This document shows positions 1-64,000 of a stretch of DNA of 64,000 nt, piece after piece; the stretch's first letter is position 1, and the number at the start of each line of letters is the position of its first letter. The notes beneath the pieces are model-generated. The model was not told where the DNA came from. It ran no database searches and was given only the letters and a program-made list of their open reading frames with translations. The stretch is from a virus, in IMG/VR virus record IMGVR_UViG_3300045988_172778, positions 64,001-128,000 of that record; one strand, given 5' to 3'. Made by a program: the position numbers and the translations under genes.

Positions 1-1
1 G

Positions 2-460
2 TTGAAAAAAGATATAAAAATAGACTTAGAGCGGAAATTAGAGAAAGTGCGAATTCCGTGCATGAATTATCTAAAGGAAAACGCTCTAAGAATTTTTAAA
101 GAGAAAATAACAGAGGTTTATAAAATAAACTCTGATAGAATACAAGTAATAGATTTACCCCTATTTTTAAAAACTGTAACAATACAAGACAAAGATAAGT
201 GGAGTTTTGATATTTTTATTGACGAAGATTTGTTAAATTTTAAAACTAAAAGTGGTGAACAGATTTATCAATACTCTAATGACGGGATGTTTTATACTAA
301 CAACGAAGAAGTTCATAATTTAGATGAATATTGGCATTCACCTATAAACGGGAAGAGTGAAAATAATTGGTATAAAATTGAAATTTGGAAAGAACTTAAT
401 ACTTTTTTAAAAAATGATTTTACACAATATGTAAAAGACAGATTAATGGAGGTAAAATAA
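2..460 (+). CDS. hypothetical protein directly upstream of the tape measure gene (chaperone-like position); may be 5' truncated by the window edge
   Basis: ORF from TTG at 2; its stop abuts the ATG at 461; no family recognised. Confidence 0.5.
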   Translation: MKKDIKIDLERKLEKVRIPCMNYLKENALRIFKEKITEVYKINSDRIQVIDLPLFLKTVTIQDKDKWSFDIFIDEDLLNFKTKSGEQIYQYSNDGMFYTNNEEVHNLDEYWHSPINGKSENNWYKIEIWKELNTFLKNDFTQYVKDRLMEVK

Positions 461-3400
461 ATGAAAAAAACTGACAAAATCGGTGTTGAAATATATTTGA
501 AACAATATGAAGATATGTTTAAACAGTATCAAGAACTTTTAAACAAAGAAATGGGCAATCATAAAGATATGCTAACTTCGATTATGAGAGAGCAACTTGA
601 TGATCTCAAAGATACTTATAAACTTCCAATGGACAAAATCCGAGAAATAGAAGATCGTATTTTGGCGCCGAAATTAAAAGAACAGGCTGAGAAAGCAGCA
701 CAACAAGCTAAAAAAGACGCTGAGGATTATTTGAAGAAGAACCAGGAGACTATCAATAAGGCATTAGGTGTTAATAAAGATAGTATGAAAACACTCTTAG
801 AGACAAATAATTTAGTAGTCGAAAGTAGTAAAAAAGCTCTCGAGGACGCAAAAAAAGCGAAAGAAGCCATAGAGAAACAAGATAAAAAAATGAAGATGGA
901 TAGAGTTAGGGGTGAAAGAACTCTTAAGGCTCAAAAGGCAAGAGCGGAAAAAGAGAGCCGAATGAGAGAGGAACAGGCTAAATCGATGTATTTTGAAGCC
1001 GCACCATCTTCTGATTATGAAGTGATAAACGTGCCTGGATGGGGGCATGATTATAAACATAAAAAAGCTAAAACTGCAAAAATGAGGAGTGGGAAAGAAG
1101 TAGATTTAGGTAACGTAAGGCAATTATCCGTTACCAAATTAGCATCTCTTATAACTCATAATTTTGAAGATTTTGAAGCTTTGGCAAAAGAAAATGCAAA
1201 GAAAATTGCTGATTTTGAATCCAAACATGGTAAAACCCCATTAGACAAAGATAAAGCTAAGGAACTTTCCGATCTTAAAACTTTACAACGTGAATATGAA
1301 GATGCTAATCTAAATTTAACAAATGCCCAAAAAAGAGGAACTGCATTTCATAAAGTGGTCGAGCTTGTAGAAAAAAGTGAAATTTCTTTGGATGAATTAA
1401 CAGAAGATAGATTAGAAGAACTTGGAAAGCAATATGACGAAATCGGGGAAGGGCTTAAACTTCAACAAAGAACCAAAAATGGCAAATTAAGGTCTGTTAA
1501 ACAAAACAAACAAATTTTAGATCTCGTAAAAAAATATGACGAATTTAAAAAACAAGCTGGGTTAAAGGGGCAAACAACTACAGAAACTCCGCTTGGGATG
1601 CTTGTAGATCTTGGTGACGAGGTTGTAGAAGTAGTAGGAACGTTTGATAGTATTTTCAACGAAATGTCGACCCTTGTGGACTTTAAAACTAGTAGCAGAG
1701 TCGATGTAAAAAAAATAGGAATACAGCTAAACTTACTCAAAAAAATGGCGCTCCTTAATCCCAAGTTTATGAAAGCCAAAGGGATAAAGGGTAGCCTCGA
1801 CGCGTTGAAAGTTTTCCATTTGCCATTTAGAGGCGGAAAGGGTGGTGTTTATGACGTTGGCACCGCCGATGATGCAATGATGTGGCAGTGGATAAAATCC
1901 GCTTTCGATATTTTAGCTGGAGAAACGACGGAAAAGCCTGACGTGCCTGTCTTAATGCGTGGTAAATTAACTCTTGGCGAATGGCAGAATAAAAAAAAAG
2001 GTACAAGTGGTAGGCAGTGGTTGCTCAATAATATTTCTTTAAACGATTTAGCCAAACAATATGAAAGAGGCACTATGTCTTACGAGGAAATTATGGATAA
2101 CATAAATTCCTTAAACGAAGAAGACCGTCGGCATTTCATAAATTTGATTTGGAGCACCAAAGAATACGAAGAAAAAAAGAAAACTCAACGAGTATTTAAA
2201 GTCGTAGATGGGAAACGCGTTCCACTGTTAGATGAAAAGGGGAATGCACAATACGATGCGTCTGGCAAGCCATTATATGAGATGCAAGATATTGTGTCTT
2301 CGGTCCCCCCGAGAGAAACTGGAAAATTATACAGACAGGGCGCATTGTGGGACAAATTAAGAGGCGATTTGAATTCTTTTCAAAAAGATATTGAAGGAAT
2401 AGTTGATGATGAATACGCAAATATATCTAATAGAATGACAAAAATTCAAAATCAAATCTCGAAAATCAAAATTTCTTATATAGAAGCAAAAGAATTTGTA
2501 ACCGATGCAAACGGGAATTTAATAGAAACCACAAAAACTATGCCTGCGAATGAAAAAGAAAAGGCGAAAGAAAATAGACGGAATGAGCTAATAATACAAA
2601 GAGAGGCGTTGCGCGAACAGTTGGCTAACCAAGCCACATCTGCTTTTTCTGAACAGGTTTTTAAAACAGATCAAGGATATGGGAGTGCTCAAACCATTGG
2701 TGGCGGGTATTTATCTGAGTGGGCAAAAGCTTATCGTATTCATTCTGAGAGCGGAGATGGATTGGCGGATCAAATCGCTAACCGTTTTGTCAGTTACATT
2801 TTAAACGCTGGATTGTCTAATTTTCAACTTGATGAATTGAAGGGTGGTTTAGTTGGTATAGCGGCAAAAGATGAAGCTAATCAAGCATTTGTGGACGCTA
2901 TTCAAGATAGACTGTTGGGAAAACATTCCGTAATTGCCCCTGATTTAGAGAGAGCCCAAGAACTCGAAAGTCAAATAATAGCACTTAATAAAGAAAGGGC
3001 TTCTTTAGATAAAGATGTTTTAAATCCAAGAATAGAAGAAATCGACAAACTTGTACAACAACTAATTGCGGAACAGGATCGAGTCAAATATGCTCAAGAA
3101 GTTGGTGGGATTTTTACCGATGAATCTATCGGCATAAATGAAATGACGGAGGATTATGCTTCAGAAAAAGGCAAAAAATCCGCTCGGATGCGAGGCGAAG
3201 CCGCAACTAATAGAGCTGCTCGAATGATAAGTCGGTTAAGAGCGTTTTCAGAATATGATTTGTCCGATAAAAGTTTTGACGACGTTATGGGATTTATCAA
3301 AGGTTTGTCTGGAATAAGGAATGAATTTAAAGGATTTTTAAACGCATTGGGTTCAGATGAAAATTCCGAAATAGACGAATATGGTGTGCCTGAATATATA

Positions 3401-5568
3401 GAAAAGAGCGAAAATATTTTGGACGCATGGACCACATTTGTCCGTAATTTAAAAAATAAAGTTCGCGGGTTAGAAAATTTAGACGAAAATCAGATAGAAG
3501 AGGCGGTTCGAGGATTAGACATTTCAACTGGCGTTCAAGAAGACATTGGAGGGCTTGCTAAAAAAACGGGGCATAAATTATCTTGGTTATATCAACTTAA
3601 AGATATTTACGACGAGTTTTTATCGCCAGAGATGGAAGAGGTTAACAAAAGTCTTTCTGAAAAAGCTAAATTTACTTCGGTTGAACAATATGCAAAGTCT
3701 CGACTTACACAAGCTCAATATGAACAATATGCTTCTTCAATTGATTTTAGAAAATCCATATCGGAAGGAAAAGATTTCAGTACCGTAATAAGCCAATTTT
3801 TGGATACGCCTGAATTTCAACTAAAAAGTAATTTGGCGACTGCGTTACAAAAAGCTTTAGCAAAAATAATGGAGGCGAATCCTCAACTTTTAGATGATAC
3901 CATTTATAATATTTTTATGACACAAACTGATTTAGGCGAAGGAAATAAAATGAAATGGTGGCATGGAATTGGGGCATCTGAAAGGTTAAGAAGGGGCGAT
4001 ATTGTTAGAAATTGGGCCTACAATCCCAACGAAATCCTAACGACGAAACCCGAAATGATCGTTGAAGTAGAAGAGAGAGCAGAAGAAAAATTACGCGATG
4101 AAAGTTCGATCAGAGACGCGGTAGAAAGCGCAAGAATCAGGGCGGAACAATCAGCTAGAGAATATAACCAAAAAGCATTTGACATTAAAAAACAAATTAC
4201 GGCTCAAACTGGATTTGATATTGAAGATTATGATAAAAAATATGGATTTGATAAATATGAAAATGCTTATAAAAAATTGTATGCTTTAGCAATAAAGGTC
4301 GGGCGTGGAGAAACTGATTACAAAGATTTTATGAGAGGAGAGCTGGGGGAAACTCATCTCTCTGGTGAAACTTTACAGAAATATGAAGAGCTTCGCAAAG
4401 GATTGGAGATCGCACAACTTCAAATGGGGATGCCCGATGATATGTCCGAAGAAGCGAAAGAGTTGTTTGCTAAAAGGCAACATCTTTTCGAAGAATATTA
4501 TATTCCGTCTCTTAGAGACAAAAGTTATGTCTCTATTTTAAGGAAAAGATATGGGGTTAAAGGCGACGAATCCGATGTTTTAGCTCAGCAAGCAGCGGTT
4601 GTAAACCAGATAAAATCTCTTCCCGATCAAGCACTTTTAAACACCACCTCTGAAATAAACGATGCAAAAAACGTAGACGTCGACGCGAATTCTATTACAG
4701 TGGGTGAACCCGAAAAAGTTGAAAATAATACCGAGACGACTGAAATAAAGGCTGACACCGTGGTGATAAATGAAGCAGAAAGCTCAGCGGATGCCGAAAA
4801 ACCCACCAAACGTCGTGGGCGTCCTCGTAAAAAGAAGGCCGAAGACGTTGAAGTGGCTTCTGAATCATCTGATAAAATGGAAGTTTCATCTGACGGTGGT
4901 ACTGGAGGCGGAGATGGAGGAGGTAAAACCCCACCGAAGTCTAGCGGAAGAAAAGGCAAGAGCGATGAAGAAAAGGCACAAGCGGATACTGAAAAACGGC
5001 AGAAACAAGATATAAGGGAATACCAACTGTATATTAACAGAGTTATAAGCCTTGAATCTCAGATTGATAAACTTCAAAGGCAAGCAGCGTTAAGCGGCGG
5101 AAAGCATAAGGATGCTATTTATGGAACAATTGACGCGCTTAATGAAGAGCTTGGGGATCTTAATCGTAATAACGACGCGCTCAAACAAAGAGTTGCGACC
5201 GAACAAGCAGCAACAAAAGAATCGATTGACGCAACAGCGGCCCTTAAGAAGCAATCAAACGCGCAAAAGAATCTTGTAAGCGTAAAAGGCGCAACTTCAA
5301 TCTGGGATATGATGGCGAACGACATTCGTCGTGCAACCATGCGTGTCGCAGACTTCGGAATTGCTGCGAAGGTTTTGAACAAGATCCCGCAGGATATACA
5401 GAAGGTAATTCAGTATACGAAAGAGTTGGACGCGGCGATGACGAATATTCGTGTCGTTACGGGTGCTTCGGCGGAAGAGGCTCAAACGCTCGCACAAGGA
5501 TATACACAACTTGCAAAAGAATTGGGGATAACCACTGTCGAAGTTGCTAATTCGGCAAACGAGTGGGT
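461..5568 (+). CDS. tail tape measure protein, exon 1
   Basis: ATG follows GGAGG. Long K/E-rich coiled-coil ORF that ends inside a TP901-type TMP core (..AKELGITTVEVANSANEWV). The core continues in another frame at 6743. Confidence 0.8.
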
Positions 5569-6742
5569 TAACAAATGTCTGGCTCACTATAAACTCCTTT
5601 AATTGCTGGAACCCCCTTAGAGCCATATAACTACAACATAACGATGAAATAGGCGTAAGTGTGATAGTTAAAAATATATGGATTGGGAAATCAGCAGCCA
5701 AACCTCGAACAGAGGAAGGTTCAACGAATATGTTCCACGAGTGTGGATAATGGGGAGCTCTACATAGAGAAATCTATGCGAAAGATATATTCTGAACTTC
5801 TGAGGAAACTCAGAGAAAATTCTATAAAAGGAGGTGAAATATTTGTGATAATAGAAAGTGAAGTTAAAATGGTTATAAATCAATATAATTTTGATTATTA
5901 TAAAAATCTTGGTTACGATATTCAAAAATGTGGACAACGAATTTTTGTAAAAGTTTCTGATTTACCAAAAACATCTGGGACAAAAATCCATACGATATGT
6001 GAATATTGTGGAGAAATAGTAGAAAAATCATACCGAAGGTATATAGAATCTATCGAATGTGGGAAAAACTGTTGTTCAAAATGTTTGAAATACAAAATTC
6101 CTGAAAATGTTTTAGAAAAATACGGATGTCGTTCTACTTTAAGAATTCCAGAAATTCATGAATCGGTAACTAAAAATAATCTTAAGAAGTACGGTTGTGA
6201 AAACCCTCTTGAATCAGCAGAAATTAGGGCTAAAGGTGTTCAGACTATGCAGAGTCGTTATGGTTGTAGTTATACCCTTCAAAGTGATGAATTACGTGAA
6301 AAGTGTAATCGGACATTATATGAAAATGGGAACGATATAACTGCGACAAGCAGACAACAAAGATATTTGTGTGATTTATACAAAGGAGAATTGAATTATC
6401 CTATTTGGATTTATCACATAGACATTTTGTTGTCGGACAACATATGTTGCGAATATGATGGAAGCGGTCACGATCTTAGTGTTAAATTAGGTAATGAAAC
6501 AAGAGAAAACTTTATTAGAAAAGAAAATAAAAGAATAACCTTTTTAACAAACCACAATTATAAGTTATTTAAAATACTTTCTAACACAGATATTTTGCCT
6601 AGTGATGAGATACTTTTAAACATAAAGAAACGGGCTTTTGAAATATTAAAAGTCCGAAATTATATGTATTATGAGTACAATTTAGACACAAATATAGAAT
6701 CTTTTAAATGATAAACTAAATTTAAAAGTAACACAATTACAG
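5569..6742 (+). mobile_element. group I-like intron 1 in the tape measure gene (boundaries +/- 3 nt)
   Basis: Interrupts the conserved TMP core. P1-like pairing AGUGGGUU (5562-5569) with GGCUCACU (5581-5588) gives U.G at the splice site. G6742 as terminal G restores the frame. The 5' end taacaaatgt parallels intron 2. An internal ORF has its own SD. Confidence 0.6.
5845..6711 (+). CDS. intron-encoded homing endonuclease candidate (Cys clusters, KYGC repeats, C-terminal Vsr/EDxHD-like PD-(D/E)XK core)
   Basis: AAAGGAGGTG lies 8 nt before GTG 5845. Motifs: CEYCG..CSKC; repeated KYGC/RYGC units; CCEYDGSGHD motif. Confidence 0.65.
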   Translation: MIIESEVKMVINQYNFDYYKNLGYDIQKCGQRIFVKVSDLPKTSGTKIHTICEYCGEIVEKSYRRYIESIECGKNCCSKCLKYKIPENVLEKYGCRSTLRIPEIHESVTKNNLKKYGCENPLESAEIRAKGVQTMQSRYGCSYTLQSDELREKCNRTLYENGNDITATSRQQRYLCDLYKGELNYPIWIYHIDILLSDNICCEYDGSGHDLSVKLGNETRENFIRKENKRITFLTNHNYKLFKILSNTDILPSDEILLNIKKRAFEILKVRNYMYYEYNLDTNIESFK

Positions 6743-9700
6743 ACAAGGTTACGCAGGGGAAGAAGCCAACCAATTGATTGTCGCTTCCTCAAAACTCGCT
6801 AAACTCGGTATGATTTCGACCACCGAGGCAACTAAAGATTTGACGAGCGCGATAAAAGGCTTTAAACTTTCTACAGAAGACGCGATGTCGGTTGTCGATA
6901 AATTGACAAAAATCGACCAAGTGGCTGCAATTTCCGCAGGAAATTTAGCAGAAGGTCTCGCGCGAGTCTCTACTACCGCACAACAAGCAGGGCTTTCGCT
7001 CGACGAAACCGCCGCAATGGTAACTACGATTACCGAAGTTACGCAGCGTGACGCAAGCACGGCGGGTGAGGCGCTCAGAACTCTTATTTCGAGATACTCT
7101 AACGTTAAAGCGGGCGTATTCACGAGTATGGGAGAAGAAGCCGAAGAAACTTCTGGAAACATAAACGATATCGAAAAAGTATTGGGCAAGTTGGGAATTC
7201 GAATTCGTACTTCTGGAACTGAAATGAGAAGTATTGAAGACGTCCTTGACGAATTGGCTGAAAAGTGGAACACATTAGACGATGTAAGTCGTAATGCAGT
7301 TGCAAGTGCTTTTGCGGGCGTTCGCCAACGTGAATCATTCAATATATTATTAAGCAACTGGAACCGTGTAAAGGAACTCACTGAAGAATCTGCTAACGCC
7401 GCAGGAACCGCTGACGAGAAATACTCCGCTTACATGGACTCTATGGAGGCGGCGACGAAGCGGCTTCAAAACGCGTGGGAAGGATTTACTCAATCGCTCG
7501 AAACAAGCACGGTAATGAAATTCCTCACAAATACGACCGCCGCGATAGTCGAAAATGCCGATAAATTTAAGCTCGTTGTAACTGGGATTGCAGCCGCGAG
7601 TTCATTAAAAATTTTTGACTTCTTTACCAACAAAGGTGAAACGGGCGGATTCAAAGGCTTAATCGCCAACATCCCGTTTATAGGTAGAGGAACGAAGACT
7701 AACAATATTCTCGAAAGTATTGACAAAAAAGTCGGTAACATCGAGAAAGGCGTCGGAGCGGATTCGATAGCAAACCAAACGAAGAATGGCGGGTTATTTA
7801 AAAGAATTGGAAGCTTCCTAAAAAATGGTTTTGGATTTGGTGATATTTATGACCCAAATTCTGATACATCAATTTCAAGAAAGACACTCAGATTATATAA
7901 ACAATCCCAAAAAGGCAAAATACGTCTTGGTGATGATTTCCTGGGTTATACTAAGGGGTTAACGGATGATGAACGCGAGCTTTTAAGACTGTCAGCAACA
8001 GTAGGGCGAAAAGATTCTAAAGAAATGATGGAGGCGTATAACAAGCTTCTCAAACAGCGTAAAATCGGGAATGCCGCGATGGGTGCAACTTCTGCCGTTT
8101 TGACCAATCTGTTTACCACGAAACAAGTCGGTGGGGACATTGGCGGTTCTTTCATGAAAAATATCATGGGAATGGGCGATAACGAACAAGTTGTAGAAGA
8201 AACTGCTGGAGATAAAATTGGGAGAACAATTAGTTCTGGTATTCTTGCTGGGGTTGGAGGCTATTTCTTAGGTCCTCTTGGAGCGATGCTCGGGCAAACG
8301 CTCGGCGAGGGGTTTGCAAGCATGTTTTCCACGTGGTATCACCGTGACGAGCTCGCAATGAAGCAGCGTGTTGCCGAAGCCAAAGAAAACCTTTCTGCAC
8401 TCGGCGATATAAAAAACGCTATCGAAAATAACGAGGATTTATTAAACAAAGATTCTTACACGTCTGAGGATATCGAAAAGTTAAAAACATACGCAGATTC
8501 TTTAAGAAAAACCTTCACTAAGAATGACAATTTAGCTGAGTCGTTTTTAGATGACGTTAAGAAACTCGACATTGGAACATTTACGACAATTGAAGATATC
8601 CTCTCTCAAATAACCAAAGGTAATGCCGATATCAATAAGCAGCTTAAGAGACAATTAGAACTCACAACGGCTAGATTAACGGTGGAAGAAACTCTCGGGG
8701 AACAGGAAGAAGATAGGGCGGAAATTAATAAATATAGTAAAGACAATGGATTTAGGGTACTTCAATCGAATACACCAGGTGATTTATCAAATTTTGTCGG
8801 TCGTTTTGGATCTGTATCTAAATATGGCACTATTAGTGTGCGTAACCGTCATGCAATTAAAAAAACAAAATATGGTATTCAGGTTGCTGGAAATACTATT
8901 GAAGAACAATTTGAAAACGCAGAACAGATTTTACAAAATTTTAGGAATGCTGGTGGTAAGTATAACGATATTGCCCAGGAATGGGAAAAAGTTGTTGATG
9001 AATATCAGAAACAATTAAATAAACAAACAGAACTTAATAATGAGCTTTTATCTACTCAAGTTGATTACGCTTATTTAACTTCCGATATTTTAAACACCAA
9101 GTCTCGTGATGAAATACGTGATCTTGGTATGGAAGGCGTTGTTAAGATAATTCGTGACGAACTAATTTCGCAAGGTGTTGGTGTGGTTGATGAGAATGGA
9201 GTAATTCATCAAGACGCTTATGATGCCATCGTTAAAAAGATACGTTCTGACTCGACTTTGAGTGATTATATAACGAAAGATATTCGTTCGATTGGGGATC
9301 TTATTTCCAAAGACGATATACGAGGCATTGAATCGTTTGCAAGAGCATTTGGTTTAACAACCGAGGCGGCGAAAGAGCTTGGTAAGCAGTTTGGATATTT
9401 AACTCAATCAATGGGTTTGATGAACGTTCAAGAGACGACGGAATACTATGAGAAACTGAGTACGGTATTTTCAAATTTAAGCTCGAATGTTGCTTTGACT
9501 GCAGGGCAGATTAGCAGTCTTTTGACGACCTCTGAACTCAAAGATTTGCTTCCGTATTTGATGAACCAAGACGACCCTGACGCTTTGATAAAGGAACTTT
9601 ATAAGAGAATTTACGGCGGCGGTCAGGATGTCCATATGGAGAACGCGCTTTATGACGCGACCATGGGGATGTCGACCGATAAATTCAGAGAATACTTGCA

Positions 9701-10049
9701 AAACAAAGGGCTAAAAGAATATGCTGCTGAAATTGACAAAGGTGGGTATACCACCTTATCTCAAATTAGAGATGCGGTTAAAGAATTTGACGAGACAGAC
9801 CCGAGACGTAAAACGTTTTTGGAATATCTTGAAACGATAAATTATACTTACTCCAAAGACTTGACAGCTTTAGAGAAACCGTCCGAGTATATTAAATCTC
9901 AACTCGAAGAGCAAATAAACAATCTTCAAGAGCAAAAAGATGCTTTATCTCAAATTAATGACGAGAGAGAAAAAGAACTTAATCTAATTAAAGCGAAACA
10001 AGCGCTCGAAAACGCTCGGAAAGAAAAGAGAAGGGTTTATAGACAGGGT
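6743..10049 (+). CDS. tail tape measure protein, exon 2
   Basis: Continues the TMP core: QGYAGEEANQLIVASSKLAKLGMISTTEATKDLTSAIKGFKL..AGEALRTLISRY. There is no SD or ATG at its 5' end. Confidence 0.8.
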
Positions 10050-11288
10050 AAACAAATATGCCCTTAAGTAACTATATCGGTTAAAACCTAGAAGTAGGTA
10101 AGACCGAGGTAAGATAAATTTTAAAATGTTAATATGCAATAAAATATAAATAAATTAAAAAAGGAGGTGATGACATGGAAAATAATATTAAAGAAGATTT
10201 GATAGCGTTAACCAACGAACAGGCAAAGAAGATTAATGCTGAAATTATTGAAAGATTTACGGGGAAAGACGGTAAGGCAAAGTTAAAAATACGCTCTTTA
10301 TCATATCCCGAAAAAGGAGTAAGGGTCGTTGATCGATATAATTTCTTGCACTCCACTGCCCAATATAGATATTTTAACGCCGTGACTTGTAAAAATGATT
10401 TATTGAGACATGAAGAAATAACATCTAGAATTGATATAATTGGAGATTATATCAACACTGCGACAAAAATTTTATGCAAATGTAAAATTTGTAGCAATGA
10501 ATGGATGGTAACTCCAAACAAATTATTACAAGGTCGTGGATGCCCTAAGTGTGCTTCACAAAAAGCACATCGGGCTTACTCTAAATCACATGAAGAATTT
10601 ATAAATGAATTAAAAAACGTCAACCCTTCTATCACGATACTTGATGAATATTATAATAATCGCACTAAAATAAGATACAAGTGTAATATTTGTAATAAAG
10701 TATCTATGTCTACTCCTTGTAAATTATTAGACGGGGAGAGCGGGTGCCATTTTTGTAAAAGCTCGATCGGTGAACAGAAGATATTCTGTTTTTTATTTGC
10801 CCACAAAGTACCATTTGAGAGAGAAAAATATTTTGAAGATTGTAAAGATAAAGGGAAATTACCTTTTGACTTTTATTTATCTGATTATAATATTTGTATT
10901 GAATTTCAAGGTGAACAACATTTCCGTCCAGTAGACTTTTCATATACTCCAACTGAGGAATCGAAAAATAAAGCCGTTGAAAAATTTAAAGGTATTCAGA
11001 AGCGTGATAAAATAAAAGCAGAATATTGTAAACAGAATGGAATACGTCTTTTAATTATTGATTATAAACAAATAAAAAATATAGAAAGCATATTAACAAA
11101 AGAATTAAATTTATCAACCGTAACGACTGCAGGATCTTTGTGGTAACATAAAGATTGAAGTTACTTCAATATGTTTTAGACATATTGTAATATACAGTCT
11201 GAACTCGTAATATAACGAAATGAAATACGAGAGTAAGGATTAACGTCCTTGCCGCCACATTTATTGTGGTCATAAAAGTAACAGATTG
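10050..11288 (+). mobile_element. group I-like intron 2 in the tape measure gene (boundaries +/- 5 nt)
   Basis: P1-like pairing AGGGU (10045-10049) with GCCCU (10060-10064) gives a terminal U.G. G11288 restores the frame. Hairpin-rich 3' segment 11147-11288. An internal ORF has its own SD. Confidence 0.6.
10175..11146 (+). CDS. intron-encoded homing endonuclease candidate (two treble-clef zinc ribbons plus Vsr/DUF559-like PD-(D/E)XK domain)
   Basis: AAGGAGGTG precedes the ATG. Motifs: CKCKICSNEW..GCPKC; YKCNICN..GCHFC; FDFYL..ICIEFQGEQHF..KRDKIK. Paralog of 37798..38964. Confidence 0.7.
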   Translation: MENNIKEDLIALTNEQAKKINAEIIERFTGKDGKAKLKIRSLSYPEKGVRVVDRYNFLHSTAQYRYFNAVTCKNDLLRHEEITSRIDIIGDYINTATKILCKCKICSNEWMVTPNKLLQGRGCPKCASQKAHRAYSKSHEEFINELKNVNPSITILDEYYNNRTKIRYKCNICNKVSMSTPCKLLDGESGCHFCKSSIGEQKIFCFLFAHKVPFEREKYFEDCKDKGKLPFDFYLSDYNICIEFQGEQHFRPVDFSYTPTEESKNKAVEKFKGIQKRDKIKAEYCKQNGIRLLIIDYKQIKNIESILTKELNLSTVTTAGSLW

Positions 11289-12266
11289 ATTGGCTTCGTT
11301 ATGGAAAGCAACGAGGAAGCAATTGCCGAAGCGCAAAAAAATCTCGAGAACTTAAATACTCAAAAACGCCAAGAAAATCTTCAAACGCAAATTGACGCGC
11401 TTCAGATGCAGAAAGACATTATCGAAGCTCTTCCAAATCAGGCTCAACTCGAACAAACCAAAAAGATTTGGGAATTGTGGGCAGCGGATAAGGGAACGAA
11501 AGGAAGTCTTGCTTCTGTAACCGAAGGCGTAACGATGTTGGCGGATGCTTATACAAATGCCACAAATCGGATGAATATGCGTGCTAAAACAGAAGGGGTT
11601 CTAAATACACCTGATGAAAAGAGCAGTATGCAGACATCTGATAAAAATACTAACCCCGTTATCACCCTTAGTGAAACTCAAATAGAATATACTAAAGCCT
11701 TAGTTTCTAACGTGGATGATATTAGAAATATCTTATTAGGGAAACATACTAAAAACTTCCAAAATATGTTGGATTTCGTGAACAAAAACAACATGCTTCA
11801 AGGCGATTATGCACGGTGGGGAGAAATGTTCAGAGCTGCTGGTATATTAAACGAATGGAATTCTTTGTCTGATAAAGAGAAAGAAGCTATTAGAAGCCAA
11901 GCAAATACGAGAGCGGGTGGAGACATTTCCTTCCAAGGCGGTAAAGCTCTTATCAACGAGCTCGGAACCGAAGCGGTCATCACGCCAGGCGGCACGCTTA
12001 CCGCCCTTCCTTCGAAGACGGGTATCGTCCCTGCGGACATAACCCGAAACGTTTGGGCGCTCGGAGAAGTCGCTCCGACGTTGGTCGCACAGCTCGGCTC
12101 GCTTACGCAGAAGACGCTCTCTGGCAACGCTGTAAACACAACTTACGAAGAAGGTCAATACTTCGACAACTTTACGATGAACGTTTACCCCGCAAAGGGC
12201 GACGATTTCAACAAGATACTCGAACAGGCGCGCGCACAAATGCGACTTACGCGTCATAACAACTAA
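11289..12266 (+). CDS. tail tape measure protein, exon 3 (C-terminal part)
   Basis: Open frame with no SD. Joins ..RRVYRQG to IGFVMESNEEAIAEAQ. Confidence 0.7.
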   Translation: MGFVMESNEEAIAEAQKNLENLNTQKRQENLQTQIDALQMQKDIIEALPNQAQLEQTKKIWELWAADKGTKGSLASVTEGVTMLADAYTNATNRMNMRAKTEGVLNTPDEKSSMQTSDKNTNPVITLSETQIEYTKALVSNVDDIRNILLGKHTKNFQNMLDFVNKNNMLQGDYARWGEMFRAAGILNEWNSLSDKEKEAIRSQANTRAGGDISFQGGKALINELGTEAVITPGGTLTALPSKTGIVPADITRNVWALGEVAPTLVAQLGSLTQKTLSGNAVNTTYEEGQYFDNFTMNVYPAKGDDFNKILEQARAQMRLTRHNN

Positions 12267-12428
12267 AATGCGGCTCGATAAAAGAAGCATTTTATTATAC
12301 AAAAAAACGGTTCATTTCGGTTTTATCGCGTTTCCGTAAAAAACGCGTTACCATTAGTTTGGGTGTGGCGGTTGAGAAGACCTCCCGCCCGCCATAACTC
12401 AATAAAAAAATAAAGAGGAGGAAAAATT

Positions 12429-15400
12429 ATGGCTATTTATAAACCGAGCAATTGCACGCCGTTTTTGACGTGCCTGGATTTGACGAAAGCGCAGGATATA
12501 ACTTGTGAGCTTAATACGTCCAACGAATTAGTTACGGGGTATAAAATCAAGATATTAGACAGTAACAATGACGTGATTTTCGAAGGGGCAAAGTTTGATC
12601 CGATAAATCCCGTTGGTTACGAGAACAGTGGCTTGAACGGTTCGACGCTCGTGTTGCCCTTAATTGTCGAAGGGAAGGCGATTAACAATAACACGATCGG
12701 CTATCAAAACGGGGGATACAACGTAAAAGATCTGACTGGCACCAAATTCGATGCGACGCGCTTTTCTAACGGCTATATCAATCAACCGTACAAGTGGGAG
12801 ATCGTCCTCGAACAAGGAAACACGACAGGTGTTAAAGCGGATAAATTTTACGACATGACTATCACGCAAGGGAAAGTCCTCGGTTCGACGAGAAACCGCA
12901 TTCAGAGTTATTTATCAGATAACATATATAAGGATTATTTCATTCAGTTAAACAATACTTCGAAGAGAGTGTTGATAAACAGCTATGACCATACATACGG
13001 GTATTTATACCCGCAGGAAAACAAGTTCACCGATGAAGAGGTTGAAGCGGCGACTTTTTTCGAGATATACAAATTCAGTAATGACCCCGATGTGATTGCG
13101 GCAGGATCGCAAGTCGCATATGCTATCAATAAACCGATGAAAGAAGTTAAAATCGGGGGAAAACAAAATACGATGGGGTGGGGGAGTAATTTGGTTTACC
13201 CGTATTATTTTGAGCAAGTTTTTAAAGGGTTACCTAATTCTTATGCGACGCAAAACGATATTCCAAATTCCGCGTTCAATTCTGATATGAGCGGGTTTCT
13301 TGTTGTTGGAACAAACGTTATGGTAAAAGGAGAAACAGACGCAAACGCTTTTAACGGAATCTTCACATTGAATTCGGTTTCTGAAAAGGAACAAGAGGTC
13401 GAAGTTGATGGCAAAAAAGAGAAGCAATATGACCTTACGCTCAAATGGCTTAGAAGCACACCTGGAAATACGTGGGCGAATTTAACCAACACAGTATTTT
13501 ACGTTCAAAACGGAACCGATAAAGGAAGGTGGCAGGTAAATACCGACACGCAAACAGTCGGGACGATTAACCAGACGCCCGTTATTTTTATCCGTGAGAA
13601 ACCCGTGGAGATATATACTGACGCAAGCAAAGGGTACAGTTCCGACAAAACAAAAGGGCAAATTTTTAAAAATACAATCAGGCAAGTTTATATACGTCCT
13701 TTTATCGGAATAGAATCTGGAATGCGGTTTAGTTATTTAAAGAAAGGTGAAATTGCTTATAAAAATATAAATGATTTCACAATAGACACAGAGACGTGGC
13801 AATTGAGCGGGAATATCGGTGAAATATTAAAACCAGATGAAACCCAATATAAAATTTCGTCTTATTTTAAGAGAGGCGATGAAAATCCGTTTTACGCTTA
13901 CGCCAAACCAGTTGTCGTATTGTTTTGCGATGGAGAAGTATTGAGTTCTGATGACTTAAATAGAACCATTATTTATAGGCGTATTGCAAACCTTAGTGCC
14001 GAATTTCAACAAGAAAACAATAAAAGTTGGACGAGTTTTCAATGGTATCTTAACGATTTAACAGATGGAACGACTATTGAGACGGATAAATTTTACACGG
14101 GGAATATATCTTATGAATTTGATGGATTGCAAGATGGGCATATATATCAAGCGATTTTGAGAATTGAAGATGAGTTTGGGAATACGTATGATTTTTATGG
14201 CAATATCGAAGCTAACATCTCTATAATTTCAGGCAAAACGGATTTGAATATCGAGCAAGATTGCGTGACCCAATCATATTTAATAAATTTCACAAAGGAT
14301 GGAGTTGTTATTCCGAAGTATGATCCACAAACTTTAGGGTACAGGGTTATAGGCGATAATATTACTTCTAAGGAAAATTATACTGTAAAAGAAGAAAACG
14401 CAGAGACGTATGAACCATTTGCCATAACCGACATTGGCGCATATGGATATAACATCGAATACCCCGAGACGGCAAGTGGTGAAACTTATTTATCGTTATC
14501 CAACATTGAACATCTCGAAGATTTTGATGACAGGGAATCGTTAATGGAATACGATCAGATAAATATTACGAATAGTGAAATTTATACGCCAATTGCAACT
14601 CCCGCTGGGAATGCCAACACATTTAATTCTCAACATAAATTAAATGCAGGATTCGTAGGCGATATAATTAAATACGAAATGGACGTGGATGATGTTTTAT
14701 TTAAAGATACAAAAGCCATCGTGCGTATATATCTTCCTCCTCTTACAAGAACTAATGACGCGGGCGAAATCGAACTTTATACCAACGTTTCCAATGATTT
14801 GTATGTGCAATACGAGGTTAAAAGTTTAGAACAAACCAATGGAATGGACTATACAGTTGTCAAAACACCCGACGACGAAGAACTGTTTTTCGTAAAAGAT
14901 AACGATTTTATTGTTGGGCGTTATAGTGTAATTGCCACTTATACGCGTGTATATTATTCAGGCAGTAGTGGTATAATATTCGCCGCAAAAGCTATACCTT
15001 GGGATGCAGAAAGAGCTCAAAAGGCAAAGGTTGTTTCGGCATGGGTGGAGCCTGGAACCACTGCCGACGAGAAATGCGATTATATTGATACAGACATCGT
15101 GTATGACGTCGAACCGAATAATGCGAATTATCGTCATATTCGCGGCGAAGGTAAGTTTAATAGTCATGGGCTTATTCATTTCCCTTTTACAACTTCACAG
15201 AAAGAAACGGGGCATCCTTCATTTTTTTACGATAAAAAGAATGCTTTGGTTACACAAGCTAACGATGCACAAAACAATGAAAACAAAATTAACGTTTTGA
15301 CGGGCGAGTATAACTATATTGATGACGGGCATCCCGAATCGCCGAATTATTGGCAAGATAACGTGTCTGAGGCAGAAGTATATGCGCAAACCAATATCAA

Positions 15401-15551
15401 TAATAATGGAATTCATAATGGAAGACAATTTGTTGCCAATAAAATATTGACGATGAATTTGGCTTTAAGAAATTATAATAGTAATAGTAGAAGCGATCCC
15501 ACTTTTGCTTCAAGAGATTTTGAATTTAATTTATTCACAAAGGAGGTGTGA
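12429..15551 (+). CDS. large tail/baseplate module protein (family not recognised)
   Basis: AGAGGAGG SD; 1040-aa ORF directly downstream of the TMP. Confidence 0.6.
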   Translation: MAIYKPSNCTPFLTCLDLTKAQDITCELNTSNELVTGYKIKILDSNNDVIFEGAKFDPINPVGYENSGLNGSTLVLPLIVEGKAINNNTIGYQNGGYNVKDLTGTKFDATRFSNGYINQPYKWEIVLEQGNTTGVKADKFYDMTITQGKVLGSTRNRIQSYLSDNIYKDYFIQLNNTSKRVLINSYDHTYGYLYPQENKFTDEEVEAATFFEIYKFSNDPDVIAAGSQVAYAINKPMKEVKIGGKQNTMGWGSNLVYPYYFEQVFKGLPNSYATQNDIPNSAFNSDMSGFLVVGTNVMVKGETDANAFNGIFTLNSVSEKEQEVEVDGKKEKQYDLTLKWLRSTPGNTWANLTNTVFYVQNGTDKGRWQVNTDTQTVGTINQTPVIFIREKPVEIYTDASKGYSSDKTKGQIFKNTIRQVYIRPFIGIESGMRFSYLKKGEIAYKNINDFTIDTETWQLSGNIGEILKPDETQYKISSYFKRGDENPFYAYAKPVVVLFCDGEVLSSDDLNRTIIYRRIANLSAEFQQENNKSWTSFQWYLNDLTDGTTIETDKFYTGNISYEFDGLQDGHIYQAILRIEDEFGNTYDFYGNIEANISIISGKTDLNIEQDCVTQSYLINFTKDGVVIPKYDPQTLGYRVIGDNITSKENYTVKEENAETYEPFAITDIGAYGYNIEYPETASGETYLSLSNIEHLEDFDDRESLMEYDQINITNSEIYTPIATPAGNANTFNSQHKLNAGFVGDIIKYEMDVDDVLFKDTKAIVRIYLPPLTRTNDAGEIELYTNVSNDLYVQYEVKSLEQTNGMDYTVVKTPDDEELFFVKDNDFIVGRYSVIATYTRVYYSGSSGIIFAAKAIPWDAERAQKAKVVSAWVEPGTTADEKCDYIDTDIVYDVEPNNANYRHIRGEGKFNSHGLIHFPFTTSQKETGHPSFFYDKKNALVTQANDAQNNENKINVLTGEYNYIDDGHPESPNYWQDNVSEAEVYAQTNINNNGIHNGRQFVANKILTMNLALRNYNSNSRSDPTFASRDFEFNLFTKEV

Positions 15552-15557
15552 TATATT

Positions 15558-16535
15558 ATGAAAACAATGCGTGTTCTGTTATCAACTTATGAAAAAAACA
15601 CAAACATAGGGCAAGAAGTTTATTTTATCAATATTACAAACTCTTTTGAACCGCTTGGAGAAGAGCCAACAAAAATAGAATATTCCAATAGAAATAATAC
15701 TTCTTTATTAATTAATTATGAAAATTATAAGGATGATAAATTAGACTGCAATTATAAACAAGGTTACGCACCCATTTCTTCTGGTGGAAACGGTGATTCT
15801 TTCGCTTCCGTTTATAAGAGAGAAATTAGAACTAATGACGACGGAACCATTGAACCTCTTACAAAATTATCACCTGTTTTAACCGATATGAATAATTTTA
15901 AAATTAGAGATTTTAATATTTCAAATAACAGAGAATATCAGTACGTGCTTTATTTGGACTATTCACCGACAACTGGCGAAATAGAAAAAACAGTCAAAAC
16001 CCCTGTTAAAACTTCGTGGGAAGCATGGAGTATAACGGAATTACATCCCGTTAATGGAAGTAAGAAATATTTTACGGCAACCGCAGATGATGTGTGGTTA
16101 TTTAATTTGAATGTGAGTACGGGTGAGCAAACACAAAATATTTCGCGTAATGAACAGCAAACATTAGGTCGTTTTAATAAATATTCACAAGGTAAGATGA
16201 ATTATATAAGTGGAAGCGTCAACTGTTTACTCGGAAGCGAAGTTATTCCCGCAACTTATGCAAATAAGGGCGGGTATGTTGAGAGAAGAATTTTTGACAC
16301 AAATCCAACCTCTAATGAGCGGGTAGATATGTTATTGGCATGGAGAAAAGTGGTATATTCTTCAAACCCGAAATTGCTTAAAGACCGTGCTGGGCAATCA
16401 TTTTTAGTAACTCTAAACAGTTCCTCAAATCAGCCAATGGATGCCGTCAAAATTCAACCAAATACTATAAGTTTCAATTGGACTCAAATTGGCACCCTCG
16501 ATGATGTTCAAATAGTCGACAACAGTTTGGAATAA
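15558..16535 (+). CDS. tail/baseplate module protein (family not recognised)
   Basis: AAGGAGGTG SD; 325 aa; lies in the tail operon. Confidence 0.6.
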   Translation: MKTMRVLLSTYEKNTNIGQEVYFINITNSFEPLGEEPTKIEYSNRNNTSLLINYENYKDDKLDCNYKQGYAPISSGGNGDSFASVYKREIRTNDDGTIEPLTKLSPVLTDMNNFKIRDFNISNNREYQYVLYLDYSPTTGEIEKTVKTPVKTSWEAWSITELHPVNGSKKYFTATADDVWLFNLNVSTGEQTQNISRNEQQTLGRFNKYSQGKMNYISGSVNCLLGSEVIPATYANKGGYVERRIFDTNPTSNERVDMLLAWRKVVYSSNPKLLKDRAGQSFLVTLNSSSNQPMDAVKIQPNTISFNWTQIGTLDDVQIVDNSLE

Positions 16536-16545
16536 GGAGACAAAA

Positions 16546-17787
16546 ATGGGCGATTATAAAGTTAGAAGCGCAAGTGGAGATATTTTGGCGTATTACTCAA
16601 CAGAGACTTCCCAAAATATCTCCATAGAACGTATAAAGCAAGAAATAGACAATGCCCCCGTGATAAACCCAAAATTTCGGTTCCATATTCTTAACGAAGA
16701 CGAGACAATTCGAGAGGATATTCCCGAAGAAGATGTAATCATAGGCGGGACTTATAATGAGAACTATCAGAACGGGCAACGTCGAAGTATCTCAATTTCA
16801 CTATTTAATCACACTGGGAAATATACGCCTTCCATAAACGGGTTATGGGTTGGAGTTAAAATAAGCTTCGATATGGGTTTAGAAATAAACGGTGTTACTA
16901 TTTGGTTCAAGAAAGGAATTTATGTTATTTCATCGATTTTCCCCTCTCATGAACCTAAAACGACAAATGTTAGCGTAGAATTGAGCGATAAATTTGCCGT
17001 TTTAGAAGGTGCAACGGGAACATTTGAGACCTCATATACTGTTCCAGTAGGCAATGACATTCAAGAAGTGATTCAGAATTTGCTTAATTTGCAAAGAGGA
17101 AACGGGCAGGTAATCGATCCGAAACCCATAATATATAACAGCAAGTTTAAGGGCGCAAAAATACAAGCCGAAATACCCAAACAAGCAGGAGACACCATAG
17201 GTTCGATAATAATAGACATAGCCACTCAACTTAACGCGGAAGTGTTTTACGATGTCGAAGGAAATCTCACGTTTGTTCCGATAAACGATGTGACGGGTGA
17301 TGAGGATAAACCCGTCATATACCATTTTTATGATGAAAACGGGGATATCTTTAATAATAATTTGTCATTTGATCTTAGCGGGGCGATTAACCGTGTTATA
17401 GTGATTGGTTCAACTGTTAATAGCAATGTTATTACAGCCACTTCCGTGAATGATAATGTTGGGTCGCCCTTATGCTACCAGCGAATTGGATATCGAACCG
17501 CAAGCCCAATAAACGACTCGAATATTACCACCGAAATTTTAGCGCAAGAACGTGCCGATTACGAGCTTCGTCAGCATTTGATACTTAAATCAAGTGCGAG
17601 CAACGGTGTTCGGTATAACCCGCTTTTATCGGTAAACAATTTAATCGGCGTAACAGATTCGTTTTACGGATTTAATCAGGAACGATTTTTGTTGCAAAGT
17701 ATAAGTTGCCCGATTGATTATAGCGGTTCGATGAGTATAACAAGTGCAAATATACAGAATTTCGGATTTTTAACGACTCGGAGGTAA
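16546..17787 (+). CDS. tail/baseplate module protein, possibly hub-like
   Basis: AAGGAG SD; 413 aa; call rests on position only. Confidence 0.5.
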   Translation: MGDYKVRSASGDILAYYSTETSQNISIERIKQEIDNAPVINPKFRFHILNEDETIREDIPEEDVIIGGTYNENYQNGQRRSISISLFNHTGKYTPSINGLWVGVKISFDMGLEINGVTIWFKKGIYVISSIFPSHEPKTTNVSVELSDKFAVLEGATGTFETSYTVPVGNDIQEVIQNLLNLQRGNGQVIDPKPIIYNSKFKGAKIQAEIPKQAGDTIGSIIIDIATQLNAEVFYDVEGNLTFVPINDVTGDEDKPVIYHFYDENGDIFNNNLSFDLSGAINRVIVIGSTVNSNVITATSVNDNVGSPLCYQRIGYRTASPINDSNITTEILAQERADYELRQHLILKSSASNGVRYNPLLSVNNLIGVTDSFYGFNQERFLLQSISCPIDYSGSMSITSANIQNFGFLTTRR

Positions 17788-17790
17788 GAT

Positions 17791-18054
17791 ATGGAAAACA
17801 ATGCGGAACAACTTGTTTCTCTTATTCGAGAGTTAGTAAGAGAAGAACTTAATAAACGAGATAGCACTTCGATCGGAATGGTGAAAAGTGTTAATAATGA
17901 TAATACGGTGAATATTTGTTTATTTCCTGATTTTAATACTATAATATCTAATATAAAGAATTCTTCTAAATATGAACTTAAAGAAAATGATATAGTAGTA
18001 TTATATAAAATAAATAACCAAATAAATAATTCTTTTATAATTTCTAAATATTAA
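17791..18054 (+). CDS. small baseplate-module protein (XkdR/DUF2577-like size and position)
   Basis: GGAGG SD; 87 aa; last gene before a strong terminator. Confidence 0.45.
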   Translation: MENNAEQLVSLIRELVREELNKRDSTSIGMVKSVNNDNTVNICLFPDFNTIISNIKNSSKYELKENDIVVLYKINNQINNSFIISKY

Positions 18055-18062
18055 TGATGATC

Positions 18063-18101
18063 AAGGATATTAGATTTTCAAAGTCTAATATCCTTTTTTT
18101 A
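18063..18101 (+). terminator. rho-independent terminator ending the late tail operon
   Basis: 12-bp stem aaggatattaga/tctaatatcctt followed by a T7 run. Confidence 0.8.
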
Positions 18102-18147
18102 TCCATTTTTGTCCGAAAGATTTTTTTGAAAAATTTGCATTAAACAC

Positions 18148-18176
18148 TTGACAAATGAATTTTGTTATGTTATAAT
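18148..18176 (+). promoter_or_regulatory. sigma-70-type promoter cassette 1
   Basis: TTGACA, 17-nt spacer, TGtTATAAT. Confidence 0.75.
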
Positions 18177-18209
18177 GGCAGCGAAGAATAAATTTTGGAG
18201 GTCACAAAT

Positions 18210-18527
18210 ATGGCAAAAGAAAAGCTTAACACAATGGCGGTAAAAGTGGAAGATATTTTAAGGAACAAATCGAAAGCTCGCGACGACGATAACGTGTTAT
18301 ACGCGTATTTCTTGAACTCGCTTGGTGTTTCGGTTCGTAAAACGTCATTTTGGGAAATCACGCGCCGCGTAGTAAACGGCGATTTGCCGTCGATGGAAAG
18401 TGTGGGGCGTGTTCGCCGCAAAGTGCAGGAACTCAACCCCGAACTCGTCGGCACGGCAGAGAAGAGAAAGATAAGATATAAGGCGATAGACGATTACAAA
18501 GCATTTGCTCGCCAAAAGGAGATTTGA
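18210..18527 (+). CDS. hypothetical protein
   Basis: GGAGG SD before ATG 18210. Confidence 0.7.
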   Translation: MAKEKLNTMAVKVEDILRNKSKARDDDNVLYAYFLNSLGVSVRKTSFWEITRRVVNGDLPSMESVGRVRRKVQELNPELVGTAEKRKIRYKAIDDYKAFARQKEI

Positions 18528-18528
18528 T

Positions 18529-18894
18529 ATGGAAGAAAAAGAGGTTTTTAAAGTTCCCCCGAAAGAGGTTCAACAGGCGGTCATCGACCGCGTTTTGATG
18601 CGGATAGAGGCGCGTCGTTCGAGTTTCACCCGCGAAGACGTAATCGGTTTCGCAAAAGAGGCGCAGATCCCGACCATATACGCAGAGGCGGTTAGCTCCG
18701 CTGTTATCGAGGATTTGGGCAGCAGAATTTTCTCGCGTTTGCTCGTAAACGGAATGCTCATTCCCGTAAAAGGCACCAACTATTACAGGAAAATCACCGA
18801 AGAAGAAATGCAAGCGGCAAAGAAGGCTTATTTGGCGGCGCAGGAAGAGACAACGCAGGAGGCGCAAAATGACGAAAAAACCGTACTTAACTAA
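18529..18894 (+). CDS. hypothetical protein
   Basis: AAGGAG SD before ATG 18529. Confidence 0.7.
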   Translation: MEEKEVFKVPPKEVQQAVIDRVLMRIEARRSSFTREDVIGFAKEAQIPTIYAEAVSSAVIEDLGSRIFSRLLVNGMLIPVKGTNYYRKITEEEMQAAKKAYLAAQEETTQEAQNDEKTVLN

Positions 18895-19225
18895 AGAGCA
18901 GTTCGTAGAGTACGTCGGGCGGATAAAAGCGACGTGCGATAAAGACGACATGTTGTCAGAAGCGGTAGAGAAAGCGTGTAACGATGATTGCCGAGTAATC
19001 GGCTTATACGGCGCTGAATGCTCCGCGATGGTTGATTTGCTCTCGTTCGCAATGGGGTCGGAAGTCGGGACTTGCAGCGGAAATGAGATTGAGTATTTCA
19101 TATACGACCTGAATTTTGGGAAAGATTACGCAGAAGGGTGTTTCACCGAAATGGACGGTACACCGATAGATATTTCAACGGCAGAAAAGTTATACGACTA
19201 TATTGCGTTGGAGGCAGAGAAATGA
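18869..19225 (+). CDS. hypothetical protein
   Basis: AGGAGG SD before the ATG. Confidence 0.7.
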   Translation: MTKKPYLTKEQFVEYVGRIKATCDKDDMLSEAVEKACNDDCRVIGLYGAECSAMVDLLSFAMGSEVGTCSGNEIEYFIYDLNFGKDYAEGCFTEMDGTPIDISTAEKLYDYIALEAEK

Positions 19226-19587
19226 TTACAATGTACGACACGCCCAAAAAGGTTAAACTCACCGATTTATTCCCTGATTCGGGGCGCAAGTATTATATTC
19301 AAAAGTTCGAGTACGGTGATTTCGATAATTGGGTTACGGCGGTTATATACGAAACGAGCCTCGTTATAAACGATTACTCGCTCAATTCAAAAGCGGTAAA
19401 AGACGGGAAATACTCCGCGTATTTAGCGACGACGTTTATTTCAATCGATGGAGTTGGGGAAATGGGCGAAGACTTCATAAAAAGAGGCCGTAAGTTTGTC
19501 GGTTGTGGGAATGACATAAAAATAAGTAAGCTCGAAGATTTAACCGATTTCGAAGTTACGGTGGACGGAGAATGGACGAGAGGCTGA
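19222..19587 (+). CDS. hypothetical protein
   Basis: ATGA overlap with the upstream stop; GGAGG SD. Confidence 0.7.
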   Translation: MITMYDTPKKVKLTDLFPDSGRKYYIQKFEYGDFDNWVTAVIYETSLVINDYSLNSKAVKDGKYSAYLATTFISIDGVGEMGEDFIKRGRKFVGCGNDIKISKLEDLTDFEVTVDGEWTRG

Positions 19588-19588
19588 A

Positions 19589-20653
19589 ATGCTCAAAGAC
19601 ATAAAGGAAAAACTCATAACCAACGCGGATGCGCTCATCGAATTACTCGAAGAATTCGGGTTTGAAAAAATCACCCCGCGAGTAAGCGAAATTCGGTGCG
19701 CCCGTGACGCAGATGGTGGCGGCAATAACATTCAAATTCGTCTCAATAATAACGACGGCGTGTATGTTACCGATTACGTACGCGGAACGAAAGGCGAAGA
19801 TATAATCGCTTATATAATGCGCGAGAAAGGCGTTGATTTCCGCACAGTCGTTGGGAAAATTCAGAAAATTCTCGGTTTATCGGACGATTGGGCGAAGCAA
19901 AAACAATTGCCGTTATTTGGCGGGTTTTACAATCAAATCGGGCGAAAGAACGCGGAAATCGAAGTGAAGACTTATCCCGAAAGTGTGCTCGACCAATACG
20001 ATATGACGCCGAATGAACGTTGGATTAAAGACGGTATCACGATCGAGGCACAGCGGTTTTACAATGTGGGATATGACCAATACGACCAAAGAATTATATT
20101 TCCTATTCGTAGTGCGGAAACGGGCATGCTCATGGGAATTAAAAAAAGACGCAATTATTCAACGACTGACGAGAGTGACCCGAAATATGTTTACGAAAAA
20201 GACTATGCTTGCTTAATGAGCCAAACGCTTTTCAATTATTCGGAAAGTTACGGCGATTTATATGGGAACGAAGTTTGGGTTGTAGAAGCAGAAAAAACTT
20301 GCTTACAGGCATATGGATTTGGAGTTCATAATGTTGTCGCCCTTGGTTCACATTCATTGTCAGAAAAACAAGCGCAATTAATTCTTCAACTTAATCCAAA
20401 ACGAATAATTATGGCACTTGATGAGGGTTTGGACAAAACAAACCCCGAGGCACTTGATATTAATATGAAAATGCTTAAATCGTTTTCGGCGTTGCGCGAT
20501 CTTGAATTATGGTACTGGGACTCAACGCTCGACCCGATGATTAAAGGGACAAAATGCGGTCCGTGCGACAATGGCGCGGAGTATTTCGAAAAAGTGAAAA
20601 ACGAGCAACTAAAAAGGTGGAATTATGGCAAAGAAAAAGACGAAGAAGTTTAA
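19589..20653 (+). CDS. DnaG-like DNA primase (Toprim domain)
   Basis: Toprim signature: VWVVEAEKTC..VVALGSHSLS..IIMALDEGLD. Confidence 0.7.
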   Translation: MLKDIKEKLITNADALIELLEEFGFEKITPRVSEIRCARDADGGGNNIQIRLNNNDGVYVTDYVRGTKGEDIIAYIMREKGVDFRTVVGKIQKILGLSDDWAKQKQLPLFGGFYNQIGRKNAEIEVKTYPESVLDQYDMTPNERWIKDGITIEAQRFYNVGYDQYDQRIIFPIRSAETGMLMGIKKRRNYSTTDESDPKYVYEKDYACLMSQTLFNYSESYGDLYGNEVWVVEAEKTCLQAYGFGVHNVVALGSHSLSEKQAQLILQLNPKRIIMALDEGLDKTNPEALDINMKMLKSFSALRDLELWYWDSTLDPMIKGTKCGPCDNGAEYFEKVKNEQLKRWNYGKEKDEEV

Positions 20654-21059
20654 GGGGTTTCACAATTTGTCGGCGGGGCTTTTTGGCTATTACGGTTGGC
20701 GTTGGTATAAAAATATCGGCGATTTTTGGATTTTGATTAAGCGCGTATTTTTCGTCTTGAATCACGGTTATGCTCCGCAAGCGTTATGGGAAACTGACGG
20801 TTGGTTTATCGGGGTTATGCGGGAGATTTTGACAGATTACCGTAATAATCGAGGTTTCGTCGGGTTTTTTGACCGCGAAACAGAAACCGAAGAAGAAGAC
20901 GAGAAAAAGACGAATGAATTGCTCGATCATATGATTGGTTTGCTCGATAAAATGGAACTTGATTATATGTATGATGAAAAAACAATAAAAGAATCCGATG
21001 AAGCGAGAGAGGAATTTTTTGCATTATTTTGCAAATATTTTTATTCATTTTGCGATTAA
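20625..21059 (+). CDS. hypothetical protein
   Basis: AAGGTGG SD; 144 aa. Confidence 0.65.
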   Translation: MAKKKTKKFKGFHNLSAGLFGYYGWRWYKNIGDFWILIKRVFFVLNHGYAPQALWETDGWFIGVMREILTDYRNNRGFVGFFDRETETEEEDEKKTNELLDHMIGLLDKMELDYMYDEKTIKESDEAREEFFALFCKYFYSFCD

Positions 21060-21074
21060 AAGGAGAGGTGGAAG

Positions 21075-22316
21075 ATGTCGAAATTTAAAACTTATAAAGA
21101 TGTGAAAATTGCGGTATATGCGATATGTAAAAACGAGGCGAAATTCATTGACGGGTGGTTAAAGAATGTTTGGTGTGATGGAAAGGGCGCTGACGGGGTT
21201 TATGTTCTCGACACTGGTTCAACCGATTCGACATTACAGGATTTCGAAAGCGTTTCCAAAGCAATCGGCGCACCCGAAGGTTGGTTGACCGTTAAACAAA
21301 AGACGTATGAGAAGTGGCGTTTTGATACGGGGCGCAACGACAATCTCGCAATGGTACCGCCCGAAAAATACGACGTTTTTTATTGTATCGACCTCGACGA
21401 AAAGGTTATCCCTGATTTTTGGGATGATTTGCGGAAGATGGTTTTTGAACACCCCGATTTTGAGCGTATATATTACCAATATGCGTGGTCGCATGATGAA
21501 GAGACGGGCGAACCGAAATTGTATTTTTGGTACGACAAAATTCACGGCACGCGCGGCTGGCGCTGGGATTGCCCCGTACATGAGGCATTAAAATGCGATG
21601 AGCCTGAAAAATATGGATATCATGGCATTTATTACCTCAATTCGGACAAAATATATCTCCATCATTACCCCGATCCAACAAAAAGTAGAGGGTCTTATTT
21701 AGGGCTTTTAAAATTAAGGACCGAAGAATGCCCCGAAGATTTATATGGCTTGTATTATCTCGCGAGGGAATATACGTTTTATAATGATTCGGCGAATGCC
21801 TCAAAAACACTTTTTGAATTATATGTTAGATTGCTTAAAACAAATCCGACAAAAAAAGAATTGGAAGGTCGCAGCGATACAAAGATGTTGCCTATAACGT
21901 GCTGTTTATTAGGTGATACATTGAGAAAATGCGGGTTAAAAGACGACGCAGAATTTTATTATCGTAGGGCGTTTCATTTTAATAATACAATAGGCGCCCA
22001 ATATATTAAATTAGCACAATTATTGGCTTATAGCGGCAGAAGTGAAGAATGTTATGCTGTTTTAAAGGAAATGGATGACAAAGCCGTTAAAGACACCGAT
22101 TGGCGTTTCGCTGAATATTACTGGCGCGATTGGAAAAAATTCCAAATTATAGCGGATGCGAAATGTTGGGAAGGAAAGTACGAGGAAGCACAAAAATATT
22201 TCGATATGGCATTTGCCGACATTAAAACCGTTTCGGATAAAACCGATGCAACAAATGAAGGATTGTATACGGATTATGCTTGGTTGGTAAATCATTTGGC
22301 GGAACAGAAAAAATAA
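21075..22316 (+). CDS. family-2 glycosyltransferase with C-terminal TPR repeats
   Basis: Motif AVYAICKNEAKFI..VLDTGSTDST; TPR-like C-terminal half. Confidence 0.65.
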   Translation: MSKFKTYKDVKIAVYAICKNEAKFIDGWLKNVWCDGKGADGVYVLDTGSTDSTLQDFESVSKAIGAPEGWLTVKQKTYEKWRFDTGRNDNLAMVPPEKYDVFYCIDLDEKVIPDFWDDLRKMVFEHPDFERIYYQYAWSHDEETGEPKLYFWYDKIHGTRGWRWDCPVHEALKCDEPEKYGYHGIYYLNSDKIYLHHYPDPTKSRGSYLGLLKLRTEECPEDLYGLYYLAREYTFYNDSANASKTLFELYVRLLKTNPTKKELEGRSDTKMLPITCCLLGDTLRKCGLKDDAEFYYRRAFHFNNTIGAQYIKLAQLLAYSGRSEECYAVLKEMDDKAVKDTDWRFAEYYWRDWKKFQIIADAKCWEGKYEEAQKYFDMAFADIKTVSDKTDATNEGLYTDYAWLVNHLAEQKK

Positions 22317-22324
22317 TTTTTTTG

Positions 22325-22361
22325 AGAATTGTTAAGTAAAATGCTTGACAATTCTTTTTTT
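22325..22361 (+). terminator. terminator hairpin overlapping the next -35 box
   Basis: Stem agaattgt/acaattct followed by a T run. Confidence 0.6.
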
Positions 22362-22373
22362 ATCTGTTATACT
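22345..22373 (+). promoter_or_regulatory. promoter cassette 2
   Basis: TTGACA, 17 nt, TGtTATACT. Confidence 0.7.
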
Positions 22374-22421
22374 AATACCAAGAAATGAATAATAGCATCA
22401 TTTTAATAGGAGAGAAATATC

Positions 22422-22736
22422 ATGAAAATTCTGAACAATAGCAAAGAAACAAAAGAATATCTCAACTCATTACCGAAAGCCTATATTGCAGCTTGCTGGG
22501 CTGGTTGGGGTGTTCGAGGTTTCCCTTTTAGCGGTAAATATGCAGACAAAGAAAAAATGGACCCGCTCGTTTGGGATTATTTCGATTTCAACGGAGCCGC
22601 CGATGAATGGCATTTAATCAGTATTTACGACACGACAACTGGATTTATTGCTGGTTGGTCTTTTAATGAGGCGATGTTAAAAGATTATGTTCGACTTAAA
22701 AACATTGAACGCGGAGAAGGGTGGCGAAATGAGTAA
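22422..22736 (+). CDS. hypothetical protein
   Basis: AGGAGAG SD; 104 aa. Confidence 0.7.
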   Translation: MKILNNSKETKEYLNSLPKAYIAACWAGWGVRGFPFSGKYADKEKMDPLVWDYFDFNGAADEWHLISIYDTTTGFIAGWSFNEAMLKDYVRLKNIERGEGWRNE

Positions 22737-23052
22737 ACTCGTAAAAGCGTATAAATACGACGGGCGATTATATTCCGATGAAGACCGTGTGCAATGCTTA
22801 CCGATTTACACTTTGTATCGAAAGTTGGAAGATGAAGAGAAAGTTACAACGGTTTTGGATTATGGACGTTCTGATTGTTTGGCGGAATATTATTATATGC
22901 CAGAGGATTATCAAAGCGGATTTCTTAATTATCAAATTGAAGATTTAACTGAATTTTTAGATAAATTTGCGGATAGACTTGGAATAGAGATTTTGGAGAT
23001 AGAAAAATGTATACGGAAAAGGAGACAAAAAGATGAAACGCGAATGTATTGA
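22729..23052 (+). CDS. hypothetical protein
   Basis: ATG 22729 overlaps the upstream gene's end. Confidence 0.65.
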   Translation: MSKLVKAYKYDGRLYSDEDRVQCLPIYTLYRKLEDEEKVTTVLDYGRSDCLAEYYYMPEDYQSGFLNYQIEDLTEFLDKFADRLGIEILEIEKCIRKRRQKDETRMY

Positions 23053-23326
23053 TAAATTAGCGAAACTTTTAGACGAGGCGGGAGTGCCTTATACCAGAAA
23101 ACCGATTTGGGATGGAGAGCAAATTCGCATTGAGGTGCTTTGCGATGCGGTTTGTCATAATTTTTCTTATGGGAATGAAAATGACCTTTTAGAAATTATA
23201 GGTGCCGTAACAGAAGAAGAGTGCGAATTTAGTGATGTTTTAGGGTTTTTAACACCCGAAGAGGTCGCAAAAAGATTTGAGTATTGTTATCACAATAACA
23301 CAGACACTTATCGCGAGGAAAAATAA
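23033..23326 (+). CDS. hypothetical protein
   Basis: AAGGAG SD; 97 aa. Confidence 0.65.
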   Translation: MKRECIDKLAKLLDEAGVPYTRKPIWDGEQIRIEVLCDAVCHNFSYGNENDLLEIIGAVTEEECEFSDVLGFLTPEEVAKRFEYCYHNNTDTYREEK

Positions 23327-23788
23327 ATGAACGGAATAGTGGAAATAATTATTTTGATAGCTTGTTGTGGAGTTTTAGGCGTTGGCGCTGCTTGTTTTAT
23401 TGGAGAAGGGATATTGGTTCGCCGTTACAAAAAATTTTACGAGACTACCGAAGATGGAAAGAAATTATATTATGCCAGATATATGTTGGATCTTCTTAAA
23501 ATAAAAAAATGCAGCTTTATTAGAAACCAAATGCAATTAAAAGATAAAATAGATGAATATATAGCATATATGCCAGACGATAATGAGAATGGAGAAAATT
23601 TAATAAAATTAAAACTTCAATACAAGTGTAATATCGAAGAATTAAAAAGAATAAATCAAAAAATAGAGGATTTAGAAAAGCAAATCAAAAAAATGGTAGC
23701 AGATTTGCCCAAAAAGTATAAAGGAATTTTAGACTATAACTGGGAAATCGCGAAAGTGGAAGTTAAGGAGGAAGACATATGTTGGTAA
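23327..23788 (+). CDS. hypothetical protein with N-terminal transmembrane helix
   Basis: Hydrophobic N-terminus IVEIIILIACCGVLGVGAACFIG. Confidence 0.65.
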   Translation: MNGIVEIIILIACCGVLGVGAACFIGEGILVRRYKKFYETTEDGKKLYYARYMLDLLKIKKCSFIRNQMQLKDKIDEYIAYMPDDNENGENLIKLKLQYKCNIEELKRINQKIEDLEKQIKKMVADLPKKYKGILDYNWEIAKVEVKEEDICW

Positions 23789-24159
23789 AAGATTGGCTGA
23801 GCGTGGTTGTTCCCGCGTCGAATATTGAGGTTGTATACGGGAATCTCTCGGCATATGGAACAAAGGAAAGCATAGAGGAAGATTACGGGGATTTCGACTT
23901 GAAAAGAGTCGAGCAAGTAGATGATACAGATTTGTTAATTCTTTATGTTTCTAAATATACAGAATGCGATTGTTATCGGACCAAAAAAGTGAGACATTAT
24001 CTTACAGAATACGAAAAAGGATTTTATGCCGCATTACATGGTGGTTCCCCTGTAGATTATATAATTGAAGACCAATCTTATTGTATAGGTACAAAAGAGT
24101 GCGAATTTTGTACCTGTGGTGGAGATAAAAGAAAGTGTGATTTTTATCCTGCTAAATAA
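23779..24159 (+). CDS. hypothetical Cys-rich protein
   Basis: AAGGAGG SD; 126 aa. Confidence 0.65.
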   Translation: MLVKDWLSVVVPASNIEVVYGNLSAYGTKESIEEDYGDFDLKRVEQVDDTDLLILYVSKYTECDCYRTKKVRHYLTEYEKGFYAALHGGSPVDYIIEDQSYCIGTKECEFCTCGGDKRKCDFYPAK

Positions 24160-24193
24160 AATCGGAATTTTATCAAAAACCTCGTTCAAACAG

Positions 24194-24222
24194 TTGACAA
24201 ACGGATTTCGGTGTGCTATAAT
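24194..24222 (+). promoter_or_regulatory. promoter cassette 3
   Basis: TTGACA, 17 nt, TGcTATAAT. Confidence 0.7.
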
Positions 24223-24251
24223 AAAGCCACAGATTGAGTAAAGGAGTAAAT

Positions 24252-24368
24252 ATGAGAGAAGATTATACTTTTTGTTATGATAATGTTCCTATTGACTTTA
24301 AAGCTTATGTGCTAAATCAACTTAGAAATTTGGGTTATTTTAATTGGCTTAGAGATGAACCTAGATGA
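24252..24368 (+). CDS. small hypothetical protein (38 aa)
   Basis: AAGGAG SD; first ORF after the promoter; too short to appear in the ORF track. Confidence 0.45.
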   Translation: MREDYTFCYDNVPIDFKAYVLNQLRNLGYFNWLRDEPR

Positions 24369-24504
24369 ATTAAAGAAGAGGAAGATTTTTTAAATTATCC
24401 CTTACATAGAAAGGGAAATAAAACGAGACCAAAAAAGAATAAGAGAAGCCAAGGAATTTCTTAAACGAATAAAAGAGCACCCTGATGAAGAGTATGGGAA
24501 ATAC

Positions 24505-24921
24505 GTGAAAGACGAAACCGAGAAATGGCAGGCGCAGTATAATACCAAAATTAATAACGAAACAGATTATGCCACTGAGCGCATTAAATACCTGAAACGC
24601 CGTGCCGATGAGTTGCAGTCTTTTCTTAATAGTTGGGAGACGCCTGATGAATATTACAACGTGACTGAAACTTTGAATAATCAGCTTCGGACTGTAAGAA
24701 AAGAAGTCAAAGAGCAGCAAGAAGATAGAAAACTGTTTTATGACAACCTTGAAGACAAACCCGTTATAGCGTCTAAGGAAGTTTATCTGGAAGATATTAA
24801 AGAACAGTGTGAAGACATTATAAAGAGAAGTCGGAATTGGATTTCTGATAATAAAAGAAATATCGAAAGAATGAAAAAGCAACTCGCCCGCCTCAGTCGT
24901 GGATGTTTGTTGAAGAGATAG
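24505..24921 (+). CDS. coiled-coil hypothetical protein; true 5' end uncertain (see finding)
   Basis: GTG 24505 has no SD. Coding-like open frame extends upstream to TAA 24391. Confidence 0.6.
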   Translation: MKDETEKWQAQYNTKINNETDYATERIKYLKRRADELQSFLNSWETPDEYYNVTETLNNQLRTVRKEVKEQQEDRKLFYDNLEDKPVIASKEVYLEDIKEQCEDIIKRSRNWISDNKRNIERMKKQLARLSRGCLLKR

Positions 24922-24949
24922 AAATAAGATAAAAACAAGGAGAGAAACA

Positions 24950-25282
24950 ATGATTAAAATTTGGGTTGATGATGAAAGAGAAATGCCAAAAGACTATAGT
25001 TGTACCGCTTGTACAACTAGATGTGCTCTTTATTTTATCAAGAAAGCTTTTTATAATAAAGATGATGTAGAAATTTCTCTCGATCATGATGCTGGAAAAT
25101 ATGCTGATATGGGCGGGGATTATATTAAAATTTTAGAGAAATTGGAAGCTTTATCTTATGAATATCCAATGGTTAAAGATTATATCAAAAACAAAATGGT
25201 CTTCCATCTTCATACTGCAAATCCAGTCGGAAGAGACAATATGAGAAGAATTATTCAGAAAAATGGTTGGAAGGAAGTATGA
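24950..25282 (+). CDS. cREC (cyclic-phosphate processing receiver-like) domain protein
   Basis: Motifs: IWVDDEREMP .. ISLDHDAG .. HLHTANPVGRDNM. Confidence 0.6.
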   Translation: MIKIWVDDEREMPKDYSCTACTTRCALYFIKKAFYNKDDVEISLDHDAGKYADMGGDYIKILEKLEALSYEYPMVKDYIKNKMVFHLHTANPVGRDNMRRIIQKNGWKEV

Positions 25283-25386
25283 AAGATAGAGATAATTTAA
25301 AATAAGTATAAAAATATAGCGTCAACTAATTTTATACTATAATATATAATTAAATTATAAAAATTATTTGGAGGTGCCATTGAAAT

Positions 25387-26502
25387 ATGGTAGGATTTAT
25401 TTTAGGTTTAATTGCTATTGCAATTGGTGTTATTGTTGGAGCAGTTCTTAAGGGATACTCTATTATGGAAGCTGTAACTAACTCTAATAATGAAAGAGTT
25501 AAGGTTAAGACCAATCCTCTTAAGAAATATGCAGTCATTCCTATTGCAGCTGGAATTGTTTTAGGGTGTATTGGTACATTCTGTGGTAGTGTTGTGTCGG
25601 TAACTACAGGTAATACTGGTGTTGTATCTACTTTCGGTAAAGTTGAAAACTATACTCTTGAGTCAGGGTTCCATTTTAAAGCTCCTTGGAATACTGTAAC
25701 AGAGATGGATAATAGAGTTCAGAAGCAGACTATTGAAATGAAATGCTTTAGCTCTGATATTCAGGAAGTTAGTATGAAATATACTCTTAACTATCAAATT
25801 GATCGTGCTAATGCACAGGAAATTTATAGAACTATAGGTAAAGATTATTATTCAACTATTATTGAACCTAATATTACTGAGGCTGTAAAAGTTGCTTCTG
25901 CTCAGTATACCGCAGAAAAGCTAGTTCAAACTAGAAGTGAATTAGCAGATGATATTGAAAAACTATTGAGAGAAAATCTTAATAAATATCATATTAATGT
26001 AAGTTCAACTGCTATTGAGGATATGGATTTTACGGATGCTTTCACTAATGCAGTAGAAGCAAAGCAGGTTGCAGAACAGAAGAAGAAACAAGCAGAAATT
26101 GAACAGTCTCAGCAACTTGCTCAAGCTGAAAATGATAAGAAAATTGCTGAAACAAAAGCTAAAGCTGAAGCTGAGGTAGCAAAGATTAAAGCAGAAGCAG
26201 ATATGGAAGTAGCTAAGATTGAAGCTGATACAGCTGAATATGCAGGTCAGAAAAATGCAGCTATTGCACTTCAAGGACTTGCCTCTACAAATGGGTGGAC
26301 AGTTGTAACTTATAAAAATCCTGATGGTGCTTCTATCAATAAGCTTCTTAAATCTGATGGTGAAGTTGTAACTCAAGCTGAACTTGAAATTGGTGTTAAG
26401 AATTATCTTGAAAAACTTAAAAATGATAAATGGGATGGTAAGTTGCCTGTTTACTATCTTGGATCTGATGGAAGTATTACAACTGTAATTCCTACACCAT
26501 GA
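25387..26502 (+). CDS. SPFH/prohibitin (band 7) family membrane protein
   Basis: N-terminal TM helices; GNTGVVSTFGKV..FHFKAPW..; A/E/K-rich coiled coil. Confidence 0.75.
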   Translation: MVGFILGLIAIAIGVIVGAVLKGYSIMEAVTNSNNERVKVKTNPLKKYAVIPIAAGIVLGCIGTFCGSVVSVTTGNTGVVSTFGKVENYTLESGFHFKAPWNTVTEMDNRVQKQTIEMKCFSSDIQEVSMKYTLNYQIDRANAQEIYRTIGKDYYSTIIEPNITEAVKVASAQYTAEKLVQTRSELADDIEKLLRENLNKYHINVSSTAIEDMDFTDAFTNAVEAKQVAEQKKKQAEIEQSQQLAQAENDKKIAETKAKAEAEVAKIKAEADMEVAKIEADTAEYAGQKNAAIALQGLASTNGWTVVTYKNPDGASINKLLKSDGEVVTQAELEIGVKNYLEKLKNDKWDGKLPVYYLGSDGSITTVIPTP

Positions 26503-26792
26503 AGGGGATGAAGAACATGAGAATAATTTGTAATTCAATTGGTCTTAATATAGAAACAGAGGTAATATTTGCTGGGAGAAGGTTAGTAACGCAAGGTCTA
26601 TCAATTAAACAATTATGCGATTTGTGGAAATGGTATTATCATATTTCATCATTTGAAAAAGTTGAAATTGTATTTTGTCATGATAAAGATTACAATGCAA
26701 TAAATCAGAAAACCTTGTCAAGTTCCAAATCGGTAAAAGAAATGCTTGAAGAAGAAGGTTTCGTTTGTAAAAAATTTGACGAGGTTTTTTGA
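26499..26792 (+). CDS. hypothetical protein (start may be 26508 or 26517)
   Basis: ATGA overlap with the upstream stop. Confidence 0.55.
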   Translation: MKGMKNMRIICNSIGLNIETEVIFAGRRLVTQGLSIKQLCDLWKWYYHISSFEKVEIVFCHDKDYNAINQKTLSSSKSVKEMLEEEGFVCKKFDEVF

Positions 26793-26793
26793 T

Positions 26794-27123
26794 ATGTGTG
26801 ATTGCAAACATTGTAGTGAAAGGTTTAATTTCGACCCAAAAGATGGGAAAGAATATTCTTATTGCGTTTGTTTGCGCGATGATAATTATCTCGAATATTG
26901 TTTTGCCGAAGATGGCGGTAAATGCCGCCTTTACGAACCGCCAGAAGATAAAATCTGCCGAAACATAACCAAAGAAAATCCCGTAGATGATTTCGTTTGC
27001 TCGAAGTGCGGCGTTCATTTATACGACTGGATTAGAGTACGCGATGAGGATTATTACGAATACGAGTTTAAGTATTGCCCGAATTGCGGGGGCAAGGTGG
27101 TGGAAGATGGTAAAGTCTTGTAA
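26794..27123 (+). CDS. Cys-rich zinc-ribbon protein
   Basis: MCDCKHC.. CSKCG .. CPNCG. Confidence 0.6.
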   Translation: MCDCKHCSERFNFDPKDGKEYSYCVCLRDDNYLEYCFAEDGGKCRLYEPPEDKICRNITKENPVDDFVCSKCGVHLYDWIRVRDEDYYEYEFKYCPNCGGKVVEDGKVL

Positions 27124-27340
27124 GTATTGCTCACTTAGAAAAATTGACGGGCATTGGGACTTCCGTTGTTCGCACGAAGGTAATTATTTGCAAAAATGCG
27201 CAAATGGGTTTAATCGGTCTTGTGACTTGTTTAAAGAAGAACCGAAAGGTGCTATTGTCAGAATTACATATAGCGGTCCAAGAGCAGAGATGCTAAAGCT
27301 CTTGGAAGAATTGGGCGGTTCAATAGAAGAAGATAAATAA
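27107..27340 (+). CDS. small Cys-rich protein
   Basis: AAGGTGG SD; starts MVKSCKYC. Confidence 0.6.
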   Translation: MVKSCKYCSLRKIDGHWDFRCSHEGNYLQKCANGFNRSCDLFKEEPKGAIVRITYSGPRAEMLKLLEELGGSIEEDK

Positions 27341-27352
27341 AAAAAATTTTTG

Positions 27353-27385
27353 GTCAACTGTGTAAAAACAGTTGACTTTTCTTTT
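27353..27385 (+). terminator. terminator hairpin containing the next -35 box
   Basis: Stem gtcaactgt/acagttgac followed by TTTTCTTTT. Confidence 0.65.
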
Positions 27386-27400
27386 CGGTTATGTTATAAT
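27372..27400 (+). promoter_or_regulatory. promoter cassette 4
   Basis: TTGACT, 17 nt, TGtTATAAT. Confidence 0.7.
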
Positions 27401-27429
27401 CAAATTATCAAGTTAAAGGAGTGGTTTTC

Positions 27430-27765
27430 ATGAAAGACTATAAAAAATTAACCTTTAAAAGATTGGTAGAACCTTACGATGACGATTGCGAAGAAACCGA
27501 AAACGCGTCTACCGCAAGTTACGAGGAAATTTTAGAACGCCTTGCTGAATTAGAAGATAAAATCGAGGACGGAACACTTGTTGAATTACCGTGCAAATGT
27601 ATAGAAGAATTAGACATTATTAAAGACGGAATGATTTTTATTTTTTATAAAATGTGTTTAGAACAAAATTTGGGACAAGGGGTTTTTCTCGAATACAAAT
27701 CAAAAATCAATGAGTGGTTTAAAAGCTATTTAAAAAACAAAGGATTACAGGAGAAAGAGAAATGA
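27430..27765 (+). CDS. hypothetical protein, MKDYK-LTFK paralog A
   Basis: AAAGGAG SD; N-terminus is paralogous to the next gene. Confidence 0.65.
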   Translation: MKDYKKLTFKRLVEPYDDDCEETENASTASYEEILERLAELEDKIEDGTLVELPCKCIEELDIIKDGMIFIFYKMCLEQNLGQGVFLEYKSKINEWFKSYLKNKGLQEKEK

Positions 27766-28250
27766 AAGACTATAAAAGATTGACTTTTAAAAAAAGTAAA
27801 AACATATCTTCTGCAAGTTACGACGAATTATTAAATCGTCTTACCGATCTGGAAGATAAAATCGAAAACGGAACTCTTATTGAGGTTGAGTCGCCTTGTA
27901 CAGAAGAAAAGTTTGATTATATTTGCAAGTATTATGAGAATGGCTTGTGTCATCTTGGTGAGGAATTATTTGGTACTCCACCTCAGTTTCAGTTGTGTGA
28001 TTGTATAAATGACTTTGAAAATTGTATGGGTTCTAAACCAATTAAATATGAAAAAGAACAGAAGATTGGCATAACTCTTAAAGAAATCAAACAGGATGCC
28101 ATTACACAATTAATCAATCTTGTAAATAAAAAATTGAATACATTGTGTAATAATAAACGCAACACCAAATTATCGGCTTTTTATTTATCCAATATGATAA
28201 AAGAAGCTTTACATGAACTTGGATATGAGGTTCGAATATATGAAATGTAA
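27762..28250 (+). CDS. hypothetical protein, MKDYK-LTFK paralog B carrying a Cys-rich NGLCH..DFENC module
   Basis: ATGA overlap with the upstream stop; shares modules with 27430 and 28240. Confidence 0.65.
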   Translation: MKDYKRLTFKKSKNISSASYDELLNRLTDLEDKIENGTLIEVESPCTEEKFDYICKYYENGLCHLGEELFGTPPQFQLCDCINDFENCMGSKPIKYEKEQKIGITLKEIKQDAITQLINLVNKKLNTLCNNKRNTKLSAFYLSNMIKEALHELGYEVRIYEM

Positions 28251-28821
28251 ATTTTATTCTGAATATATTTGTAATCATTATGGGAATGGCTTGTGTCATT
28301 ATTTTGAGCACTTTGGTGGTCTGCCTCAATCGTGTAATCATATAAATGATTTTGAAAATTGCATTTGTTTTGAGCCAATTGAATATGAAAAAGAGTCATT
28401 CCCTTATAGTTTAAATAGAGTGGAAGGAAAGGTACTTTTTAGGTTGTTTAAAGAATATAGAAAAGACCAAGATAAGTTAGATAAATTAGTAGAAGCATTT
28501 GAATCTTATTTATCAAATGCTGTTAAAAGTCCTGCTAATGCAGAAGGCAAATGCGATAATGAAGATACTTTATATAGAATCATAAAAGAAAGAATTGAAG
28601 ATAAGGAGGAACCATATCCTTCTACTTTAAAATATGATAAAGTAGAAACTGTGAAACTAATGCCTGATAATGGTATAGATAAAAGAGCTTTAACAATTCA
28701 AAACTGTGATAAAATTATTCTAAAACCAAAAAGTCTTGAAGTAGAAGTTAAAATTGAAAAAGATAATTTTGATGATTTTGATTATATTATTATAAATGAA
28801 CATAAGTTTAAGAGGATATAA
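28240..28821 (+). CDS. hypothetical protein with MKCKFYSE / NGLCH..DFENC Cys-rich module
   Basis: ATG 28240; near-identical DNA stretch aatggcttgtgtcat shared with 27762..28250. Confidence 0.6.
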   Translation: MKCKFYSEYICNHYGNGLCHYFEHFGGLPQSCNHINDFENCICFEPIEYEKESFPYSLNRVEGKVLFRLFKEYRKDQDKLDKLVEAFESYLSNAVKSPANAEGKCDNEDTLYRIIKERIEDKEEPYPSTLKYDKVETVKLMPDNGIDKRALTIQNCDKIILKPKSLEVEVKIEKDNFDDFDYIIINEHKFKRI

Positions 28822-28824
28822 ATT

Positions 28825-29211
28825 ATGGTTATAGAAGTTTATAGTAAAAAAGATTCTAATAATTATAGAATTTATGAAAAAGTAGTAGATGTTATTGATT
28901 TAATAGATAGAGTTCAGTTTACTGTTTATAAGCCTAATCACGAATCTTATAGGTTTGACTATGACGAATACGATTGGAGAGAATTAACTATGGATGAAGC
29001 TATAGCTCGTGGAATTTGCATTAAAGAGAATGAAAACCTTAAATACACACTAACTGTAAATGACTCTGGATATGGAATGAATTGCATAAAGTGTGAAAGA
29101 ATTATTTTTATTAAACCTAAGGCTGGAGATTCTGTAGAGTTAGATTCTAAAAAATTATCTGAACTCGATTGGATAAATATAAACGGGATTAAATTTAAGA
29201 GAGAAAAATAA
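28825..29211 (+). CDS. hypothetical protein
   Basis: AAGAGGA SD; 128 aa. Confidence 0.65.
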   Translation: MVIEVYSKKDSNNYRIYEKVVDVIDLIDRVQFTVYKPNHESYRFDYDEYDWRELTMDEAIARGICIKENENLKYTLTVNDSGYGMNCIKCERIIFIKPKAGDSVELDSKKLSELDWININGIKFKREK

Positions 29212-29414
29212 TGTCAGATATGATAGAAAGTAAAGAAACAGAAAGATTATATAATTCTCCAGAATTTTTTACTTACAGAGAATCTATAATTGAAGAAATG
29301 AAAAATCTTAATGCAACTAAAGAAGAACTGGCTTTACTGGCTGACAATACAGTTATAAATGGATTAGTAAATAAAAGAAATCCAAAATCAGTAGCTCTTG
29401 CCGTTCTACAATAA
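29211..29414 (+). CDS. hypothetical protein
   Basis: TAATG overlap with the upstream stop; 67 aa. Confidence 0.55.
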   Translation: MSDMIESKETERLYNSPEFFTYRESIIEEMKNLNATKEELALLADNTVINGLVNKRNPKSVALAVLQ

Positions 29415-29440
29415 AAGATTTAAGGAGAAGGATTAAATAT

Positions 29441-29716
29441 ATGAAAATTCTAATAAATAAAACTTATCAACCTTTTTATAATGCTGTGCCTCAAGAATTT
29501 TATGATGCGTATAATATAACTGGTGTAGACCAACTTTGTTTAAGCAGAAAAGATCCAAGATTGATTAAATGGTTGGAGGATCACCCAGAGCAACAGCATC
29601 GCACTATTTGGGTAGAAGAAGTTCCAAAAGGGACTAAATATAGAATTGTTGTATTAGAAAGTGGTTGCGAAGATATTGAATGTTTTGATGACATTGTGTG
29701 GGAAATTGCAGATTAA
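29441..29716 (+). CDS. hypothetical protein
   Basis: AAGGAGAAGG SD. Confidence 0.65.
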   Translation: MKILINKTYQPFYNAVPQEFYDAYNITGVDQLCLSRKDPRLIKWLEDHPEQQHRTIWVEEVPKGTKYRIVVLESGCEDIECFDDIVWEIAD

Positions 29717-29732
29717 TAGGAGGATTGAATAT

Positions 29733-30182
29733 ATGAAATGCAAGTTTTATTCGGAAGAGATAGGCAAATGCTTATTTGATGGACCACCAGATGATTGTCC
29801 TTTTGAAAATAATGAAGATAATTGCGCTTGTTTTGAACCCAAAATGATTGAATACGGAAGCAGCGACGTGCATAATGACGAAGACGAGTTTTACAAGAAA
29901 TATTGCAGAGGATGCAGTTCGTTGGTGTGCAGTGGCGTCAGAGATACGATCGCAAGAGAGGGTTGTAGATATTATCGGCATGAAATGAAGAAAGAAACTC
30001 CCGACAATTTGCCTTTACCCGAAGGCGTCATACCACTCAAGGGCTACAAAATCGCATTGCCGAAATATTCCGCAAGGATTTCAATTGGCAGTTTGCAAAT
30101 AAATTTAACTGACAAAACGTTCACCGAAGAGCAAATCAAAAATATGAAAGAAATGCTTGGTTGGGAGGTTGAAAACTTATAA
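29733..30182 (+). CDS. hypothetical protein with MKCKFYSE Cys-rich module
   Basis: AGGAGG SD; MKCKFYSEEIGKC..CPFENNEDNCACFEP. Confidence 0.65.
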   Translation: MKCKFYSEEIGKCLFDGPPDDCPFENNEDNCACFEPKMIEYGSSDVHNDEDEFYKKYCRGCSSLVCSGVRDTIAREGCRYYRHEMKKETPDNLPLPEGVIPLKGYKIALPKYSARISIGSLQINLTDKTFTEEQIKNMKEMLGWEVENL

Positions 30183-30547
30183 TGGAAATTTTGCGAGTGA
30201 TATTTTTCATACAAGCAGGAGTAACTATTTCTCTTTCCGTTGGATTGATAACAGAAGGTATTTCGTCAGGTAAATTTGGAATTTTAAATTTACTTGTGAG
30301 ATCGACGGTTTTGAATAAATTTGGAAAAATTTTTTCAATTATATTATATGTACTTATTAGCCCGTTTTGGGCGATAGTGGATACATTGTGGCTTACAATG
30401 ACATATAAGAAGGATAATGTAAAATGCAATAACTGCGGGGAAAGTTTTTATGCAAAAACCGCTGAGAAGGCACCCGCCATTACGGGTGTTGCAAAATGTC
30501 CTCATTGTGGTGAGTTTAATGTGATAGATAAAGGAGAGCAAAAATGA
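30182..30547 (+). CDS. membrane protein with C-terminal zinc ribbon
   Basis: Hydrophobic segments; CNNCG..CPHCG. Confidence 0.6.
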   Translation: MEILRVIFFIQAGVTISLSVGLITEGISSGKFGILNLLVRSTVLNKFGKIFSIILYVLISPFWAIVDTLWLTMTYKKDNVKCNNCGESFYAKTAEKAPAITGVAKCPHCGEFNVIDKGEQK

Positions 30548-30657
30548 GATTGGAGCTTGCGAGATATTCTATTAGTTATTACTTTACAGAAAGCGAACTT
30601 GAAAAGGTACGTGCTGAGATTAATTATGCTCTCCGCGTTGCAGATAATGATGAATAA
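30544..30657 (+). CDS. small hypothetical protein (37 aa)
   Basis: ATGA overlap coupling; too short to appear in the ORF track. Confidence 0.4.
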   Translation: MRLELARYSISYYFTESELEKVRAEINYALRVADNDE

Positions 30658-30671
30658 AAGAGGTGTTTTAT

Positions 30672-30851
30672 ATGAAATTAGAACCGATATACAACAGATG
30701 CACAACCGTTTCCACTGCGATGAAAGTTTGTCACTTAAAGGCGATTTTAGAAGATTTGCCCGACGATATGCCTGTGGTAATTCCCGCTCGCGTCGATGAA
30801 AATTACCACATTTTGACAAATTGTGTCGCAAATTCAACATTCTGTACTTGA
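30672..30851 (+). CDS. small hypothetical protein; possibly the N-terminal part of the next gene
   Basis: AGAGGTG SD. The 3' end overlaps the SD-less start of 30823..32589 in the +1 frame. Confidence 0.5.
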   Translation: MKLEPIYNRCTTVSTAMKVCHLKAILEDLPDDMPVVIPARVDENYHILTNCVANSTFCT

Positions 30852-32589
30852 AGATGAGCCTGTAAAAAGAATTGCGTTATTGAAATCTTTTACGACCCAA
30901 AATATTAAAATTGTAACAGAAGAAGAGGCTAAAGATGTTGTTTTAGGAGCAGTAAAAGATTTTTGCGCGTCTTCTCGCCCGCTTAGTTCTGATAGTTTCA
31001 ATTTGGTTGTTTCGGCGATTAACGAATATAATTTTATTCCCGAAACCAAATCTTCGAATACCGCGATTGGTTTGCTTATAGAGACAAGAAGAGTTGAGTT
31101 TTCCAACCAGTTAAAACTTAATGAATTTCCAAAAGTGGTTGAAGAATTGAATTATCGGTGTTATGAAAATAAAAACGTAAAAAAACTTAACTTAAAGAAT
31201 AAAGATAGAAAATTCTTGATTTCGATTCTCGATAAAATGTTATCTCGCGAGATCACTGTTTCTGATTTAATTTTATGTTTAGAAAAGAGAAAAATCTGGA
31301 AAGGGATTTTACATCATTTGCACTATTCTAATAAGCTTTTACAGAATTATATATATAACGATTCCCTCTCGTCTTTTATGGGCGTGTTCGAGCGTAAAAT
31401 AGAGAGTTGTTCTTTTGTTGAAACGATAAAGTGTTTAGATGCGCAAAAAGGTCCTGCGGCAGTTATCAGAAATTTAGATTATATAATTTCTCGATATAAG
31501 GATATTTCACGTCAAGAAATGTTCAAAATACTTATGCCCATTATCGATAAGACGAATAACGTTGTTCTTCTTCAGATGATAAATCATTATAACAACTTTG
31601 AAAGAGACAGGAGATTTTATTCGTTTTCAAAGTTCGGGCTCAAAAAGAACCATTCTCAAACCGATAAAGAAATGGCGGTTTGCCAAACAAGTAGAATCCC
31701 TGAAAACATTATTGATTGGCTTAAAGGGTGGTTTATGGCTGCTTTAGCCGCAAACATGAGGGAGTTGAATGTAGACAAGGTTTATATCGATCCTGTATTT
31801 AAAAAGATTGCCCCTCCCTTAGATATGGCAGCAATGAATGGAGGCACTGGTGTTTTGCCCGCTGGCTCGAGGCTTTCAATACCCGAAGGCGCAGTTGTTC
31901 GTGCATTTACTTATTGGGAAAAAGTCAACGATATTGATTTATCAGCTTTTCTTTGCGATGACAATATGAAAAAAATTGAAGAATTTAGCTGGCGTAGTTA
32001 TGCGGGCAATGGTTCTGCTTCGTCTGGATTCATTTTCTCGGGCGACCAAACGAGCGGTTATTGTGGCGGAAGCGAATATTTCGATTTTGATTTTGAAATC
32101 ATTCAGAAAAAATACCCGACAGGCAGATACATAGTCTTAAATGACAATGTTTATAGCGGCGGAAACTTTTCGGATTGTTTCTGTAAAGCAGGTTTTATGC
32201 TTCGCGATAAATTCAAAAGCGGAAAAGTTTACGAACCGAAAACAGTTAAGACATCGTTTTTGATTAACGCGAAATCGTCTTATTGCCATTTATTTGCAAT
32301 TGATTTAAAGACGCGGGAAATCGTTTGGCTGAACATAAATAAAGATTCAAAAGCGATAGTAGCTGGAATCGAAAGCAATCAATACCTTAAAAAGTATATG
32401 ACACTGACAGAAAAGTACAATATTTACGATTTGTTTATTTGCGCTGGGACATCTGCACAAACCATGGAAGAATGTGTTGGCGAAAAAGATCTGATTTTCA
32501 CCCCTGAGAGATTGGATTTCAAAACAAAAGCCGACGTTATAACACTGGAAGATTTGGAAAAGATAAATAAATATATCGAAAGTAAATAA
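30823..32589 (+). CDS. 588-aa protein: helical N-terminal region plus C-terminal TerD-like beta-sandwich domain
   Basis: WEKVNDIDLSAFL..FSGDQTSGYCGGSEYFDFDF..YIVLNDNVYSGGNFSD..LFAIDLKTREIVWLN resembles TerD. GTG start has no SD. Confidence 0.5.
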   Translation: MSQIQHSVLEDEPVKRIALLKSFTTQNIKIVTEEEAKDVVLGAVKDFCASSRPLSSDSFNLVVSAINEYNFIPETKSSNTAIGLLIETRRVEFSNQLKLNEFPKVVEELNYRCYENKNVKKLNLKNKDRKFLISILDKMLSREITVSDLILCLEKRKIWKGILHHLHYSNKLLQNYIYNDSLSSFMGVFERKIESCSFVETIKCLDAQKGPAAVIRNLDYIISRYKDISRQEMFKILMPIIDKTNNVVLLQMINHYNNFERDRRFYSFSKFGLKKNHSQTDKEMAVCQTSRIPENIIDWLKGWFMAALAANMRELNVDKVYIDPVFKKIAPPLDMAAMNGGTGVLPAGSRLSIPEGAVVRAFTYWEKVNDIDLSAFLCDDNMKKIEEFSWRSYAGNGSASSGFIFSGDQTSGYCGGSEYFDFDFEIIQKKYPTGRYIVLNDNVYSGGNFSDCFCKAGFMLRDKFKSGKVYEPKTVKTSFLINAKSSYCHLFAIDLKTREIVWLNINKDSKAIVAGIESNQYLKKYMTLTEKYNIYDLFICAGTSAQTMEECVGEKDLIFTPERLDFKTKADVITLEDLEKINKYIESK

Positions 32590-32595
32590 TTTTTT

Positions 32596-32632
32596 AAGAA
32601 CTTGCGGCTAAATGCTTGACAAGTTCTTTTTT
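32596..32632 (+). terminator. terminator hairpin wrapped round the next -35 box
   Basis: Stem aagaacttg/caagttctt followed by a T run. Confidence 0.65.
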
Positions 32633-32644
32633 ATCTGCTATAAT
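32616..32644 (+). promoter_or_regulatory. promoter cassette 5
   Basis: TTGACA, 17 nt, TGcTATAAT. Confidence 0.7.
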
Positions 32645-32668
32645 AGAGACACAATCGGAGGTAGAAAT

Positions 32669-33160
32669 ATGGAAATTGTAACTTGGATCATTTCAGCAGT
32701 TGTTCAGGTGGCTTTGGCGATCGGGTTTTTTGTGGTTTATACACAATACCAAAAAGCGACGAAAAAGGCTCGCGGCTTGGAACGCGAAGTTGAGAAACTC
32801 ACGCAGCCGAATTTAGTCTCTTTAAACCCCGAAACTTATAACGTGATTTCGCGGTGGATTAAAGATTGCGGAGTTATGCAGGTCGGGATTGCATTAAAAT
32901 ACGAAAAAGAGAAACGGGGTTATCGTGCCCTGATTTACACGGATCGTGTAGGGTATCTCATCGGGAAAGCGGGTTGCAAAGTCGCGGCGGTTAAAAAGGA
33001 ACTCATGGAGCTGAAACAAGCGAATAATATCGTAGGCGTGGAAATCAACGAGGTTTTGGGTTTCATCAATCAAAGAGAAATAGACGTGGACGATTATTAC
33101 AGCGCGTATATGGTGAATTGGCAAGCTTACGAAGAAGCGGGCGAAGAAGTGATATATTAA
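32669..33160 (+). CDS. membrane-anchored KH-domain (RNA-binding) protein
   Basis: N-terminal TM helix; GYLIGKAGCKVAAVKKEL GXXG motif. Confidence 0.55.
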   Translation: MEIVTWIISAVVQVALAIGFFVVYTQYQKATKKARGLEREVEKLTQPNLVSLNPETYNVISRWIKDCGVMQVGIALKYEKEKRGYRALIYTDRVGYLIGKAGCKVAAVKKELMELKQANNIVGVEINEVLGFINQREIDVDDYYSAYMVNWQAYEEAGEEVIY

Positions 33161-33187
33161 AACGACGATTTTATTTGGAGATAAAAG

Positions 33188-33592
33188 ATGGAATACATAA
33201 AAGGTAAAGAACTCGAAACATTCGACGATTTTAGATTTGCAGAAAAACCTGTAATTTTTGAAAATAAGATTGGGTGGTCTATAGAGGCCGACCTTGAATG
33301 GATGTCGGTTGATGAATTTATAGGCTATAAAAGAAGTGGGTATCGTTTTTATGAAAGAGTAAAGCCTGATAAGGGTATTTGGCATAAAGTATCGGAAGAC
33401 GGATTGCCTAAAACAAATGATTATATATTAGTCTATCTTCGTAGTCGAAGCAAGTCGTATCACCCGACTGTTTCGATGGCTAGGTATACTCCAAATTATG
33501 GAGGTTGGTGGATTGCTGTAAATTCCTCTGAAACGCTCGACGATGATGATGAAGTTGTCGCGTGGATGGAAATTCCTGAATACGAAGAATAA
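33188..33592 (+). CDS. DUF551-like protein
   Basis: W-x-V-x-x-x-LP .. VVAWMEIPEY C-terminal pattern. Confidence 0.45.
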   Translation: MEYIKGKELETFDDFRFAEKPVIFENKIGWSIEADLEWMSVDEFIGYKRSGYRFYERVKPDKGIWHKVSEDGLPKTNDYILVYLRSRSKSYHPTVSMARYTPNYGGWWIAVNSSETLDDDDEVVAWMEIPEYEE

Positions 33593-33624
33593 TAAAATTG
33601 CAGTTTTATCGAGTGGAGGTTGAA

Positions 33625-34593
33625 ATGGAGTATAGATGTAGGATATGTGGAAAGTTAGCGGAAGAAGATGCACATTTTTATAAAACAAAAATGTTATGTA
33701 ATAGACATTACATTCAAATGTATCGTTATGGGAAAATCATGGATACCATCCCGCGCGGCATTTTAAAACATGTTTGTGTGGTTTGTGGAGATACAAAATC
33801 TTGTCGATATCAAGTTTGGCATGGTGGCGGCGAATACGATGGGCAAGAAGTATGTTCAAAGCATTATACCCAATTAAGAAATAAGGGTAAAATTTTGGAT
33901 TCAGCTCCTGCTCCACATATTAATGTAGAAGATAGAGTCTGTGATGTTTGTGGTTCAACACATCATGTGATTTATCATAACGGAAGATATTATTGTTTAA
34001 GGCACTATTCGCAAATTAAAAACCTCGGTGGTTTACGCCCGATAACAGTTTTCGATAGAAATGAATATGATACAGACGGCGATATAACTTATATTTATAT
34101 TAGAAACGGTAAGAATGAACGTATCGCTACTTGTAAAATAGATACGGAAGATCTTGATAGAATAATTAAGCATAAGTGGAGCTTAGGAACGTGGGGCTAT
34201 GCTTCGGCCATGCTTGACGGCAACAGTATAATGATGCAGCGTTATATACTTAGTGTGTATGACAAAAAAGATATTGTAGATCATATAAATAGAGATCCAC
34301 TTGATAATAGAAAGAGTAATTTAAGGATAGTAAATAAATCTTTAAACTCAATAAATACAGGGCTACGAGCGAATAATGTAAGCGGTGTGACTGGTGTTAG
34401 TTGGAGTAATTCATTATCTCATTGGCGTGCTTATATAAATTATGATGGAAAAAGAATAGAACTAGGATGCTTTGATTCATTCGAAGAAGCGGTTACCGCT
34501 CGTTTAATGGCCGAAAATAAATATTATGCTGGGTTGCAACCCCAAATAGAATTATTTGAGAAATACGGAGTTAAAATAGAAAATGGGCAATAA
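33625..34593 (+). CDS. free-standing HNH homing endonuclease with AP2 DNA-binding domain
   Basis: DHINRDPLDNRKSNLR (HNH); SGVTGVSW..WRAYINYDGKRIELGCFDSFEEA (AP2); N-terminal C..C..RHY repeats. Confidence 0.75.
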   Translation: MEYRCRICGKLAEEDAHFYKTKMLCNRHYIQMYRYGKIMDTIPRGILKHVCVVCGDTKSCRYQVWHGGGEYDGQEVCSKHYTQLRNKGKILDSAPAPHINVEDRVCDVCGSTHHVIYHNGRYYCLRHYSQIKNLGGLRPITVFDRNEYDTDGDITYIYIRNGKNERIATCKIDTEDLDRIIKHKWSLGTWGYASAMLDGNSIMMQRYILSVYDKKDIVDHINRDPLDNRKSNLRIVNKSLNSINTGLRANNVSGVTGVSWSNSLSHWRAYINYDGKRIELGCFDSFEEAVTARLMAENKYYAGLQPQIELFEKYGVKIENGQ

Positions 34594-37500
34594 AAATTAT
34601 GTTTGTTATCACCTCCATACCGAAGATAGTCTTCTCGATAGTTGCACAAACCATCGACTTTATTCCGATAAAGCAAAAGAGTTAGGGCAAACCGCTATTG
34701 GTTTCTCAGAACATGGAAATTGCTATAACTGGATCGAAAAGAAAGAATATTGCGAAGCTCTCGGATTAAAATATATTCACGGTATAGAAATATATCTCAT
34801 TGAGCACCTTGAACCAAAAGTACGTGATAACTATCACACTATACTTATTGCAAAAGATTATGAGGGGGTGAAAACAATTAACTCTCTCTTTAGTTTGTCA
34901 ACCGATGAAGCGCATTTTTATTACAAACCCCGTTTATCGTTTGATGAATTTAAAAGTATATCATCAGAGCACGTGATTAGAATAAGTGCGTGTCTTGCAT
35001 CACCGCTTAATAAATTGCGTGATGAAAGCCTTATTCGGTATTATGATTATTTAGAGGTTCAACCCCATATAAACAGCGAAGCACAAAAAGAGTATAATTT
35101 GTGGCTGTATGATATGGCGCAAAAATATCACAAACCGCTTATCGCTGGAACTGATACTCATAGTATCAATCAATATAAAGCCGAGTGCCGTTCGGTTTTG
35201 CAGACCGCTAAAAAAATCGAATTTACAAACGAAGACGAGTTTGATTTAACATATAAAAGTTATGAAGAGCTTTGCGATATGTTCAAAACGCAGGGTGTAT
35301 TATCCGAACAAACATATCTTGAAGCGATTGAAAACACCAACGTGATGGCGGCGTCTATAGAAGAATTTAAGCTCGATAAAACATTCAAATATGCAAAATG
35401 TTATGAAGATGATGAACTCGAACTTAAACGTAGATGTAACGAAAGATATAAAGACAAAATTACTCGTGGAGTTATTAAGCCTAATAAACAATATATTGAA
35501 AATGTGAGAGAAGAATTTCGTGTTTTCAAAAAAATTGGTATGCTGGGGTTTATGTTGTTTATGTCCGACCTTGTAAGTTGGTGTTGGCAAAACGGCATCC
35601 CAATTGGCTTTTGTCGTGGGAGTTGTGGGGGATCCACAATTGCATATCTTATAGATATTATTGACGTAGATCCCGTAGTCTGGCATACGGTATTCTCACG
35701 TTTTGCCAATGAAAACCGTACAGAATTGGGCGATATCGATATCGATATAAGCCCCACACAGCGAGAACTTGTTTATAAGCATATAATTGATACTTACGGC
35801 GTCGATTATACTGGTTATATACTTGCCATCGGTACAATTTCCGATAAAGGGACCATCGACGAAATTGGCAGGGCATTGCAAACTCGTTGGAAACGTTCTG
35901 ATAAGGGATATTTGAAACTTGTATCTTATTATGAAAATAAAGGACAAAAACCCGTAATTGATAACGAATTTATTCCTTATTACGATGAAAAAAGAAAGGC
36001 TGAACTATTGCGTAAATATATCGACGACAAGTCGCCATTCTGCTTAAATCGTATTGCCCAAATTAAAGACGAATACGACCAAAATCCCGAGAACACAAAG
36101 AAAAAATATCCCGATTTATTTTATTATTTTGACGGATTGTTAAATACGGCGATATCACAATCTATGCACCCCGCTGGAATTATTGTAAGCCCTATAACAT
36201 TGCAAGATAATTACGGGATGTTCTGGTCTGACGGTAAAAGAATTCTTCAAATTAATATGGAAGAATGTCATGAGGTATCACTTAATAAATACGATTTATT
36301 GGGTTTGAAGAACGTTGAAATTATTAAAGACACCTGTGTGTTTGCTGGTATACCATATCCAAAATCCTATCAAATCAACTGGGAAGACCAAGCGGTATGG
36401 AAAGACATGCTTACTTCTCCCGCAGGAATATTTCAGTTTGAAGGAAAATACGCTTTCGATATGTTAAAACAGTTTGTGCCGTCTAAAATAAACCACTTAA
36501 GTTTGGTAAACGCCGCCCTTCGTCCGTCTGGCGCTTCGTACCGAGATCGTCTTATGGCACACGAAATCAATAAAAACCCATCGCCAATTATCGACGACTT
36601 ACTTAAAGATAACAATGGTTTTCTTGTTTTCCAAGAAGATACAATTGCTTTTCTTCAAAAGATTTGTGGATTAAGCGGTGGTGACGCAGACAACGTTCGT
36701 AGAGCGATCGGTCGTAAGCAAAAAGATCGACTCGATGCGGCTCTTCCTCAAATACTCGAAGGCTATTGCTCGAAGTCTGATAAACCTCGCGCAGAAGCAG
36801 AAAAAGAGGCAAAAGCGTTTTTACAAATTATTGAGGACTCTGCGAATTATCAATTTGGATTTAATCATTCCACAGGTTACAGTATGATCGGTTATACTTG
36901 TGCGTTTTTGCGTTATTATTACCCAACCGAATTTATTGCGGCATACTTGAATAACGCGAACAATGATGACGATATTCAAATGGGGACACAGTTGGCAGAA
37001 TTTAAACATATCCCAATTTTGCCACCTAAGTTCAGACATTCAAAAGATGTTTATGTACCCGATGCAAAAGAGAAAAAGATATACAAAGGGTTGAGTTCGA
37101 TTAAGTTTTTATCGTCGGATATTGCTTCTCAACTTTACGAAATGCGAGATATGAAATTCGATTCGTTTGTTGATTTTCTTAAGGTTAGCCCTTTGAATTC
37201 TAAACAGTTGTATATTCTTACGGTTTTAGATTTCTTTTCGGAGTTTGGTGGTGTTGGCAAACTTCTTACGATCGTCGATATGTACAACACTTATTCAGGT
37301 AAGAAACTTCTCAAAAAAGAGACCTGCACTCTTCCTCGCGAGGCGGTTCTCCAATTCGCGACTGAGACCGAAAAGCAATATCGCATAACCGATTCCGCCG
37401 CGCTTGTTTCTTATCTTTGCGAGAACGCTAAACCAAAGGAATTCACACTTTCCGAGCGATTGGCTTCCGAGTTGGAGTATTTGGGATATTTGAGCTTTAA

Positions 37501-37798
37501 GAGCACAGACGCGAGGGATAAATACAACGGTTATGTCTGCTCGGCTGACACAAAGTTTTCACCAAAAATTACGGTTTATAACCTTTATACGGGCAAAACT
37601 GAAACGATTAAATGTTACAAAAAGACCTTTGCCGAGCAACCGCTCACAAAGGGTATGATTATTACTTATTACACCGAAAGCAAGCAGAAAAGTCGGTTAA
37701 ACCCCGAAACAAAGCAGTTCGAAAAAATCCCCAACGAATTCGAACAATGGTTTAAGTGGTACCAAATTAAAGAATTTCCGCCAAAGGAGATAGAATAA
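34583..37798 (+). CDS. dnaE: DNA polymerase III alpha subunit (DnaE-type, PHP domain)
   Basis: YHLHTEDSLLDS / GFSEHGN (PHP); GSCGGSTIAYLIDIIDVDP; FSRFANENR..GDIDIDIS. Confidence 0.85.
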   Translation: MGNKNYVCYHLHTEDSLLDSCTNHRLYSDKAKELGQTAIGFSEHGNCYNWIEKKEYCEALGLKYIHGIEIYLIEHLEPKVRDNYHTILIAKDYEGVKTINSLFSLSTDEAHFYYKPRLSFDEFKSISSEHVIRISACLASPLNKLRDESLIRYYDYLEVQPHINSEAQKEYNLWLYDMAQKYHKPLIAGTDTHSINQYKAECRSVLQTAKKIEFTNEDEFDLTYKSYEELCDMFKTQGVLSEQTYLEAIENTNVMAASIEEFKLDKTFKYAKCYEDDELELKRRCNERYKDKITRGVIKPNKQYIENVREEFRVFKKIGMLGFMLFMSDLVSWCWQNGIPIGFCRGSCGGSTIAYLIDIIDVDPVVWHTVFSRFANENRTELGDIDIDISPTQRELVYKHIIDTYGVDYTGYILAIGTISDKGTIDEIGRALQTRWKRSDKGYLKLVSYYENKGQKPVIDNEFIPYYDEKRKAELLRKYIDDKSPFCLNRIAQIKDEYDQNPENTKKKYPDLFYYFDGLLNTAISQSMHPAGIIVSPITLQDNYGMFWSDGKRILQINMEECHEVSLNKYDLLGLKNVEIIKDTCVFAGIPYPKSYQINWEDQAVWKDMLTSPAGIFQFEGKYAFDMLKQFVPSKINHLSLVNAALRPSGASYRDRLMAHEINKNPSPIIDDLLKDNNGFLVFQEDTIAFLQKICGLSGGDADNVRRAIGRKQKDRLDAALPQILEGYCSKSDKPRAEAEKEAKAFLQIIEDSANYQFGFNHSTGYSMIGYTCAFLRYYYPTEFIAAYLNNANNDDDIQMGTQLAEFKHIPILPPKFRHSKDVYVPDAKEKKIYKGLSSIKFLSSDIASQLYEMRDMKFDSFVDFLKVSPLNSKQLYILTVLDFFSEFGGVGKLLTIVDMYNTYSGKKLLKKETCTLPREAVLQFATETEKQYRITDSAALVSYLCENAKPKEFTLSERLASELEYLGYLSFKSTDARDKYNGYVCSADTKFSPKITVYNLYTGKTETIKCYKKTFAEQPLTKGMIITYYTESKQKSRLNPETKQFEKIPNEFEQWFKWYQIKEFPPKEIE

Positions 37799-38964
37799 TG
37801 GCACAAAAAAAATGGAATTTGGACAATTATACAGATGAATTAAATAGGAATAATCGACAAATTAAACCCCTTGAAAATTTTACCAATTGTTCTAAACCAA
37901 TAAAACACAAATGTCTGGTGTGTGATAATGTTTGGAAAACATCTCCAATACATATCCTATCTGGGTCTGGATGCCCTAAGCGTGCTATTTTGAGAAATTC
38001 GAAAAAACAAAGTTTGGGGAATGATGGATATTTAAAATTATTAAAAAAGAAAAATATAAATATAATTCCCCTCGAAGAATATCAAAATATATACAAGCCG
38101 ATTCTTCATAAATGCAACGTTTGCTCGTATGAGTGGAACATAACCCCAAAAGGTGCGTTAAAAGGCACGGGGTGCCCTAAATGTAAGGGTAGGTTGCCCA
38201 TAACGGCAAACGAGTATAGAAGCAGATTACAAAATTTAAAAACTGGAATTGAATATATAGACAATTTAGAAATTATAAAATTAAAAGGCAGTTATAAACA
38301 CAAATGTACAGTATGTGGGACTGAGTGGAATGGTATACCACGAAATATTTTAAATGGTAGTAGTTGCCCTAAATGTATGGCACAAAAACGTGGCATTAAA
38401 ACAAGATATACCGCAGAACAATATAAAAATAAAATTGCATTAATAAATCCAAATGTGGAATTAATTGGGAATTATGAGGGGACAGAAGTTAAAACATTAC
38501 ACAGGTGCAAGAAGTGCGGCTCCGAGTGGATGGTAACCCCACACGAAATAATTAGCGGATACGGATGTGTAATCTGTAATTATTCAAAAAACGCAATAAA
38601 AATCAAAGATTTTTTAACAGAAAACAAAATTGAGTTTTACATGGAGAAGACGTTTGAAGGATGTAAAAATAAAAGGTTATTGCGTTTTGATTTTTATATA
38701 CCATCTATGAATTTATGTATTGAATATGATGGCGCCCAACATTATAAACCAATAGAACTATTTGGTGGCAAATCTGGATTTGAGAAAACGAAAAAGAGAG
38801 ATGAGATAAAAAATAAATTTTGTGAAGATAACGATATCAATCTATTGCGCCTCAAATATGATTGCGATGTTATAGATATCTTAAGAATATGGATATCAGA
38901 TTTCGATATAAGTGATTATATTGATTATGATGAACTAATAAAGGAACACAAAGAATATGATTAA
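37798..38964 (+). CDS. free-standing homing endonuclease candidate (4 zinc ribbons plus Vsr/DUF559-like PD-(D/E)XK domain)
   Basis: Four H-x-C-x2-C..W..GCPKC repeats; FDFYIPSMNLCIEYDGAQHY..KRDEIK. Paralog of the intron 2 ORF. Confidence 0.7.
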   Translation: MAQKKWNLDNYTDELNRNNRQIKPLENFTNCSKPIKHKCLVCDNVWKTSPIHILSGSGCPKRAILRNSKKQSLGNDGYLKLLKKKNINIIPLEEYQNIYKPILHKCNVCSYEWNITPKGALKGTGCPKCKGRLPITANEYRSRLQNLKTGIEYIDNLEIIKLKGSYKHKCTVCGTEWNGIPRNILNGSSCPKCMAQKRGIKTRYTAEQYKNKIALINPNVELIGNYEGTEVKTLHRCKKCGSEWMVTPHEIISGYGCVICNYSKNAIKIKDFLTENKIEFYMEKTFEGCKNKRLLRFDFYIPSMNLCIEYDGAQHYKPIELFGGKSGFEKTKKRDEIKNKFCEDNDINLLRLKYDCDVIDILRIWISDFDISDYIDYDELIKEHKEYD

Positions 38965-39961
38965 AAAACCAACAAGATTTTCATACAGCAGATTAAACCA
39001 AATGGAAAATTGCCCATTTGCTTATTATTTAAAATACGAACAAAAGCATTTCCCGAAAGACAGTGCCTTAACAATGGAGTACGGCAATTTGTGCCATTAC
39101 ATTCTCGAAACAATTGGTAATTGCATAAAAGACGGTAAAGAAATTCCATATGAAAAACTCACAGAGGATTTTTGGAACATCGAATTACACACCCAAGAAA
39201 ACGGGAAGAAAAAAGAGGATATTCTCGGTGCTAATCTTCTCGCTAAGAAATATCCCGAAGCGTGGGTAAAACCCAGCCGCGCAGGGAAAACTTACGCAGA
39301 AAAGGCAAAATACTTCGCGGCGATTGGAATGTATCGTTTGGAATGGTATATACAGGATCACCCCGAGCTTGAAATTGTTGGTTGCGAAGTTCCATTCGAG
39401 TTTAAATATAACGATAATTACACATTTTTCGGATATATTGACCGTTTGTTTAAAGTTAAAGGGCAAAATAAATACGTAATTCACGATATAAAGACCAAGG
39501 ACAAAGAGTTCAGAAAAGAGGATTTAGCGACGCCGTTACAGTTCGTGATTTACGTTTTATCACAGCAAAAGGTCTACGGTGAAGACGCAGAGTTTGAATG
39601 TTGTTACGATTTACCTTTCGCAGGTGAAGACGGCGTTTGGCAGTCGGCGTTGACAAAGGGTGGAATAAAGCGCGGGCTTGCAAAAATCGACAAGCTTTTT
39701 ACAAAAATCGAAAACCAAGAGTGGAAGCCGTCGCCGAGCATTTTGTGCGCTTGGTGCCCGTTTAGCGCAAATAACCCCGATCAACCCGAAGATTGTAAGA
39801 ATTTGTGTTGTTATTATAATCTTTCCACGCAAGACGAGTTTGATACTTATCACGTTAAAATGGAATGGAAAGGAATGGATAAACACTTTATTCAGATGAA
39901 GAAATTCACGGCATTGCAAGCGATCGACGAAGCGATCGATGACGATGATTTCGAGATTTAA
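38957..39961 (+). CDS. PD-(D/E)XK exonuclease, Cas4/RecB-like, with Cys cluster
   Basis: N-terminal CPFAYYLKY; GYIDRLFKV..VIHDIKT; CAWCPF..C; acidic C-terminus DDDDFEI. Confidence 0.7.
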   Translation: MIKKPTRFSYSRLNQMENCPFAYYLKYEQKHFPKDSALTMEYGNLCHYILETIGNCIKDGKEIPYEKLTEDFWNIELHTQENGKKKEDILGANLLAKKYPEAWVKPSRAGKTYAEKAKYFAAIGMYRLEWYIQDHPELEIVGCEVPFEFKYNDNYTFFGYIDRLFKVKGQNKYVIHDIKTKDKEFRKEDLATPLQFVIYVLSQQKVYGEDAEFECCYDLPFAGEDGVWQSALTKGGIKRGLAKIDKLFTKIENQEWKPSPSILCAWCPFSANNPDQPEDCKNLCCYYNLSTQDEFDTYHVKMEWKGMDKHFIQMKKFTALQAIDEAIDDDDFEI

Positions 39962-39972
39962 GGAGAAACGAA

Positions 39973-40158
39973 ATGGAATACGATGAATTGATAGAAAAGA
40001 TAAAAAACGCGCTTAAAATCACCAAACTCGAAATTTACGAAAAGGCGGATTCACAAGCCATTCTCAAAGAGGCTTGGTCGGACGGATACGAAACGGGGTT
40101 TGATGAAGCTGAAGAAGATGCGAGAGAAAAATACGATTTTACGTTTTTACGGCGTTAA
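39973..40158 (+). CDS. hypothetical protein
   Basis: AAGGAG SD; 61 aa. Confidence 0.6.
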   Translation: MEYDELIEKIKNALKITKLEIYEKADSQAILKEAWSDGYETGFDEAEEDAREKYDFTFLRR

Positions 40159-40163
40159 AACGC

Positions 40164-40192
40164 TTGACAAATCGATTTTGATGTGATATAAT
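40164..40192 (+). promoter_or_regulatory. promoter cassette 6
   Basis: TTGACA, 17 nt, TGaTATAAT. Confidence 0.7.
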
Positions 40193-40215
40193 GGGGTCGT
40201 AAATTGGAGGTAGTT

Positions 40216-40584
40216 ATGAAAGAAATAAAACATTATGTTTCCGACGACGGTAAAAAAGAATCAACTGATTTAGACGACGTTATAGAGTATGAAAGCATTC
40301 AGAATATTAGAAATAAGACTTATATAGACATAGTTAACTATCGAGACAGAACTCGCCTATATAAGTTGAAAGATAAAAAGGATTTATATTATCTAACAAA
40401 AAATCTCCATATAGGGCATCCGCAACTCGAAGATGGTTATATCGGATATGTTATAATTCGATATACTGATTCTGATTATTGTAAAGTAGAGCTTATTTCC
40501 GCAGATCAGCACATCAAAAATTTGAAATCGAAAATAGATGAGTTAAATGAGGAAATTTCCAGAATAGAAAATTATATAAAATGA
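40216..40584 (+). CDS. hypothetical protein, MKEIK-YVSDD paralog A
   Basis: GGAGG SD; N-terminus is paralogous to 40932. Confidence 0.65.
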   Translation: MKEIKHYVSDDGKKESTDLDDVIEYESIQNIRNKTYIDIVNYRDRTRLYKLKDKKDLYYLTKNLHIGHPQLEDGYIGYVIIRYTDSDYCKVELISADQHIKNLKSKIDELNEEISRIENYIK

Positions 40585-40611
40585 AACGACCATTTTATTT
40601 GGAGTGAGAGA

Positions 40612-40935
40612 ATGAAACGTTTGAAAAAATATAGATATATTGGTTGCGGGATCGCTAAATCAACAGACAAGATAAGCGACTTTCGCTTGATTGGCGGAAG
40701 CCAATTATTTCCCGAAAATAGAGTAGTTTTAAGAGTAGTAATTCCAGACGATTTGAAACTTTCAAAATATTCATGTGATAATTATTCGACTACGGAAGAT
40801 CCTCGAACATTAGAAGAATTAGGGTGCGACGTTATGATCAGAATAAACGGAAGATGGATAATTAAAAACAATTTGAAACATTTATCAATTAACGAGATAT
40901 TGGATTTTATTCGGAGGAGAAAAGTTTTGAAATGA
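40612..40935 (+). CDS. hypothetical protein
   Basis: GGAGTGAG SD; 107 aa. Confidence 0.65.
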   Translation: MKRLKKYRYIGCGIAKSTDKISDFRLIGGSQLFPENRVVLRVVIPDDLKLSKYSCDNYSTTEDPRTLEELGCDVMIRINGRWIIKNNLKHLSINEILDFIRRRKVLK

Positions 40936-41312
40936 AAGAGATAAAATATTATGTTTCGGACGACGAAAGCAAAAAGTCATCAGATCCAGAAGAAATAAAG
41001 GAGTATGAGGCGAAAATAGGCACCGCTGAAAGATGTTGGGTTTGCGGGTTCAGAGACGAATATAATCGCATGGCGGATATTTTCAAAGTCGACAACTCAG
41101 ACGACACGCGTTATTTATGCGATTATTACCATATTGCATGGGGTTACGTGCCCGATGATTACAAAGGATATGTCGTTGAACATCATCTTGATGACGAGTG
41201 GGATAAAAAGAGAATGGTTACTCTCGAACAATATTTGGAAGAGTTGAATGAACAGGTAGACAAAAGACAAACTCTTATTTCTAAAATAAACGAAATATGT
41301 AATGAAAGATGA
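40932..41312 (+). CDS. hypothetical protein, MKEIK-YVSDD paralog B
   Basis: ATGA overlap with the upstream stop; GGAGGAG upstream. Confidence 0.65.
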   Translation: MKEIKYYVSDDESKKSSDPEEIKEYEAKIGTAERCWVCGFRDEYNRMADIFKVDNSDDTRYLCDYYHIAWGYVPDDYKGYVVEHHLDDEWDKKRMVTLEQYLEELNEQVDKRQTLISKINEICNER

Positions 41313-41333
41313 GTTTTATAAGGAGCGAAGAAA

Positions 41334-41819
41334 ATGAGACCACTGATAATGGAAATGATCTATAAATACGACTTTTTAAACAATTTTTACGATTGTAAAG
41401 TCACTTACGACGGAATAACTTATCGTAACAGCGAGGCGGCTTTTCAGGCTCAAAAGACCAAAACGAAGCACGAAAGATTACGTTTCGCGAATTTACCGCC
41501 TCAAAAGGCGAAGTCGATGGGGCGCGGAGTTGAACTTCGTGAAGATTGGGAAGAAGTCAAAGATCAGATTATGTACGAAGTTGTGAAAGCAAAATTCCAA
41601 CAAAACCCCGATTTGAAACAAAGACTTTTAGACACAGGCGACGCCGAAATCGTCGAAGGCAATCATCATAATGATTGGTATTGGGGTGTCGATATGGGAA
41701 CGATGGAAGGGTATAATAAACTTGGAGGAATTTGTGAAAAAGTCCGTGAAGAACTCGGCGGGTGGAAACGAGATTATACCGACAAGGATGTTGGATTAGA
41801 GCTAAAATTTGTCGAATAA
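41334..41819 (+). CDS. NADAR (YbiA/DUF1768) family protein
   Basis: FLNNFY..YRNSEAAFQAQK..WEEVK..MYEVVKAKF.QNPDLKQRLLDTGDAEIVEGN..D.YWG. Confidence 0.7.
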   Translation: MRPLIMEMIYKYDFLNNFYDCKVTYDGITYRNSEAAFQAQKTKTKHERLRFANLPPQKAKSMGRGVELREDWEEVKDQIMYEVVKAKFQQNPDLKQRLLDTGDAEIVEGNHHNDWYWGVDMGTMEGYNKLGGICEKVREELGGWKRDYTDKDVGLELKFVE

Positions 41820-41830
41820 GGAGATAAAAA

Positions 41831-42247
41831 ATGGCAATAAAAATAATTAAACAAGGCGCAAAAGAATTTCACATAACTTGCCCACATTGCGGTTGTGAGT
41901 TTGCCTACGAAAACGAAGACGTATACAACTCCGAAGTGATTTGTCCGTGTTGCTCAAAGGCTCTGCCGCACAAAGGTGTGAGGGGTGGAAATGGAGATTT
42001 AGACACCGAAACTATTCCGCAATTACAGCGCATCTATTACGGCCCCAAAACAGGCACGGAATATAACGATTTGGTTTATCGCCCCTTCACGCTTCCCGAA
42101 TGGGCAACGAAATCGGATAATTTGAGCGGTTGCGAAGGTTGCCCGAACAATCCGAAATATCTCAAAACGCCTTATGTCGGAGATACTCCTTGTCAGTGGT
42201 GTCAGAAAAATCCGTGGAAGGTAACTTGCACGTCGAATGTGAAATAG
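41831..42247 (+). CDS. zinc-ribbon protein
   Basis: CPHCGC .. CPCC; AAGGAG SD. Confidence 0.6.
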   Translation: MAIKIIKQGAKEFHITCPHCGCEFAYENEDVYNSEVICPCCSKALPHKGVRGGNGDLDTETIPQLQRIYYGPKTGTEYNDLVYRPFTLPEWATKSDNLSGCEGCPNNPKYLKTPYVGDTPCQWCQKNPWKVTCTSNVK

Positions 42248-42259
42248 GGGGGAAAAAAG

Positions 42260-42631
42260 ATGTATAAGAAAATTTGTGAATTTTATTTGCCCTTGAATTT
42301 GTACGATGAAAGAAGCGGAAGAAATGCTATTGATTGTAGCGTATATAGAACAGAAGAAAAAGGCGATTTCGAACTTTTAAAAGAGGAGGTTTGCCCCAAA
42401 GATATCAAACCGTTTTTTTATAAAGATGATTGTTGGATTGATAATTATGGTAATAATATATACATAGTATATCTTGATGAGAATAGGAGTGGAAGATTTC
42501 CGTGTTACGTGATAGAGTCGCTGACGTATTTCAAAATAAAGCTCGAAAAGAGATTCAAGGATGTGAGAGATATAGTAGAGGCGTGGGAGCACGCTCTTAA
42601 AACGATAGCCTACTCGAAGGTTAAGGAATAA
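42260..42631 (+). CDS. hypothetical protein
   Basis: GGGGGGA SD; 123 aa. Confidence 0.6.
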   Translation: MYKKICEFYLPLNLYDERSGRNAIDCSVYRTEEKGDFELLKEEVCPKDIKPFFYKDDCWIDNYGNNIYIVYLDENRSGRFPCYVIESLTYFKIKLEKRFKDVRDIVEAWEHALKTIAYSKVKE

Positions 42632-42656
42632 AACACGTTTTTTATTTGGTGAGAAA

Positions 42657-43064
42657 ATGAAAAAAGAATACGAAATATACCCTAAAACCGAACTAACCAA
42701 GGAAATTCTCAATACGATTAAAGTTGGAGATTACATAAAAGTGAATTCTTGGAAGCGTCCGTTTACCGTAAGGGCAGTGAGCGAGAATTATTTCATTATG
42801 ACAGTACCATTTTTCGATTCTTATCGTTACAGCATTTGCGAGAAGAATAAACGCGGAGGACGGTATAACGTTTGTTATCGTCCAAACTGCGGGTATTACG
42901 AAGATGAATTTGTTTGCGGTCCCGACGACCATTATTGTCTCCACGATTACGAAGACCCGAAGGAATGCGAGATCGCGCTCAAAGAACTTGAGGCGGGAGA
43001 ATTAAAGGTTTCAACGAGGCACGGATTGGGAATTTGGCAGATAGCCATTAAAAGGAGAAAATAG
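42657..43064 (+). CDS. hypothetical protein
   Basis: 135-aa ORF in the operon. Confidence 0.6.
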   Translation: MKKEYEIYPKTELTKEILNTIKVGDYIKVNSWKRPFTVRAVSENYFIMTVPFFDSYRYSICEKNKRGGRYNVCYRPNCGYYEDEFVCGPDDHYCLHDYEDPKECEIALKELEAGELKVSTRHGLGIWQIAIKRRK

Positions 43065-43066
43065 TA

Positions 43067-43480
43067 ATGGGTGATTATGTAAGAAAAAAACAGGTATTAT
43101 ATCCACTAACAAAAGAATTATTAAAGAAACTTCACTGCGAGGATATTTATTATCTCGAATATAGTTTTCCATTTGGAAGTAAATTTACTACAGAGGAATT
43201 TATAGATTATAGTGGTACAAAAAACTATAATCAATACTTAGCCTATGAACTTGATATTGATTACGGAGTCGAAAGCGGTGAATTCGGCAGATCAAGATTT
43301 CTTAAACCTTCTGAACAAGAAAAATATAAGAAATTATTTAGCGAAGTAATTCCAGAAGACCTTATAGACCCAACATTATTTAAGTATGTGGATTATTGTT
43401 GGTATAATTATTGTGAGGCAGATGACTATTACGTAAAGAAAGATTATTTTGAAAAAGATTATTTTGAAGAGGAAATCTAA
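43067..43480 (+). CDS. hypothetical protein
   Basis: AAGGAG SD; 137 aa. Confidence 0.6.
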   Translation: MGDYVRKKQVLYPLTKELLKKLHCEDIYYLEYSFPFGSKFTTEEFIDYSGTKNYNQYLAYELDIDYGVESGEFGRSRFLKPSEQEKYKKLFSEVIPEDLIDPTLFKYVDYCWYNYCEADDYYVKKDYFEKDYFEEEI

Positions 43481-43508
43481 CAGAACACATTTTTTATTGG
43501 AGGTTAAA

Positions 43509-44012
43509 ATGAATATGCAAACAATTGATTATAAAAAAGTAAAATGCCCAAAATGCGGGAAGTCGTATTTCCGCGTAAAAGACAACTCGAGTTTCACAAC
43601 CTTGGCTTTTATCATCAAGCCCGAGCCGATTTATAAAGACGGCGAGTTGCAAGACCCGACCGAAGCTGAACCGATAAAAGTGCGTTGCGGATGTTTGGAA
43701 TGCGGATGCAACTTCCGAGTTGAAACACACGACGTTCACGGAGATTATCGGTTTATCGACGAGGACGAGGAACGGAAAGAAAACGAGAGAAGACTCGCGG
43801 AAACTTTTAAGGTGCTGAAAAAGGAAACCGAGGAGTTTGAAACCAAAATCAAGCCTGTCGTTGATTCGCCGTTGCAATTAAGCAAAACCATTGAAATTGA
43901 CAAAACACCCCTTACTATAAAGACTTATCAGGAAGTGGTAAAAGAAGAGCTTGACGAAATAAAAGAAAGACTCTCGAAGTTAGAAAATAAAGTTTTGGGA
44001 GAAAATCAATGA
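43509..44012 (+). CDS. zinc-ribbon protein with coiled-coil tail
   Basis: GGAGG SD before ATG 43509; CPKCG .. CLECGC. Confidence 0.6.
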   Translation: MNMQTIDYKKVKCPKCGKSYFRVKDNSSFTTLAFIIKPEPIYKDGELQDPTEAEPIKVRCGCLECGCNFRVETHDVHGDYRFIDEDEERKENERRLAETFKVLKKETEEFETKIKPVVDSPLQLSKTIEIDKTPLTIKTYQEVVKEELDEIKERLSKLENKVLGENQ

Positions 44013-44509
44013 GATACTTTGTTATAGGGGACACCCATTTTGGGCATTCTAATATTATTAAATATTGTAATCGTCCATTTAGAGATATAGAAGAAATGGA
44101 TAAGACTTTAATCAAAAATTGGAATGAAACCGTGTCTAATCACGATACAGTTATTCATCTTGGTGATTTTGCTCTTTGCACAAGAGAAAGAGCGAGGGAG
44201 ATTTGCTCACAATTAAATGGAAAGAAAGTCTTAATAAGAGGCAATCATGATAATTGGACCGACGATTTTTATAGAGATATTGGTTTTAATTATGTGAGTA
44301 AATTTCCTATTATTTATGGAGGAAGTCCTGATAATAATGGGTTTTATATGATGTCTCATGTCCCTCTGATGTTAAGTGAAACCACTCCATATTACAATTT
44401 TTATGGTCACGTTCACAACGATTCTAAATTCGTCGACACCCCAACCAGTAAATGTGTATGTGTAGAGAGAATAGGGTATAGACCTTATTTATTTTTGGAG
44501 AAGAATTAA
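44009..44509 (+). CDS. metallophosphoesterase (calcineurin-like)
   Basis: GDTHFGH .. GDF .. GNHD .. GHVH motifs. Confidence 0.75.
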   Translation: MRYFVIGDTHFGHSNIIKYCNRPFRDIEEMDKTLIKNWNETVSNHDTVIHLGDFALCTRERAREICSQLNGKKVLIRGNHDNWTDDFYRDIGFNYVSKFPIIYGGSPDNNGFYMMSHVPLMLSETTPYYNFYGHVHNDSKFVDTPTSKCVCVERIGYRPYLFLEKN

Positions 44510-44716
44510 GCTGATATTTAGCGCTTTTAAATAAAATTTGAATTTTATCGAGGTGATTAAATAGGAAATTTAGTTATTAAAGAAACGAAAGTATATTTAT
44601 ACGATAAGAAATTCGGAGCAAAACGGCTAATACTAAAAGGATATAGTAGCGGGTATTTAGAGAGCAGGCCAAAAAGTTATTTGGAAAATTCTAACGGGAG
44701 ATATATAACTTTCGGG

Positions 44717-44750
44717 AAAACCCCGTTCAAACGCTTGACAACGGGGTTTT
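44717..44750 (+). terminator. hairpin with the next -35 box in its loop
   Basis: 11-bp stem aaaaccccgtt/aacggggtttt. Confidence 0.55.
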
Positions 44751-44763
44751 ATTGTGCTATAAT
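44735..44763 (+). promoter_or_regulatory. promoter cassette 7
   Basis: TTGACA, 17 nt, TGcTATAAT; leader CCACAATCGGAGGTA. Confidence 0.7.
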
Positions 44764-44785
44764 AAAACCACAATCGGAGGTAGTT

Positions 44786-45052
44786 ATGAACTGGAAAGAA
44801 GAATTCATCAAATTATTAGAAGCAGAAACTTTTAAAACCGACTCGGAAATCGACGATTACGCCGACGAACATAATTTGTCCGCAGCTGACGTTTGGCACT
44901 GCTATGCGGAGTATAGAGACGATTGTTTGATTAAACAATCGATTGGGACGCCGTGTGAGGGCTGTAGATACGTTACTCGAATAGGAGGTTTTGTATCGCC
45001 TTGTTATGAGTGTTGTCGAAATAGACCTGATTTTTATGAGGAGAGAAAATGA
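44786..45052 (+). CDS. hypothetical Cys-containing protein
   Basis: GGAGG SD before ATG 44786. Confidence 0.65.
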   Translation: MNWKEEFIKLLEAETFKTDSEIDDYADEHNLSAADVWHCYAEYRDDCLIKQSIGTPCEGCRYVTRIGGFVSPCYECCRNRPDFYEERK

Positions 45053-45300
45053 TTACATTTAAAGAATTGCAAACACTTGCCGATATATTCTCAAAACCCG
45101 TGCCTGATAACCCGATATTAAGCGACATAGAAGAGACGCTCGAATGTGCCATAATAGAAGGCAGAACACGTTTTAGCTATGTGTCGCTTAAATACGATAA
45201 AGAAGTAGCCGACGAAGCGATTCGGGAATTGGAAAAGTACGGGTATGATTGTTCTCATTATTCTTATAATGACGGCAATTTAGAGATAGAGTTTGAGTGA
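45049..45300 (+). CDS. hypothetical protein
   Basis: ATGA overlap with the upstream stop; GAGGAG SD. Confidence 0.6.
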   Translation: MITFKELQTLADIFSKPVPDNPILSDIEETLECAIIEGRTRFSYVSLKYDKEVADEAIRELEKYGYDCSHYSYNDGNLEIEFE

Positions 45301-45333
45301 TAAATAAAAGGCACGTTTTATTAGGAGGTAGTT

Positions 45334-45531
45334 ATGCGTAGAAAACACAACGGGAAGATTTACTTCCCACATTATGAAGAAACTTGGCTCGCGAATACTC
45401 TGACCGCGATGGTTAAAAGTATGCAAGAAACTGGGCATTTATATTATGTTGAATGGAACGGGGAATTCTATTACAGCGACGAAGTAAAAATAGATGGGAA
45501 TTCGGTTATGTGTGAGGGGAAAAATGACTGA
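45334..45531 (+). CDS. hypothetical protein
   Basis: AGGAGG SD. Confidence 0.6.
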   Translation: MRRKHNGKIYFPHYEETWLANTLTAMVKSMQETGHLYYVEWNGEFYYSDEVKIDGNSVMCEGKND

Positions 45532-45739
45532 ACGAGAAGTGGATATATTTGAAGAAATACTATTTGACAAAGTAAATAAAGCGGAATTCGCACGCACGAT
45601 TGAGCAAGAAACCGCTGAAGACATTATTGCGGATTTGAAGAATTATATCGCTGAATACGGGCATATTACAAAAAGTATGCTTGATGAGTTGATAGAAAGA
45701 TATGTATCGAGATACGGCGTGGAGGTTGAAGATGACTGA
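45524..45739 (+). CDS. hypothetical protein
   Basis: ATG 45524 follows GAGGGGA. Confidence 0.6.
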   Translation: MTEREVDIFEEILFDKVNKAEFARTIEQETAEDIIADLKNYIAEYGHITKSMLDELIERYVSRYGVEVEDD

Positions 45740-46397
45740 TTTATATTTAGAAAGCATTGGGTTTGTAAACCCAACAATAGTTGAACGCGATAACAACGGG
45801 AAAATCGAACGGCTTGAATCAGTCGGTCTCGATATAGTAAGTTTAGTCGCTTTTTGGAGGAAGTGTTTTGATTTGGACGGACTTCTTTTCGAAAAAATCA
45901 CTCTCCATTGCAAATCGAAAGATTTTAATGCGATAGGAAGGCGCCCGATACCACAGTGTCTTAGCGTAAGAGAATTGCTCGCGGAACAAGGCGTTGAATT
46001 TGTGATAGACGACGAGTGGTTTAAAGGCAAAGAAGAGAATGATTACAAACAGAAGCTTATCGCGACAGAAGAACGTTATGATACGTTGACTAAAACATCG
46101 GTTGAGGCACTCGAAAAGAAAAACGAAAGGATAAAAAAACTACAGGCTGAAAACGAAAAGCTCAAAGCCACGCTCGCAATGGCAGAGGAACATTTTCATG
46201 AGCCATTGCCGTTTGTTAATGAGTTTGATATCGCAATCAGAGAAGCCGAAAAACAAGGCGGCAAAAAAATGAGGGATGCGATTATCAATGTGATGAGTAA
46301 CCGCAATTATATGGGCGTGAGTTATAAATGGACTTCATTTAGCGATAATGATATAAATAACATTTTCAACGAAGTGTTTAACAATGATAAAGAATAA
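45732..46397 (+). CDS. hypothetical protein with coiled-coil segment
   Basis: GGAGG SD before ATG 45732. Confidence 0.65.
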   Translation: MTDLYLESIGFVNPTIVERDNNGKIERLESVGLDIVSLVAFWRKCFDLDGLLFEKITLHCKSKDFNAIGRRPIPQCLSVRELLAEQGVEFVIDDEWFKGKEENDYKQKLIATEERYDTLTKTSVEALEKKNERIKKLQAENEKLKATLAMAEEHFHEPLPFVNEFDIAIREAEKQGGKKMRDAIINVMSNRNYMGVSYKWTSFSDNDINNIFNEVFNNDKE

Positions 46398-46410
46398 GAG
46401 GTATATAAAT

Positions 46411-46719
46411 ATGACACTTGACAAAAGATACCCCGTTGCGATAGACGATTTGCTCATCGAATTCGACGAGATGGATTATTGCCCGATGAATTTAAGCGGC
46501 GGCGATCCCGTTAAAGAGGCGATCGATTGGAGAGACAGATTGAGATACGAACTCGATTTGTTACTCGACGAAAAGAGCGCGATAGAACGCAGAGCGGTAG
46601 AAGGGTTTGTGGAAAAGTTAAAAGAGAAAGCACTTTCACATTGCAAAATTATAAATTGTTATGAACTAACATTTATAGAGGAAACTATTAACGAACTATT
46701 AGAGGATTATGAGAAATGA
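46411..46719 (+). CDS. hypothetical protein
   Basis: AAGAGG SD before ATG 46411. Confidence 0.6.
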   Translation: MTLDKRYPVAIDDLLIEFDEMDYCPMNLSGGDPVKEAIDWRDRLRYELDLLLDEKSAIERRAVEGFVEKLKEKALSHCKIINCYELTFIEETINELLEDYEK

Positions 46720-46877
46720 GCAAGAAAAATAAAACTGAAAAATGGAAATATTGGCTTATCGAAGACGGCTCGCTTGACGTCGACGAATTACAACAGTTCA
46801 TCGACGAAAACAACTTAAAGATAAAGATAATTGTTTATCGGCAAGGTGCAACAAAACCTGAATTAAAAAGTTTTTAA
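46716..46877 (+). CDS. small hypothetical protein (53 aa)
   Basis: ATGA overlap coupling; too short to appear in the ORF track. Confidence 0.45.
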   Translation: MSKKNKTEKWKYWLIEDGSLDVDELQQFIDENNLKIKIIVYRQGATKPELKSF

Positions 46878-46888
46878 GAGGTATAAAA

Positions 46889-47197
46889 ATGATAATTGAT
46901 TATATCGGTCAGGAACTGATTTGGAATTTGACCGCGACGCACCCATACAAACAAAATCGCGGCAATTATATCATAGGGATAAATTGCAAAACCCCGAAAC
47001 AGAACAAAGATGCCGTTCATTTTTTGAAGTCTCATCTCGGCAATGCACTCTTGACCGTAGAAACTCGAAAATACATCGATAAAAATACGGGGTTGGAATG
47101 CGTTCTTGTTAACACAATATCCGTTCCCGACGCGTTTGGCGGGTTTGGAGAGGTAATATTTATAAACGAGTTCGCGAGGGAGATTAAAGGAGTTTAA
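46889..47197 (+). CDS. hypothetical protein
   Basis: AAGAGG SD. Confidence 0.6.
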   Translation: MIIDYIGQELIWNLTATHPYKQNRGNYIIGINCKTPKQNKDAVHFLKSHLGNALLTVETRKYIDKNTGLECVLVNTISVPDAFGGFGEVIFINEFAREIKGV

Positions 47198-47200
47198 GAA

Positions 47201-47527
47201 ATGGAAACCATAGAAAGGAAAATATATAACGGTTACGCGTTTACCGAAAACGAAAGAGAGAAGGCAAAAATAAATTACGAAATTTACAAAGAGTTGAATG
47301 GTAAATATAAAATACTTGGTATGTGCGCCCGCCCGTCAGACGAAGAAATAGAAGAGAACGATATCGTATACTCACGGAAAGCCTGTTATGGGCACGCTGA
47401 GTATAAAGTATGGAAATGCCCCAACGAGATAACTATTAACGAGCTGTTGTTAATATTTGATGGCGGTAATTTATGTTTTGGTGGATATCGTCAAAGCGAT
47501 AATTTATATACAGTAACAGAGGATTGA
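47201..47527 (+). CDS. hypothetical protein
   Basis: AAGGAG SD. Confidence 0.6.
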   Translation: METIERKIYNGYAFTENEREKAKINYEIYKELNGKYKILGMCARPSDEEIEENDIVYSRKACYGHAEYKVWKCPNEITINELLLIFDGGNLCFGGYRQSDNLYTVTED

Positions 47528-47530
47528 AAA

Positions 47531-47878
47531 ATGAATAAACGAAAAGTTATGGAAATAAATAAAGAATTAGTAAAATTAGTCGCAGAAAACCCTGAATTGC
47601 CAATAAAGGTTTTTATTGACTGGGAATGCAGCGATGGGGATTGCATGTTTGTCGGAGAAATTTATGACTGCAAAGTTACCGAAATAACAGAATACGATGA
47701 TAATAAATGTTACGAAAGAGACGACTTTGATTGGCTAAAAGACAGAATCTCTAATGATGTTTGTGATGAGCCTGAATATGTATATCTCACTGACGAAGAG
47801 TTCGATAAAGAGATGACAGAGAAAGTGGAACAGCTCGGCTGGAAAAAGGTGATTTTGTTATATGTATCTGTTTGTTAA
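47531..47878 (+). CDS. hypothetical acidic protein
   Basis: GAGGA SD. Confidence 0.6.
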   Translation: MNKRKVMEINKELVKLVAENPELPIKVFIDWECSDGDCMFVGEIYDCKVTEITEYDDNKCYERDDFDWLKDRISNDVCDEPEYVYLTDEEFDKEMTEKVEQLGWKKVILLYVSVC

Positions 47879-47916
47879 AATATATATTTTATTTATAAAT
47901 AAATTGTGAGGGATTT

Positions 47917-48396
47917 ATGAAAGCATATAGACATGTTTATCTTGATTTCCCCGATTTCGTACAGGAAAGTTATTATAAAGTTACGAGCAAAGTAACTCTT
48001 CAAAATGGCGTTGAAGACGAAATTGAAACCATGATTGTTTGTGATGATCCATACGATGCAATGAAAATGGTTAAAGAGTTTCTTTTATCGAAAAGGTCTC
48101 GGCTCGTAACAGAAGTCCACGCGCAGTGGTTTGAATATGGTTCGTTGTTAGTTACAAAACCCGAAATTCCGCAGTCGAAATATATGGTCGTTTGCGATAA
48201 TGTGAAGCGCATATTTTACGCGGACAACAGTTACAAAGAAGTCGAGCATTATTCGGTAATTCACACCGTTTCTAACGACTTAGCAGTTTATTACGGAACA
48301 TTCGATACGAAAGAGGAGGCAGACGAACATTGTGAGGAGTTGAACGAAGAATGGGAAGAATATTTTGGGAGAAGAAATGAAAACACCTTATTTTAA
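47917..48396 (+). CDS. hypothetical protein
   Basis: GAGGGA SD. Confidence 0.6.
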   Translation: MKAYRHVYLDFPDFVQESYYKVTSKVTLQNGVEDEIETMIVCDDPYDAMKMVKEFLLSKRSRLVTEVHAQWFEYGSLLVTKPEIPQSKYMVVCDNVKRIFYADNSYKEVEHYSVIHTVSNDLAVYYGTFDTKEEADEHCEELNEEWEEYFGRRNENTLF

Positions 48397-48757
48397 AAAA
48401 GTCTCTGATAGCGCAGGAAACGAGTGGGTTGATTCACAGGATATTTTTCAATACACTGACGAGCTTGATCCATTTTTCAATAAGTGGTATCAGTTCATCG
48501 TTAAGAAATGCGAACAACTGAATTATTATAACAACCACACGTCGACCGCTTATGGCAACCCCGACCTTTCGTGGTTAATCGGCTTTTGTTCGGGGTGGAT
48601 AACAGCAAGAAATTGTTATGAAGATTCCAAAGATAACGTTTGTTATATCAAAGATTCACGCGATAAAACGATTATGAAATTCGACGTTCCAAAAATTTCT
48701 GAAACAGAGCGAGAAGCCCGAAAGAAAATCGATGAACTTTGGGAGAATATATTATGA
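48377..48757 (+). CDS. hypothetical protein
   Basis: ATG 48377 follows GGGAGAAG. Confidence 0.6.
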   Translation: MKTPYFKKVSDSAGNEWVDSQDIFQYTDELDPFFNKWYQFIVKKCEQLNYYNNHTSTAYGNPDLSWLIGFCSGWITARNCYEDSKDNVCYIKDSRDKTIMKFDVPKISETEREARKKIDELWENIL

Positions 48758-48990
48758 ATGAAAAAGCAAAACAAATATTAGGCGAGCTCGAAACACTGGG
48801 TGAGCAGAGTGATTTCTGGTACGAAGATTTCTGGATTACAAGAAGTCCAATTGGCGGTTTTACTGTTGTTAAACGCGGACGTCTTTCCTCTTCTATTTCT
48901 TGTGAGCATTTTTCAAACGCTCAAAGAGTGGTAGATTTTTTGAGTAAATACGATAAGAGCTTGAAAACATTATACGAGGTAAAACTATGA
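48754..48990 (+). CDS. hypothetical protein
   Basis: ATGA overlap with the upstream stop. Confidence 0.6.
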   Translation: MNEKAKQILGELETLGEQSDFWYEDFWITRSPIGGFTVVKRGRLSSSISCEHFSNAQRVVDFLSKYDKSLKTLYEVKL

Positions 48991-49298
48991 CAGATTTAGA
49001 ACATGATTTACAACTGAGCCTTGAATAGTGGACGCCAATTCCATATCACGAGGATGACGCAGAAGTTGATTGCGAAGAAACAGCAAATAATTTGACTAAA
49101 CTCGGTTATCAAAAAATAATTTGGCACGATGTAAAGAAAGAATTACCTGAACTTAATAAATATGTACTGGGTTATTACTATAATAGTCAAAATTATGTAG
49201 TAGCTTCTTGGAATGGTGCTAATTGGTCTGATGGACATTGGATATATTATAATATAGATTATTGGGCTGAGTTACCAGAAATTAAGTTGGAGAAGTAA
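48987..49298 (+). pseudogene. DUF551-like gene with an in-frame TAG at codon 14 (49026-49028)
   Basis: ATG 48987 has a GAGGT SD and an ATGA overlap. TTG 49092 (the ORF-track start) has no SD. The paralog at 49301 has an equivalent N-terminal extension. Confidence 0.5.
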
Positions 49299-49300
49299 AT

Positions 49301-49642
49301 ATGGATGATATAGAATTAGCAAGAGATTTATTTGAAACAACGCCTGGACCATGCAATTTAGGTAATTGTTTTGAATGTAGGTACTTTAATAAAGATAATA
49401 TTTGTATAGAGTTAAAACAAGCTGAAAGTTTGGTTGCTAGAGGTTATCAAAAAATCAAGTGGCATAAAATTACTGATGAGAAAATTCCGTTAGAAGATGG
49501 CAAAGATGTACTTGTCATCGACGATTATGGGAATTATTGGGTTGCTAAATACGTCAAAACAACTAACTGGTTTGCAATATACGAAATGGATTGGCCTTAC
49601 AAATTTATTGCATGGACAGAATTGCCAAAATTCAGTAGATAA
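49301..49642 (+). CDS. DUF551-like protein
   Basis: GYQKIKWHKITDEKIPL .. IAWTELPKF. Confidence 0.5.
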   Translation: MDDIELARDLFETTPGPCNLGNCFECRYFNKDNICIELKQAESLVARGYQKIKWHKITDEKIPLEDGKDVLVIDDYGNYWVAKYVKTTNWFAIYEMDWPYKFIAWTELPKFSR

Positions 49643-49667
49643 AACAGTAATTTCATGAGGTGAAAAT

Positions 49668-50066
49668 ATGAAAAATAATATACCCGAAATCGGCAAAACA
49701 TACGCCTTTTTCGATGACGGCAAAACAGGGCTCACTCGTTGTTATAAAGCGATAGTTTTAGACATAATCCCGTCCAACGTTGTCGAGGAACTTTATCCAA
49801 AACTTTTCGCGGGTTGGAAAGAGAATCTTGAAAAAGCCAATTTCCTTTACGCGCCGATAACTGACTTTTTTATAAAATGCTCGATTCCGAATTACGCTTA
49901 CAATAACGTATATTTCGTTAGAGACATAAAAGACGGTTGGTTCTCGATTGATTACCCGCACGGTTGGATGAGCGGCTTGCTCGATGTTGATGGGGAATAT
50001 GGAAGAAAGAACGATGTCCCGCCCGTAGATGAATGGGTGGCTGGAAAAGATTATTTGGGAGATTAA
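49668..50066 (+). CDS. hypothetical protein
   Basis: GAGGTG SD. Confidence 0.6.
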   Translation: MKNNIPEIGKTYAFFDDGKTGLTRCYKAIVLDIIPSNVVEELYPKLFAGWKENLEKANFLYAPITDFFIKCSIPNYAYNNVYFVRDIKDGWFSIDYPHGWMSGLLDVDGEYGRKNDVPPVDEWVAGKDYLGD

Positions 50067-50069
50067 GTT

Positions 50070-50612
50070 ATGAATGTTTATTTTAGTTCAACGCATTTAC
50101 AAACTTTGTGTGATTTAAAAGCGCTCGCAGAAAAGCATGGGTGTTTTATTCGTTTCGGGGTAAATCAAGAGAATTCGGTGAATGTAGATTTTGATAAATT
50201 TGATAAAGCGACAGAAAAGATCATTCACGAATTATTAAATAAAGGAATATTTTCGCAGTCTGTGTATAATATGACATCGATGTATTTTGAGCTCTTCGAT
50301 AATAATAACAAGACCTATCACACACTTACTTACAACGAGGGAAGCCAATCCACTTCTTATGAATTAGGTTGGGCTGACGAATTATCAGACGAAGCAATCT
50401 CTTTTTTGGAATATAATTTAGTCGAATGGCAAACAATAGACGATATAGATGATACAAAGCTCACGATTTATTGTCGTTTAGATGAAACAAAAATTACAGG
50501 TTTCCCCAATCAAAAGCATCCAAGCGTTTATCGCGAAGGAATGGCGCTAAAATTTTTCGGCGATTTGGTTTGCGATTATCTCGGCGAAGAAAGAATTGTG
50601 AGGACTTATTAA
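50070..50612 (+). CDS. hypothetical protein
   Basis: GGGAG SD; 180 aa. Confidence 0.6.
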   Translation: MNVYFSSTHLQTLCDLKALAEKHGCFIRFGVNQENSVNVDFDKFDKATEKIIHELLNKGIFSQSVYNMTSMYFELFDNNNKTYHTLTYNEGSQSTSYELGWADELSDEAISFLEYNLVEWQTIDDIDDTKLTIYCRLDETKITGFPNQKHPSVYREGMALKFFGDLVCDYLGEERIVRTY

Positions 50613-50875
50613 TGACAAAAGATAGTTTTATTGCATCAATTAAACATTTTGAATCTTTACAAAAACGTTATCAAACCACTAATAACAAGAAGATGTGTGA
50701 TATAATCTCCAATGCGTTGCAAAGCATGAATTTATATTTTAGAATTAAAGATGTGATAGAAGAGTTTTATCCTACGAGCGCAGTTCAGCTAGAATTTTGG
50801 CTGGACAAAAATGGATGTTTATCGACTAAATATATTCAGGGAGGAGTACAACCGAATGATAAAGATTACGAATAA
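50612..50875 (+). CDS. hypothetical protein
   Basis: TAATG overlap; ATG at 50612. Confidence 0.55.
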   Translation: MTKDSFIASIKHFESLQKRYQTTNNKKMCDIISNALQSMNLYFRIKDVIEEFYPTSAVQLEFWLDKNGCLSTKYIQGGVQPNDKDYE

Positions 50876-51164
50876 AGACTTTTACAAAAGATACAAAAAT
50901 TTCAGCGGTTCGTTTTTCGAGTGGTTTCGTGCCTGCGTAAACGAGAAAGACGTTTTCCGTTTTTGGTACAAAGGCGACCCCGAAGACGCCAACGGCGATT
51001 ACGTCCAAATTTCGAGCGTTATCGATATCGGAGGAGACTTCCTGCTCGGATTGAAATTCGTCGATTGGAATGGCGAAGAAGAAGGAAAAGAAATGGTCGA
51101 GTTTGTAAGGTTGAGCGAAGTAAGAACAATCGAGATTTTCGCGAATGAGGAGAACGAGGAATGA
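50856..51164 (+). CDS. hypothetical protein
   Basis: GGGAGGAG SD before ATG 50856. Confidence 0.6.
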   Translation: MIKITNKDFYKRYKNFSGSFFEWFRACVNEKDVFRFWYKGDPEDANGDYVQISSVIDIGGDFLLGLKFVDWNGEEEGKEMVEFVRLSEVRTIEIFANEENEE

Positions 51165-51412
51165 GATTAGGCACGATTCCCGAATTAAGTCGCGAACAAC
51201 TCGAAAAGAAATTCCCGCGAAAAGGTTATTACATCACTTTTTACCCCGTGGAAGACGGTTTCCCTGACCCGATAAACGCGCCGCAGATTTTCGTAAAACT
51301 TACCGAATCGAAAGCAAAGGAGTTGGCAGAACTTTTCGAAAGGACGAACGAGAAGAACGACGGGCTGAAAATTACAATAGAAATTTTTAAAATGAGCGAC
51401 GAAAACGCTTGA
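51161..51412 (+). CDS. hypothetical protein
   Basis: ATGA overlap with the upstream stop; GAGGAG SD. Confidence 0.6.
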   Translation: MRLGTIPELSREQLEKKFPRKGYYITFYPVEDGFPDPINAPQIFVKLTESKAKELAELFERTNEKNDGLKITIEIFKMSDENA

Positions 51413-51437
51413 CATTCGTCTTCGATTATGTTATAAT
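51409..51437 (+). promoter_or_regulatory. promoter cassette 8 (the -35 box overlaps the upstream stop codon)
   Basis: TTGACA, 17 nt, TGtTATAAT. Confidence 0.7.
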
Positions 51438-51480
51438 AAACACGTAAAGTGTTAGCAATATTTCACAGGGAGGTAGAAGA

Positions 51481-51660
51481 ATGTGGGTGACAGACATATT
51501 GCATATATTAGAAACATACACTGAATCGTTGAAGAGTTATTTACGTGAGGCGGGATACGAAAAGTGGTTACAGGAAGGGACTTGCCAATTAAAAAATATC
51601 GAGGAAGCAATCGATATGATAGCAGAAGATTATTTTAAGGATGAATTGAATCGTGATTAA
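51481..51660 (+). CDS. small hypothetical protein (59 aa)
   Basis: GGGAGG SD; first ORF after the promoter; too short to appear in the ORF track. Confidence 0.5.
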   Translation: MWVTDILHILETYTESLKSYLREAGYEKWLQEGTCQLKNIEEAIDMIAEDYFKDELNRD

Positions 51661-52315
51661 ATTTCAAAAACCGTTATCGGGAATCGATTACATAATCAGC
51701 TTCGACCTCGCGCTTTATAAGACAGGTGTCTCGATTTACGACATTTCTCAAAAATCAATCGTTCGAACCGACAAAATCGAAGTCTCGCACACCGATGAAA
51801 CACCCGTCGCGACGCTTTATACGAAACTCAAAGAATACCTGACGTCGGCAGTCGAGAAATACGGCAATTTGCTGATGATTGTCAAAGAAGCGATGCCCGC
51901 GCAGGCAGGTCGATTTACGACAATCGCGACGCTCCAAACGCTCGCGAAGGCGCACGCGGCTCTCGACATCGCGGTTGCAAAGGTGGATGGAGTTGATTTT
52001 TACGACGAAGTGGGCGTTCACGCGGTCTCGGTAAAAGCACTTTTCAAAACCGATGAAACGTCGAAACCGACAAAGACCGACATCAAAAAAGCAGTTTGCG
52101 CCCATTATGGGCTGAAAATGGGCGATTTGACGGATGATGAAAGCGATTCGGTCGCGGTAATTTACACGCTCATAAAGAAGAAGTGGAACGCGGATTTGAA
52201 GGACGAGATAAAGCGCATTAAAAAAGAGATGAAAGGCTTAAAACAGGAACGAGCAATCGTCGCTCACGAGAAGAGAATTGAAGAATTACAGGCGATGGTT
52301 TTGGAGGTAGAATAA
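51653..52315 (+). CDS. RuvC-like Holliday junction resolvase
   Basis: IISFDLALYKTG (Asp); VKEAMPAQ (Glu); DDESDSVAVIY (Asp); GTG start. Confidence 0.6.
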   Translation: MIKFQKPLSGIDYIISFDLALYKTGVSIYDISQKSIVRTDKIEVSHTDETPVATLYTKLKEYLTSAVEKYGNLLMIVKEAMPAQAGRFTTIATLQTLAKAHAALDIAVAKVDGVDFYDEVGVHAVSVKALFKTDETSKPTKTDIKKAVCAHYGLKMGDLTDDESDSVAVIYTLIKKKWNADLKDEIKRIKKEMKGLKQERAIVAHEKRIEELQAMVLEVE

Positions 52316-52920
52316 TGGCAAACGATTGGACAGGAAACTCAAACTCAATTTATAAAACTCTCGGGACAAGTAATCACACAGACAAAGAACGCGAAGAGAA
52401 CGATTTTTACGCAACTGAACCAATTGCGATAGACAAACTTTATGCGACTGGTGAATTGACTTGCAAAGATATTTGGGAGTGTGCTTGCGGGCAAGGGGAC
52501 TTGTCTAAAAGACTCGAAGATTTTGGATACAATGTAACTTCAACGGATTTAATCGATCGAGGATATGGCAAAGGTGGCGTTGATTTCTTTAAATGTAATG
52601 AAGTATTTAATGGCGATATTTTAACCAATCCGCCTTATAAGTATGCGAAAGAGTTTGCTTTAAAAGGATTGGAATTAGTTCCCAAAGGGCATAAAGTATT
52701 CATGTTCCTCAAACTCACATTCCTCGAAGGTAAAACTCGTTACAACGAACTCTTTTCTAAATATCCGCCGAAAAAGATTTATGTCTTTTCTCAACGCGTT
52801 TTATGCGCAAAGAATGGCGAGTTCGAAAGAATGAAAGCTGGCGGTGGTTCGGCGGTCGCTTATGCTTGGTACGTCTGGGAAAAGGGTTTTACGGGTGATA
52901 CGGTCGTAAAATGGATATAA
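52315..52920 (+). CDS. N6-adenine DNA methyltransferase (small, NPPY type)
   Basis: ECACGQG (motif I) and TNPPY (motif IV). Confidence 0.65.
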   Translation: MANDWTGNSNSIYKTLGTSNHTDKEREENDFYATEPIAIDKLYATGELTCKDIWECACGQGDLSKRLEDFGYNVTSTDLIDRGYGKGGVDFFKCNEVFNGDILTNPPYKYAKEFALKGLELVPKGHKVFMFLKLTFLEGKTRYNELFSKYPPKKIYVFSQRVLCAKNGEFERMKAGGGSAVAYAWYVWEKGFTGDTVVKWI

Positions 52921-52963
52921 TAAAATACTAATTTTATCACACAACAAAAAATAAAAATTTTCA

Positions 52964-53000
52964 AAAACTTCGTTCAAACACTTGACAGGGCGAAGTTTTT
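52964..53000 (+). terminator. hairpin with the next -35 box in its loop
   Basis: Stem aaaacttcg/cgaagtttt followed by T. Confidence 0.55.
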
Positions 53001-53010
53001 GTGTTATAAT
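52982..53010 (+). promoter_or_regulatory. promoter cassette 9
   Basis: TTGACA, 17 nt, TGtTATAAT; leader CCACAATCGGAGGTA. Confidence 0.7.
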
Positions 53011-53033
53011 GGAGCCACAATCGGAGGTAAATT

Positions 53034-53234
53034 ATGAAAAGACTTAACGCAAAAGGTATGGAAAAACTCAACGAAATCTCAACTAAATATCGTTTTAAAT
53101 CGGCATTTGAGATAGAACAAGAGGAATCTTATGATTTTTGTAACGACATTTTAAAAGCGGCTTATCTCGGGCTTAATCTCGACCCTGAAGATTTAGACTG
53201 GATTACCGAAGTTAGAGACGCGATGTGTGAATAA
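53034..53234 (+). CDS. hypothetical protein
   Basis: GGAGG SD. Confidence 0.6.
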   Translation: MKRLNAKGMEKLNEISTKYRFKSAFEIEQEESYDFCNDILKAAYLGLNLDPEDLDWITEVRDAMCE

Positions 53235-53245
53235 AGAGGTAGATT

Positions 53246-53653
53246 ATGAGAACAAAGAATAAAGACATCGCAATGATCTGTAAAGGATTTTATGTGGTTA
53301 CTAATGAATATCGTAATCCTATTTCAGCATTAAAAGATTATATCAAAGAATATACAGGGAACGCAGAATTATCGTCGGAGAGTCTTCTGCATCATTTGAC
53401 GAAAGCTGTTTTGGAATTTATACCAAAAGAAGAATTGCTAAGAGCGACATTTACACAATCTTCTCAAATTGGAAACACAGAGATAAAACCACGGTGTTTT
53501 TTAGAACATCTTTATCTTCATTTGTTGGGCGGAATTGCGATAGACGAGATTGGAGTGAACGATTATCTTGAAATTTGGGAATATATTGAAGACAATCGTC
53601 ACAGTAAAAAACCTTGGTGGTCTATTGACAAATTTAAGGAGAATATTAAATGA
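53246..53653 (+). CDS. hypothetical protein
   Basis: AGAGG SD. Confidence 0.6.
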   Translation: MRTKNKDIAMICKGFYVVTNEYRNPISALKDYIKEYTGNAELSSESLLHHLTKAVLEFIPKEELLRATFTQSSQIGNTEIKPRCFLEHLYLHLLGGIAIDEIGVNDYLEIWEYIEDNRHSKKPWWSIDKFKENIK

Positions 53654-54090
53654 GACTGTGGCACATTGATTTAATTCCGTATCTTCCAAAATCGCAGTTA
53701 CTCGCGCAATGGCGCGAGCTCAACTCGATATACGCAAAACAGGATAGGCACATTTTAATTAATTATATATACGATTACAACCGTCATTACCTCAAAGCGT
53801 ATTCAGACAAGGTAATTGCTGAAATGCGGCGGCGCGAAATAAAGATTCGTGACTTGTCAAAATACGACGCTTATTTTTGGGGAATGCAGAACGGGTTCGC
53901 GGGGAAAGAAATCGTCGGATTAGAATCGGGTTTGCGGTTCAAAGAACACGACGACGAATATTTACGGATTTGTTTTTACAATCTTAAAGAGAAATATATG
54001 CGCGGGCAAAAAGATTTTGATTACCCGACGTGGATAAAATTATATTATTTTTGCAAAAATATTTTAGAAAAGGAGAAAACCAATGGCTGA
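53650..54090 (+). CDS. pyrimidine-dimer DNA glycosylase family (endonuclease V / TIGR02328-like)
   Basis: N-terminus MRLWHIDLIPYLPKSQLLAQWRELNSIY. Confidence 0.65.
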   Translation: MRLWHIDLIPYLPKSQLLAQWRELNSIYAKQDRHILINYIYDYNRHYLKAYSDKVIAEMRRREIKIRDLSKYDAYFWGMQNGFAGKEIVGLESGLRFKEHDDEYLRICFYNLKEKYMRGQKDFDYPTWIKLYYFCKNILEKEKTNG

Positions 54091-54571
54091 ATTTCCAAAG
54101 GTGTTATGCAAGGATTTTAACTGCAACAAACAACTCATAGAAAATTACGACATTTTGCGTTATCGCGAAGGCGACATCAAAAAACTCAAAAAGAAGTGCG
54201 CGACGCGAGCCGAGTTCGCCGAAGAACTTCGCAAAGAATTTATGTGGCGGTTTTGGTCGAAAGCTGAACACGAACTCATCATAAGTAAAACCGAAGACGG
54301 GAGAATTTTACTCACGCCGTGGTGCGGTTGTTATGATGAAGAAAAAGCGACGATCGACGTGACAGACGATTACTCGCAGCTTGATTGGGGCGTGTTCGCC
54401 GATCATCACATAAACAAACAAATTTTCAAAACCGAGGCGAAAATCGACGTTTACGACCAAATTATGTTCGGCGACAGATTTGAAAAGTTAGTCGACACAT
54501 TATGGACAACGCGATTCAAATACGAACGCGACAACCCAAAATTCCACGACCAAGATAAGGAGAACAAATAA
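54083..54571 (+). CDS. hypothetical protein
   Basis: AAGGAG SD. Confidence 0.6.
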   Translation: MAEFPKVLCKDFNCNKQLIENYDILRYREGDIKKLKKKCATRAEFAEELRKEFMWRFWSKAEHELIISKTEDGRILLTPWCGCYDEEKATIDVTDDYSQLDWGVFADHHINKQIFKTEAKIDVYDQIMFGDRFEKLVDTLWTTRFKYERDNPKFHDQDKENK

Positions 54572-55083
54572 TGAACTGGAATAGACAATCGGTTAGAGAA
54601 TTCAACCGCAAACACAAAACCAATTGCACAAAGGCAGAACTCGAAGCACTTGAATTTGCAATAAAGTTCCGCGCAGGTAACGCGAACGTTCAATCGATGA
54701 GCGACCTCGCGCTTAACCCGTTCATCAACATCGAACTTGAAGAGTCAATTCCCGAAGGAACGGAAGTAAAGCTTAATTATGAGACCATAAAGAGCCGCCC
54801 GACTTATCCGAGGTTGTCGCAGAAATACAAAGATTTCATTGAGGCGAATAAAGACGCGATTTTACACACGACGGACGAGAACGCGAAGAAAGGCTACGTT
54901 TGTCTCGCCGAAGACCCCGATAAATTGTGGTTATGGACGCCGCTTTTCGACCTTTTGTATCGGAACGAAGCGGGCGAGTTTGTGGAATACGGCGACTCGA
55001 TTTTAGCGCCGAAAGAAGAAGAAAAAGATGGAGAGGAAGAAAATGTACCAAACAAAACTGACGAAGGAACAGTTATCGTATAA
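54571..55083 (+). CDS. hypothetical protein
   Basis: AAGGAG SD; TAATG overlap. Confidence 0.6.
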   Translation: MNWNRQSVREFNRKHKTNCTKAELEALEFAIKFRAGNANVQSMSDLALNPFINIELEESIPEGTEVKLNYETIKSRPTYPRLSQKYKDFIEANKDAILHTTDENAKKGYVCLAEDPDKLWLWTPLFDLLYRNEAGEFVEYGDSILAPKEEEKDGEEENVPNKTDEGTVIV

Positions 55084-55201
55084 CATTGCGTATCATCTTG
55101 AAAAGGAAACCGACAAACCGACGCATGAAGTTATTATCGAAACGTTGGCGGCATACGAAGAAAAACCAAAAAAAGCATCAAAAACGCTTGACAACGATTA
55201 A
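55043..55201 (+). CDS. small hypothetical protein (52 aa)
   Basis: GAGAGGAAG SD; too short to appear in the ORF track. Its 3' end contains promoter cassette 10. Confidence 0.4.
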   Translation: MYQTKLTKEQLSYNIAYHLEKETDKPTHEVIIETLAAYEEKPKKASKTLDND

Positions 55202-55216
55202 AAAGCGTGCTATAAT
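55188..55216 (+). promoter_or_regulatory. promoter cassette 10
   Basis: TTGACA, 17 nt, TGcTATAAT. Confidence 0.7.
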
Positions 55217-55248
55217 GAAAAAAAAAGTGATTAAAAGGAGCAAATTAA

Positions 55249-56466
55249 ATGGCGGTTTATTTTGACGCGGTGGGAACAATTCATCCCATCAAGGAGACAG
55301 AAAAGTTTAAGGCGGTTGAATACCTCCGATTCGATTCGGGCTGGGCGAAGAAAGTTCTTCGTTTCAACTTCCGCACCAACACGGGCTCGGTAACGAATAT
55401 GGAAATTTCCGCACTTTACAGAGCGAGTGAAGACGGAACACCCGCAGACGACAACAAAACTTACGATAGAAAGGAAGGCTGGATTGAGTACCCCGAAAGA
55501 AAAAAGCATTCGGGAAAAGGCAGATTCATGACGAGTTTTCTCGATAAATCGCCTTATAAGGTCGCAAATGTTCTTAAAGCGTATGACGAGGGAAATCTTT
55601 CGACTTATGATGCGGACAAATACGGCATTCATTCCGATAAAGATTACGAAGAATTAAGTAAAAAATATAACAGTTGCGTAAAATACTTCCTTTTCGACAT
55701 TGATTTTATCAATTACTTCGAAAGAATTTTGGAGAATTATGACAAGTTCCTGAAAGGCAGACTTATGAGGGTAAGCGGCGAATGGACATTTGAATATTCG
55801 ACGCAGAAAGACGCAATTTACAAGAAATTTGTGCCCAGCCGCATTGAATATTGCCACGATGAAGACCCCGTTCAGGTCATCGCGCTTAAAGTCCCGTTTA
55901 TTTTCAAGGGCAAAAACCCGATTGCGGTCGGAAAAGGCGATAAAAAGGTGCTCAAAGGTTACACGAATTACTTCGCGAGAGAATTTAAGACCGAAGAATT
56001 CAAAGGCAAATATCTCGCCCCCATTGAAATCGTTATTCCCGAAAATCTCGAACAGTCGATTTCTAACAGGTTCGATAAAGAAGACCCGACCGTAACATCG
56101 GATTACAAGTTATGGAATTTGAATTGTGCTTATATCAACGGCGCAGAAAAGAAAGACATCGAAGAAGACGATTTGTCCCCCGACGAGAAGTTCGATATCG
56201 AGTGTGGTTTCAGAACGCTCGAAGAAATTAGAGCCGAACACGCGAAAGCCGATAAAGGCGCGGACGAAAAAGGCAAATATGACTCGACCAAAGTTTACGG
56301 TGACAGAATTACCGAAATCAGACTTATAAAGTGCGGCGAAAAAGGTAATCCCGAAAACGCCGAATATGACGATAGACAGACCGAAAGTCCGTCGCACGAC
56401 ATACCCGAAGAAGTAAAACAAGCAGTCGGCGCGGAAGGCGATGACGACGATATTTTTGAGATTTAA
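55249..56466 (+). CDS. putative ssDNA-binding protein (assigned from position and acidic tail)
   Basis: Directly upstream of ERF; C-terminal GDDDDIFEI tail; no OB motif recognised by eye. Confidence 0.35.
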   Translation: MAVYFDAVGTIHPIKETEKFKAVEYLRFDSGWAKKVLRFNFRTNTGSVTNMEISALYRASEDGTPADDNKTYDRKEGWIEYPERKKHSGKGRFMTSFLDKSPYKVANVLKAYDEGNLSTYDADKYGIHSDKDYEELSKKYNSCVKYFLFDIDFINYFERILENYDKFLKGRLMRVSGEWTFEYSTQKDAIYKKFVPSRIEYCHDEDPVQVIALKVPFIFKGKNPIAVGKGDKKVLKGYTNYFAREFKTEEFKGKYLAPIEIVIPENLEQSISNRFDKEDPTVTSDYKLWNLNCAYINGAEKKDIEEDDLSPDEKFDIECGFRTLEEIRAEHAKADKGADEKGKYDSTKVYGDRITEIRLIKCGEKGNPENAEYDDRQTESPSHDIPEEVKQAVGAEGDDDDIFEI

Positions 56467-56479
56467 TCGGAGGTAAGAT

Positions 56480-57175
56480 ATGAATATTTTTGAGAAAATT
56501 CAGGCGGTAAGAGTTGAACTCCGCCACACAAAGCTTAAAATGAGCGGCAAGAACAAGTTCGCGAATTACGAATACATGGAACTCGACGATTTCCTTCCCA
56601 CGCTCAACGAACTTATGAACAAGTATAAGATGACGGCGATCGCGTCGTTCACGAGAGAGAAAGCGATTCTCACGGCAATTGACTGCGAAAAGCCCGAAGA
56701 CAGATATACAATCGAATCTCCGTTCGGAACAGCCGACCTTAAAGGCTGTCACGAAGTTCAGTGCATAGGCGCGGTCGAGACTTATCAGCGTCGTTACCTT
56801 TATCAAGCAATGTTCGATATCGCAGAAAGCGACGGCTTGAACAAGTCACAGGGCGACCCGAGTAAGCCTGCTCCGAAGAAGACGGCTGAATTCCCGAATC
56901 ATACGGAAGAAGAACCGCTTCCTGGCGAAGAAAAATCCGCTGCAAAGCCTGCGAAACCCGTTGATGAAAAAGACCCGAACGGCGTGGAAAGAGCGGCAAA
57001 AATAAAGGAAGTTTTCAACGCGAAGAGAAAGGCAAAAGAATTGACGACCGATACGCAAAAAGCGGTTAAGAAGTTGTTGGTTGAAAATAGCGAAGACGGC
57101 GCGGGGATGATAGACGGAAATTACTCGACGAGGGTTTATGACCAACTCGAAGAACTTCTCGGAATCGGTGAATAA
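56480..57175 (+). CDS. erf: ERF-family single-strand annealing protein
   Basis: KNKFANYEYMELDDFLPTLNELM..; GAVETYQRRYLYQAMFDI. Confidence 0.7.
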   Translation: MNIFEKIQAVRVELRHTKLKMSGKNKFANYEYMELDDFLPTLNELMNKYKMTAIASFTREKAILTAIDCEKPEDRYTIESPFGTADLKGCHEVQCIGAVETYQRRYLYQAMFDIAESDGLNKSQGDPSKPAPKKTAEFPNHTEEEPLPGEEKSAAKPAKPVDEKDPNGVERAAKIKEVFNAKRKAKELTTDTQKAVKKLLVENSEDGAGMIDGNYSTRVYDQLEELLGIGE

Positions 57176-57250
57176 GCTAAACTGCCATTTTGGTTTAGAT
57201 ATGGGAAAGCGTGGAAAGTAAAATTTCTGCGCTTTTTCTCGCCCAAACAC

Positions 57251-57279
57251 TTGACAAACAGGTTTTATTGTGATATAAT
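57251..57279 (+). promoter_or_regulatory. promoter cassette 11
   Basis: TTGACA, 17 nt, TGaTATAAT. Confidence 0.7.
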
Positions 57280-57304
57280 AAGTTCATAAAACGGAGGTGG
57301 AATT

Positions 57305-57547
57305 ATGGAACTTAAAGATGCAAAGAAACTTATCAAAAAAGTAGGGGTTAAATCTTGGCTTGAAGCAGGGGTGAATGTCGTTAAAGTTGGCGATAAATTA
57401 CTTAATTCGACTGACACTTTTTCGAGGCTTGATTTTTATACGAGACGCGGCAATGGGGTGAAATTCTGCAAAGAGAAAGAACTCAACATCCCGTGCGGCG
57501 AAATCGAGCTCAATAACGGCGCGTTTTTGCGTTATAACATATTATGA
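57305..57547 (+). CDS. hypothetical protein
   Basis: GGAGGTGG SD. Confidence 0.6.
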   Translation: MELKDAKKLIKKVGVKSWLEAGVNVVKVGDKLLNSTDTFSRLDFYTRRGNGVKFCKEKELNIPCGEIELNNGAFLRYNIL

Positions 57548-57557
57548 GGTATAGACA

Positions 57558-57761
57558 ATGACAAACAAAGAAAAATTTATGAACTCTTTTAAGATGGATA
57601 TTCAAATCCAAAAAGAGAAAAAGGAACTCGCGGAAAAACTTGCCGAAAGAATTAAAAACGAGTTTTACATTCAATTCGACGAGATAATTCCGTCGATTAT
57701 GGCGGATCAAATTGACAAAATTGTGAAAGAAGTTCTCGACGAAGAGTTTTTTGGCAATTAA
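57558..57761 (+). CDS. hypothetical protein
   Basis: GAGGT SD. Confidence 0.55.
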   Translation: MTNKEKFMNSFKMDIQIQKEKKELAEKLAERIKNEFYIQFDEIIPSIMADQIDKIVKEVLDEEFFGN

Positions 57762-57793
57762 AGGTCGTGAATTCGATGCCTTTGGAGGAATAA

Positions 57794-58327
57794 ATGCAAG
57801 TAAAATGTCAAATTTGCGGCAAATCAATCGACCGTTCAACTGCATATAAAGTCGTGGTTGGTGGCACGAACAAATATTTCTGCTCGGAAGAAGAATTTAA
57901 CGCCGATAAAGCCCGCAAAGACCACGCGAAAGAAGTCCTCGAAACGATAACCGAATGTTATCAATATTGCGCTGGGTACGGCGAGCCACCTTATAATATA
58001 ATCAAAAAAGAGCTCGGCGAAAATCTCAAAGCAATCGACACAGAAACAGTTTATCAATTCGTGAAAGAGAACCGCGAAAAGCTTAAAAAGACGGTCGACA
58101 AAAAAATCGAGCGAGACGGACCGTTTTCACGAGTTTATTTTGTATTTCGGTATATAAGCGGAATAATTAAACGGGAAATATTAGAAAAGGATTGGAAGGC
58201 GAAACAAGTCACGCCAACAGTCCAAAAAACGGGGATTGACTTGAATTTTTACAATGTTAAACCAAACACAAATCAACTTAAAAAGAGACGTTCGTTAGAC
58301 GAATTGGAGGACGAAGTAGATGGCTAA
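57794..58327 (+). CDS. zinc-finger protein upstream of the helicase (possible loader or initiator)
   Basis: CQICG..FCSEEEF; functional call rests on position only. Confidence 0.4.
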   Translation: MQVKCQICGKSIDRSTAYKVVVGGTNKYFCSEEEFNADKARKDHAKEVLETITECYQYCAGYGEPPYNIIKKELGENLKAIDTETVYQFVKENREKLKKTVDKKIERDGPFSRVYFVFRYISGIIKREILEKDWKAKQVTPTVQKTGIDLNFYNVKPNTNQLKKRRSLDELEDEVDG

Positions 58328-59891
58328 CAAAGAGGCTTTTATTGCTGGAATATGTGACAAAATAGATGAAAGGCTTCTCGAAGATCGTGTTACGGTCGAA
58401 GGAAACGCCGTCTCAATCTTTTTACAGGATTTGACGAATTACAACGATATCAATTATAAACCCGAAGATTTTCTGACGAAAGACGGGCGATTCCTTTTTT
58501 GCGTAGGAAAGTCGCTTCGTGATTTAGGATATAATTACCTCGATGAAGTAACAATTATGTCGAAGTGTTCGCAGGAAATCAAAGACAGGATTTCCGCACT
58601 TGGCGGGTATAAGACGATTCAACACCTTCTCGATGTCGTGAATGCTGAAAACGCCGACGCAATTCTCGATGATTTGACAAAGAGCAATATCTTGGTTAAA
58701 CTTTATAAAAGCGGGTTCAATCTCTTCGATGAAGTAACGCTCGATAACGGAAAACGCATTTCCCCGTTTAAATTGTTTAAGAATTTCACTTCGACGGAAG
58801 TTCTCGATTGGTACGACGCGAAAATCAGCGGATTGAGCAAGGTAAATAACAACCAAATCATTTACGACGAATACGTCGATTTCGGCGAGAAGTTTATCTC
58901 GGATTTGCAAAATAACGTCGACAGCGGCGTTTCGTTTGCGGATGCGGGTGAAGACATCAACGGTGAAAAAATCAGCGTCGCACCCTTTTTGAGCAGCAAC
59001 ATACTCGGTCTCGCGCCTGGGACGTTAAGCCTTTTCGGCGGATTCAGCGGCGTTGGCAAAACGACTTATATGGTCGGGGTGATTATGGCACTTATTTCGC
59101 AGGGAAAGAAAGTTCTCGTGCTCGAAAACGAGATTATGAAGAACAAGCTTTACCTTATGATTTTCAGTTGGTTTATTTCTCGTTATATGGGTTATCAGAA
59201 ACTCCCGAAGAAAAAGCTTGAATCGGGTGTTTATACCGACGAAGAAAAGAAGGTAATCGTCGAAGCCGAAAAGCAATGGAAAGAGAAATTCGCAGATAAA
59301 TTGCGTGTTGTCGGTTTATCGTCGGCAAACTCGAAATTGAGTTCGCAAATTATCAAAAACTCGGTTCTCCGTTCAGGGTTTGACGTTTTTATCGTCGATA
59401 CGTTTAAACTCGATGATAACGCAGACATAAACGGCGCGTTATGGCAAGTTATGAAGAACAACATCAGCGAACTCGAAGGACTGACAAAGAAACACAAAGT
59501 TATCGGGATTGCGACCGTTCAGCTGACAAACAACGATTTAAAACGGCTGTGGCTTGATTCGAGCTGTCTCGGAACGTCGAAAGGTATAAAAGAGGTGTGT
59601 TCTAACCTGATTTTGCTCAGAAAGCTTGGAGGAGATTTGGAGTTAATTAACGGCTCGGATATTTATTGCCGCCCGTTCCGTTCGAAGAAAAACGAGCAAG
59701 GTGACTGGATAGAAGAACCATACGATGCCGACCCGAGCAAGGTTTGGAGAGTGCTTTTCATAGATAAGTCGCGTTCGGGACCTGATAGCGGCGATACGGG
59801 CGTAGCGTATTTGTTGAGATACGATGGCGATCATTGCTCGTTTTACGAAACGGCGAAGTGCCGCCCCGTTCGAAAAATCATAAATGGATAA
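58320..59891 (+). CDS. dnaB: DnaB-like replicative DNA helicase
   Basis: Walker A GFSGVGKTT; Walker B FDVFIVDTF; size and N-terminal domain typical of DnaB. Confidence 0.75.
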   Translation: MANKEAFIAGICDKIDERLLEDRVTVEGNAVSIFLQDLTNYNDINYKPEDFLTKDGRFLFCVGKSLRDLGYNYLDEVTIMSKCSQEIKDRISALGGYKTIQHLLDVVNAENADAILDDLTKSNILVKLYKSGFNLFDEVTLDNGKRISPFKLFKNFTSTEVLDWYDAKISGLSKVNNNQIIYDEYVDFGEKFISDLQNNVDSGVSFADAGEDINGEKISVAPFLSSNILGLAPGTLSLFGGFSGVGKTTYMVGVIMALISQGKKVLVLENEIMKNKLYLMIFSWFISRYMGYQKLPKKKLESGVYTDEEKKVIVEAEKQWKEKFADKLRVVGLSSANSKLSSQIIKNSVLRSGFDVFIVDTFKLDDNADINGALWQVMKNNISELEGLTKKHKVIGIATVQLTNNDLKRLWLDSSCLGTSKGIKEVCSNLILLRKLGGDLELINGSDIYCRPFRSKKNEQGDWIEEPYDADPSKVWRVLFIDKSRSGPDSGDTGVAYLLRYDGDHCSFYETAKCRPVRKIING

Positions 59892-59915
59892 CCTTAAATG
59901 GCATAGGAGATTTGT

Positions 59916-60077
59916 ATGAGTGAATTGGAAGAAATGCTTAAAAAATTATATGGTTTACCGCCTTATGATAATTGGTCGAATATTTGTTACGGCGATGGAT
60001 ATTTTGCTAAATCTATTGAAGACAAATTTTCCAAAGAAGAAATCAAGCAAGCAAAAAAGAAATTAAAAATTTTTTAA
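59916..60077 (+). CDS. small hypothetical protein (53 aa)
   Basis: AGGAGA SD; too short to appear in the ORF track. Confidence 0.45.
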   Translation: MSELEEMLKKLYGLPPYDNWSNICYGDGYFAKSIEDKFSKEEIKQAKKKLKIF

Positions 60078-60095
60078 AAAACCTCGTAAAAACGC

Positions 60096-60124
60096 TTGAC
60101 AAATAAAATTAGATATGTTATAAT
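60096..60124 (+). promoter_or_regulatory. promoter cassette 12 (drives two small ORFs and the RNA locus)
   Basis: TTGACA, 17 nt, TGtTATAAT. Confidence 0.7.
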
Positions 60125-60149
60125 AAGCGTGTAAGTTGGAGGTAAGGTT

Positions 60150-60284
60150 ATGGCAAGTTTGTTTATCGCAGATTTCTTTTTGACGGCAGGCGTCATTCTC
60201 GGAATTAAAATTCATATGAAGAGAACAGGCGAAAGTTTTCAAGAGGTTTGCTCTAAAATAAAAGACGCGATTACGCGTAAATAA
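60150..60284 (+). CDS. small membrane protein (44 aa)
   Basis: GGAGG SD; hydrophobic segment LFIADFFLTAGVILGI. Confidence 0.5.
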   Translation: MASLFIADFFLTAGVILGIKIHMKRTGESFQEVCSKIKDAITRK

Positions 60285-60293
60285 GGAGAAAAT

Positions 60294-60491
60294 ATGTTGC
60301 CCGAAAGTATTAGGGAAAAAGTTGTCGAAGAACAAAATGAGCTCCGCGATAAAATCACAAAACTTGCTTTGTTCATTTATTCCGCGAAGATTGAAACTGT
60401 TGATAAAAAACAGGCGGGGTTGCTTAAAGCCCAGCTTCATGTAATGGAAGAATATGACGAGATTCTGACTGAAAGGTTAGAACTCGACTAA
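60294..60491 (+). CDS. hypothetical protein (65 aa)
   Basis: AAGGAG SD. Confidence 0.6.
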   Translation: MLPESIREKVVEEQNELRDKITKLALFIYSAKIETVDKKQAGLLKAQLHVMEEYDEILTERLELD

Positions 60492-61575
60492 AAACTCGGT
60501 GCCAGATATCTTGAGCAGCGATAGCCCAAAGTTGGTTAAATACGGAAGTGCCCAGCCGAGAGAAATGCTCGTCGCGGCGACTGCGACATATAAAAGTCGT
60601 AGGTATAGCGCCACCGTTAAGCGCGCCAGTTATTGGGGTCAACTAAAGGCGGCGGCTTGTTAAGCCGTGTAGCAACCCCATAAAACTCTATAATTGCACA
60701 GCGGGTTACGGATAAGGGTGCGGCGCCAATAAGCCGAAATCAATGCAGTACATAAGGGACTGATAGTTTACTGAGAAACAGAAAATCTCAAAGCTGTGAA
60801 ATTTAATAGGTGCTACGAAGCATTGGATTGCCTGATTAAGTTTAATCACAGAAAGGGGATAGGATGGCTGTTTAAAGAGCCCTTTTGAAAGAACAAGCAG
60901 TAGTTAAATGGAGTTTGAGGAACAGCCTATTAAAAAGTTTGAGCAGGGAACTTATTAAAATGCTCGATTATAAATAGTGGTGCTTCACTACTTGTCAGAT
61001 TATTATTTCGTATTTTTATTATTCTAGCGTGAAATGCGCCTGCGAATAATATCGAAGTTATGAAAGGTGAAGTTAAATGATTACACGCAAGTTTCAAGCC
61101 ATTATTTGCCCATTAAAGGGGCAACAATAAATCTGACCTACAAGAGGTTGGATTAAACCTCGCCTGTATAGGAGAGCATACTCACTACAAATGCAGGTAG
61201 TGAGTTACGGACGAAGAGAGTAGCATCAAATTGTCACGCCGCTGACCAATATGCGGGGTACAAGTGGTTGGGTCGACAAGTATTAAAAACAGAGATAACT
61301 CGAGCTGTTTGTTTCCGTATGTACGGTTTCTCCCCAAAGTACACGGGGATAGGGTTATATATGCCCGTGTTGGTGCGATTATGAGCTGTTCGATTCGGTT
61401 CGCGGGCAAAGTTACCGTTTGCTTGAAAACGGCGAGGAGCGCATCGTTATAAGGCGCTGAGTTTTCGTAAATGTACTCTCAACATACGCAACCCCAACCA
61501 GATATGACTGGTCTTGATAGATAAAACACGAATGCGCTCAACCTTGCGTAATGGCAGGCTTAAATGGGGTTATAT
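60492..61575 (+). ncRNA. candidate large structured ncRNA, about 1.08 kb, unclassified (GOLLD/ROOL-like context)
   Basis: No SD-linked ORF, visibly G+C-richer than its flanks, many helices. Lies between a consensus promoter and tRNA-Ser. Confidence 0.45.
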
Positions 61576-61664
61576 GGAAAGTTGGCAGAGCGGCTGAATG
61601 CGACGGTCTTGAAAACCGCTTAGGCTAAATACCTACTGGGGTTCGAATCCCTAACTTTCCGCCA
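61576..61664 (+). tRNA. tRNA-Ser (anticodon TGA), CCA encoded
   Basis: Acceptor GGAAAGT/ACTTTCC; loop CTTGAAA; 17-nt variable arm; T-loop TTCGAAT. Confidence 0.85.
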
Positions 61665-61702
61665 GTCCCAAGATGATAACTTGGCGTTGTCCACAAAATA
61701 AC

Positions 61703-61731
61703 TTGACAAAGTTCACAAAGTGTACTATACT
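61703..61731 (+). promoter_or_regulatory. promoter cassette 13, internal to the tRNA array
   Basis: TTGACA, 17 nt, TATACT. Confidence 0.6.
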
Positions 61732-61817
61732 TAACTTATCACAATCAAGTATGGTGAAAACCATCAAGCATCTGTTGGGTATGCTCTAATAGGTCTCATC
61801 AACCAACCCAACTTTAC

Positions 61818-61911
61818 GGAAGTTTACTCAATGTTGGCAAAGAGGACGGTTTGCTAAACCGTTAGGTCTTCGTAAGAAGGCGAGCAGGATCGACACCTGC
61901 AACTTCCGCCA
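61818..61911 (+). tRNA. tRNA-Ser (anticodon GCT), CCA encoded
   Basis: Acceptor GGAAGTT/AACTTCC; loop TTGCTAA; 21-nt variable arm; atypical T-loop ATCGACA. Confidence 0.8.
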
Positions 61912-62038
61912 GTAACGTTATACGGATGGTCGCTGTATAGCGGGCTTGCAAGCTTAAATTTCACACGCCTCTCACAGAAGCGTACCACGTGAAATGACCA
62001 AAAGAAGAGTGTGGGATTTATCCCGCATTCTTCAACAT

Positions 62039-62085
62039 TGCCAAGTAGCGAAATTGGTAGACGCCTCGGAAAGACGAGGGTGCAT
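62039..62085 (+). pseudogene. tRNA-like 5' fragment (acceptor strand plus Leu-type D-arm plus GAAA-type hairpin) fused to tRNA-His
   Basis: TGCCAAGTAGCGAAATTGGTAGACGC matches 24 of 26 nt of the 5' part of the tRNA at 62658. No T-arm or 3' acceptor strand is present. Confidence 0.5.
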
Positions 62086-62160
62086 GGGGAATATGGTGTA
62101 ACGGTAACACGGCAGTTTGTGGCACTGCCATTCAGCGTTCGACTCGCTGTTTTCCCACCA
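62086..62160 (+). tRNA. tRNA-His (anticodon GTG) with encoded G-1, CCA encoded
   Basis: D stem GTGT/ACAC; anticodon stem GCAGT/ACTGC; loop TTGTGGC; T stem CAGCG/CGCTG. Confidence 0.8.
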
Positions 62161-62657
62161 TTAAAATGAACAACATGTAATAGGAACATATGCGGGGTAA
62201 AGTGCATTTGAGTAGCAAAATCCTCGTTAGCTTAAAATCTGGCGTCTGCTCATATGGCTGAAGGAGCCCTTGTTGTCTTCGATATTTAAGGAGTAGTGAC
62301 CTGGCAAAGTTGAAACGATACATACAATGCCCGTACCAATACGTATTGGATAAATATCAAAGCGTTATCGCCCTACCGATACGTTAAATCGGGGAATCTG
62401 TATTAGGGGTTTACTGAGATTCTCAAATCATTTAATACGGTAAATGAGGTGAGTAGATTAAATTCAATAAAGCATTCTTTGAATCGAGGGTTTGGATGTG
62501 GTGAGGCTACAAAGACCAACCAACGGTGTCTTAGGGTAAAGTAGAAGAGATTTGTGTTTTATTGAATTTTAGTTTAAAAACAACGGAATACGAATTTGTA
62601 TTTCGAAATTCGGATTGGCGTTTATTCGTAAGTGAGGTGCAAACTCAAACGCTATAT
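62161..62657 (+). ncRNA. candidate structured ncRNA spacer, about 0.5 kb
   Basis: ORF-free; shares the motifs ATATGCGGGGTA..AAGTG and GTTTACTGAGA..TCTCAAA with 60492-61575. Confidence 0.35.
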
Positions 62658-62742
62658 TGCCGAGTGGCGAAATTGGTAGACGCATCAGATTTTGATTCTG
62701 ACGACGAAAGTCATGGGGGTTCAAGTCCCTCCTCGGTAGCCA
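62658..62742 (+). tRNA. class-II (long variable arm) tRNA with anticodon TTG (Gln codons); amino-acid identity uncertain
   Basis: Acceptor TGCCGAG/CTCGGTA (U1-A72); G73; Leu-like D-arm; stem TCAGA/TCTGA; loop TTTTGAT; 13-nt variable arm; T-loop TTCAAGT; CCA. Confidence 0.75.
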
Positions 62743-63053
62743 AAGGTTTCTAGTGTTCCTTTATAAACTAGCGGTAGTGATGCCGATAATAAGAGAGTTG
62801 GATTTAAAAACTTTACTGCCCTAACAGTGTAAATAAGCAAGTAGTCAACTTTAAATGAGGAACTTTAGGGGCTCTACCTTATACATCAGTTTTCTTTTCT
62901 AATTCTAAACTAAAAAGAAATAGTAACCATTATGCCGCATATACCTTCATACGGCGGGGAAGAAGGAAGAGAAGGCGGAGTTTGGGATCGTGCGCACAAG
63001 TCGGCACCCATCGAGGCAATTACTTCGGTTAGGCGTAAGATTGCTACGTTTTT
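62743..63053 (+). other. ORF-free spacer, possible structured RNA
   Basis: No SD-linked ORF; hairpins such as aaagg..ccttt at the 5' end. Confidence 0.25.
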
Positions 63054-63087
63054 ACGAGTTTTTCGGTGAATAAAACTCGTATTTTAT
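63054..63087 (+). terminator. terminator-like hairpin plus U-tract abutting tRNA-Trp
   Basis: 9-bp stem acgagtttt/aaaactcgt followed by ATTTTAT. Confidence 0.4.
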
Positions 63088-63162
63088 GCACCTTTGGTAT
63101 AACGGTATTATCCTGGCCTCCAAAGCCATGGGATCTGAGTTCAAATCTTAGAGGGTGTGCCA
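63088..63162 (+). tRNA. tRNA-Trp (anticodon CCA), CCA encoded; weak D-stem
   Basis: Acceptor GCACCTT/AGGGTGT (with G.U pairs); loop CTCCAAA; T arm CTGAG-TTCAAAT-CTTAG. Confidence 0.65.
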
Positions 63163-63243
63163 GAACCCTGCGGTAGGTATACATACGCGCAGTCCGAAGC
63201 TATTGGCGGATATGGAATTTGTGTATAGCTAGCACACTACGAC

Positions 63244-63292
63244 GGAGTGGACGGGGTTTCCCGCGTACCAGACAAAAGAAACCACTCCACCA
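63244..63292 (+). other. acceptor-stem minihelix ending in CCACCA, abutting the tRNA-Pro 5' end
   Basis: GGAGTGG ... CCACTCC-A-CCA, with an internal CGGG/CCCG hairpin. Confidence 0.35.
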
Positions 63293-63369
63293 CGGGGTGT
63301 AGCGCAGCTTGATAGCGCGTTCGGTTTGGGACCGAAAGGTCGGAAGTTTGAATCTTCTCACCCCGACCA
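63293..63369 (+). tRNA. tRNA-Pro (anticodon TGG), CCA encoded
   Basis: Acceptor CGGGGTG/CACCCCG; D stem GCGC/GCGC; loop TTTGGGA; T-loop TTTGAAT. Confidence 0.85.
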
Positions 63370-63436
63370 TCGCCGCGTCGGTTCGAACCCGACCAATGAT
63401 TGCAAGGAACGGCAATTATAGTGGATAGCGGCACGT

Positions 63437-63513
63437 GCACTCATCGCCTAAACGGAATAAGGCTTCGGATTTGTAACCCGAGGATGCGGAATCATACTCC
63501 GCTGAGTGCTCCA
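63437..63513 (+). tRNA. tRNA-Thr (anticodon TGT), CCA encoded
   Basis: Acceptor GCACTCA/TGAGTGC; loop TTTGTAA; T arm GCGGA-ATCATAC-TCCGC (atypical loop). Confidence 0.75.
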
Positions 63514-63583
63514 GTGAGCTGTTGAATGTCAACATCATTCAGTCGATTGGAAATAATTTGGCGATTGTTTCCAAAATATTTTT

Positions 63584-63621
63584 AGAAACCGTGTTATTTT
63601 GCTTGACACGGTTTCTTTTTT
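63584..63621 (+). terminator. terminator hairpin wrapped round the next -35 box; ends the RNA locus
   Basis: 10-bp stem agaaaccgtg/cacggtttct followed by T6. Confidence 0.65.
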
Positions 63622-63631
63622 GTGTTATAAT
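63603..63631 (+). promoter_or_regulatory. promoter cassette 14
   Basis: TTGACA, 17 nt, TGtTATAAT. Confidence 0.7.
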
Positions 63632-63652
63632 AATCACATATAGGAGGTAGCT

Positions 63653-64000
63653 ATGGGAAATTTCATTTTAGTAATGGGTTTATCAGGAAGCGGAAAATCA
63701 TATTGGACAAATAACGTTGCCGATGATGAGGGCATGGTTATTTTGTCGAGCGACGCGCTTCGGAAAGAATTTTACGGCGACGAAAATATTCAAGATAACC
63801 CCGCCTTTATATTCGAGCAAATGCGTATAAGAACGTTACAGGCGTTAAAAGAAGGTAAAAGCGTTACTTACGACGCGACTAACCTCAGCTCGAAGCGTCG
63901 TAAGGCGTTGTTGAAGCAATTGCCCAAAGATGTTTATAAAATCTGTCATTGTATTATTACGCCCCTCGAAAAATGTATCGAGAACGATTCAAAAAGAGAA
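63653..64000 (+). CDS. P-loop kinase, polynucleotide-kinase-like (3' truncated by the window edge)
   Basis: AGGAGG SD; MGNFILVMGLSGSGKSYW..LSSDALRKEF..; open to the last base of the window. Confidence 0.55.
   Translation, partial: MGNFILVMGLSGSGKSYWTNNVADDEGMVILSSDALRKEFYGDENIQDNPAFIFEQMRIRTLQALKEGKSVTYDATNLSSKRRKALLKQLPKDVYKICHCIITPLEKCIENDSKRE

Follow-up and report, generated by a model that had tools for sequence, protein, structure and literature searches.

The window analysed here, 64,000 nt of an uncultivated phage (positions 64,001 to 128,000 of IMG/VR record IMGVR_UViG_3300045988_172778), carries a tape measure protein (TMP) gene whose frame, as read from the list of open reading frames (ORFs) and the sequence, is interrupted twice, at 5568/5569 and at 10049/10050. 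The pieces appear as ORFs at 461-5602, 6774-10067 and 11286-12266, the first of which continues for 11 codons beyond the junction to a TAA stop at 5600-5602. Joining 461-5568, 6743-10049 and 11289-12266 gives 9,393 nt, that is 3,130 codons and a stop, with no internal stop codon. A sequence-only reading of the locus had proposed a TMP gene in three exons separated by two ORF-bearing group I introns, and this arrangement holds, since removal of the interruptions restores a single ORF and intron-less alleles exist. The breaks it described, ANSANEW^V followed by QGYAGEEANQLIV and RRVYRQG^ followed by IGFVMESNEE (^ marks a junction), are all present, and both 5' junctions follow GGGT, with the insertions starting TAACAAAT (5569) and AAACAAAT (10050). 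The features are collected in Table 1.

Table 1. Exons, introns, RNA helices and intron-borne ORFs of the TMP locus (window coordinates)
Feature	Position	Strand	Description
TMP exon 1	461-5568	+	1,702 codons + 2 nt; 3' end ..GAG TGG GT
Intron 1, group I	5569-6742	+	canonical boundaries U5568^ ... G6742^; insertion by presence/absence 5569-6739, ends in A
Intron 1 P1	5562-5588	+	5562-5568 (AGUGGGU) / 5582-5588 (GCUCACU); U5568.G5582 at splice site
Intron 1 catalytic core	5594-5813	+	from Rfam alignment, minimum free energy (MFE) fold and sequence
Intron 1 P3, P4, P6			P3 5594-5599/5752-5757; P4 5604-5609/5691-5696; P6 5703-5706/5712-5715
Intron 1 P7, P7.1			P7 5726-5731/5787-5792; P7.1 5735-5738/5743-5746
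Intron 1 P8, P9			P8 5763-5768/5773-5778; P9 5800-5804/5809-5813
Intron 1 ORF	5845-6711	+	288 aa, GTG start, 3' of P9; putative homing endonuclease
TMP exon 2	6743-10049	+	3' end ..AGA CAG GGT
Intron 2, group I, apparently T4 td-like	10050-11288	+	U10049^ ... G11288^
Intron 2 5' half	10045-10121	+	from sequence, compensatory changes against TR-TP1 and IMG/VR homologues, and MFE fold
Intron 2 P1, P3 5' strand			P1 10045-10049/10060-10064, U10049.G10060 at splice site; P3 5' strand 10068-10073
Intron 2 P4, P5, P6 5', P6a 5'			P4 10077-10081/10103-10107; P5 10086-10090/10095-10099; P6 5' 10108-10110; P6a 5' 10113-10121
Intron 2 ORF	10175-11146	+	323 aa, in P6 loop; zinc ribbons and Vsr-like nuclease domain
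Intron 2 3' half	11107-11288	+	conserved tail GGUCAUAAAAGUAACAGAUUG, last nt omega-G 11288
Intron 2 P6a 3', P6 3', P7, P7.1			P6a 3' 11107-11115; P6 3' 11117-11119; P7 11125-11129/11195-11199; P7.1 11134-11141/11148-11155
Intron 2 P3 3' strand, P8, P9			P3 3' strand 11159-11164; P8 11169-11174/11180-11185; P9 11204-11209/11226-11231
Intron 2 P9.1, P9.2			P9.1 11235-11239/11246-11250; P9.2 11255-11259/11265-11269
TMP exon 3	11289-12266	+	325 codons + stop; from ORF frame

The first interruption falls within a conserved domain: exon 2 alone matches the Pfam PhageMin_Tail profile only from position 28, and it takes the fusion of exons 1 and 2 to obtain a complete match (profile 2-201, 104 bits). 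At the second joint, homologues read uninterrupted RVYR(Q/A)G(V/I)GF, and P0001, P0002, P0003 and P0007 are contiguous across the site; these homologues came from a large protein database rather than from isolated phages, against which tblastn of the junction region gave no match. Ligation there is predicted to produce ..AGACAGGGU^AUUGGCUUC.. and the junction peptide QGIGFVMESNEEAIAEAQK.

Presence and absence of the introns vary among relatives. Neither intron is present in allele L003, and L004 is without intron 2; both alleles are exact empty sites for intron 2, reading AGACAGGGT^GTCGGG without a gap. L099 is the exact empty site for the copy of intron 1 in L002, and the empty site in L003 and L099 reads GAGTGGCT^CAGACAAGG. 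Independent assemblies (L002, L005, L100-L105 and L164-L183) also carry these introns; copies of intron 1 in L100, L105 and L178 are without the ORF and retain the core and the tail.

Intron 1 is of the common phage group I type recognised by Rfam, with the ORF downstream of P9. It matches the full RF00028 model (1-253) over 5559-5815 with 51.7 bits (gathering score 50) and an E-value of 1.5e-12, a match obtained only when the 321 nt of 5540-5860 were scanned; whole-window and 6-kb Rfam scans returned no group I match, the intron being lost to the speed filters, so that a genuine group I intron escapes a 64-kb scan at default settings. The P1 helix with a U.G pair at the splice site, which had been proposed for both introns, is predicted by MFE folding, and in intron 1 it stays paired through two compensatory changes (AGUGGCU/GGUCACU in L002, ACUGGCU/GGUCAGU in L100). 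The guide segment adjoining P1, 5576-5581 (UGUCUG), and 6740-6745 (CAGACA) are complementary. By sequence inspection, the guanosine-binding pair in P7 is G5726-C5792, beside bulged C5725 and A5724-U5793. Folding of the core exceeds that of shuffled sequences (z = -3.5; none of 200 shuffles as good), in line with the earlier remark that the non-ORF parts are rich in hairpins. The nearest known relatives are the RNA polymerase beta-subunit intron of Serratia jumbo phage 2050HW (MF285618) and its kin, with 75-79% nucleotide identity over P3-P6 (79% for the 2050HW intron itself, which scores 82.6 bits). Like intron 1, the 2050HW intron gives a full-model RF00028 match and bears an endonuclease ORF, but this ORF encodes another protein and lies upstream of the core, and the host gene and host phylum differ.

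Intron 2 has a full group I core, consisting of P1, the P3/P7 pseudoknot, P4-P6, P8, P9-P9.2 and a terminal G. A covariance-model check had been suggested for both introns, and the RF00028 search that recovers intron 1 gives no match to 10030-11300 at E<=10, nor to L010, an ORF-less member of the intron 2 family; RF00028 appears blind to this subgroup, and an entire td-like family escapes it. R1, a covariance model constructed from other viral introns with the window left out of the building set, matches 11117-11288 with 146.2 bits (E 3e-38), ends exactly at G11288 and has no other match in the window. Across the family 95.7% of cells are paired, double changes occur in 26 of 28 pairs, and the covariation score is 0.587, whereas shuffles give 0.142 and slid partners no more than 0.078; RNAalifold, unaided, recovers P7, P8, P9, P9.1 and P9.2. 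Compensatory changes in P3, P5, P6, P6a and P7 were read by eye from the homologues, direct reading being used for P3 and P6 because A1, a MAFFT alignment of the full ORF-deleted introns, is misaligned in P1/P2 and P7.1-P3' and thus unfit for formal pair counts. P3 covaries as GUAACU/AGUUAC, ACAAACU/AGUUUGU, GAGAACU/AGUUCUC, UGGGU/ACCCA, GUAGC/GCUAC and GAUAACU/AGUUAUC, and P7 as GACUG/CAGUC, GACUA/UAGUC, GAUCA/UGAUC and GAAUA/UAUUC. Inspection of the sequence places the P7 guanosine-binding pair at G11125-C11199, beside bulged C11124 and A11123-U11200. The MFE fold recovers P1 and all other non-pseudoknot helices, and the ORF-deleted intron folds better than any of 200 shuffles (z = -6.6). 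An element that had been thought related in the two introns does exist at 5700-5719 and at 10084-10102, but lies in P6 of intron 1 and P5 of intron 2, and the two are therefore not equivalent and not homologous positions.

Intron 2, with its ORF in the P6 loop, is a member of a large, apparently T4 td-like family in which the 3' module is conserved. The T4 td and nrdB introns belong to subgroup IA2 and their self-splicing is proven. They share with intron 2 the order J6/7, P7, P7.1, P3', P8, J8/7, P7', P9, P9.1 and P9.2; td also has its ORF in the P6 loop, and the nrdB tail CAUAAGAGAACGGGUUG resembles the intron 2 tail CAUAAAAGUAACAGAUUG. R1 gave no match to T4 with default filters; with filters off, the 3' domains of the td and nrdB introns come out as its two best matches in 7.4 kb of T4 sequence, the former ending at the td intron 3' end, with weak scores of 10.1 and 8.9 bits (E 0.07 and 0.15). 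The T4 introns differ in their endonucleases, which are GIY-YIG (I-TevI) and HNH (I-TevIII) rather than Vsr-like, and in their hosts, which are genes of nucleotide metabolism rather than a structural TMP gene. The exact 21-nt tail of the family occurs in 91 IMG/VR DNA stretches, often in several copies per locus. The L066 intron had no blastn match among phages. A regular-expression search for a third intron yielded a single R-like motif at 20159, which is ordinary primase-like coding sequence.

Both intron ORFs are led by a Shine-Dalgarno sequence, as had been noted (AGGAGG 8 nt upstream of GTG5845 and GGAGGTGA ahead of ATG10175), and both match homing-endonuclease families. The intron 1 ORF belongs, by sequence, to a described family (phrog_12131, 'homing endonuclease', 5e-38) and matches Pfam DUF7487 (4e-13); its motif IDILL..CCEYDGSGH aligns weakly (E 0.07) with the catalytic motif of the intron 2 ORF. 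The final codons of the latter overlap J6/7, P7 and P7.1, the stop codon lying within the P7.1 loop. The intron 2 ORF matches phrog_559 (7e-60), phrog_9084 and phrog_7140, Pfam CapR/DUF4379 and, weakly, DUF2726 (E 0.042), and its AF2 model (pLDDT 89.8) points to a putative Vsr-like PD-(D/E)XK homing endonuclease, the best PDB folds being Vsr 1cw0_A (probability 1.00, TM-target 0.54; Foldseek E modest at 7e-3) and 1vsr. D232, E243, G246, H249, D278 and K281 are invariant across 56 homologues. PDB sequence searches with both ORFs returned nothing meaningful and no match to a solved homing endonuclease. I-Bth0305I is a Vsr-like PD-(D/E)XK ('EDxHD') homing endonuclease, and the intron 2 ORF resembles this class in a C-terminal domain with E. 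coli Vsr as the closest PDB fold and in a conserved D...E-x-(D/Q)-G-x-x-H...D..K motif, but this putative nuclease carries N-terminal CapR/DUF4379 zinc ribbons.

The 3' end of intron 1 can be read in two ways. The empty-site alleles L003 and L099 place the insertion at 5569-6739, with the boundary at A6739^C6740 and not at G6742, and L099, which equals L002 minus the exact equivalent of 5569-6739, makes this boundary unambiguous. G6742, the sole canonical in-frame terminal G, lies 3 nt further on, an offset that bears on the choice of 3' splice site. The sequence-only reading had taken G6742 and G11288 as the terminal guanosines; these do restore the 3,130-codon frame, but, as the insertion ends at A6739, canonical splicing would lose a conserved arginine codon. 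All ten uninterrupted homologues have two residues at the site, with Arg in nine and Lys in one, and nine read W-x-R-(Q/A)-G. Canonical splicing would give EW-V-QGY, whereas ligation at A6739^C6740, with exon 2 starting at 6740, would give EW-V-R-QGY, which scores 7.9 bits higher against the Pfam profile. The predicted junctions are GAGUGGGU^ACAAGG and GAGUGGGU^CAGACAAGG, with tryptic peptides ..ELGITTVEVANSANEWVQGYAGEEANQLIVASSK and ..ANSANEWVR plus QGYAGEEANQLIVASSK, respectively. In addition, the guide 5576-5588 and the ligated AGUGGGU^CAGACA are complementary along their whole length, in the textbook contiguous arrangement of P1 and P10, and A6739 is invariant in about 16 copies of the intron in several diverged TMP backgrounds, whether the ORF is present or absent. 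On the other side, the terminal G is regarded as universal among group I introns, and the P7 guanosine-binding pair of intron 1 looks canonical. The tails of related introns between ..AUU and the terminal G vary (GAUUG, GAUUAG, GAUUUAUG and GAUUAAUUG), and AAUUACAG therefore looks like an ordinary intron end; ectopic insertion via the common 9-mer CAGACAAGG would account for the apparent boundary as well. Weighing these, we consider exon ligation at A6739^C6740, with a non-G intron end and the arginine kept, possible if improbable.

It is rather doubtful that intron 1 is a natural group I intron without a terminal G of its own, its mobile DNA unit ending at A6739. Such an intron would either ligate after a non-G, breaking a rule regarded as universal, or regularly borrow the exon G 3 bases downstream, in which case each intron-bearing TMP would lose an arginine kept in every intron-less TMP. 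No ancestral form ending ..AAUUG^CAGACAAGG was found in IMG/VR and metagenomes, where the G-variants of the tail are all unrelated sequence (that in L103 lies within an uninterrupted DnaE-like ORF), and a search with the 17-mer tail gave mostly chance AT-rich matches.

Far less probable is a TMP split by endonuclease cassettes and made as three polypeptides without RNA splicing. Gene callers do annotate separate ORFs in relatives, and an ATG within exon 2, at 6811, was used for P0004. However, sequence inspection finds neither a Shine-Dalgarno sequence nor a start codon at the exon 2 and exon 3 boundaries, as had been claimed before, a Pfam domain of the TMP is cut midway, P1 co-evolves with the exon, and the ORFs are flanked by complete ribozyme cores that show covariation and are retained where the ORF is gone. 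A reading as inteins, group II introns or assembly artefacts, whose only point in favour is the break in a conserved protein, is practically excluded, the first already by the sequence-only reading, by stops in all frames (11 and 6 codons past the junctions), the frame shift between exons 1 and 2 at intron 1, the lack of a reverse-transcriptase ORF or a group II match in Rfam, and the same structures in many independent assemblies.

The anatomy, the conservation of RNA structure and the presence/absence polymorphism make it very probable that two mobile group I introns, unrelated to each other, have entered the 9.4-kb TMP gene of this uncultivated phage (about 145 kb), and we infer splicing and homing for both. 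Once transcribed, each intron would fold into a ribozyme whose guide sequence forms P1 with the end of the preceding exon, so that a U.G wobble lies at the point of cleavage. A free guanosine would attack after U5568 and U10049, and the freed exon end would then attack after the terminal G of the intron, yielding a single mRNA for a TMP of 3,130 residues and about 350 kDa. The gene within each intron, with its own ribosome-binding site, would supply a PD-(D/E)XK (Vsr-like) homing endonuclease, which may cut intron-less TMP alleles of co-infecting relatives, so that repair copies the intron in.

Several group I introns within one phage gene are also reported elsewhere: Staphylococcus phage Twort orf142 is said to carry three, the gene and introns differing from those described here. 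Two introns in a TMP gene had been regarded as unusual, a view that does not stand, as the arrangement is already known in kind. Group I introns TMP-IVS1/2/3 occupy three sites, with up to two per gene, in TMP genes of Bacillus cereus-group prophages (Tourasse & Kolsto 2008, PMC2504315). The resemblance includes the TP901/PhageMin_Tail-type TMP host, the phage-type subgroup IA, the coexistence of intron-plus and intron-minus alleles and the fit of P1/P10 to the site (PMC2504315). The systems, likened by layout, differ in phage lineage, here an uncultivated phage of about 145 kb whose TMP has 3,130 aa, and in that several of the published introns are without a complete endonuclease gene (PMC2504315). 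The same layout is found in Streptococcus phage Str-PAP-1, Thomasclavelia phage TR-TP1 and many IMG/VR contigs. Conserved TMP motifs such as ..NEW.RQGY.. and ..RVY..G.G.. are, judging from these sequences, used repeatedly as homing sites by introns of unrelated Firmicutes phages.

With two mobile introns in the gene, what reads as three 'tail protein' ORFs and two 'hypothetical/HNH' ORFs would be one TMP of 3,130 residues and its two introns. The length of a TMP corresponds, as a rule of thumb, to about 1.5 Å of tail per residue, and a protein of this size would imply a very long tail.

The tape measure protein (TMP) gene is interrupted twice, and, once joined, 461-5568, 6743-10049 and 11289-12266 form a frame of 9,393 nt (3,130 codons and a terminal stop) that is open throughout, confirming the single frame proposed in an earlier sequence-only reading, whose quoted sequences were found where it had placed them. 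Both insertions are very probably group I introns whose removal gives one TMP, as that reading held; this is supported by a match to the Rfam group I model RF00028 for intron 1 (5569-6742) and, for intron 2 (10050-11288), by covariation and a match to R1, a covariance model built from 13 family sequences from other viral introns. The Pfam PhageMin_Tail match of exon 2 alone starts at profile position 28 (90.2 bits), whereas that of the joined exon 1-exon 2 product covers positions 2-201 (104.2 bits); the insertion point of intron 1 is thus in the middle of a conserved domain. The joined junction-1 region matched 257 phage TMP genes (tblastn), and among the best matches listed the junction was spanned by single unbroken pieces; top TMP identity in this search was ~29%, and a close isolated phage was not found.

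Related contigs include alleles with and without the insertions. Both are absent from L003 (87% identical) and present in the close relatives L002 and L005, L004 is without the second, and a 145 kb IMG/VR contig (L021/L102) is almost identical to the window. Uninterrupted homologues found with the joined junction-2 region (proteins P0001, 92% identity, P0002, P0003 and P0007) read ..RVYR(Q/A)G(V/I)GF.. without a gap, and P0004-P0006 (98% identity) terminate at ..RRVYRQGKQICP*, a read-through into intron 2. Junction 2 is exact: L003 has AGACAGGGT^GTCGGG, and the window has AGACAGGGT, the intron and then ATTGGC. Gene calling breaks the L003 TMP into two ORFs with an 11-nt gap (2096-2108), and L004 has an additional segment of ~100 nt (1102-1203; 55-nt overlap relative to window 9565-9619), its gene call beginning only at an internal Met; frameshifting, misassembly or small insertions could account for these irregularities. 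Following the TMP gene, L002 also carries an extra 222-aa ORF (15466-16134) ahead of the next gene; it is absent from the window at 12267-12428 and may be a free-standing mobile gene.

Coordinates of the split gene and of the helices and joining segments assigned to its two introns
Feature	Position or sequence	Strand	Source
TMP ORF pieces	461..5602, 6774..10067, 11286..12266	+	ORF calling
Smaller ORFs between TMP pieces	5683..6711, 10175..11146	+	ORF calling
Intron 1 P1	5562-5568 / 5582-5588		
Intron 1 P3	5594-5599 / 5752-5757		
Intron 1 P4	5604-5609 / 5691-5696		
Intron 1 P6	5703-5706 / 5712-5715		
Intron 1 P7	5726-5731 / 5787-5792		
Intron 1 P7.1	5735-5738 / 5743-5746		
Intron 1 P8	5763-5768 / 5773-5778		
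Intron 1 P9	5800-5804 / 5809-5813		
Intron 2 P1	10045-10049 / 10060-10064		
Intron 2 P2	absent		
Intron 2 P3	10068-10073 / 11159-11164		
Intron 2 J3/4	AUA		
Intron 2 P4	10077-10081 / 10103-10107		
Intron 2 J4/5	UAAA		
Intron 2 P5	10086-10090 / 10095-10099		
Intron 2 P6	10108-10110 / 11117-11119		
Intron 2 P6a, closing ORF loop	10113-10121 / 11107-11115		
Intron 2 J6/7	GUAAC		
Intron 2 P7	11125-11129 / 11195-11199		
Intron 2 P7.1	11134-11141 / 11148-11155		
Intron 2 P8	11169-11174 / 11180-11185		
Intron 2 J8/7	UGUAAUAUA		
Intron 2 P9, P9.1, P9.2	11204-11209 / 11226-11231, 11235-11239 / 11246-11250, 11255-11259 / 11265-11269		
Intron 2 omega-G	11288		

RF00028 had no match in Rfam scans of the whole window or of 6 kb; default and 'permissive' filters both missed intron 1, but a 321-nt scan (5540-5860) recovered it above threshold, the match extending over the full model (5559-5815, 51.7 bits against a gathering score of 50, E 1.5e-12), making whole-window RF00028 negatives unreliable. 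Helices were taken from the RF00028 alignment and the sequence. Exon and guide strands of P1 change together (window AGUGGGU/GCUCACU, L002 AGUGGCU/GGUCACU, contig L100 ACUGGCU/GGUCAGU), and the pair at the 5' splice site is thereby fixed as U5568.G5582. The one informative megablast match joins window 5592-5698 to a stretch of Serratia phage 2050HW (79% identical) that is unannotated, lies between two RNA-polymerase beta pieces and scores 82.6 bits with RF00028. Similar cores occur in introns of 209 phage records, including Bacillus SPO1-like phages, Vibrio ICP1 and Lactococcus AM phages, and Streptococcus phage Str-PAP-1 has one again within its TMP gene. The ORF of intron 1 (GTG5845-6711; 288 aa), placed 3' of P9, matches phrog_12131 'homing endonuclease' (5e-38) and Pfam DUF7487; L002 has a longer version (494 aa), and L100, L105 and L178 have lost it but retain the core and the final ~60 nt.

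At its 3' end intron 1 is anomalous, the earlier placement at G6742 being opposed by an empty-site boundary at A6739|C6740. We lean towards use of G6742, which would leave intron-bearing TMPs without an Arg; it is the only frame-keeping G, the P7 guanosine pocket looks normal (A5724-U5793, bulged C5725, G5726-C5792), and base 6739 is an A. Members of the intron 2 family differ in the spacing between the conserved ..AUU and the terminal G (GAUUG, GAUUAG, GAUUUAUG, GAUUAAUUG), so AAUUACAG| looks like an ordinary intron end. Ligation at A6739|C6740 is the less likely alternative, although several observations favour it. The ..NEW-V-QGY.. junction of the sequence-only reading has one residue fewer and no Arg, whereas in all ten aligned uninterrupted homologues two residues separate W from the following Q/A-G, nine reading ..W(L/M/N/R)R(Q/A)G.. 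and one having K for R; the Pfam profile prefers the Arg version by 7.9 bits. Contig L099, whose exons are nearly the same as in L002, reads GAGTGGCT^CAGACAAGGTTAC at its empty site and lacks exactly the block of L002 equivalent to window 5569..6739, a boundary that cannot slide given the flanking bases. Moreover, 5576-5588 (UGUCUG|GCUCACU) can pair along its whole length, with no gap, with AGUGGGU|CAGACA, as in a textbook P1+P10 whose 3' exon begins at C6740. The remaining probability lies with mixed or other outcomes. With G6742 as the end, intron 1 may have entered ectopically via the shared 9-mer CAGACAAGG. The A at 6739 is shared by all intron-context copies recovered from IMG/VR and metagenomes, and candidate G-variants of the intron 1 end from these sources all proved to be unrelated sequence.

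Intron 2 has no match in an Rfam scan, nor does L010, an ORF-less family member. In Thomasclavelia phage TR-TP1, the TMP gene has at the equivalent site (..RVYEEG^VGW..) an insertion sharing ~71-75% identity with the non-coding ends of intron 2. The exact 21-nt 3' tail of intron 2, GGTCATAAAAGYAACAGATTG, recurs in IMG/VR in 91 stretches of DNA and in many different genes, and some of the copies are ORF-less introns of ~270 nt. Read from family sequences compared with the window, intron 2 has a complete group I core. Compensatory changes occur across the family in P3, P5, P6, P6a, P7, P7.1, P8, P9, P9.1 and P9.2; RNAalifold on 13 members without the window recovered P7, P8, P9, P9.1 and P9.2 unaided, with double changes in 21/28 pairs. 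R1 has a single match in the window, 11117-11288 (146.2 bits, E 3e-38), ending exactly at G11288. Over its 88 matches, 95.7% of cells are paired, 26 of the 28 pairs show double changes, and covariation scores 0.587, compared with 0.142 for shuffles (none of 500 reached it) and <=0.078 for slid partners. The MFE fold of the ORF-deleted intron contains all non-pseudoknot helices, including long-range P3 (z = -6.6). An R1 search of the T4 td-nrdB region with filters off ranks the 3' domains of the td and nrdB introns highest, at weak scores (10.1 and 8.9 bits), the td match ending at that intron's last base. Intron 2 is read as a td-like subgroup IA intron not covered by RF00028. The family, with its tail GGUCAUAAAAGYAACAGAUUG, is abundant (91 exact tails, and 88 model matches in 67 sources; contigs L049, L097, L009, L077 and L035 are examples), often with 3-4 copies within a few kb at one locus (L008-L098, IMG/VR), so that certain viral genes are densely packed with such introns.

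The ORF of intron 2 (323 aa; 804 homologues) matches phrog_559, phrog_9084 and phrog_7140, annotated as HNH, homing and intron-encoded nucleases, and CapR/DUF4379 zinc-ribbon domains. Its AlphaFold model from 56 homologues (pLDDT 89.8) has E. coli Vsr as top PDB fold match (1cw0_A, probability 1.00, TM-target 0.54), and D232, E243, G246, H249, D278 and K281 are invariant. Its 3' end overlaps J6/7, P7 and P7.1, with the stop codon within the P7.1 loop. The products of the two intron ORFs align weakly (IDILL..CCEYDGSGH in intron 1, FDFYL..CIEFQGEQH in intron 2).

A 'related element' had been proposed in both introns, but the resemblance is superficial: in intron 1, AAACCUCGAACAGAGGAAGG (5700-5719) corresponds to the P6 hairpin, and in intron 2, AAACCUAGAAGUAGGUAAG (10084-10102) corresponds to J4/5-P5-J5/4. 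Despite cores of different families, the introns have in common a 3'-proximal string, AAAAGUAACA (6729-6742, 11274-11288), to which the T4 nrdB intron tail, CAUAAGAGAACGGGUUG, is similar.

The supposed rarity of two introns in a TMP gene is not supported. Group I introns of subgroups IA1 and IA2 occupy three TMP sites in B. cereus-group prophages, with two in prophage E33L and others in terminase and tail-tube genes (Tourasse & Kolsto 2008, PMC2504315), and capsid and tail genes of cluster J mycobacteriophages contain group I introns that are spliced out (PMC3706429). The TMP genes of Str-PAP-1 and TR-TP1 are likewise split, with endonuclease ORFs, and IMG/VR contigs L059, L078 and L084 have two or more introns of the intron 2 family within apparent TMP exons. 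The arrangement is therefore known in kind, and the window is a well-supported further case; the terminal-nucleotide anomaly of intron 1 and the Rfam-blind family of intron 2 add slightly to its interest.

Introns of the intron 2 family at L010/L093, L007/L056 and window 10049 lie in the conserved TMP motif ..RVY..G.GW.., all after GGGU with guide GCCC, their insertion points differing by a few codons (compare RVYEEG^VGW of TR-TP1 with RVYDSSLGWV^W of L010). Those of L059, L078 and L084 adjoin ..VVDKL../..DKFN.. motifs and appear to occupy a further conserved TMP-like motif. Their 5' exons end ..VVDKLIAV|, ..IVDKFNLVG| and ..VDAFNKVG| (compare ..SVVDKLTKIDQ.. in the window), and each contig has two introns, a few hundred to ~1,400 nt apart. 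Elsewhere in the window, six tRNA genes cluster on the + strand at 61576-63510 (Rfam, 45-62 bits), and minus-strand ORFs at 18433-19101 (222 aa) and 24370-24882 (170 aa) lie amid otherwise plus-strand genes.

Follow-up and report, generated by a model that had tools for sequence, protein, structure and literature searches.

To our knowledge, long-armed (class-II) tRNAs in bacteria are, by textbook rules, limited to Leu, Ser, Tyr and Sec. One tRNA gene in the phage DNA analysed here, a stretch of 64,000 nt that we call the window, joins such an arm to the glutamine anticodon UUG, which raises the question of where this tRNA came from and which amino acid it carries. We refer to it as GlnX, and its parts are as follows.

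62658..62742, + strand: GlnX, a class-II tRNA of 85 nt with anticodon UUG (ARAGORN, Rfam, MFE fold and covariation)
62658..62664, + strand: 5' strand of the acceptor stem, UGCCGAG (U1, G2, C3), pairing with 62732-62738
62667..62683, + strand: D-arm GCGAAAUUGGUAGACGC, Leu-type (G10, A14, A15, G18, G19, A20a), identical at 17/17 positions to IMG/VR tRNA-Leu(UAG)
62685..62701, + strand: anticodon arm UCAGA-UUUUGAU-UCUGA, with the stem of tRNA-Leu(UAG)
62692..62694, + strand: anticodon TTG (UUG), reading CAA/CAG (ARAGORN and direct sequence reading)
62702..62714, + strand: 13-nt variable arm C, GAC-GAAA-GUC, AU, with a 3-bp stem and a GNRA-type loop, followed by U48
62715..62731, + strand: T-arm GGGGG-UUCAAGU-CCCUC, Leu-type, identical at 17/17 positions to the tRNA-Leu genes L073, L068 and L028
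62732..62742, + strand: 3' strand of the acceptor stem, CUCGGUA, with G73 (62739) and an encoded CCA (62740-62742), by direct sequence reading

ARAGORN calls this gene tRNA-Gln(ttg), 85 nt, at 62658-62742 (+), and places the anticodon at position 35. Against the Rfam tRNA family RF00005, whose gathering score is 29, GlnX scores 51.6 bits (E = 3.6e-8), the match having 10 inserted nt in the variable region, and its MFE and centroid folds both give a class-II cloverleaf with a 3-bp variable-arm stem; the score, the fold and covariation in all helices together place it within this family, which is marked by an acceptor stem of 7 bp, D, anticodon and T arms, a 7-nt anticodon loop containing U33 and a GTTCRA T-loop. 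The variable arm, GACGAAAGUC, has 13 nt, a 3-bp stem and a GAAA loop, in keeping with class II, in which the variable region spans 10 nt or more and forms its own stem-loop. Read directly from the sequence, the D-arm is GCGAAATTGGTAGACGC, and the acceptor stem TGCCGAG/CTCGGTA has U1-A72 as its first pair, G2.U71 as its second and C3-G70 as its third. The original prediction, made from the letters of the sequence, had described a clean 85-nt fold at these positions, a Leu-type D-arm, a 13-nt variable arm, a TTTTGAT loop (UUG, A37, U38), a U1-A72 pair and G73. ARAGORN, Rfam and the MFE and centroid folds agree on that fold, all of the named elements are present in the sequence, and no alternative fold yields a different anticodon, the MFE and centroid structures both being the class-II cloverleaf.

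GlnX is not a singular gene. Copies with 90-100% identity are found in about 25 phage contigs from the human gut, and the family also has more diverged members. Across 12 distinct members of the family, 99.6% of cells are paired, and compensatory changes affect 13 of the 23 pairs and all five helices, a level of covariation that 0 of 500 shuffles reached. The 27-43 pair, for instance, is U-A in GlnX and C-G in most relatives, and the variable-arm stem is maintained via G.U pairs and compensatory changes. Invariant in the 12 members are G2.U71, C3-G70, G10, U32-U38 and G73, while the first pair is U1-A72 in ten of them and A1-U72 in two. In most related phage loci, the mature GlnX tRNA is the sole strongly conserved stretch (95.5% identity), tRNA-Trp and tRNA-Pro nearby reaching 77% and 82% and the spacers lacking similarity; these values come from blastn, since global alignment gave an uninformative 72-80% over short aligned stretches. 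Given its setting in a tRNA cluster, its recurrence in many independent contigs and covariation that 500 shuffles left unmatched, GlnX lies far beyond chance.

The family has a narrow distribution. In a general pattern scan of 185,579 bacterial species genomes, with a pattern that covered class-II UUG tRNAs with Leu-type D-arms and whose reach excluded Ser- and Tyr-type D-arms, GlnX was essentially absent: six of the seven matches were not tRNAs, and the seventh (L016, a Pararhodobacter MAG) was rejected as a family member, being a class-II UUG tRNA of another kind, whose G1-C72/A73 end is Leu-like. When the tRNA-cluster region was compared with deposited phages by megablast, no match appeared, and GlnX was not found in deposited phages or plasmids, where the best matches were tRNA-Leu genes at 80-88%. 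IMG/VR scans for a variant with a GGCAGA D-loop and for a variant with a CUG anticodon each returned 0 matches. Class-II UUG tRNAs with Leu-like G1-C72/A73 ends were seen in other metagenomes (L016, L029 and L050), and the distant L050 has an imperfect acceptor stem.

A second, damaged version of the gene lies a short distance upstream.

62039..62086, + strand: decayed partial copy of GlnX (D-arm match, alignment and sequence)

This copy has the acceptor 5' strand, a 17/17 D-arm, an 11-nt deletion in the anticodon loop and a remnant of the variable arm, and the start of its T-stem is fused to the 5' end of tRNA-His; by chance, 0.03 such exact second copies of the D-arm would be expected. Such a truncated copy, the visible shuffling of the tRNA clusters and the imperfect acceptor stems of some distant class-II UUG tRNAs, such as L050, are what could be expected if GlnX itself were a non-functional relic, that is, a tRNA-Leu pseudogene with a mutated anticodon or an artefact of assembly or recombination. 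We consider this extremely improbable, as the cloverleaf of GlnX is intact and its CCA is encoded, about 25 independent contigs, drawn from different assemblies, preserve GlnX at 90-100% identity, every helix shows compensatory changes with the identity positions invariant, and the true decayed copy, which has lost its loop and its 3' end, is quite unlike it.

The body of GlnX descends from a leucine tRNA. Its best E. coli match is tRNA-Leu (84.9%), as are its best deposited-phage matches in the gene search (about 80%). When profile HMMs made from tRNAs at the fetched loci are applied to GlnX, Leu scores 52.5 bits, Gln 31.4 and Ser, Tyr and the rest at most 15; for comparison, a control tRNA-Leu reaches 57.3 bits with the Leu profile, a control class-I tRNA-Gln 54.2 with the Gln profile and the window's own tRNA-Ser 57.4 with the Ser profile, with which GlnX scores 10.3 bits, at background. 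Arm by arm, the D-arm and T-arm are Leu-like, and the acceptor end and anticodon loop Gln-like. Over positions 8-65, 61 of 67 nt are identical to IMG/VR tRNA-Leu(UAG) genes, the differences being A35U, G37A and four bases of the variable arm, and A35U, in the middle of the anticodon, turns UAG into UUG. Of the 15 nt that make up the acceptor stem and discriminator, 11 differ, and five of the seven pairs are replaced, U1-A72 and G73 standing where the parent has G1-C72 and A73.

The same relationship holds for bacterial tRNA-Leu(UAG) of the E. coli leuW type (L073, L066, L068 and L061), whose D-arm (17/17), anticodon stem and T-arm are identical in GlnX, whose tertiary elements A15-U48, G18G19 and A20a are kept and whose variable arm, C-GCC-GCAA-GGC-GU, has the length, the 3-bp stem and the GNRA loop of the GlnX arm. 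The two differ in the anticodon (UAG vs UUG), at position 37 (G vs A) and in the discriminator (A73 vs G73). Sequence comparison identifies GlnX as a remodelled tRNA-Leu(UAG). Donation of the anticodon arm by a class-I tRNA-Gln was considered and rejected, because the tRNA-Leu(UAG) parent already has the same stem, U32, U33 and U38.

The position of the changes bears on the charged amino acid. The bacterial Gln identity set comprises G73, U1-A72, G2-C71, G3-C70, G10, U34, U35, G36, A37 and U38 (Table 1 of PMC9976931). Judged by these rules, which come mostly from E. coli, GlnX has eight of the elements and keeps G2, in a wobble pair. G73 is found in all 12 family members, the weak first pair U1-A72 is in place, and G10, U34, U35, G36, A37 and U38 are all invariant; U35 and A37 are new relative to the Leu parent, in which G10, U34, G36 and U38 were already there. 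The departures are the Watson-Crick pair G2-C71 and G3-C70 of the E. coli GlnRS set, for which GlnX has G2.U71 and C3-G70, and the class-I architecture with its 4-5-nt variable loop. Outside the variable arm, GlnX has changed at 1-72, 2-71, 3-70, 73, 35 and 37 and in two further acceptor pairs, and these changes, as aligned with the parent, fall where the bacterial Gln identity set sits.

A class-I tRNA-Gln(UUG) encoded together with GlnX in a related phage (L002:11099-11173) shows the same G2.U71 and C3-G70 deviations, and the two pairs may represent a local version of the Gln set. Its acceptor end (U1-A72, G2.U71, C3-G70, G73) is identical to that of GlnX, and it shares G10 and the UUUUGAU loop. 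The remainder sets the two apart: in place of the 4-5-nt variable loop of class-I tRNA-Gln, GlnX has 13 nt with a stem, and its D-loop, with nucleotide 20a, and its T-arm are Leu-type.

Such a mixed molecule could in principle be charged with something else. It might receive Ser through G73 and the long arm, Leu through the Leu core, or Glu from a non-discriminating GluRS, with the Leu-type D-loop blocking transamidation, and would then insert that residue at CAA/CAG. The Leu-type tertiary core (A15-U48, G18G19, A20a) and long variable arm are present, and C11-G24 and G30-C40 occur in GlnX as well as in its Leu parent. G73 on a human tRNA-Leu body suffices for serine acceptance in vitro, as cited in PMC9976931 (its reference 58), and the extra D-loop nucleotide at 20a, which is A20a in GlnX, is an antideterminant on the GatCAB route (PMC9976931). 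The class-II UUG tRNAs with Leu-like ends in L016, L029 and L050 would also suit mistranslation.

Each of these routes meets obstacles, and we regard mistranslation as quite unlikely. LeuRS depends crucially on A73, and G73 serves as an antideterminant for both LeuRS and TyrRS (PMC9976931); GlnX has lost A73 for G73, and its UUG is outside the NAG/NAA anticodons of Leu. Bacterial tRNA-Ser combines G73 with conserved G1-C72 and G2-C71, whereas GlnX has G73 with A72 and a G.U pair at 2-71, and neither its 13-nt arm, where the two tRNA-Ser genes of the window have about 18-22 nt, nor its background score with the Ser profile indicates a Ser-type body. That the acceptor end and positions 35 and 37 moved jointly toward the Gln set is hard to explain without selected Gln charging. 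Finally, the phage DnaE has CAA or CAG at all six strongly conserved Gln columns, and no conserved Leu or Ser column uses CAA/CAG; Gln codons in this phage keep their standard meaning.

Because the changes lie in the identity set, A73 is lost, SerRS determinants are absent, the acceptor end is that of a class-I tRNA-Gln and DnaE retains its Gln codons, Gln is the predicted charge: GlnX most likely accepts Gln and decodes CAA/CAG; that it misreads deliberately is unlikely. There is an experimental precedent in a class-II amber tRNA-Ser that acquired Gln acceptance once two base pairs of its acceptor helix had been substituted (PMC9976931, glutamine identity section). The original prediction is upheld in its description of a chimeric class-II tRNA with a Gln anticodon, which the profile HMMs and the arm-wise comparison now put in numbers, whereas its view that the charged amino acid is not predictable proves too pessimistic, given the rewritten identity positions, the lost A73, the missing SerRS determinants and the use of CAA/CAG in DnaE.

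We put the probability at about 70% that GlnX is a phage-specific Gln tRNA that evolved from tRNA-Leu(UAG) through a complete identity switch, its charging being a prediction. The Leu core would have been retained (D-arm, anticodon stem, GNRA-capped 13-nt variable arm and T-arm), and three switches would have been made: A35 to U, G37 to A, and replacement of the acceptor end and discriminator by U1-A72, G2.U71, C3-G70 and G73. GlnX is presumably transcribed together with the six other tRNAs of its cluster, processed to end with the encoded CCA and folded into a class-II L-shape. The host's Gln-charging machinery, most likely GlnRS, would then aminoacylate it. GlnRS would approach from the minor-groove side to contact the anticodon loop (U34-U38), G10 and the acceptor end, and for this reason the long variable arm should not hinder it. 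In a host without GlnRS, a non-discriminating GluRS followed by GatCAB would take this role. Charged GlnX would decode CAA and CAG as Gln.

Whether such a tRNA serves codon supply or another need may be judged from its surroundings.

61576..63513, + strand: cluster of seven tRNAs, Ser-UGA, Ser-GCU, His, GlnX, Trp, Pro-UGG and Thr-UGU (ARAGORN, Rfam)
63584..63616, + strand: terminator-like hairpin ending the tRNA cluster, 13 pairs then a T-run (from a consensus scan only)
63653..64000, + strand: 5' part of a polynucleotide-kinase (AAA_33) and HD phosphohydrolase gene, which runs past the window end

ARAGORN and Rfam found no class-I tRNA-Gln or tRNA-Leu in the 64,000-nt window, the phage genome being 146.6 kb long, and GlnX is the only tRNA with a Gln anticodon there, as in most of the fetched related stretches. 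The phage uses CAA for 71% of its Gln codons, with a GC3 of 0.36. About 11 fetched stretches, some of them the same contig in two collections, encode a class-I tRNA-Gln(UUG) alongside GlnX, and therefore codon supply does not obviously explain the odd version. Duplicate isoacceptors were seen in L002, where Met, Thr and Ile-UAU tRNAs each occur twice.

The kinase-HD gene can be followed beyond the window in L046, which matches the window at 97.5% identity over 3 kb and represents the same phage. Its full-length open reading frames are the kinase-HD gene (L046:12293-13195) and then a gene for an Rnl5-type RNA ligase (L046:13170-14429). The pair matches AAA_33 (1.3e-22), HD (1.9e-5), RNA_ligase (8e-15) and PHA02142 OB (7.8e-21) in Pfam, and NgrRnl (2.6e-33) and the C. 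thermocellum Pnkp kinase domain (4.7e-8) in the PDB. By these matches, the two genes are an RNA healing-and-sealing cassette just downstream of the tRNA cluster. Kinase-HD homologues also lie near the tRNA clusters of L039, L023, L008 and L002. A match to abiF-RNA at 61959-61995 (25.8 bits) was not relied on, since it falls below the gathering score of 37.

T4 Pnkp and Rnl1 are phage tRNA repair enzymes. By analogy with them, the cassette suggests that these phages meet tRNA-cleaving defences, and its position beside the cluster makes an anti-nuclease role for GlnX a plausible possibility; the original prediction had named escape from a host anticodon nuclease among its options. Such a role would refine the identity switch and does not contradict it: Gln-charged GlnX would be hidden by its Leu-type body from a host factor that recognises the tRNA-Gln body, be it a tRNA-Gln-directed nuclease or toxin or another system that specifically depletes or senses tRNA-Gln, and Gln codons would stay readable during infection. 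In favour of this are the cassette directly downstream, with kinase-HD homologues near the four related clusters, the coexistence of GlnX with a class-I tRNA-Gln of the same anticodon, from which in L002 the core alone differs, and the much better conservation of GlnX than of its neighbour tRNAs in a set of phages whose kinase-HD proteins share only 35-43% identity. Evasion of anticodon nucleases by phage tRNAs has been proposed earlier (PMC10264068). That published model needs loop mutations, whereas the UUUUGAU loop of GlnX is fully canonical, and therefore evasion would be possible only of a nuclease that recognises the body. No bacterial defence nuclease specific for tRNA-Gln was identified in this analysis, these clusters, that of L002 among them, often contain duplicate isoacceptors, and the link to the repair cassette is only one of adjacency. 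We hold a counter-defence by scaffold exchange to be a tentative proposal, less probable than not by a wide measure, yet clearly ahead of mistranslation.

Known systems resemble the proposed identity switch in part. The literature searched yielded no account of a tRNA-Gln of class II; PMC13219725 was rejected as a source on class-II tRNAs, the phrase there being "class II tRNA synthetase" in a reference title. In laboratory swaps (amber tRNA-Ser to Gln, and Leu to Ser or the reverse), a few acceptor-helix pairs change the identity of a long-arm body, and GlnRS accepts it (PMC9976931). Those were engineered suppressors tested in E. coli, whereas GlnX is natural, phage-conserved and has a sense anticodon, with charging predicted. 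Alloacceptor remoulding and anticodon shifts have been described in metazoan mitochondria (PMC4783518) and eukaryotic nuclear genomes (PMC3923123). As in GlnX, a tRNA gene is then closer to another acceptor family after an anticodon substitution and adaptation, but these cases are from organelles and eukaryotes, while GlnX belongs to a bacteriophage, crosses the divide between class II and class I and has its whole acceptor end replaced. The CUG-clade tRNA-Ser(CAG) and the allo-tRNAs (PMC7609411) likewise put an anticodon from another amino-acid box on a class-II-type body, but there the identity of the body is kept and the codon is reassigned or mistranslated (PMC7609411), whereas in GlnX the identity elements have changed with the anticodon. 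The T5-type tRNAs proposed to evade anticodon nucleases (PMC10264068) and T4 Pnkp/Rnl1 share with GlnX a phage tRNA unlike that of the host and a tRNA cluster adjoining RNA healing-and-sealing enzymes; the published evasion works through anticodon-loop changes, and GlnX has a canonical loop on a different whole scaffold.

GlnX would be a natural, conserved Gln tRNA on class-II architecture, apparently a natural identity swap and, for a Gln tRNA, a structural class new to the literature searched. With its parent identifiable, the complete list of Leu-to-Gln identity changes can be read off, which would make GlnX the natural counterpart of the classical identity-swap experiments and suggests that identity can jump structural classes with the genetic code unchanged. 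For annotation, tRNA finders call GlnX Gln by its anticodon, and body-based isotype models should call it Leu. Synthetic biology may find in it a candidate substrate for GlnRS whose body is unusual. It also concerns phage-host conflict over tRNAs, being phage-specific, unusually conserved, accompanied in some phages by an ordinary tRNA-Gln and located next to RNA-repair genes; if its Leu-type body does hide it from a host factor, this would be a counter-defence unlike the anticodon-loop mutations proposed so far, operating alongside the adjacent RNA-repair cassette.

Downstream of GlnX lies a 180-nt module that folds no better than shuffled sequence and has no Rfam match, and that is co-conserved in L002, L027 and L040.

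The tRNA studied here, GlnX, is the fourth gene of a seven-tRNA cluster, which has the following surroundings in the window.

60096 and 61703: putative sigma-70-like promoters, before or within the tRNA cluster (consensus match only)
61576–63513: seven-tRNA cluster, in the order Ser-UGA, Ser-GCU, His, GlnX, Trp, Pro, Thr (ARAGORN)
62658–62742 (+): GlnX, called by ARAGORN as tRNA-Gln(ttg), 85 nt
63584–63616: strong terminator-like hairpin at the end of the cluster (consensus match only)
63653–64000, and onward in L046: gene joining an AAA_33 domain of polynucleotide-kinase type to an HD phosphohydrolase, directly after the cluster

The GlnX sequence (TGCCGAGTGGCGAAATTGGTAGACGCATCAGATTTTGATTCTGACGACGAAAGTCATGGGGGTTCAAGTCCCTCCTCGGTAGCCA) scored 51.6 bits against the Rfam tRNA model (E = 3.6e-8; gathering score 29), the alignment placing 10 inserted nt in the variable region, and its minimum-free-energy and centroid structures were both a class-II (long variable arm) cloverleaf with a 3-bp variable-arm stem. 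It has U1-A72, G73, a Leu-type D-arm, a UUUUGAU anticodon loop, a 13-nt arm (GAC-GAAA-GUC) and an encoded CCA; sequence, ARAGORN, Rfam and folding thus bear out every feature listed in the original prediction.

Elsewhere in the cluster, the 94-nt tRNA-Ser(GCU) called by ARAGORN at 61818–61911 falls below the Rfam tRNA gathering score and has the T-loop GGATCGACACC rather than GTTCRA; Rfam counts six tRNAs in the cluster and ARAGORN seven. Right after this gene, a short element (61915–61996), 79–91% identical in L002, L009, L027, L040, L042 and L049 (L numbers denote fetched related stretches), folds somewhat better than shuffled sequences (z = -2.0) and overlaps a weak abiF-RNA Rfam match (25.8 bits, under the gathering score of 37).

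When GlnX was compared arm by arm with 197 distinct tRNAs from the fetched loci, its acceptor end and anticodon arm grouped with tRNA-Gln, but its D-arm and T-arm with tRNA-Leu. As a rough substitute for isotype models, profile HMMs were made from the tRNAs of these loci; GlnX scored 52.5 bits with the Leu profile, 31.4 with Gln, 14.7 with Tyr and 10.3 with Ser, whereas control tRNAs scored ~55 bits on their own isotype and ≤15 elsewhere. Its best match in Escherichia coli is a tRNA-Leu (84.9%). A search of IMG/VR for sequences combining the D-arm and T-arm of GlnX, with the anticodon left free, yielded, outside the GlnX contigs, tRNA-Leu genes, mostly Leu(UAG). The common form of GlnX was aligned with one of these, as follows.

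Common GlnX form compared with the tRNA-Leu(UAG) of L073
Positions 8–65: 61/67 identical
Differences within positions 8–65: A35U, G37A and four variable-arm bases
Variable arm: 13 nt in both; 3-bp stem and GNRA loop kept
Acceptor stem and discriminator: 11/15 nt changed

From the Leu parent to GlnX, the acceptor pairs changed from G1-C72 to U1-A72, C2-G71 to G2.U71, G3-C70 to C3-G70, G4-C69 to C4-G69 and U6-A67 to A6-U67, and A73 became G73; the window copy has one extra compensatory change, C27-G43 to U27-A43. The resulting acceptor end (seven pairs and G73) is identical to that of a class-I (short variable loop) tRNA-Gln(UUG) that shares the GlnX cluster in L002. Judged from these alignments, GlnX is a remodelled tRNA-Leu(UAG). 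The chimeric nature originally proposed for it is upheld by the arm comparison and the HMMs.

Positions 62039–62086, directly upstream of tRNA-His, contain a partial and decayed GlnX copy. It retains the acceptor 5' strand TGCCAAG, a D-arm identical at 17/17 positions and a remnant of the variable arm; an 11-nt deletion has removed the anticodon loop, and the start of the T-stem runs straight into the 5' end of tRNA-His. The upstream flank of this decayed copy is closer to that of GlnX in L002 than to that of the functional copy in the window, which suggests that the gene has moved within the cluster by recombination.

An exact-pattern scan of IMG/VR recovered a near-identical GlnX gene in eight contigs, and a looser pattern (GGTAGAYRC-N6-YTTTGA-N20-31-GTTCRANYC) matched 10 loci in IMG/VR and 36 in metagenomes, the latter often carrying a human-gut label. 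Running the pattern matches through ARAGORN placed GlnX, at 90–100% identity, in ~25 independent contigs, with more diverged members in L009/L042, L026, L045, L036 and L047. The looser pattern had only seven matches among 185,579 species genomes of bacteria and archaea, just one of them a tRNA, whose acceptor end is Leu-like, unlike that of GlnX; among deposited phage genomes and plasmids, the closest matches were tRNA-Leu (80–88%). GlnX is therefore a conserved, phage-specific family. Pairing in the class-II cloverleaf reaches 99.6% across 12 distinct members, and 13 of 23 pairs, drawn from each of the five helices (the variable arm among them), show compensatory changes; none of 500 shuffles, and no slid register, came near the observed pairing and covariation. 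G2.U71, C3-G70, G5-C68, G73, A15, U48 and the entire U32–U38 loop are invariant.

When the tRNA region of the window was blasted against related loci, strong conservation was in most cases confined to mature GlnX (62654–62742, 95.5%), compared with 77% for tRNA-Trp, 82% for tRNA-Pro and unalignable spacers. The phages carrying it are otherwise distant, with kinase-HD proteins only 35–43% identical. Either unusually strong purifying selection or horizontal spread among gut phages would account for this, and in both cases GlnX would be functional. In some phages, GlnX and the 180 nt downstream form a 270-bp module (window 62654–62923; L002:9773–10042; also L027 and L040) that is 98.5–99.6% identical, with adjacent sequence at ~75% or unalignable. 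These 180 nt, missing from L023 and L039, folded no better than shuffled sequence and had no Rfam match.

The bacterial Gln identity set comprises G73, U1-A72, G2-C71, G3-C70, G10, U34, U35, G36, A37 and U38 (PMC9976931). GlnX has eight of these elements, keeps G2 in a wobble pair, and shares its two deviations with the normal tRNA-Gln of the same cluster. Apart from the four variable-arm bases, all its changes relative to the Leu parent lie in the acceptor stem, discriminator and anticodon loop, and the positions or pairs affected include six that are listed for Gln identity (1-72, 2-71, 3-70, 73, 35 and 37). Leucine identity in bacteria depends on A73 and the tertiary core, and G73 is listed as acting against recognition by both LeuRS and TyrRS, as an antideterminant (PMC9976931); GlnX has lost A73 in favour of G73. 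Serine identity requires a long arm, G2-C71 and C72 together with G73 (PMC9976931), against which GlnX presents A72, G2.U71 and an arm of 13 nt, compared with ~18–22 nt in the tRNA-Ser genes of the same phage. There is precedent for a class-II body, since an amber tRNA-Ser was made to accept glutamine by changing two acceptor-helix pairs (PMC9976931).

The genetic code of the window phage is unchanged and its Gln codons are standard: genes end in TAA or TGA and show no recoding, 71% of Gln codons are CAA, and in an alignment of DnaE with seven phage homologues lacking GlnX, CAA or CAG occupied 6/6 strongly conserved Gln columns and no conserved Leu or Ser column. Based on the identity rules, the class-II precedent and the unchanged code, GlnX is predicted to be charged with glutamine (probability roughly 0.7), through GlnRS or GluRS/GatCAB depending on the host. 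On the latter route, GatCAB might be impeded by A20a, an additional nucleotide in the D-loop. The amino acid is more predictable than originally stated.

GlnX would work like a tRNA-Gln while descending from a tRNA-Leu. Canonical tRNA-Gln has class-I architecture, which GlnX lacks; canonical tRNA-Leu has A73 and a Leu anticodon, and GlnX has neither. This amounts to alloacceptor remoulding, or identity switching, which is documented in mitochondria and eukaryotic nuclear genomes and has been reproduced by laboratory identity swaps (PMC9976931). In contrast, the CUG-clade tRNA-Ser(CAG) and allo-tRNAs keep the identity of the body and change the meaning of the codon. In the literature searched, of incomplete coverage, no class-II tRNA-Gln and no Leu-to-Gln switch in phages was found, which is absence of evidence only.

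The closest relatives of the window DnaE, in a human-faecal phage contig (45.8%), Clostridioides phages (42.6%) and Bacillus phages (~34%), point to a Firmicutes host. The phage lies on an ENA metagenome contig of 146.6 kb. L046, the same phage as the window (97.5% identical over 3 kb), carries the complete cassette (L046:12293–14429), in which the kinase-HD gene is followed by an Rnl5-type RNA ligase that has an OB domain at its N terminus and matches Naegleria RNA ligase (2.6e-33). The two form an RNA healing-and-sealing pair, analogous to T4 Pnkp and Rnl1. Kinase-HD homologues also lie near the tRNA clusters of L039, L023, L008 and L002, and GlnX coexists with a class-I tRNA-Gln(UUG) in ~11 fetched stretches, some being the same contig in two collections. 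In view of the repair cassette and this coexistence, the Leu scaffold might help GlnX escape a factor recognizing the tRNA-Gln body, although its anticodon loop is canonical.

Class-II UUG tRNAs of another lineage, separate from GlnX (L010:1250–1333, L043:5087–5170 and L053:520–605), have A1-U72, U73 and a CUUUGAA loop, with a UUCG-capped variable arm in L010/L043, one 54.9-kb contig present in two collections. On that contig the gene lies inside a 25–27-tRNA cluster that includes a class-I tRNA-Gln; the tRNA set there is odd as a whole, with ARAGORN 'Leu' tRNAs of only 77–78 nt and an Asn tRNA of 94 nt. Further class-II UUG tRNAs (L016:4184–4269, L029:5440–5526, L050:2501–2587 and L037:931–1014), one of them in a Pararhodobacter MAG, have acceptor ends of Leu-like or other types (G1-C72 combined with either A73 or G73), imperfectly paired in L050; such tRNAs may be pseudogenes or intermediates in evolution, or may carry leucine and read Gln codons. 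Position U33 of tRNA is normally invariant; a class-I tRNA-Gln(UUG) in the same cluster as GlnX (L006:10281–10354) has C33, in the loop CCUUGAU.
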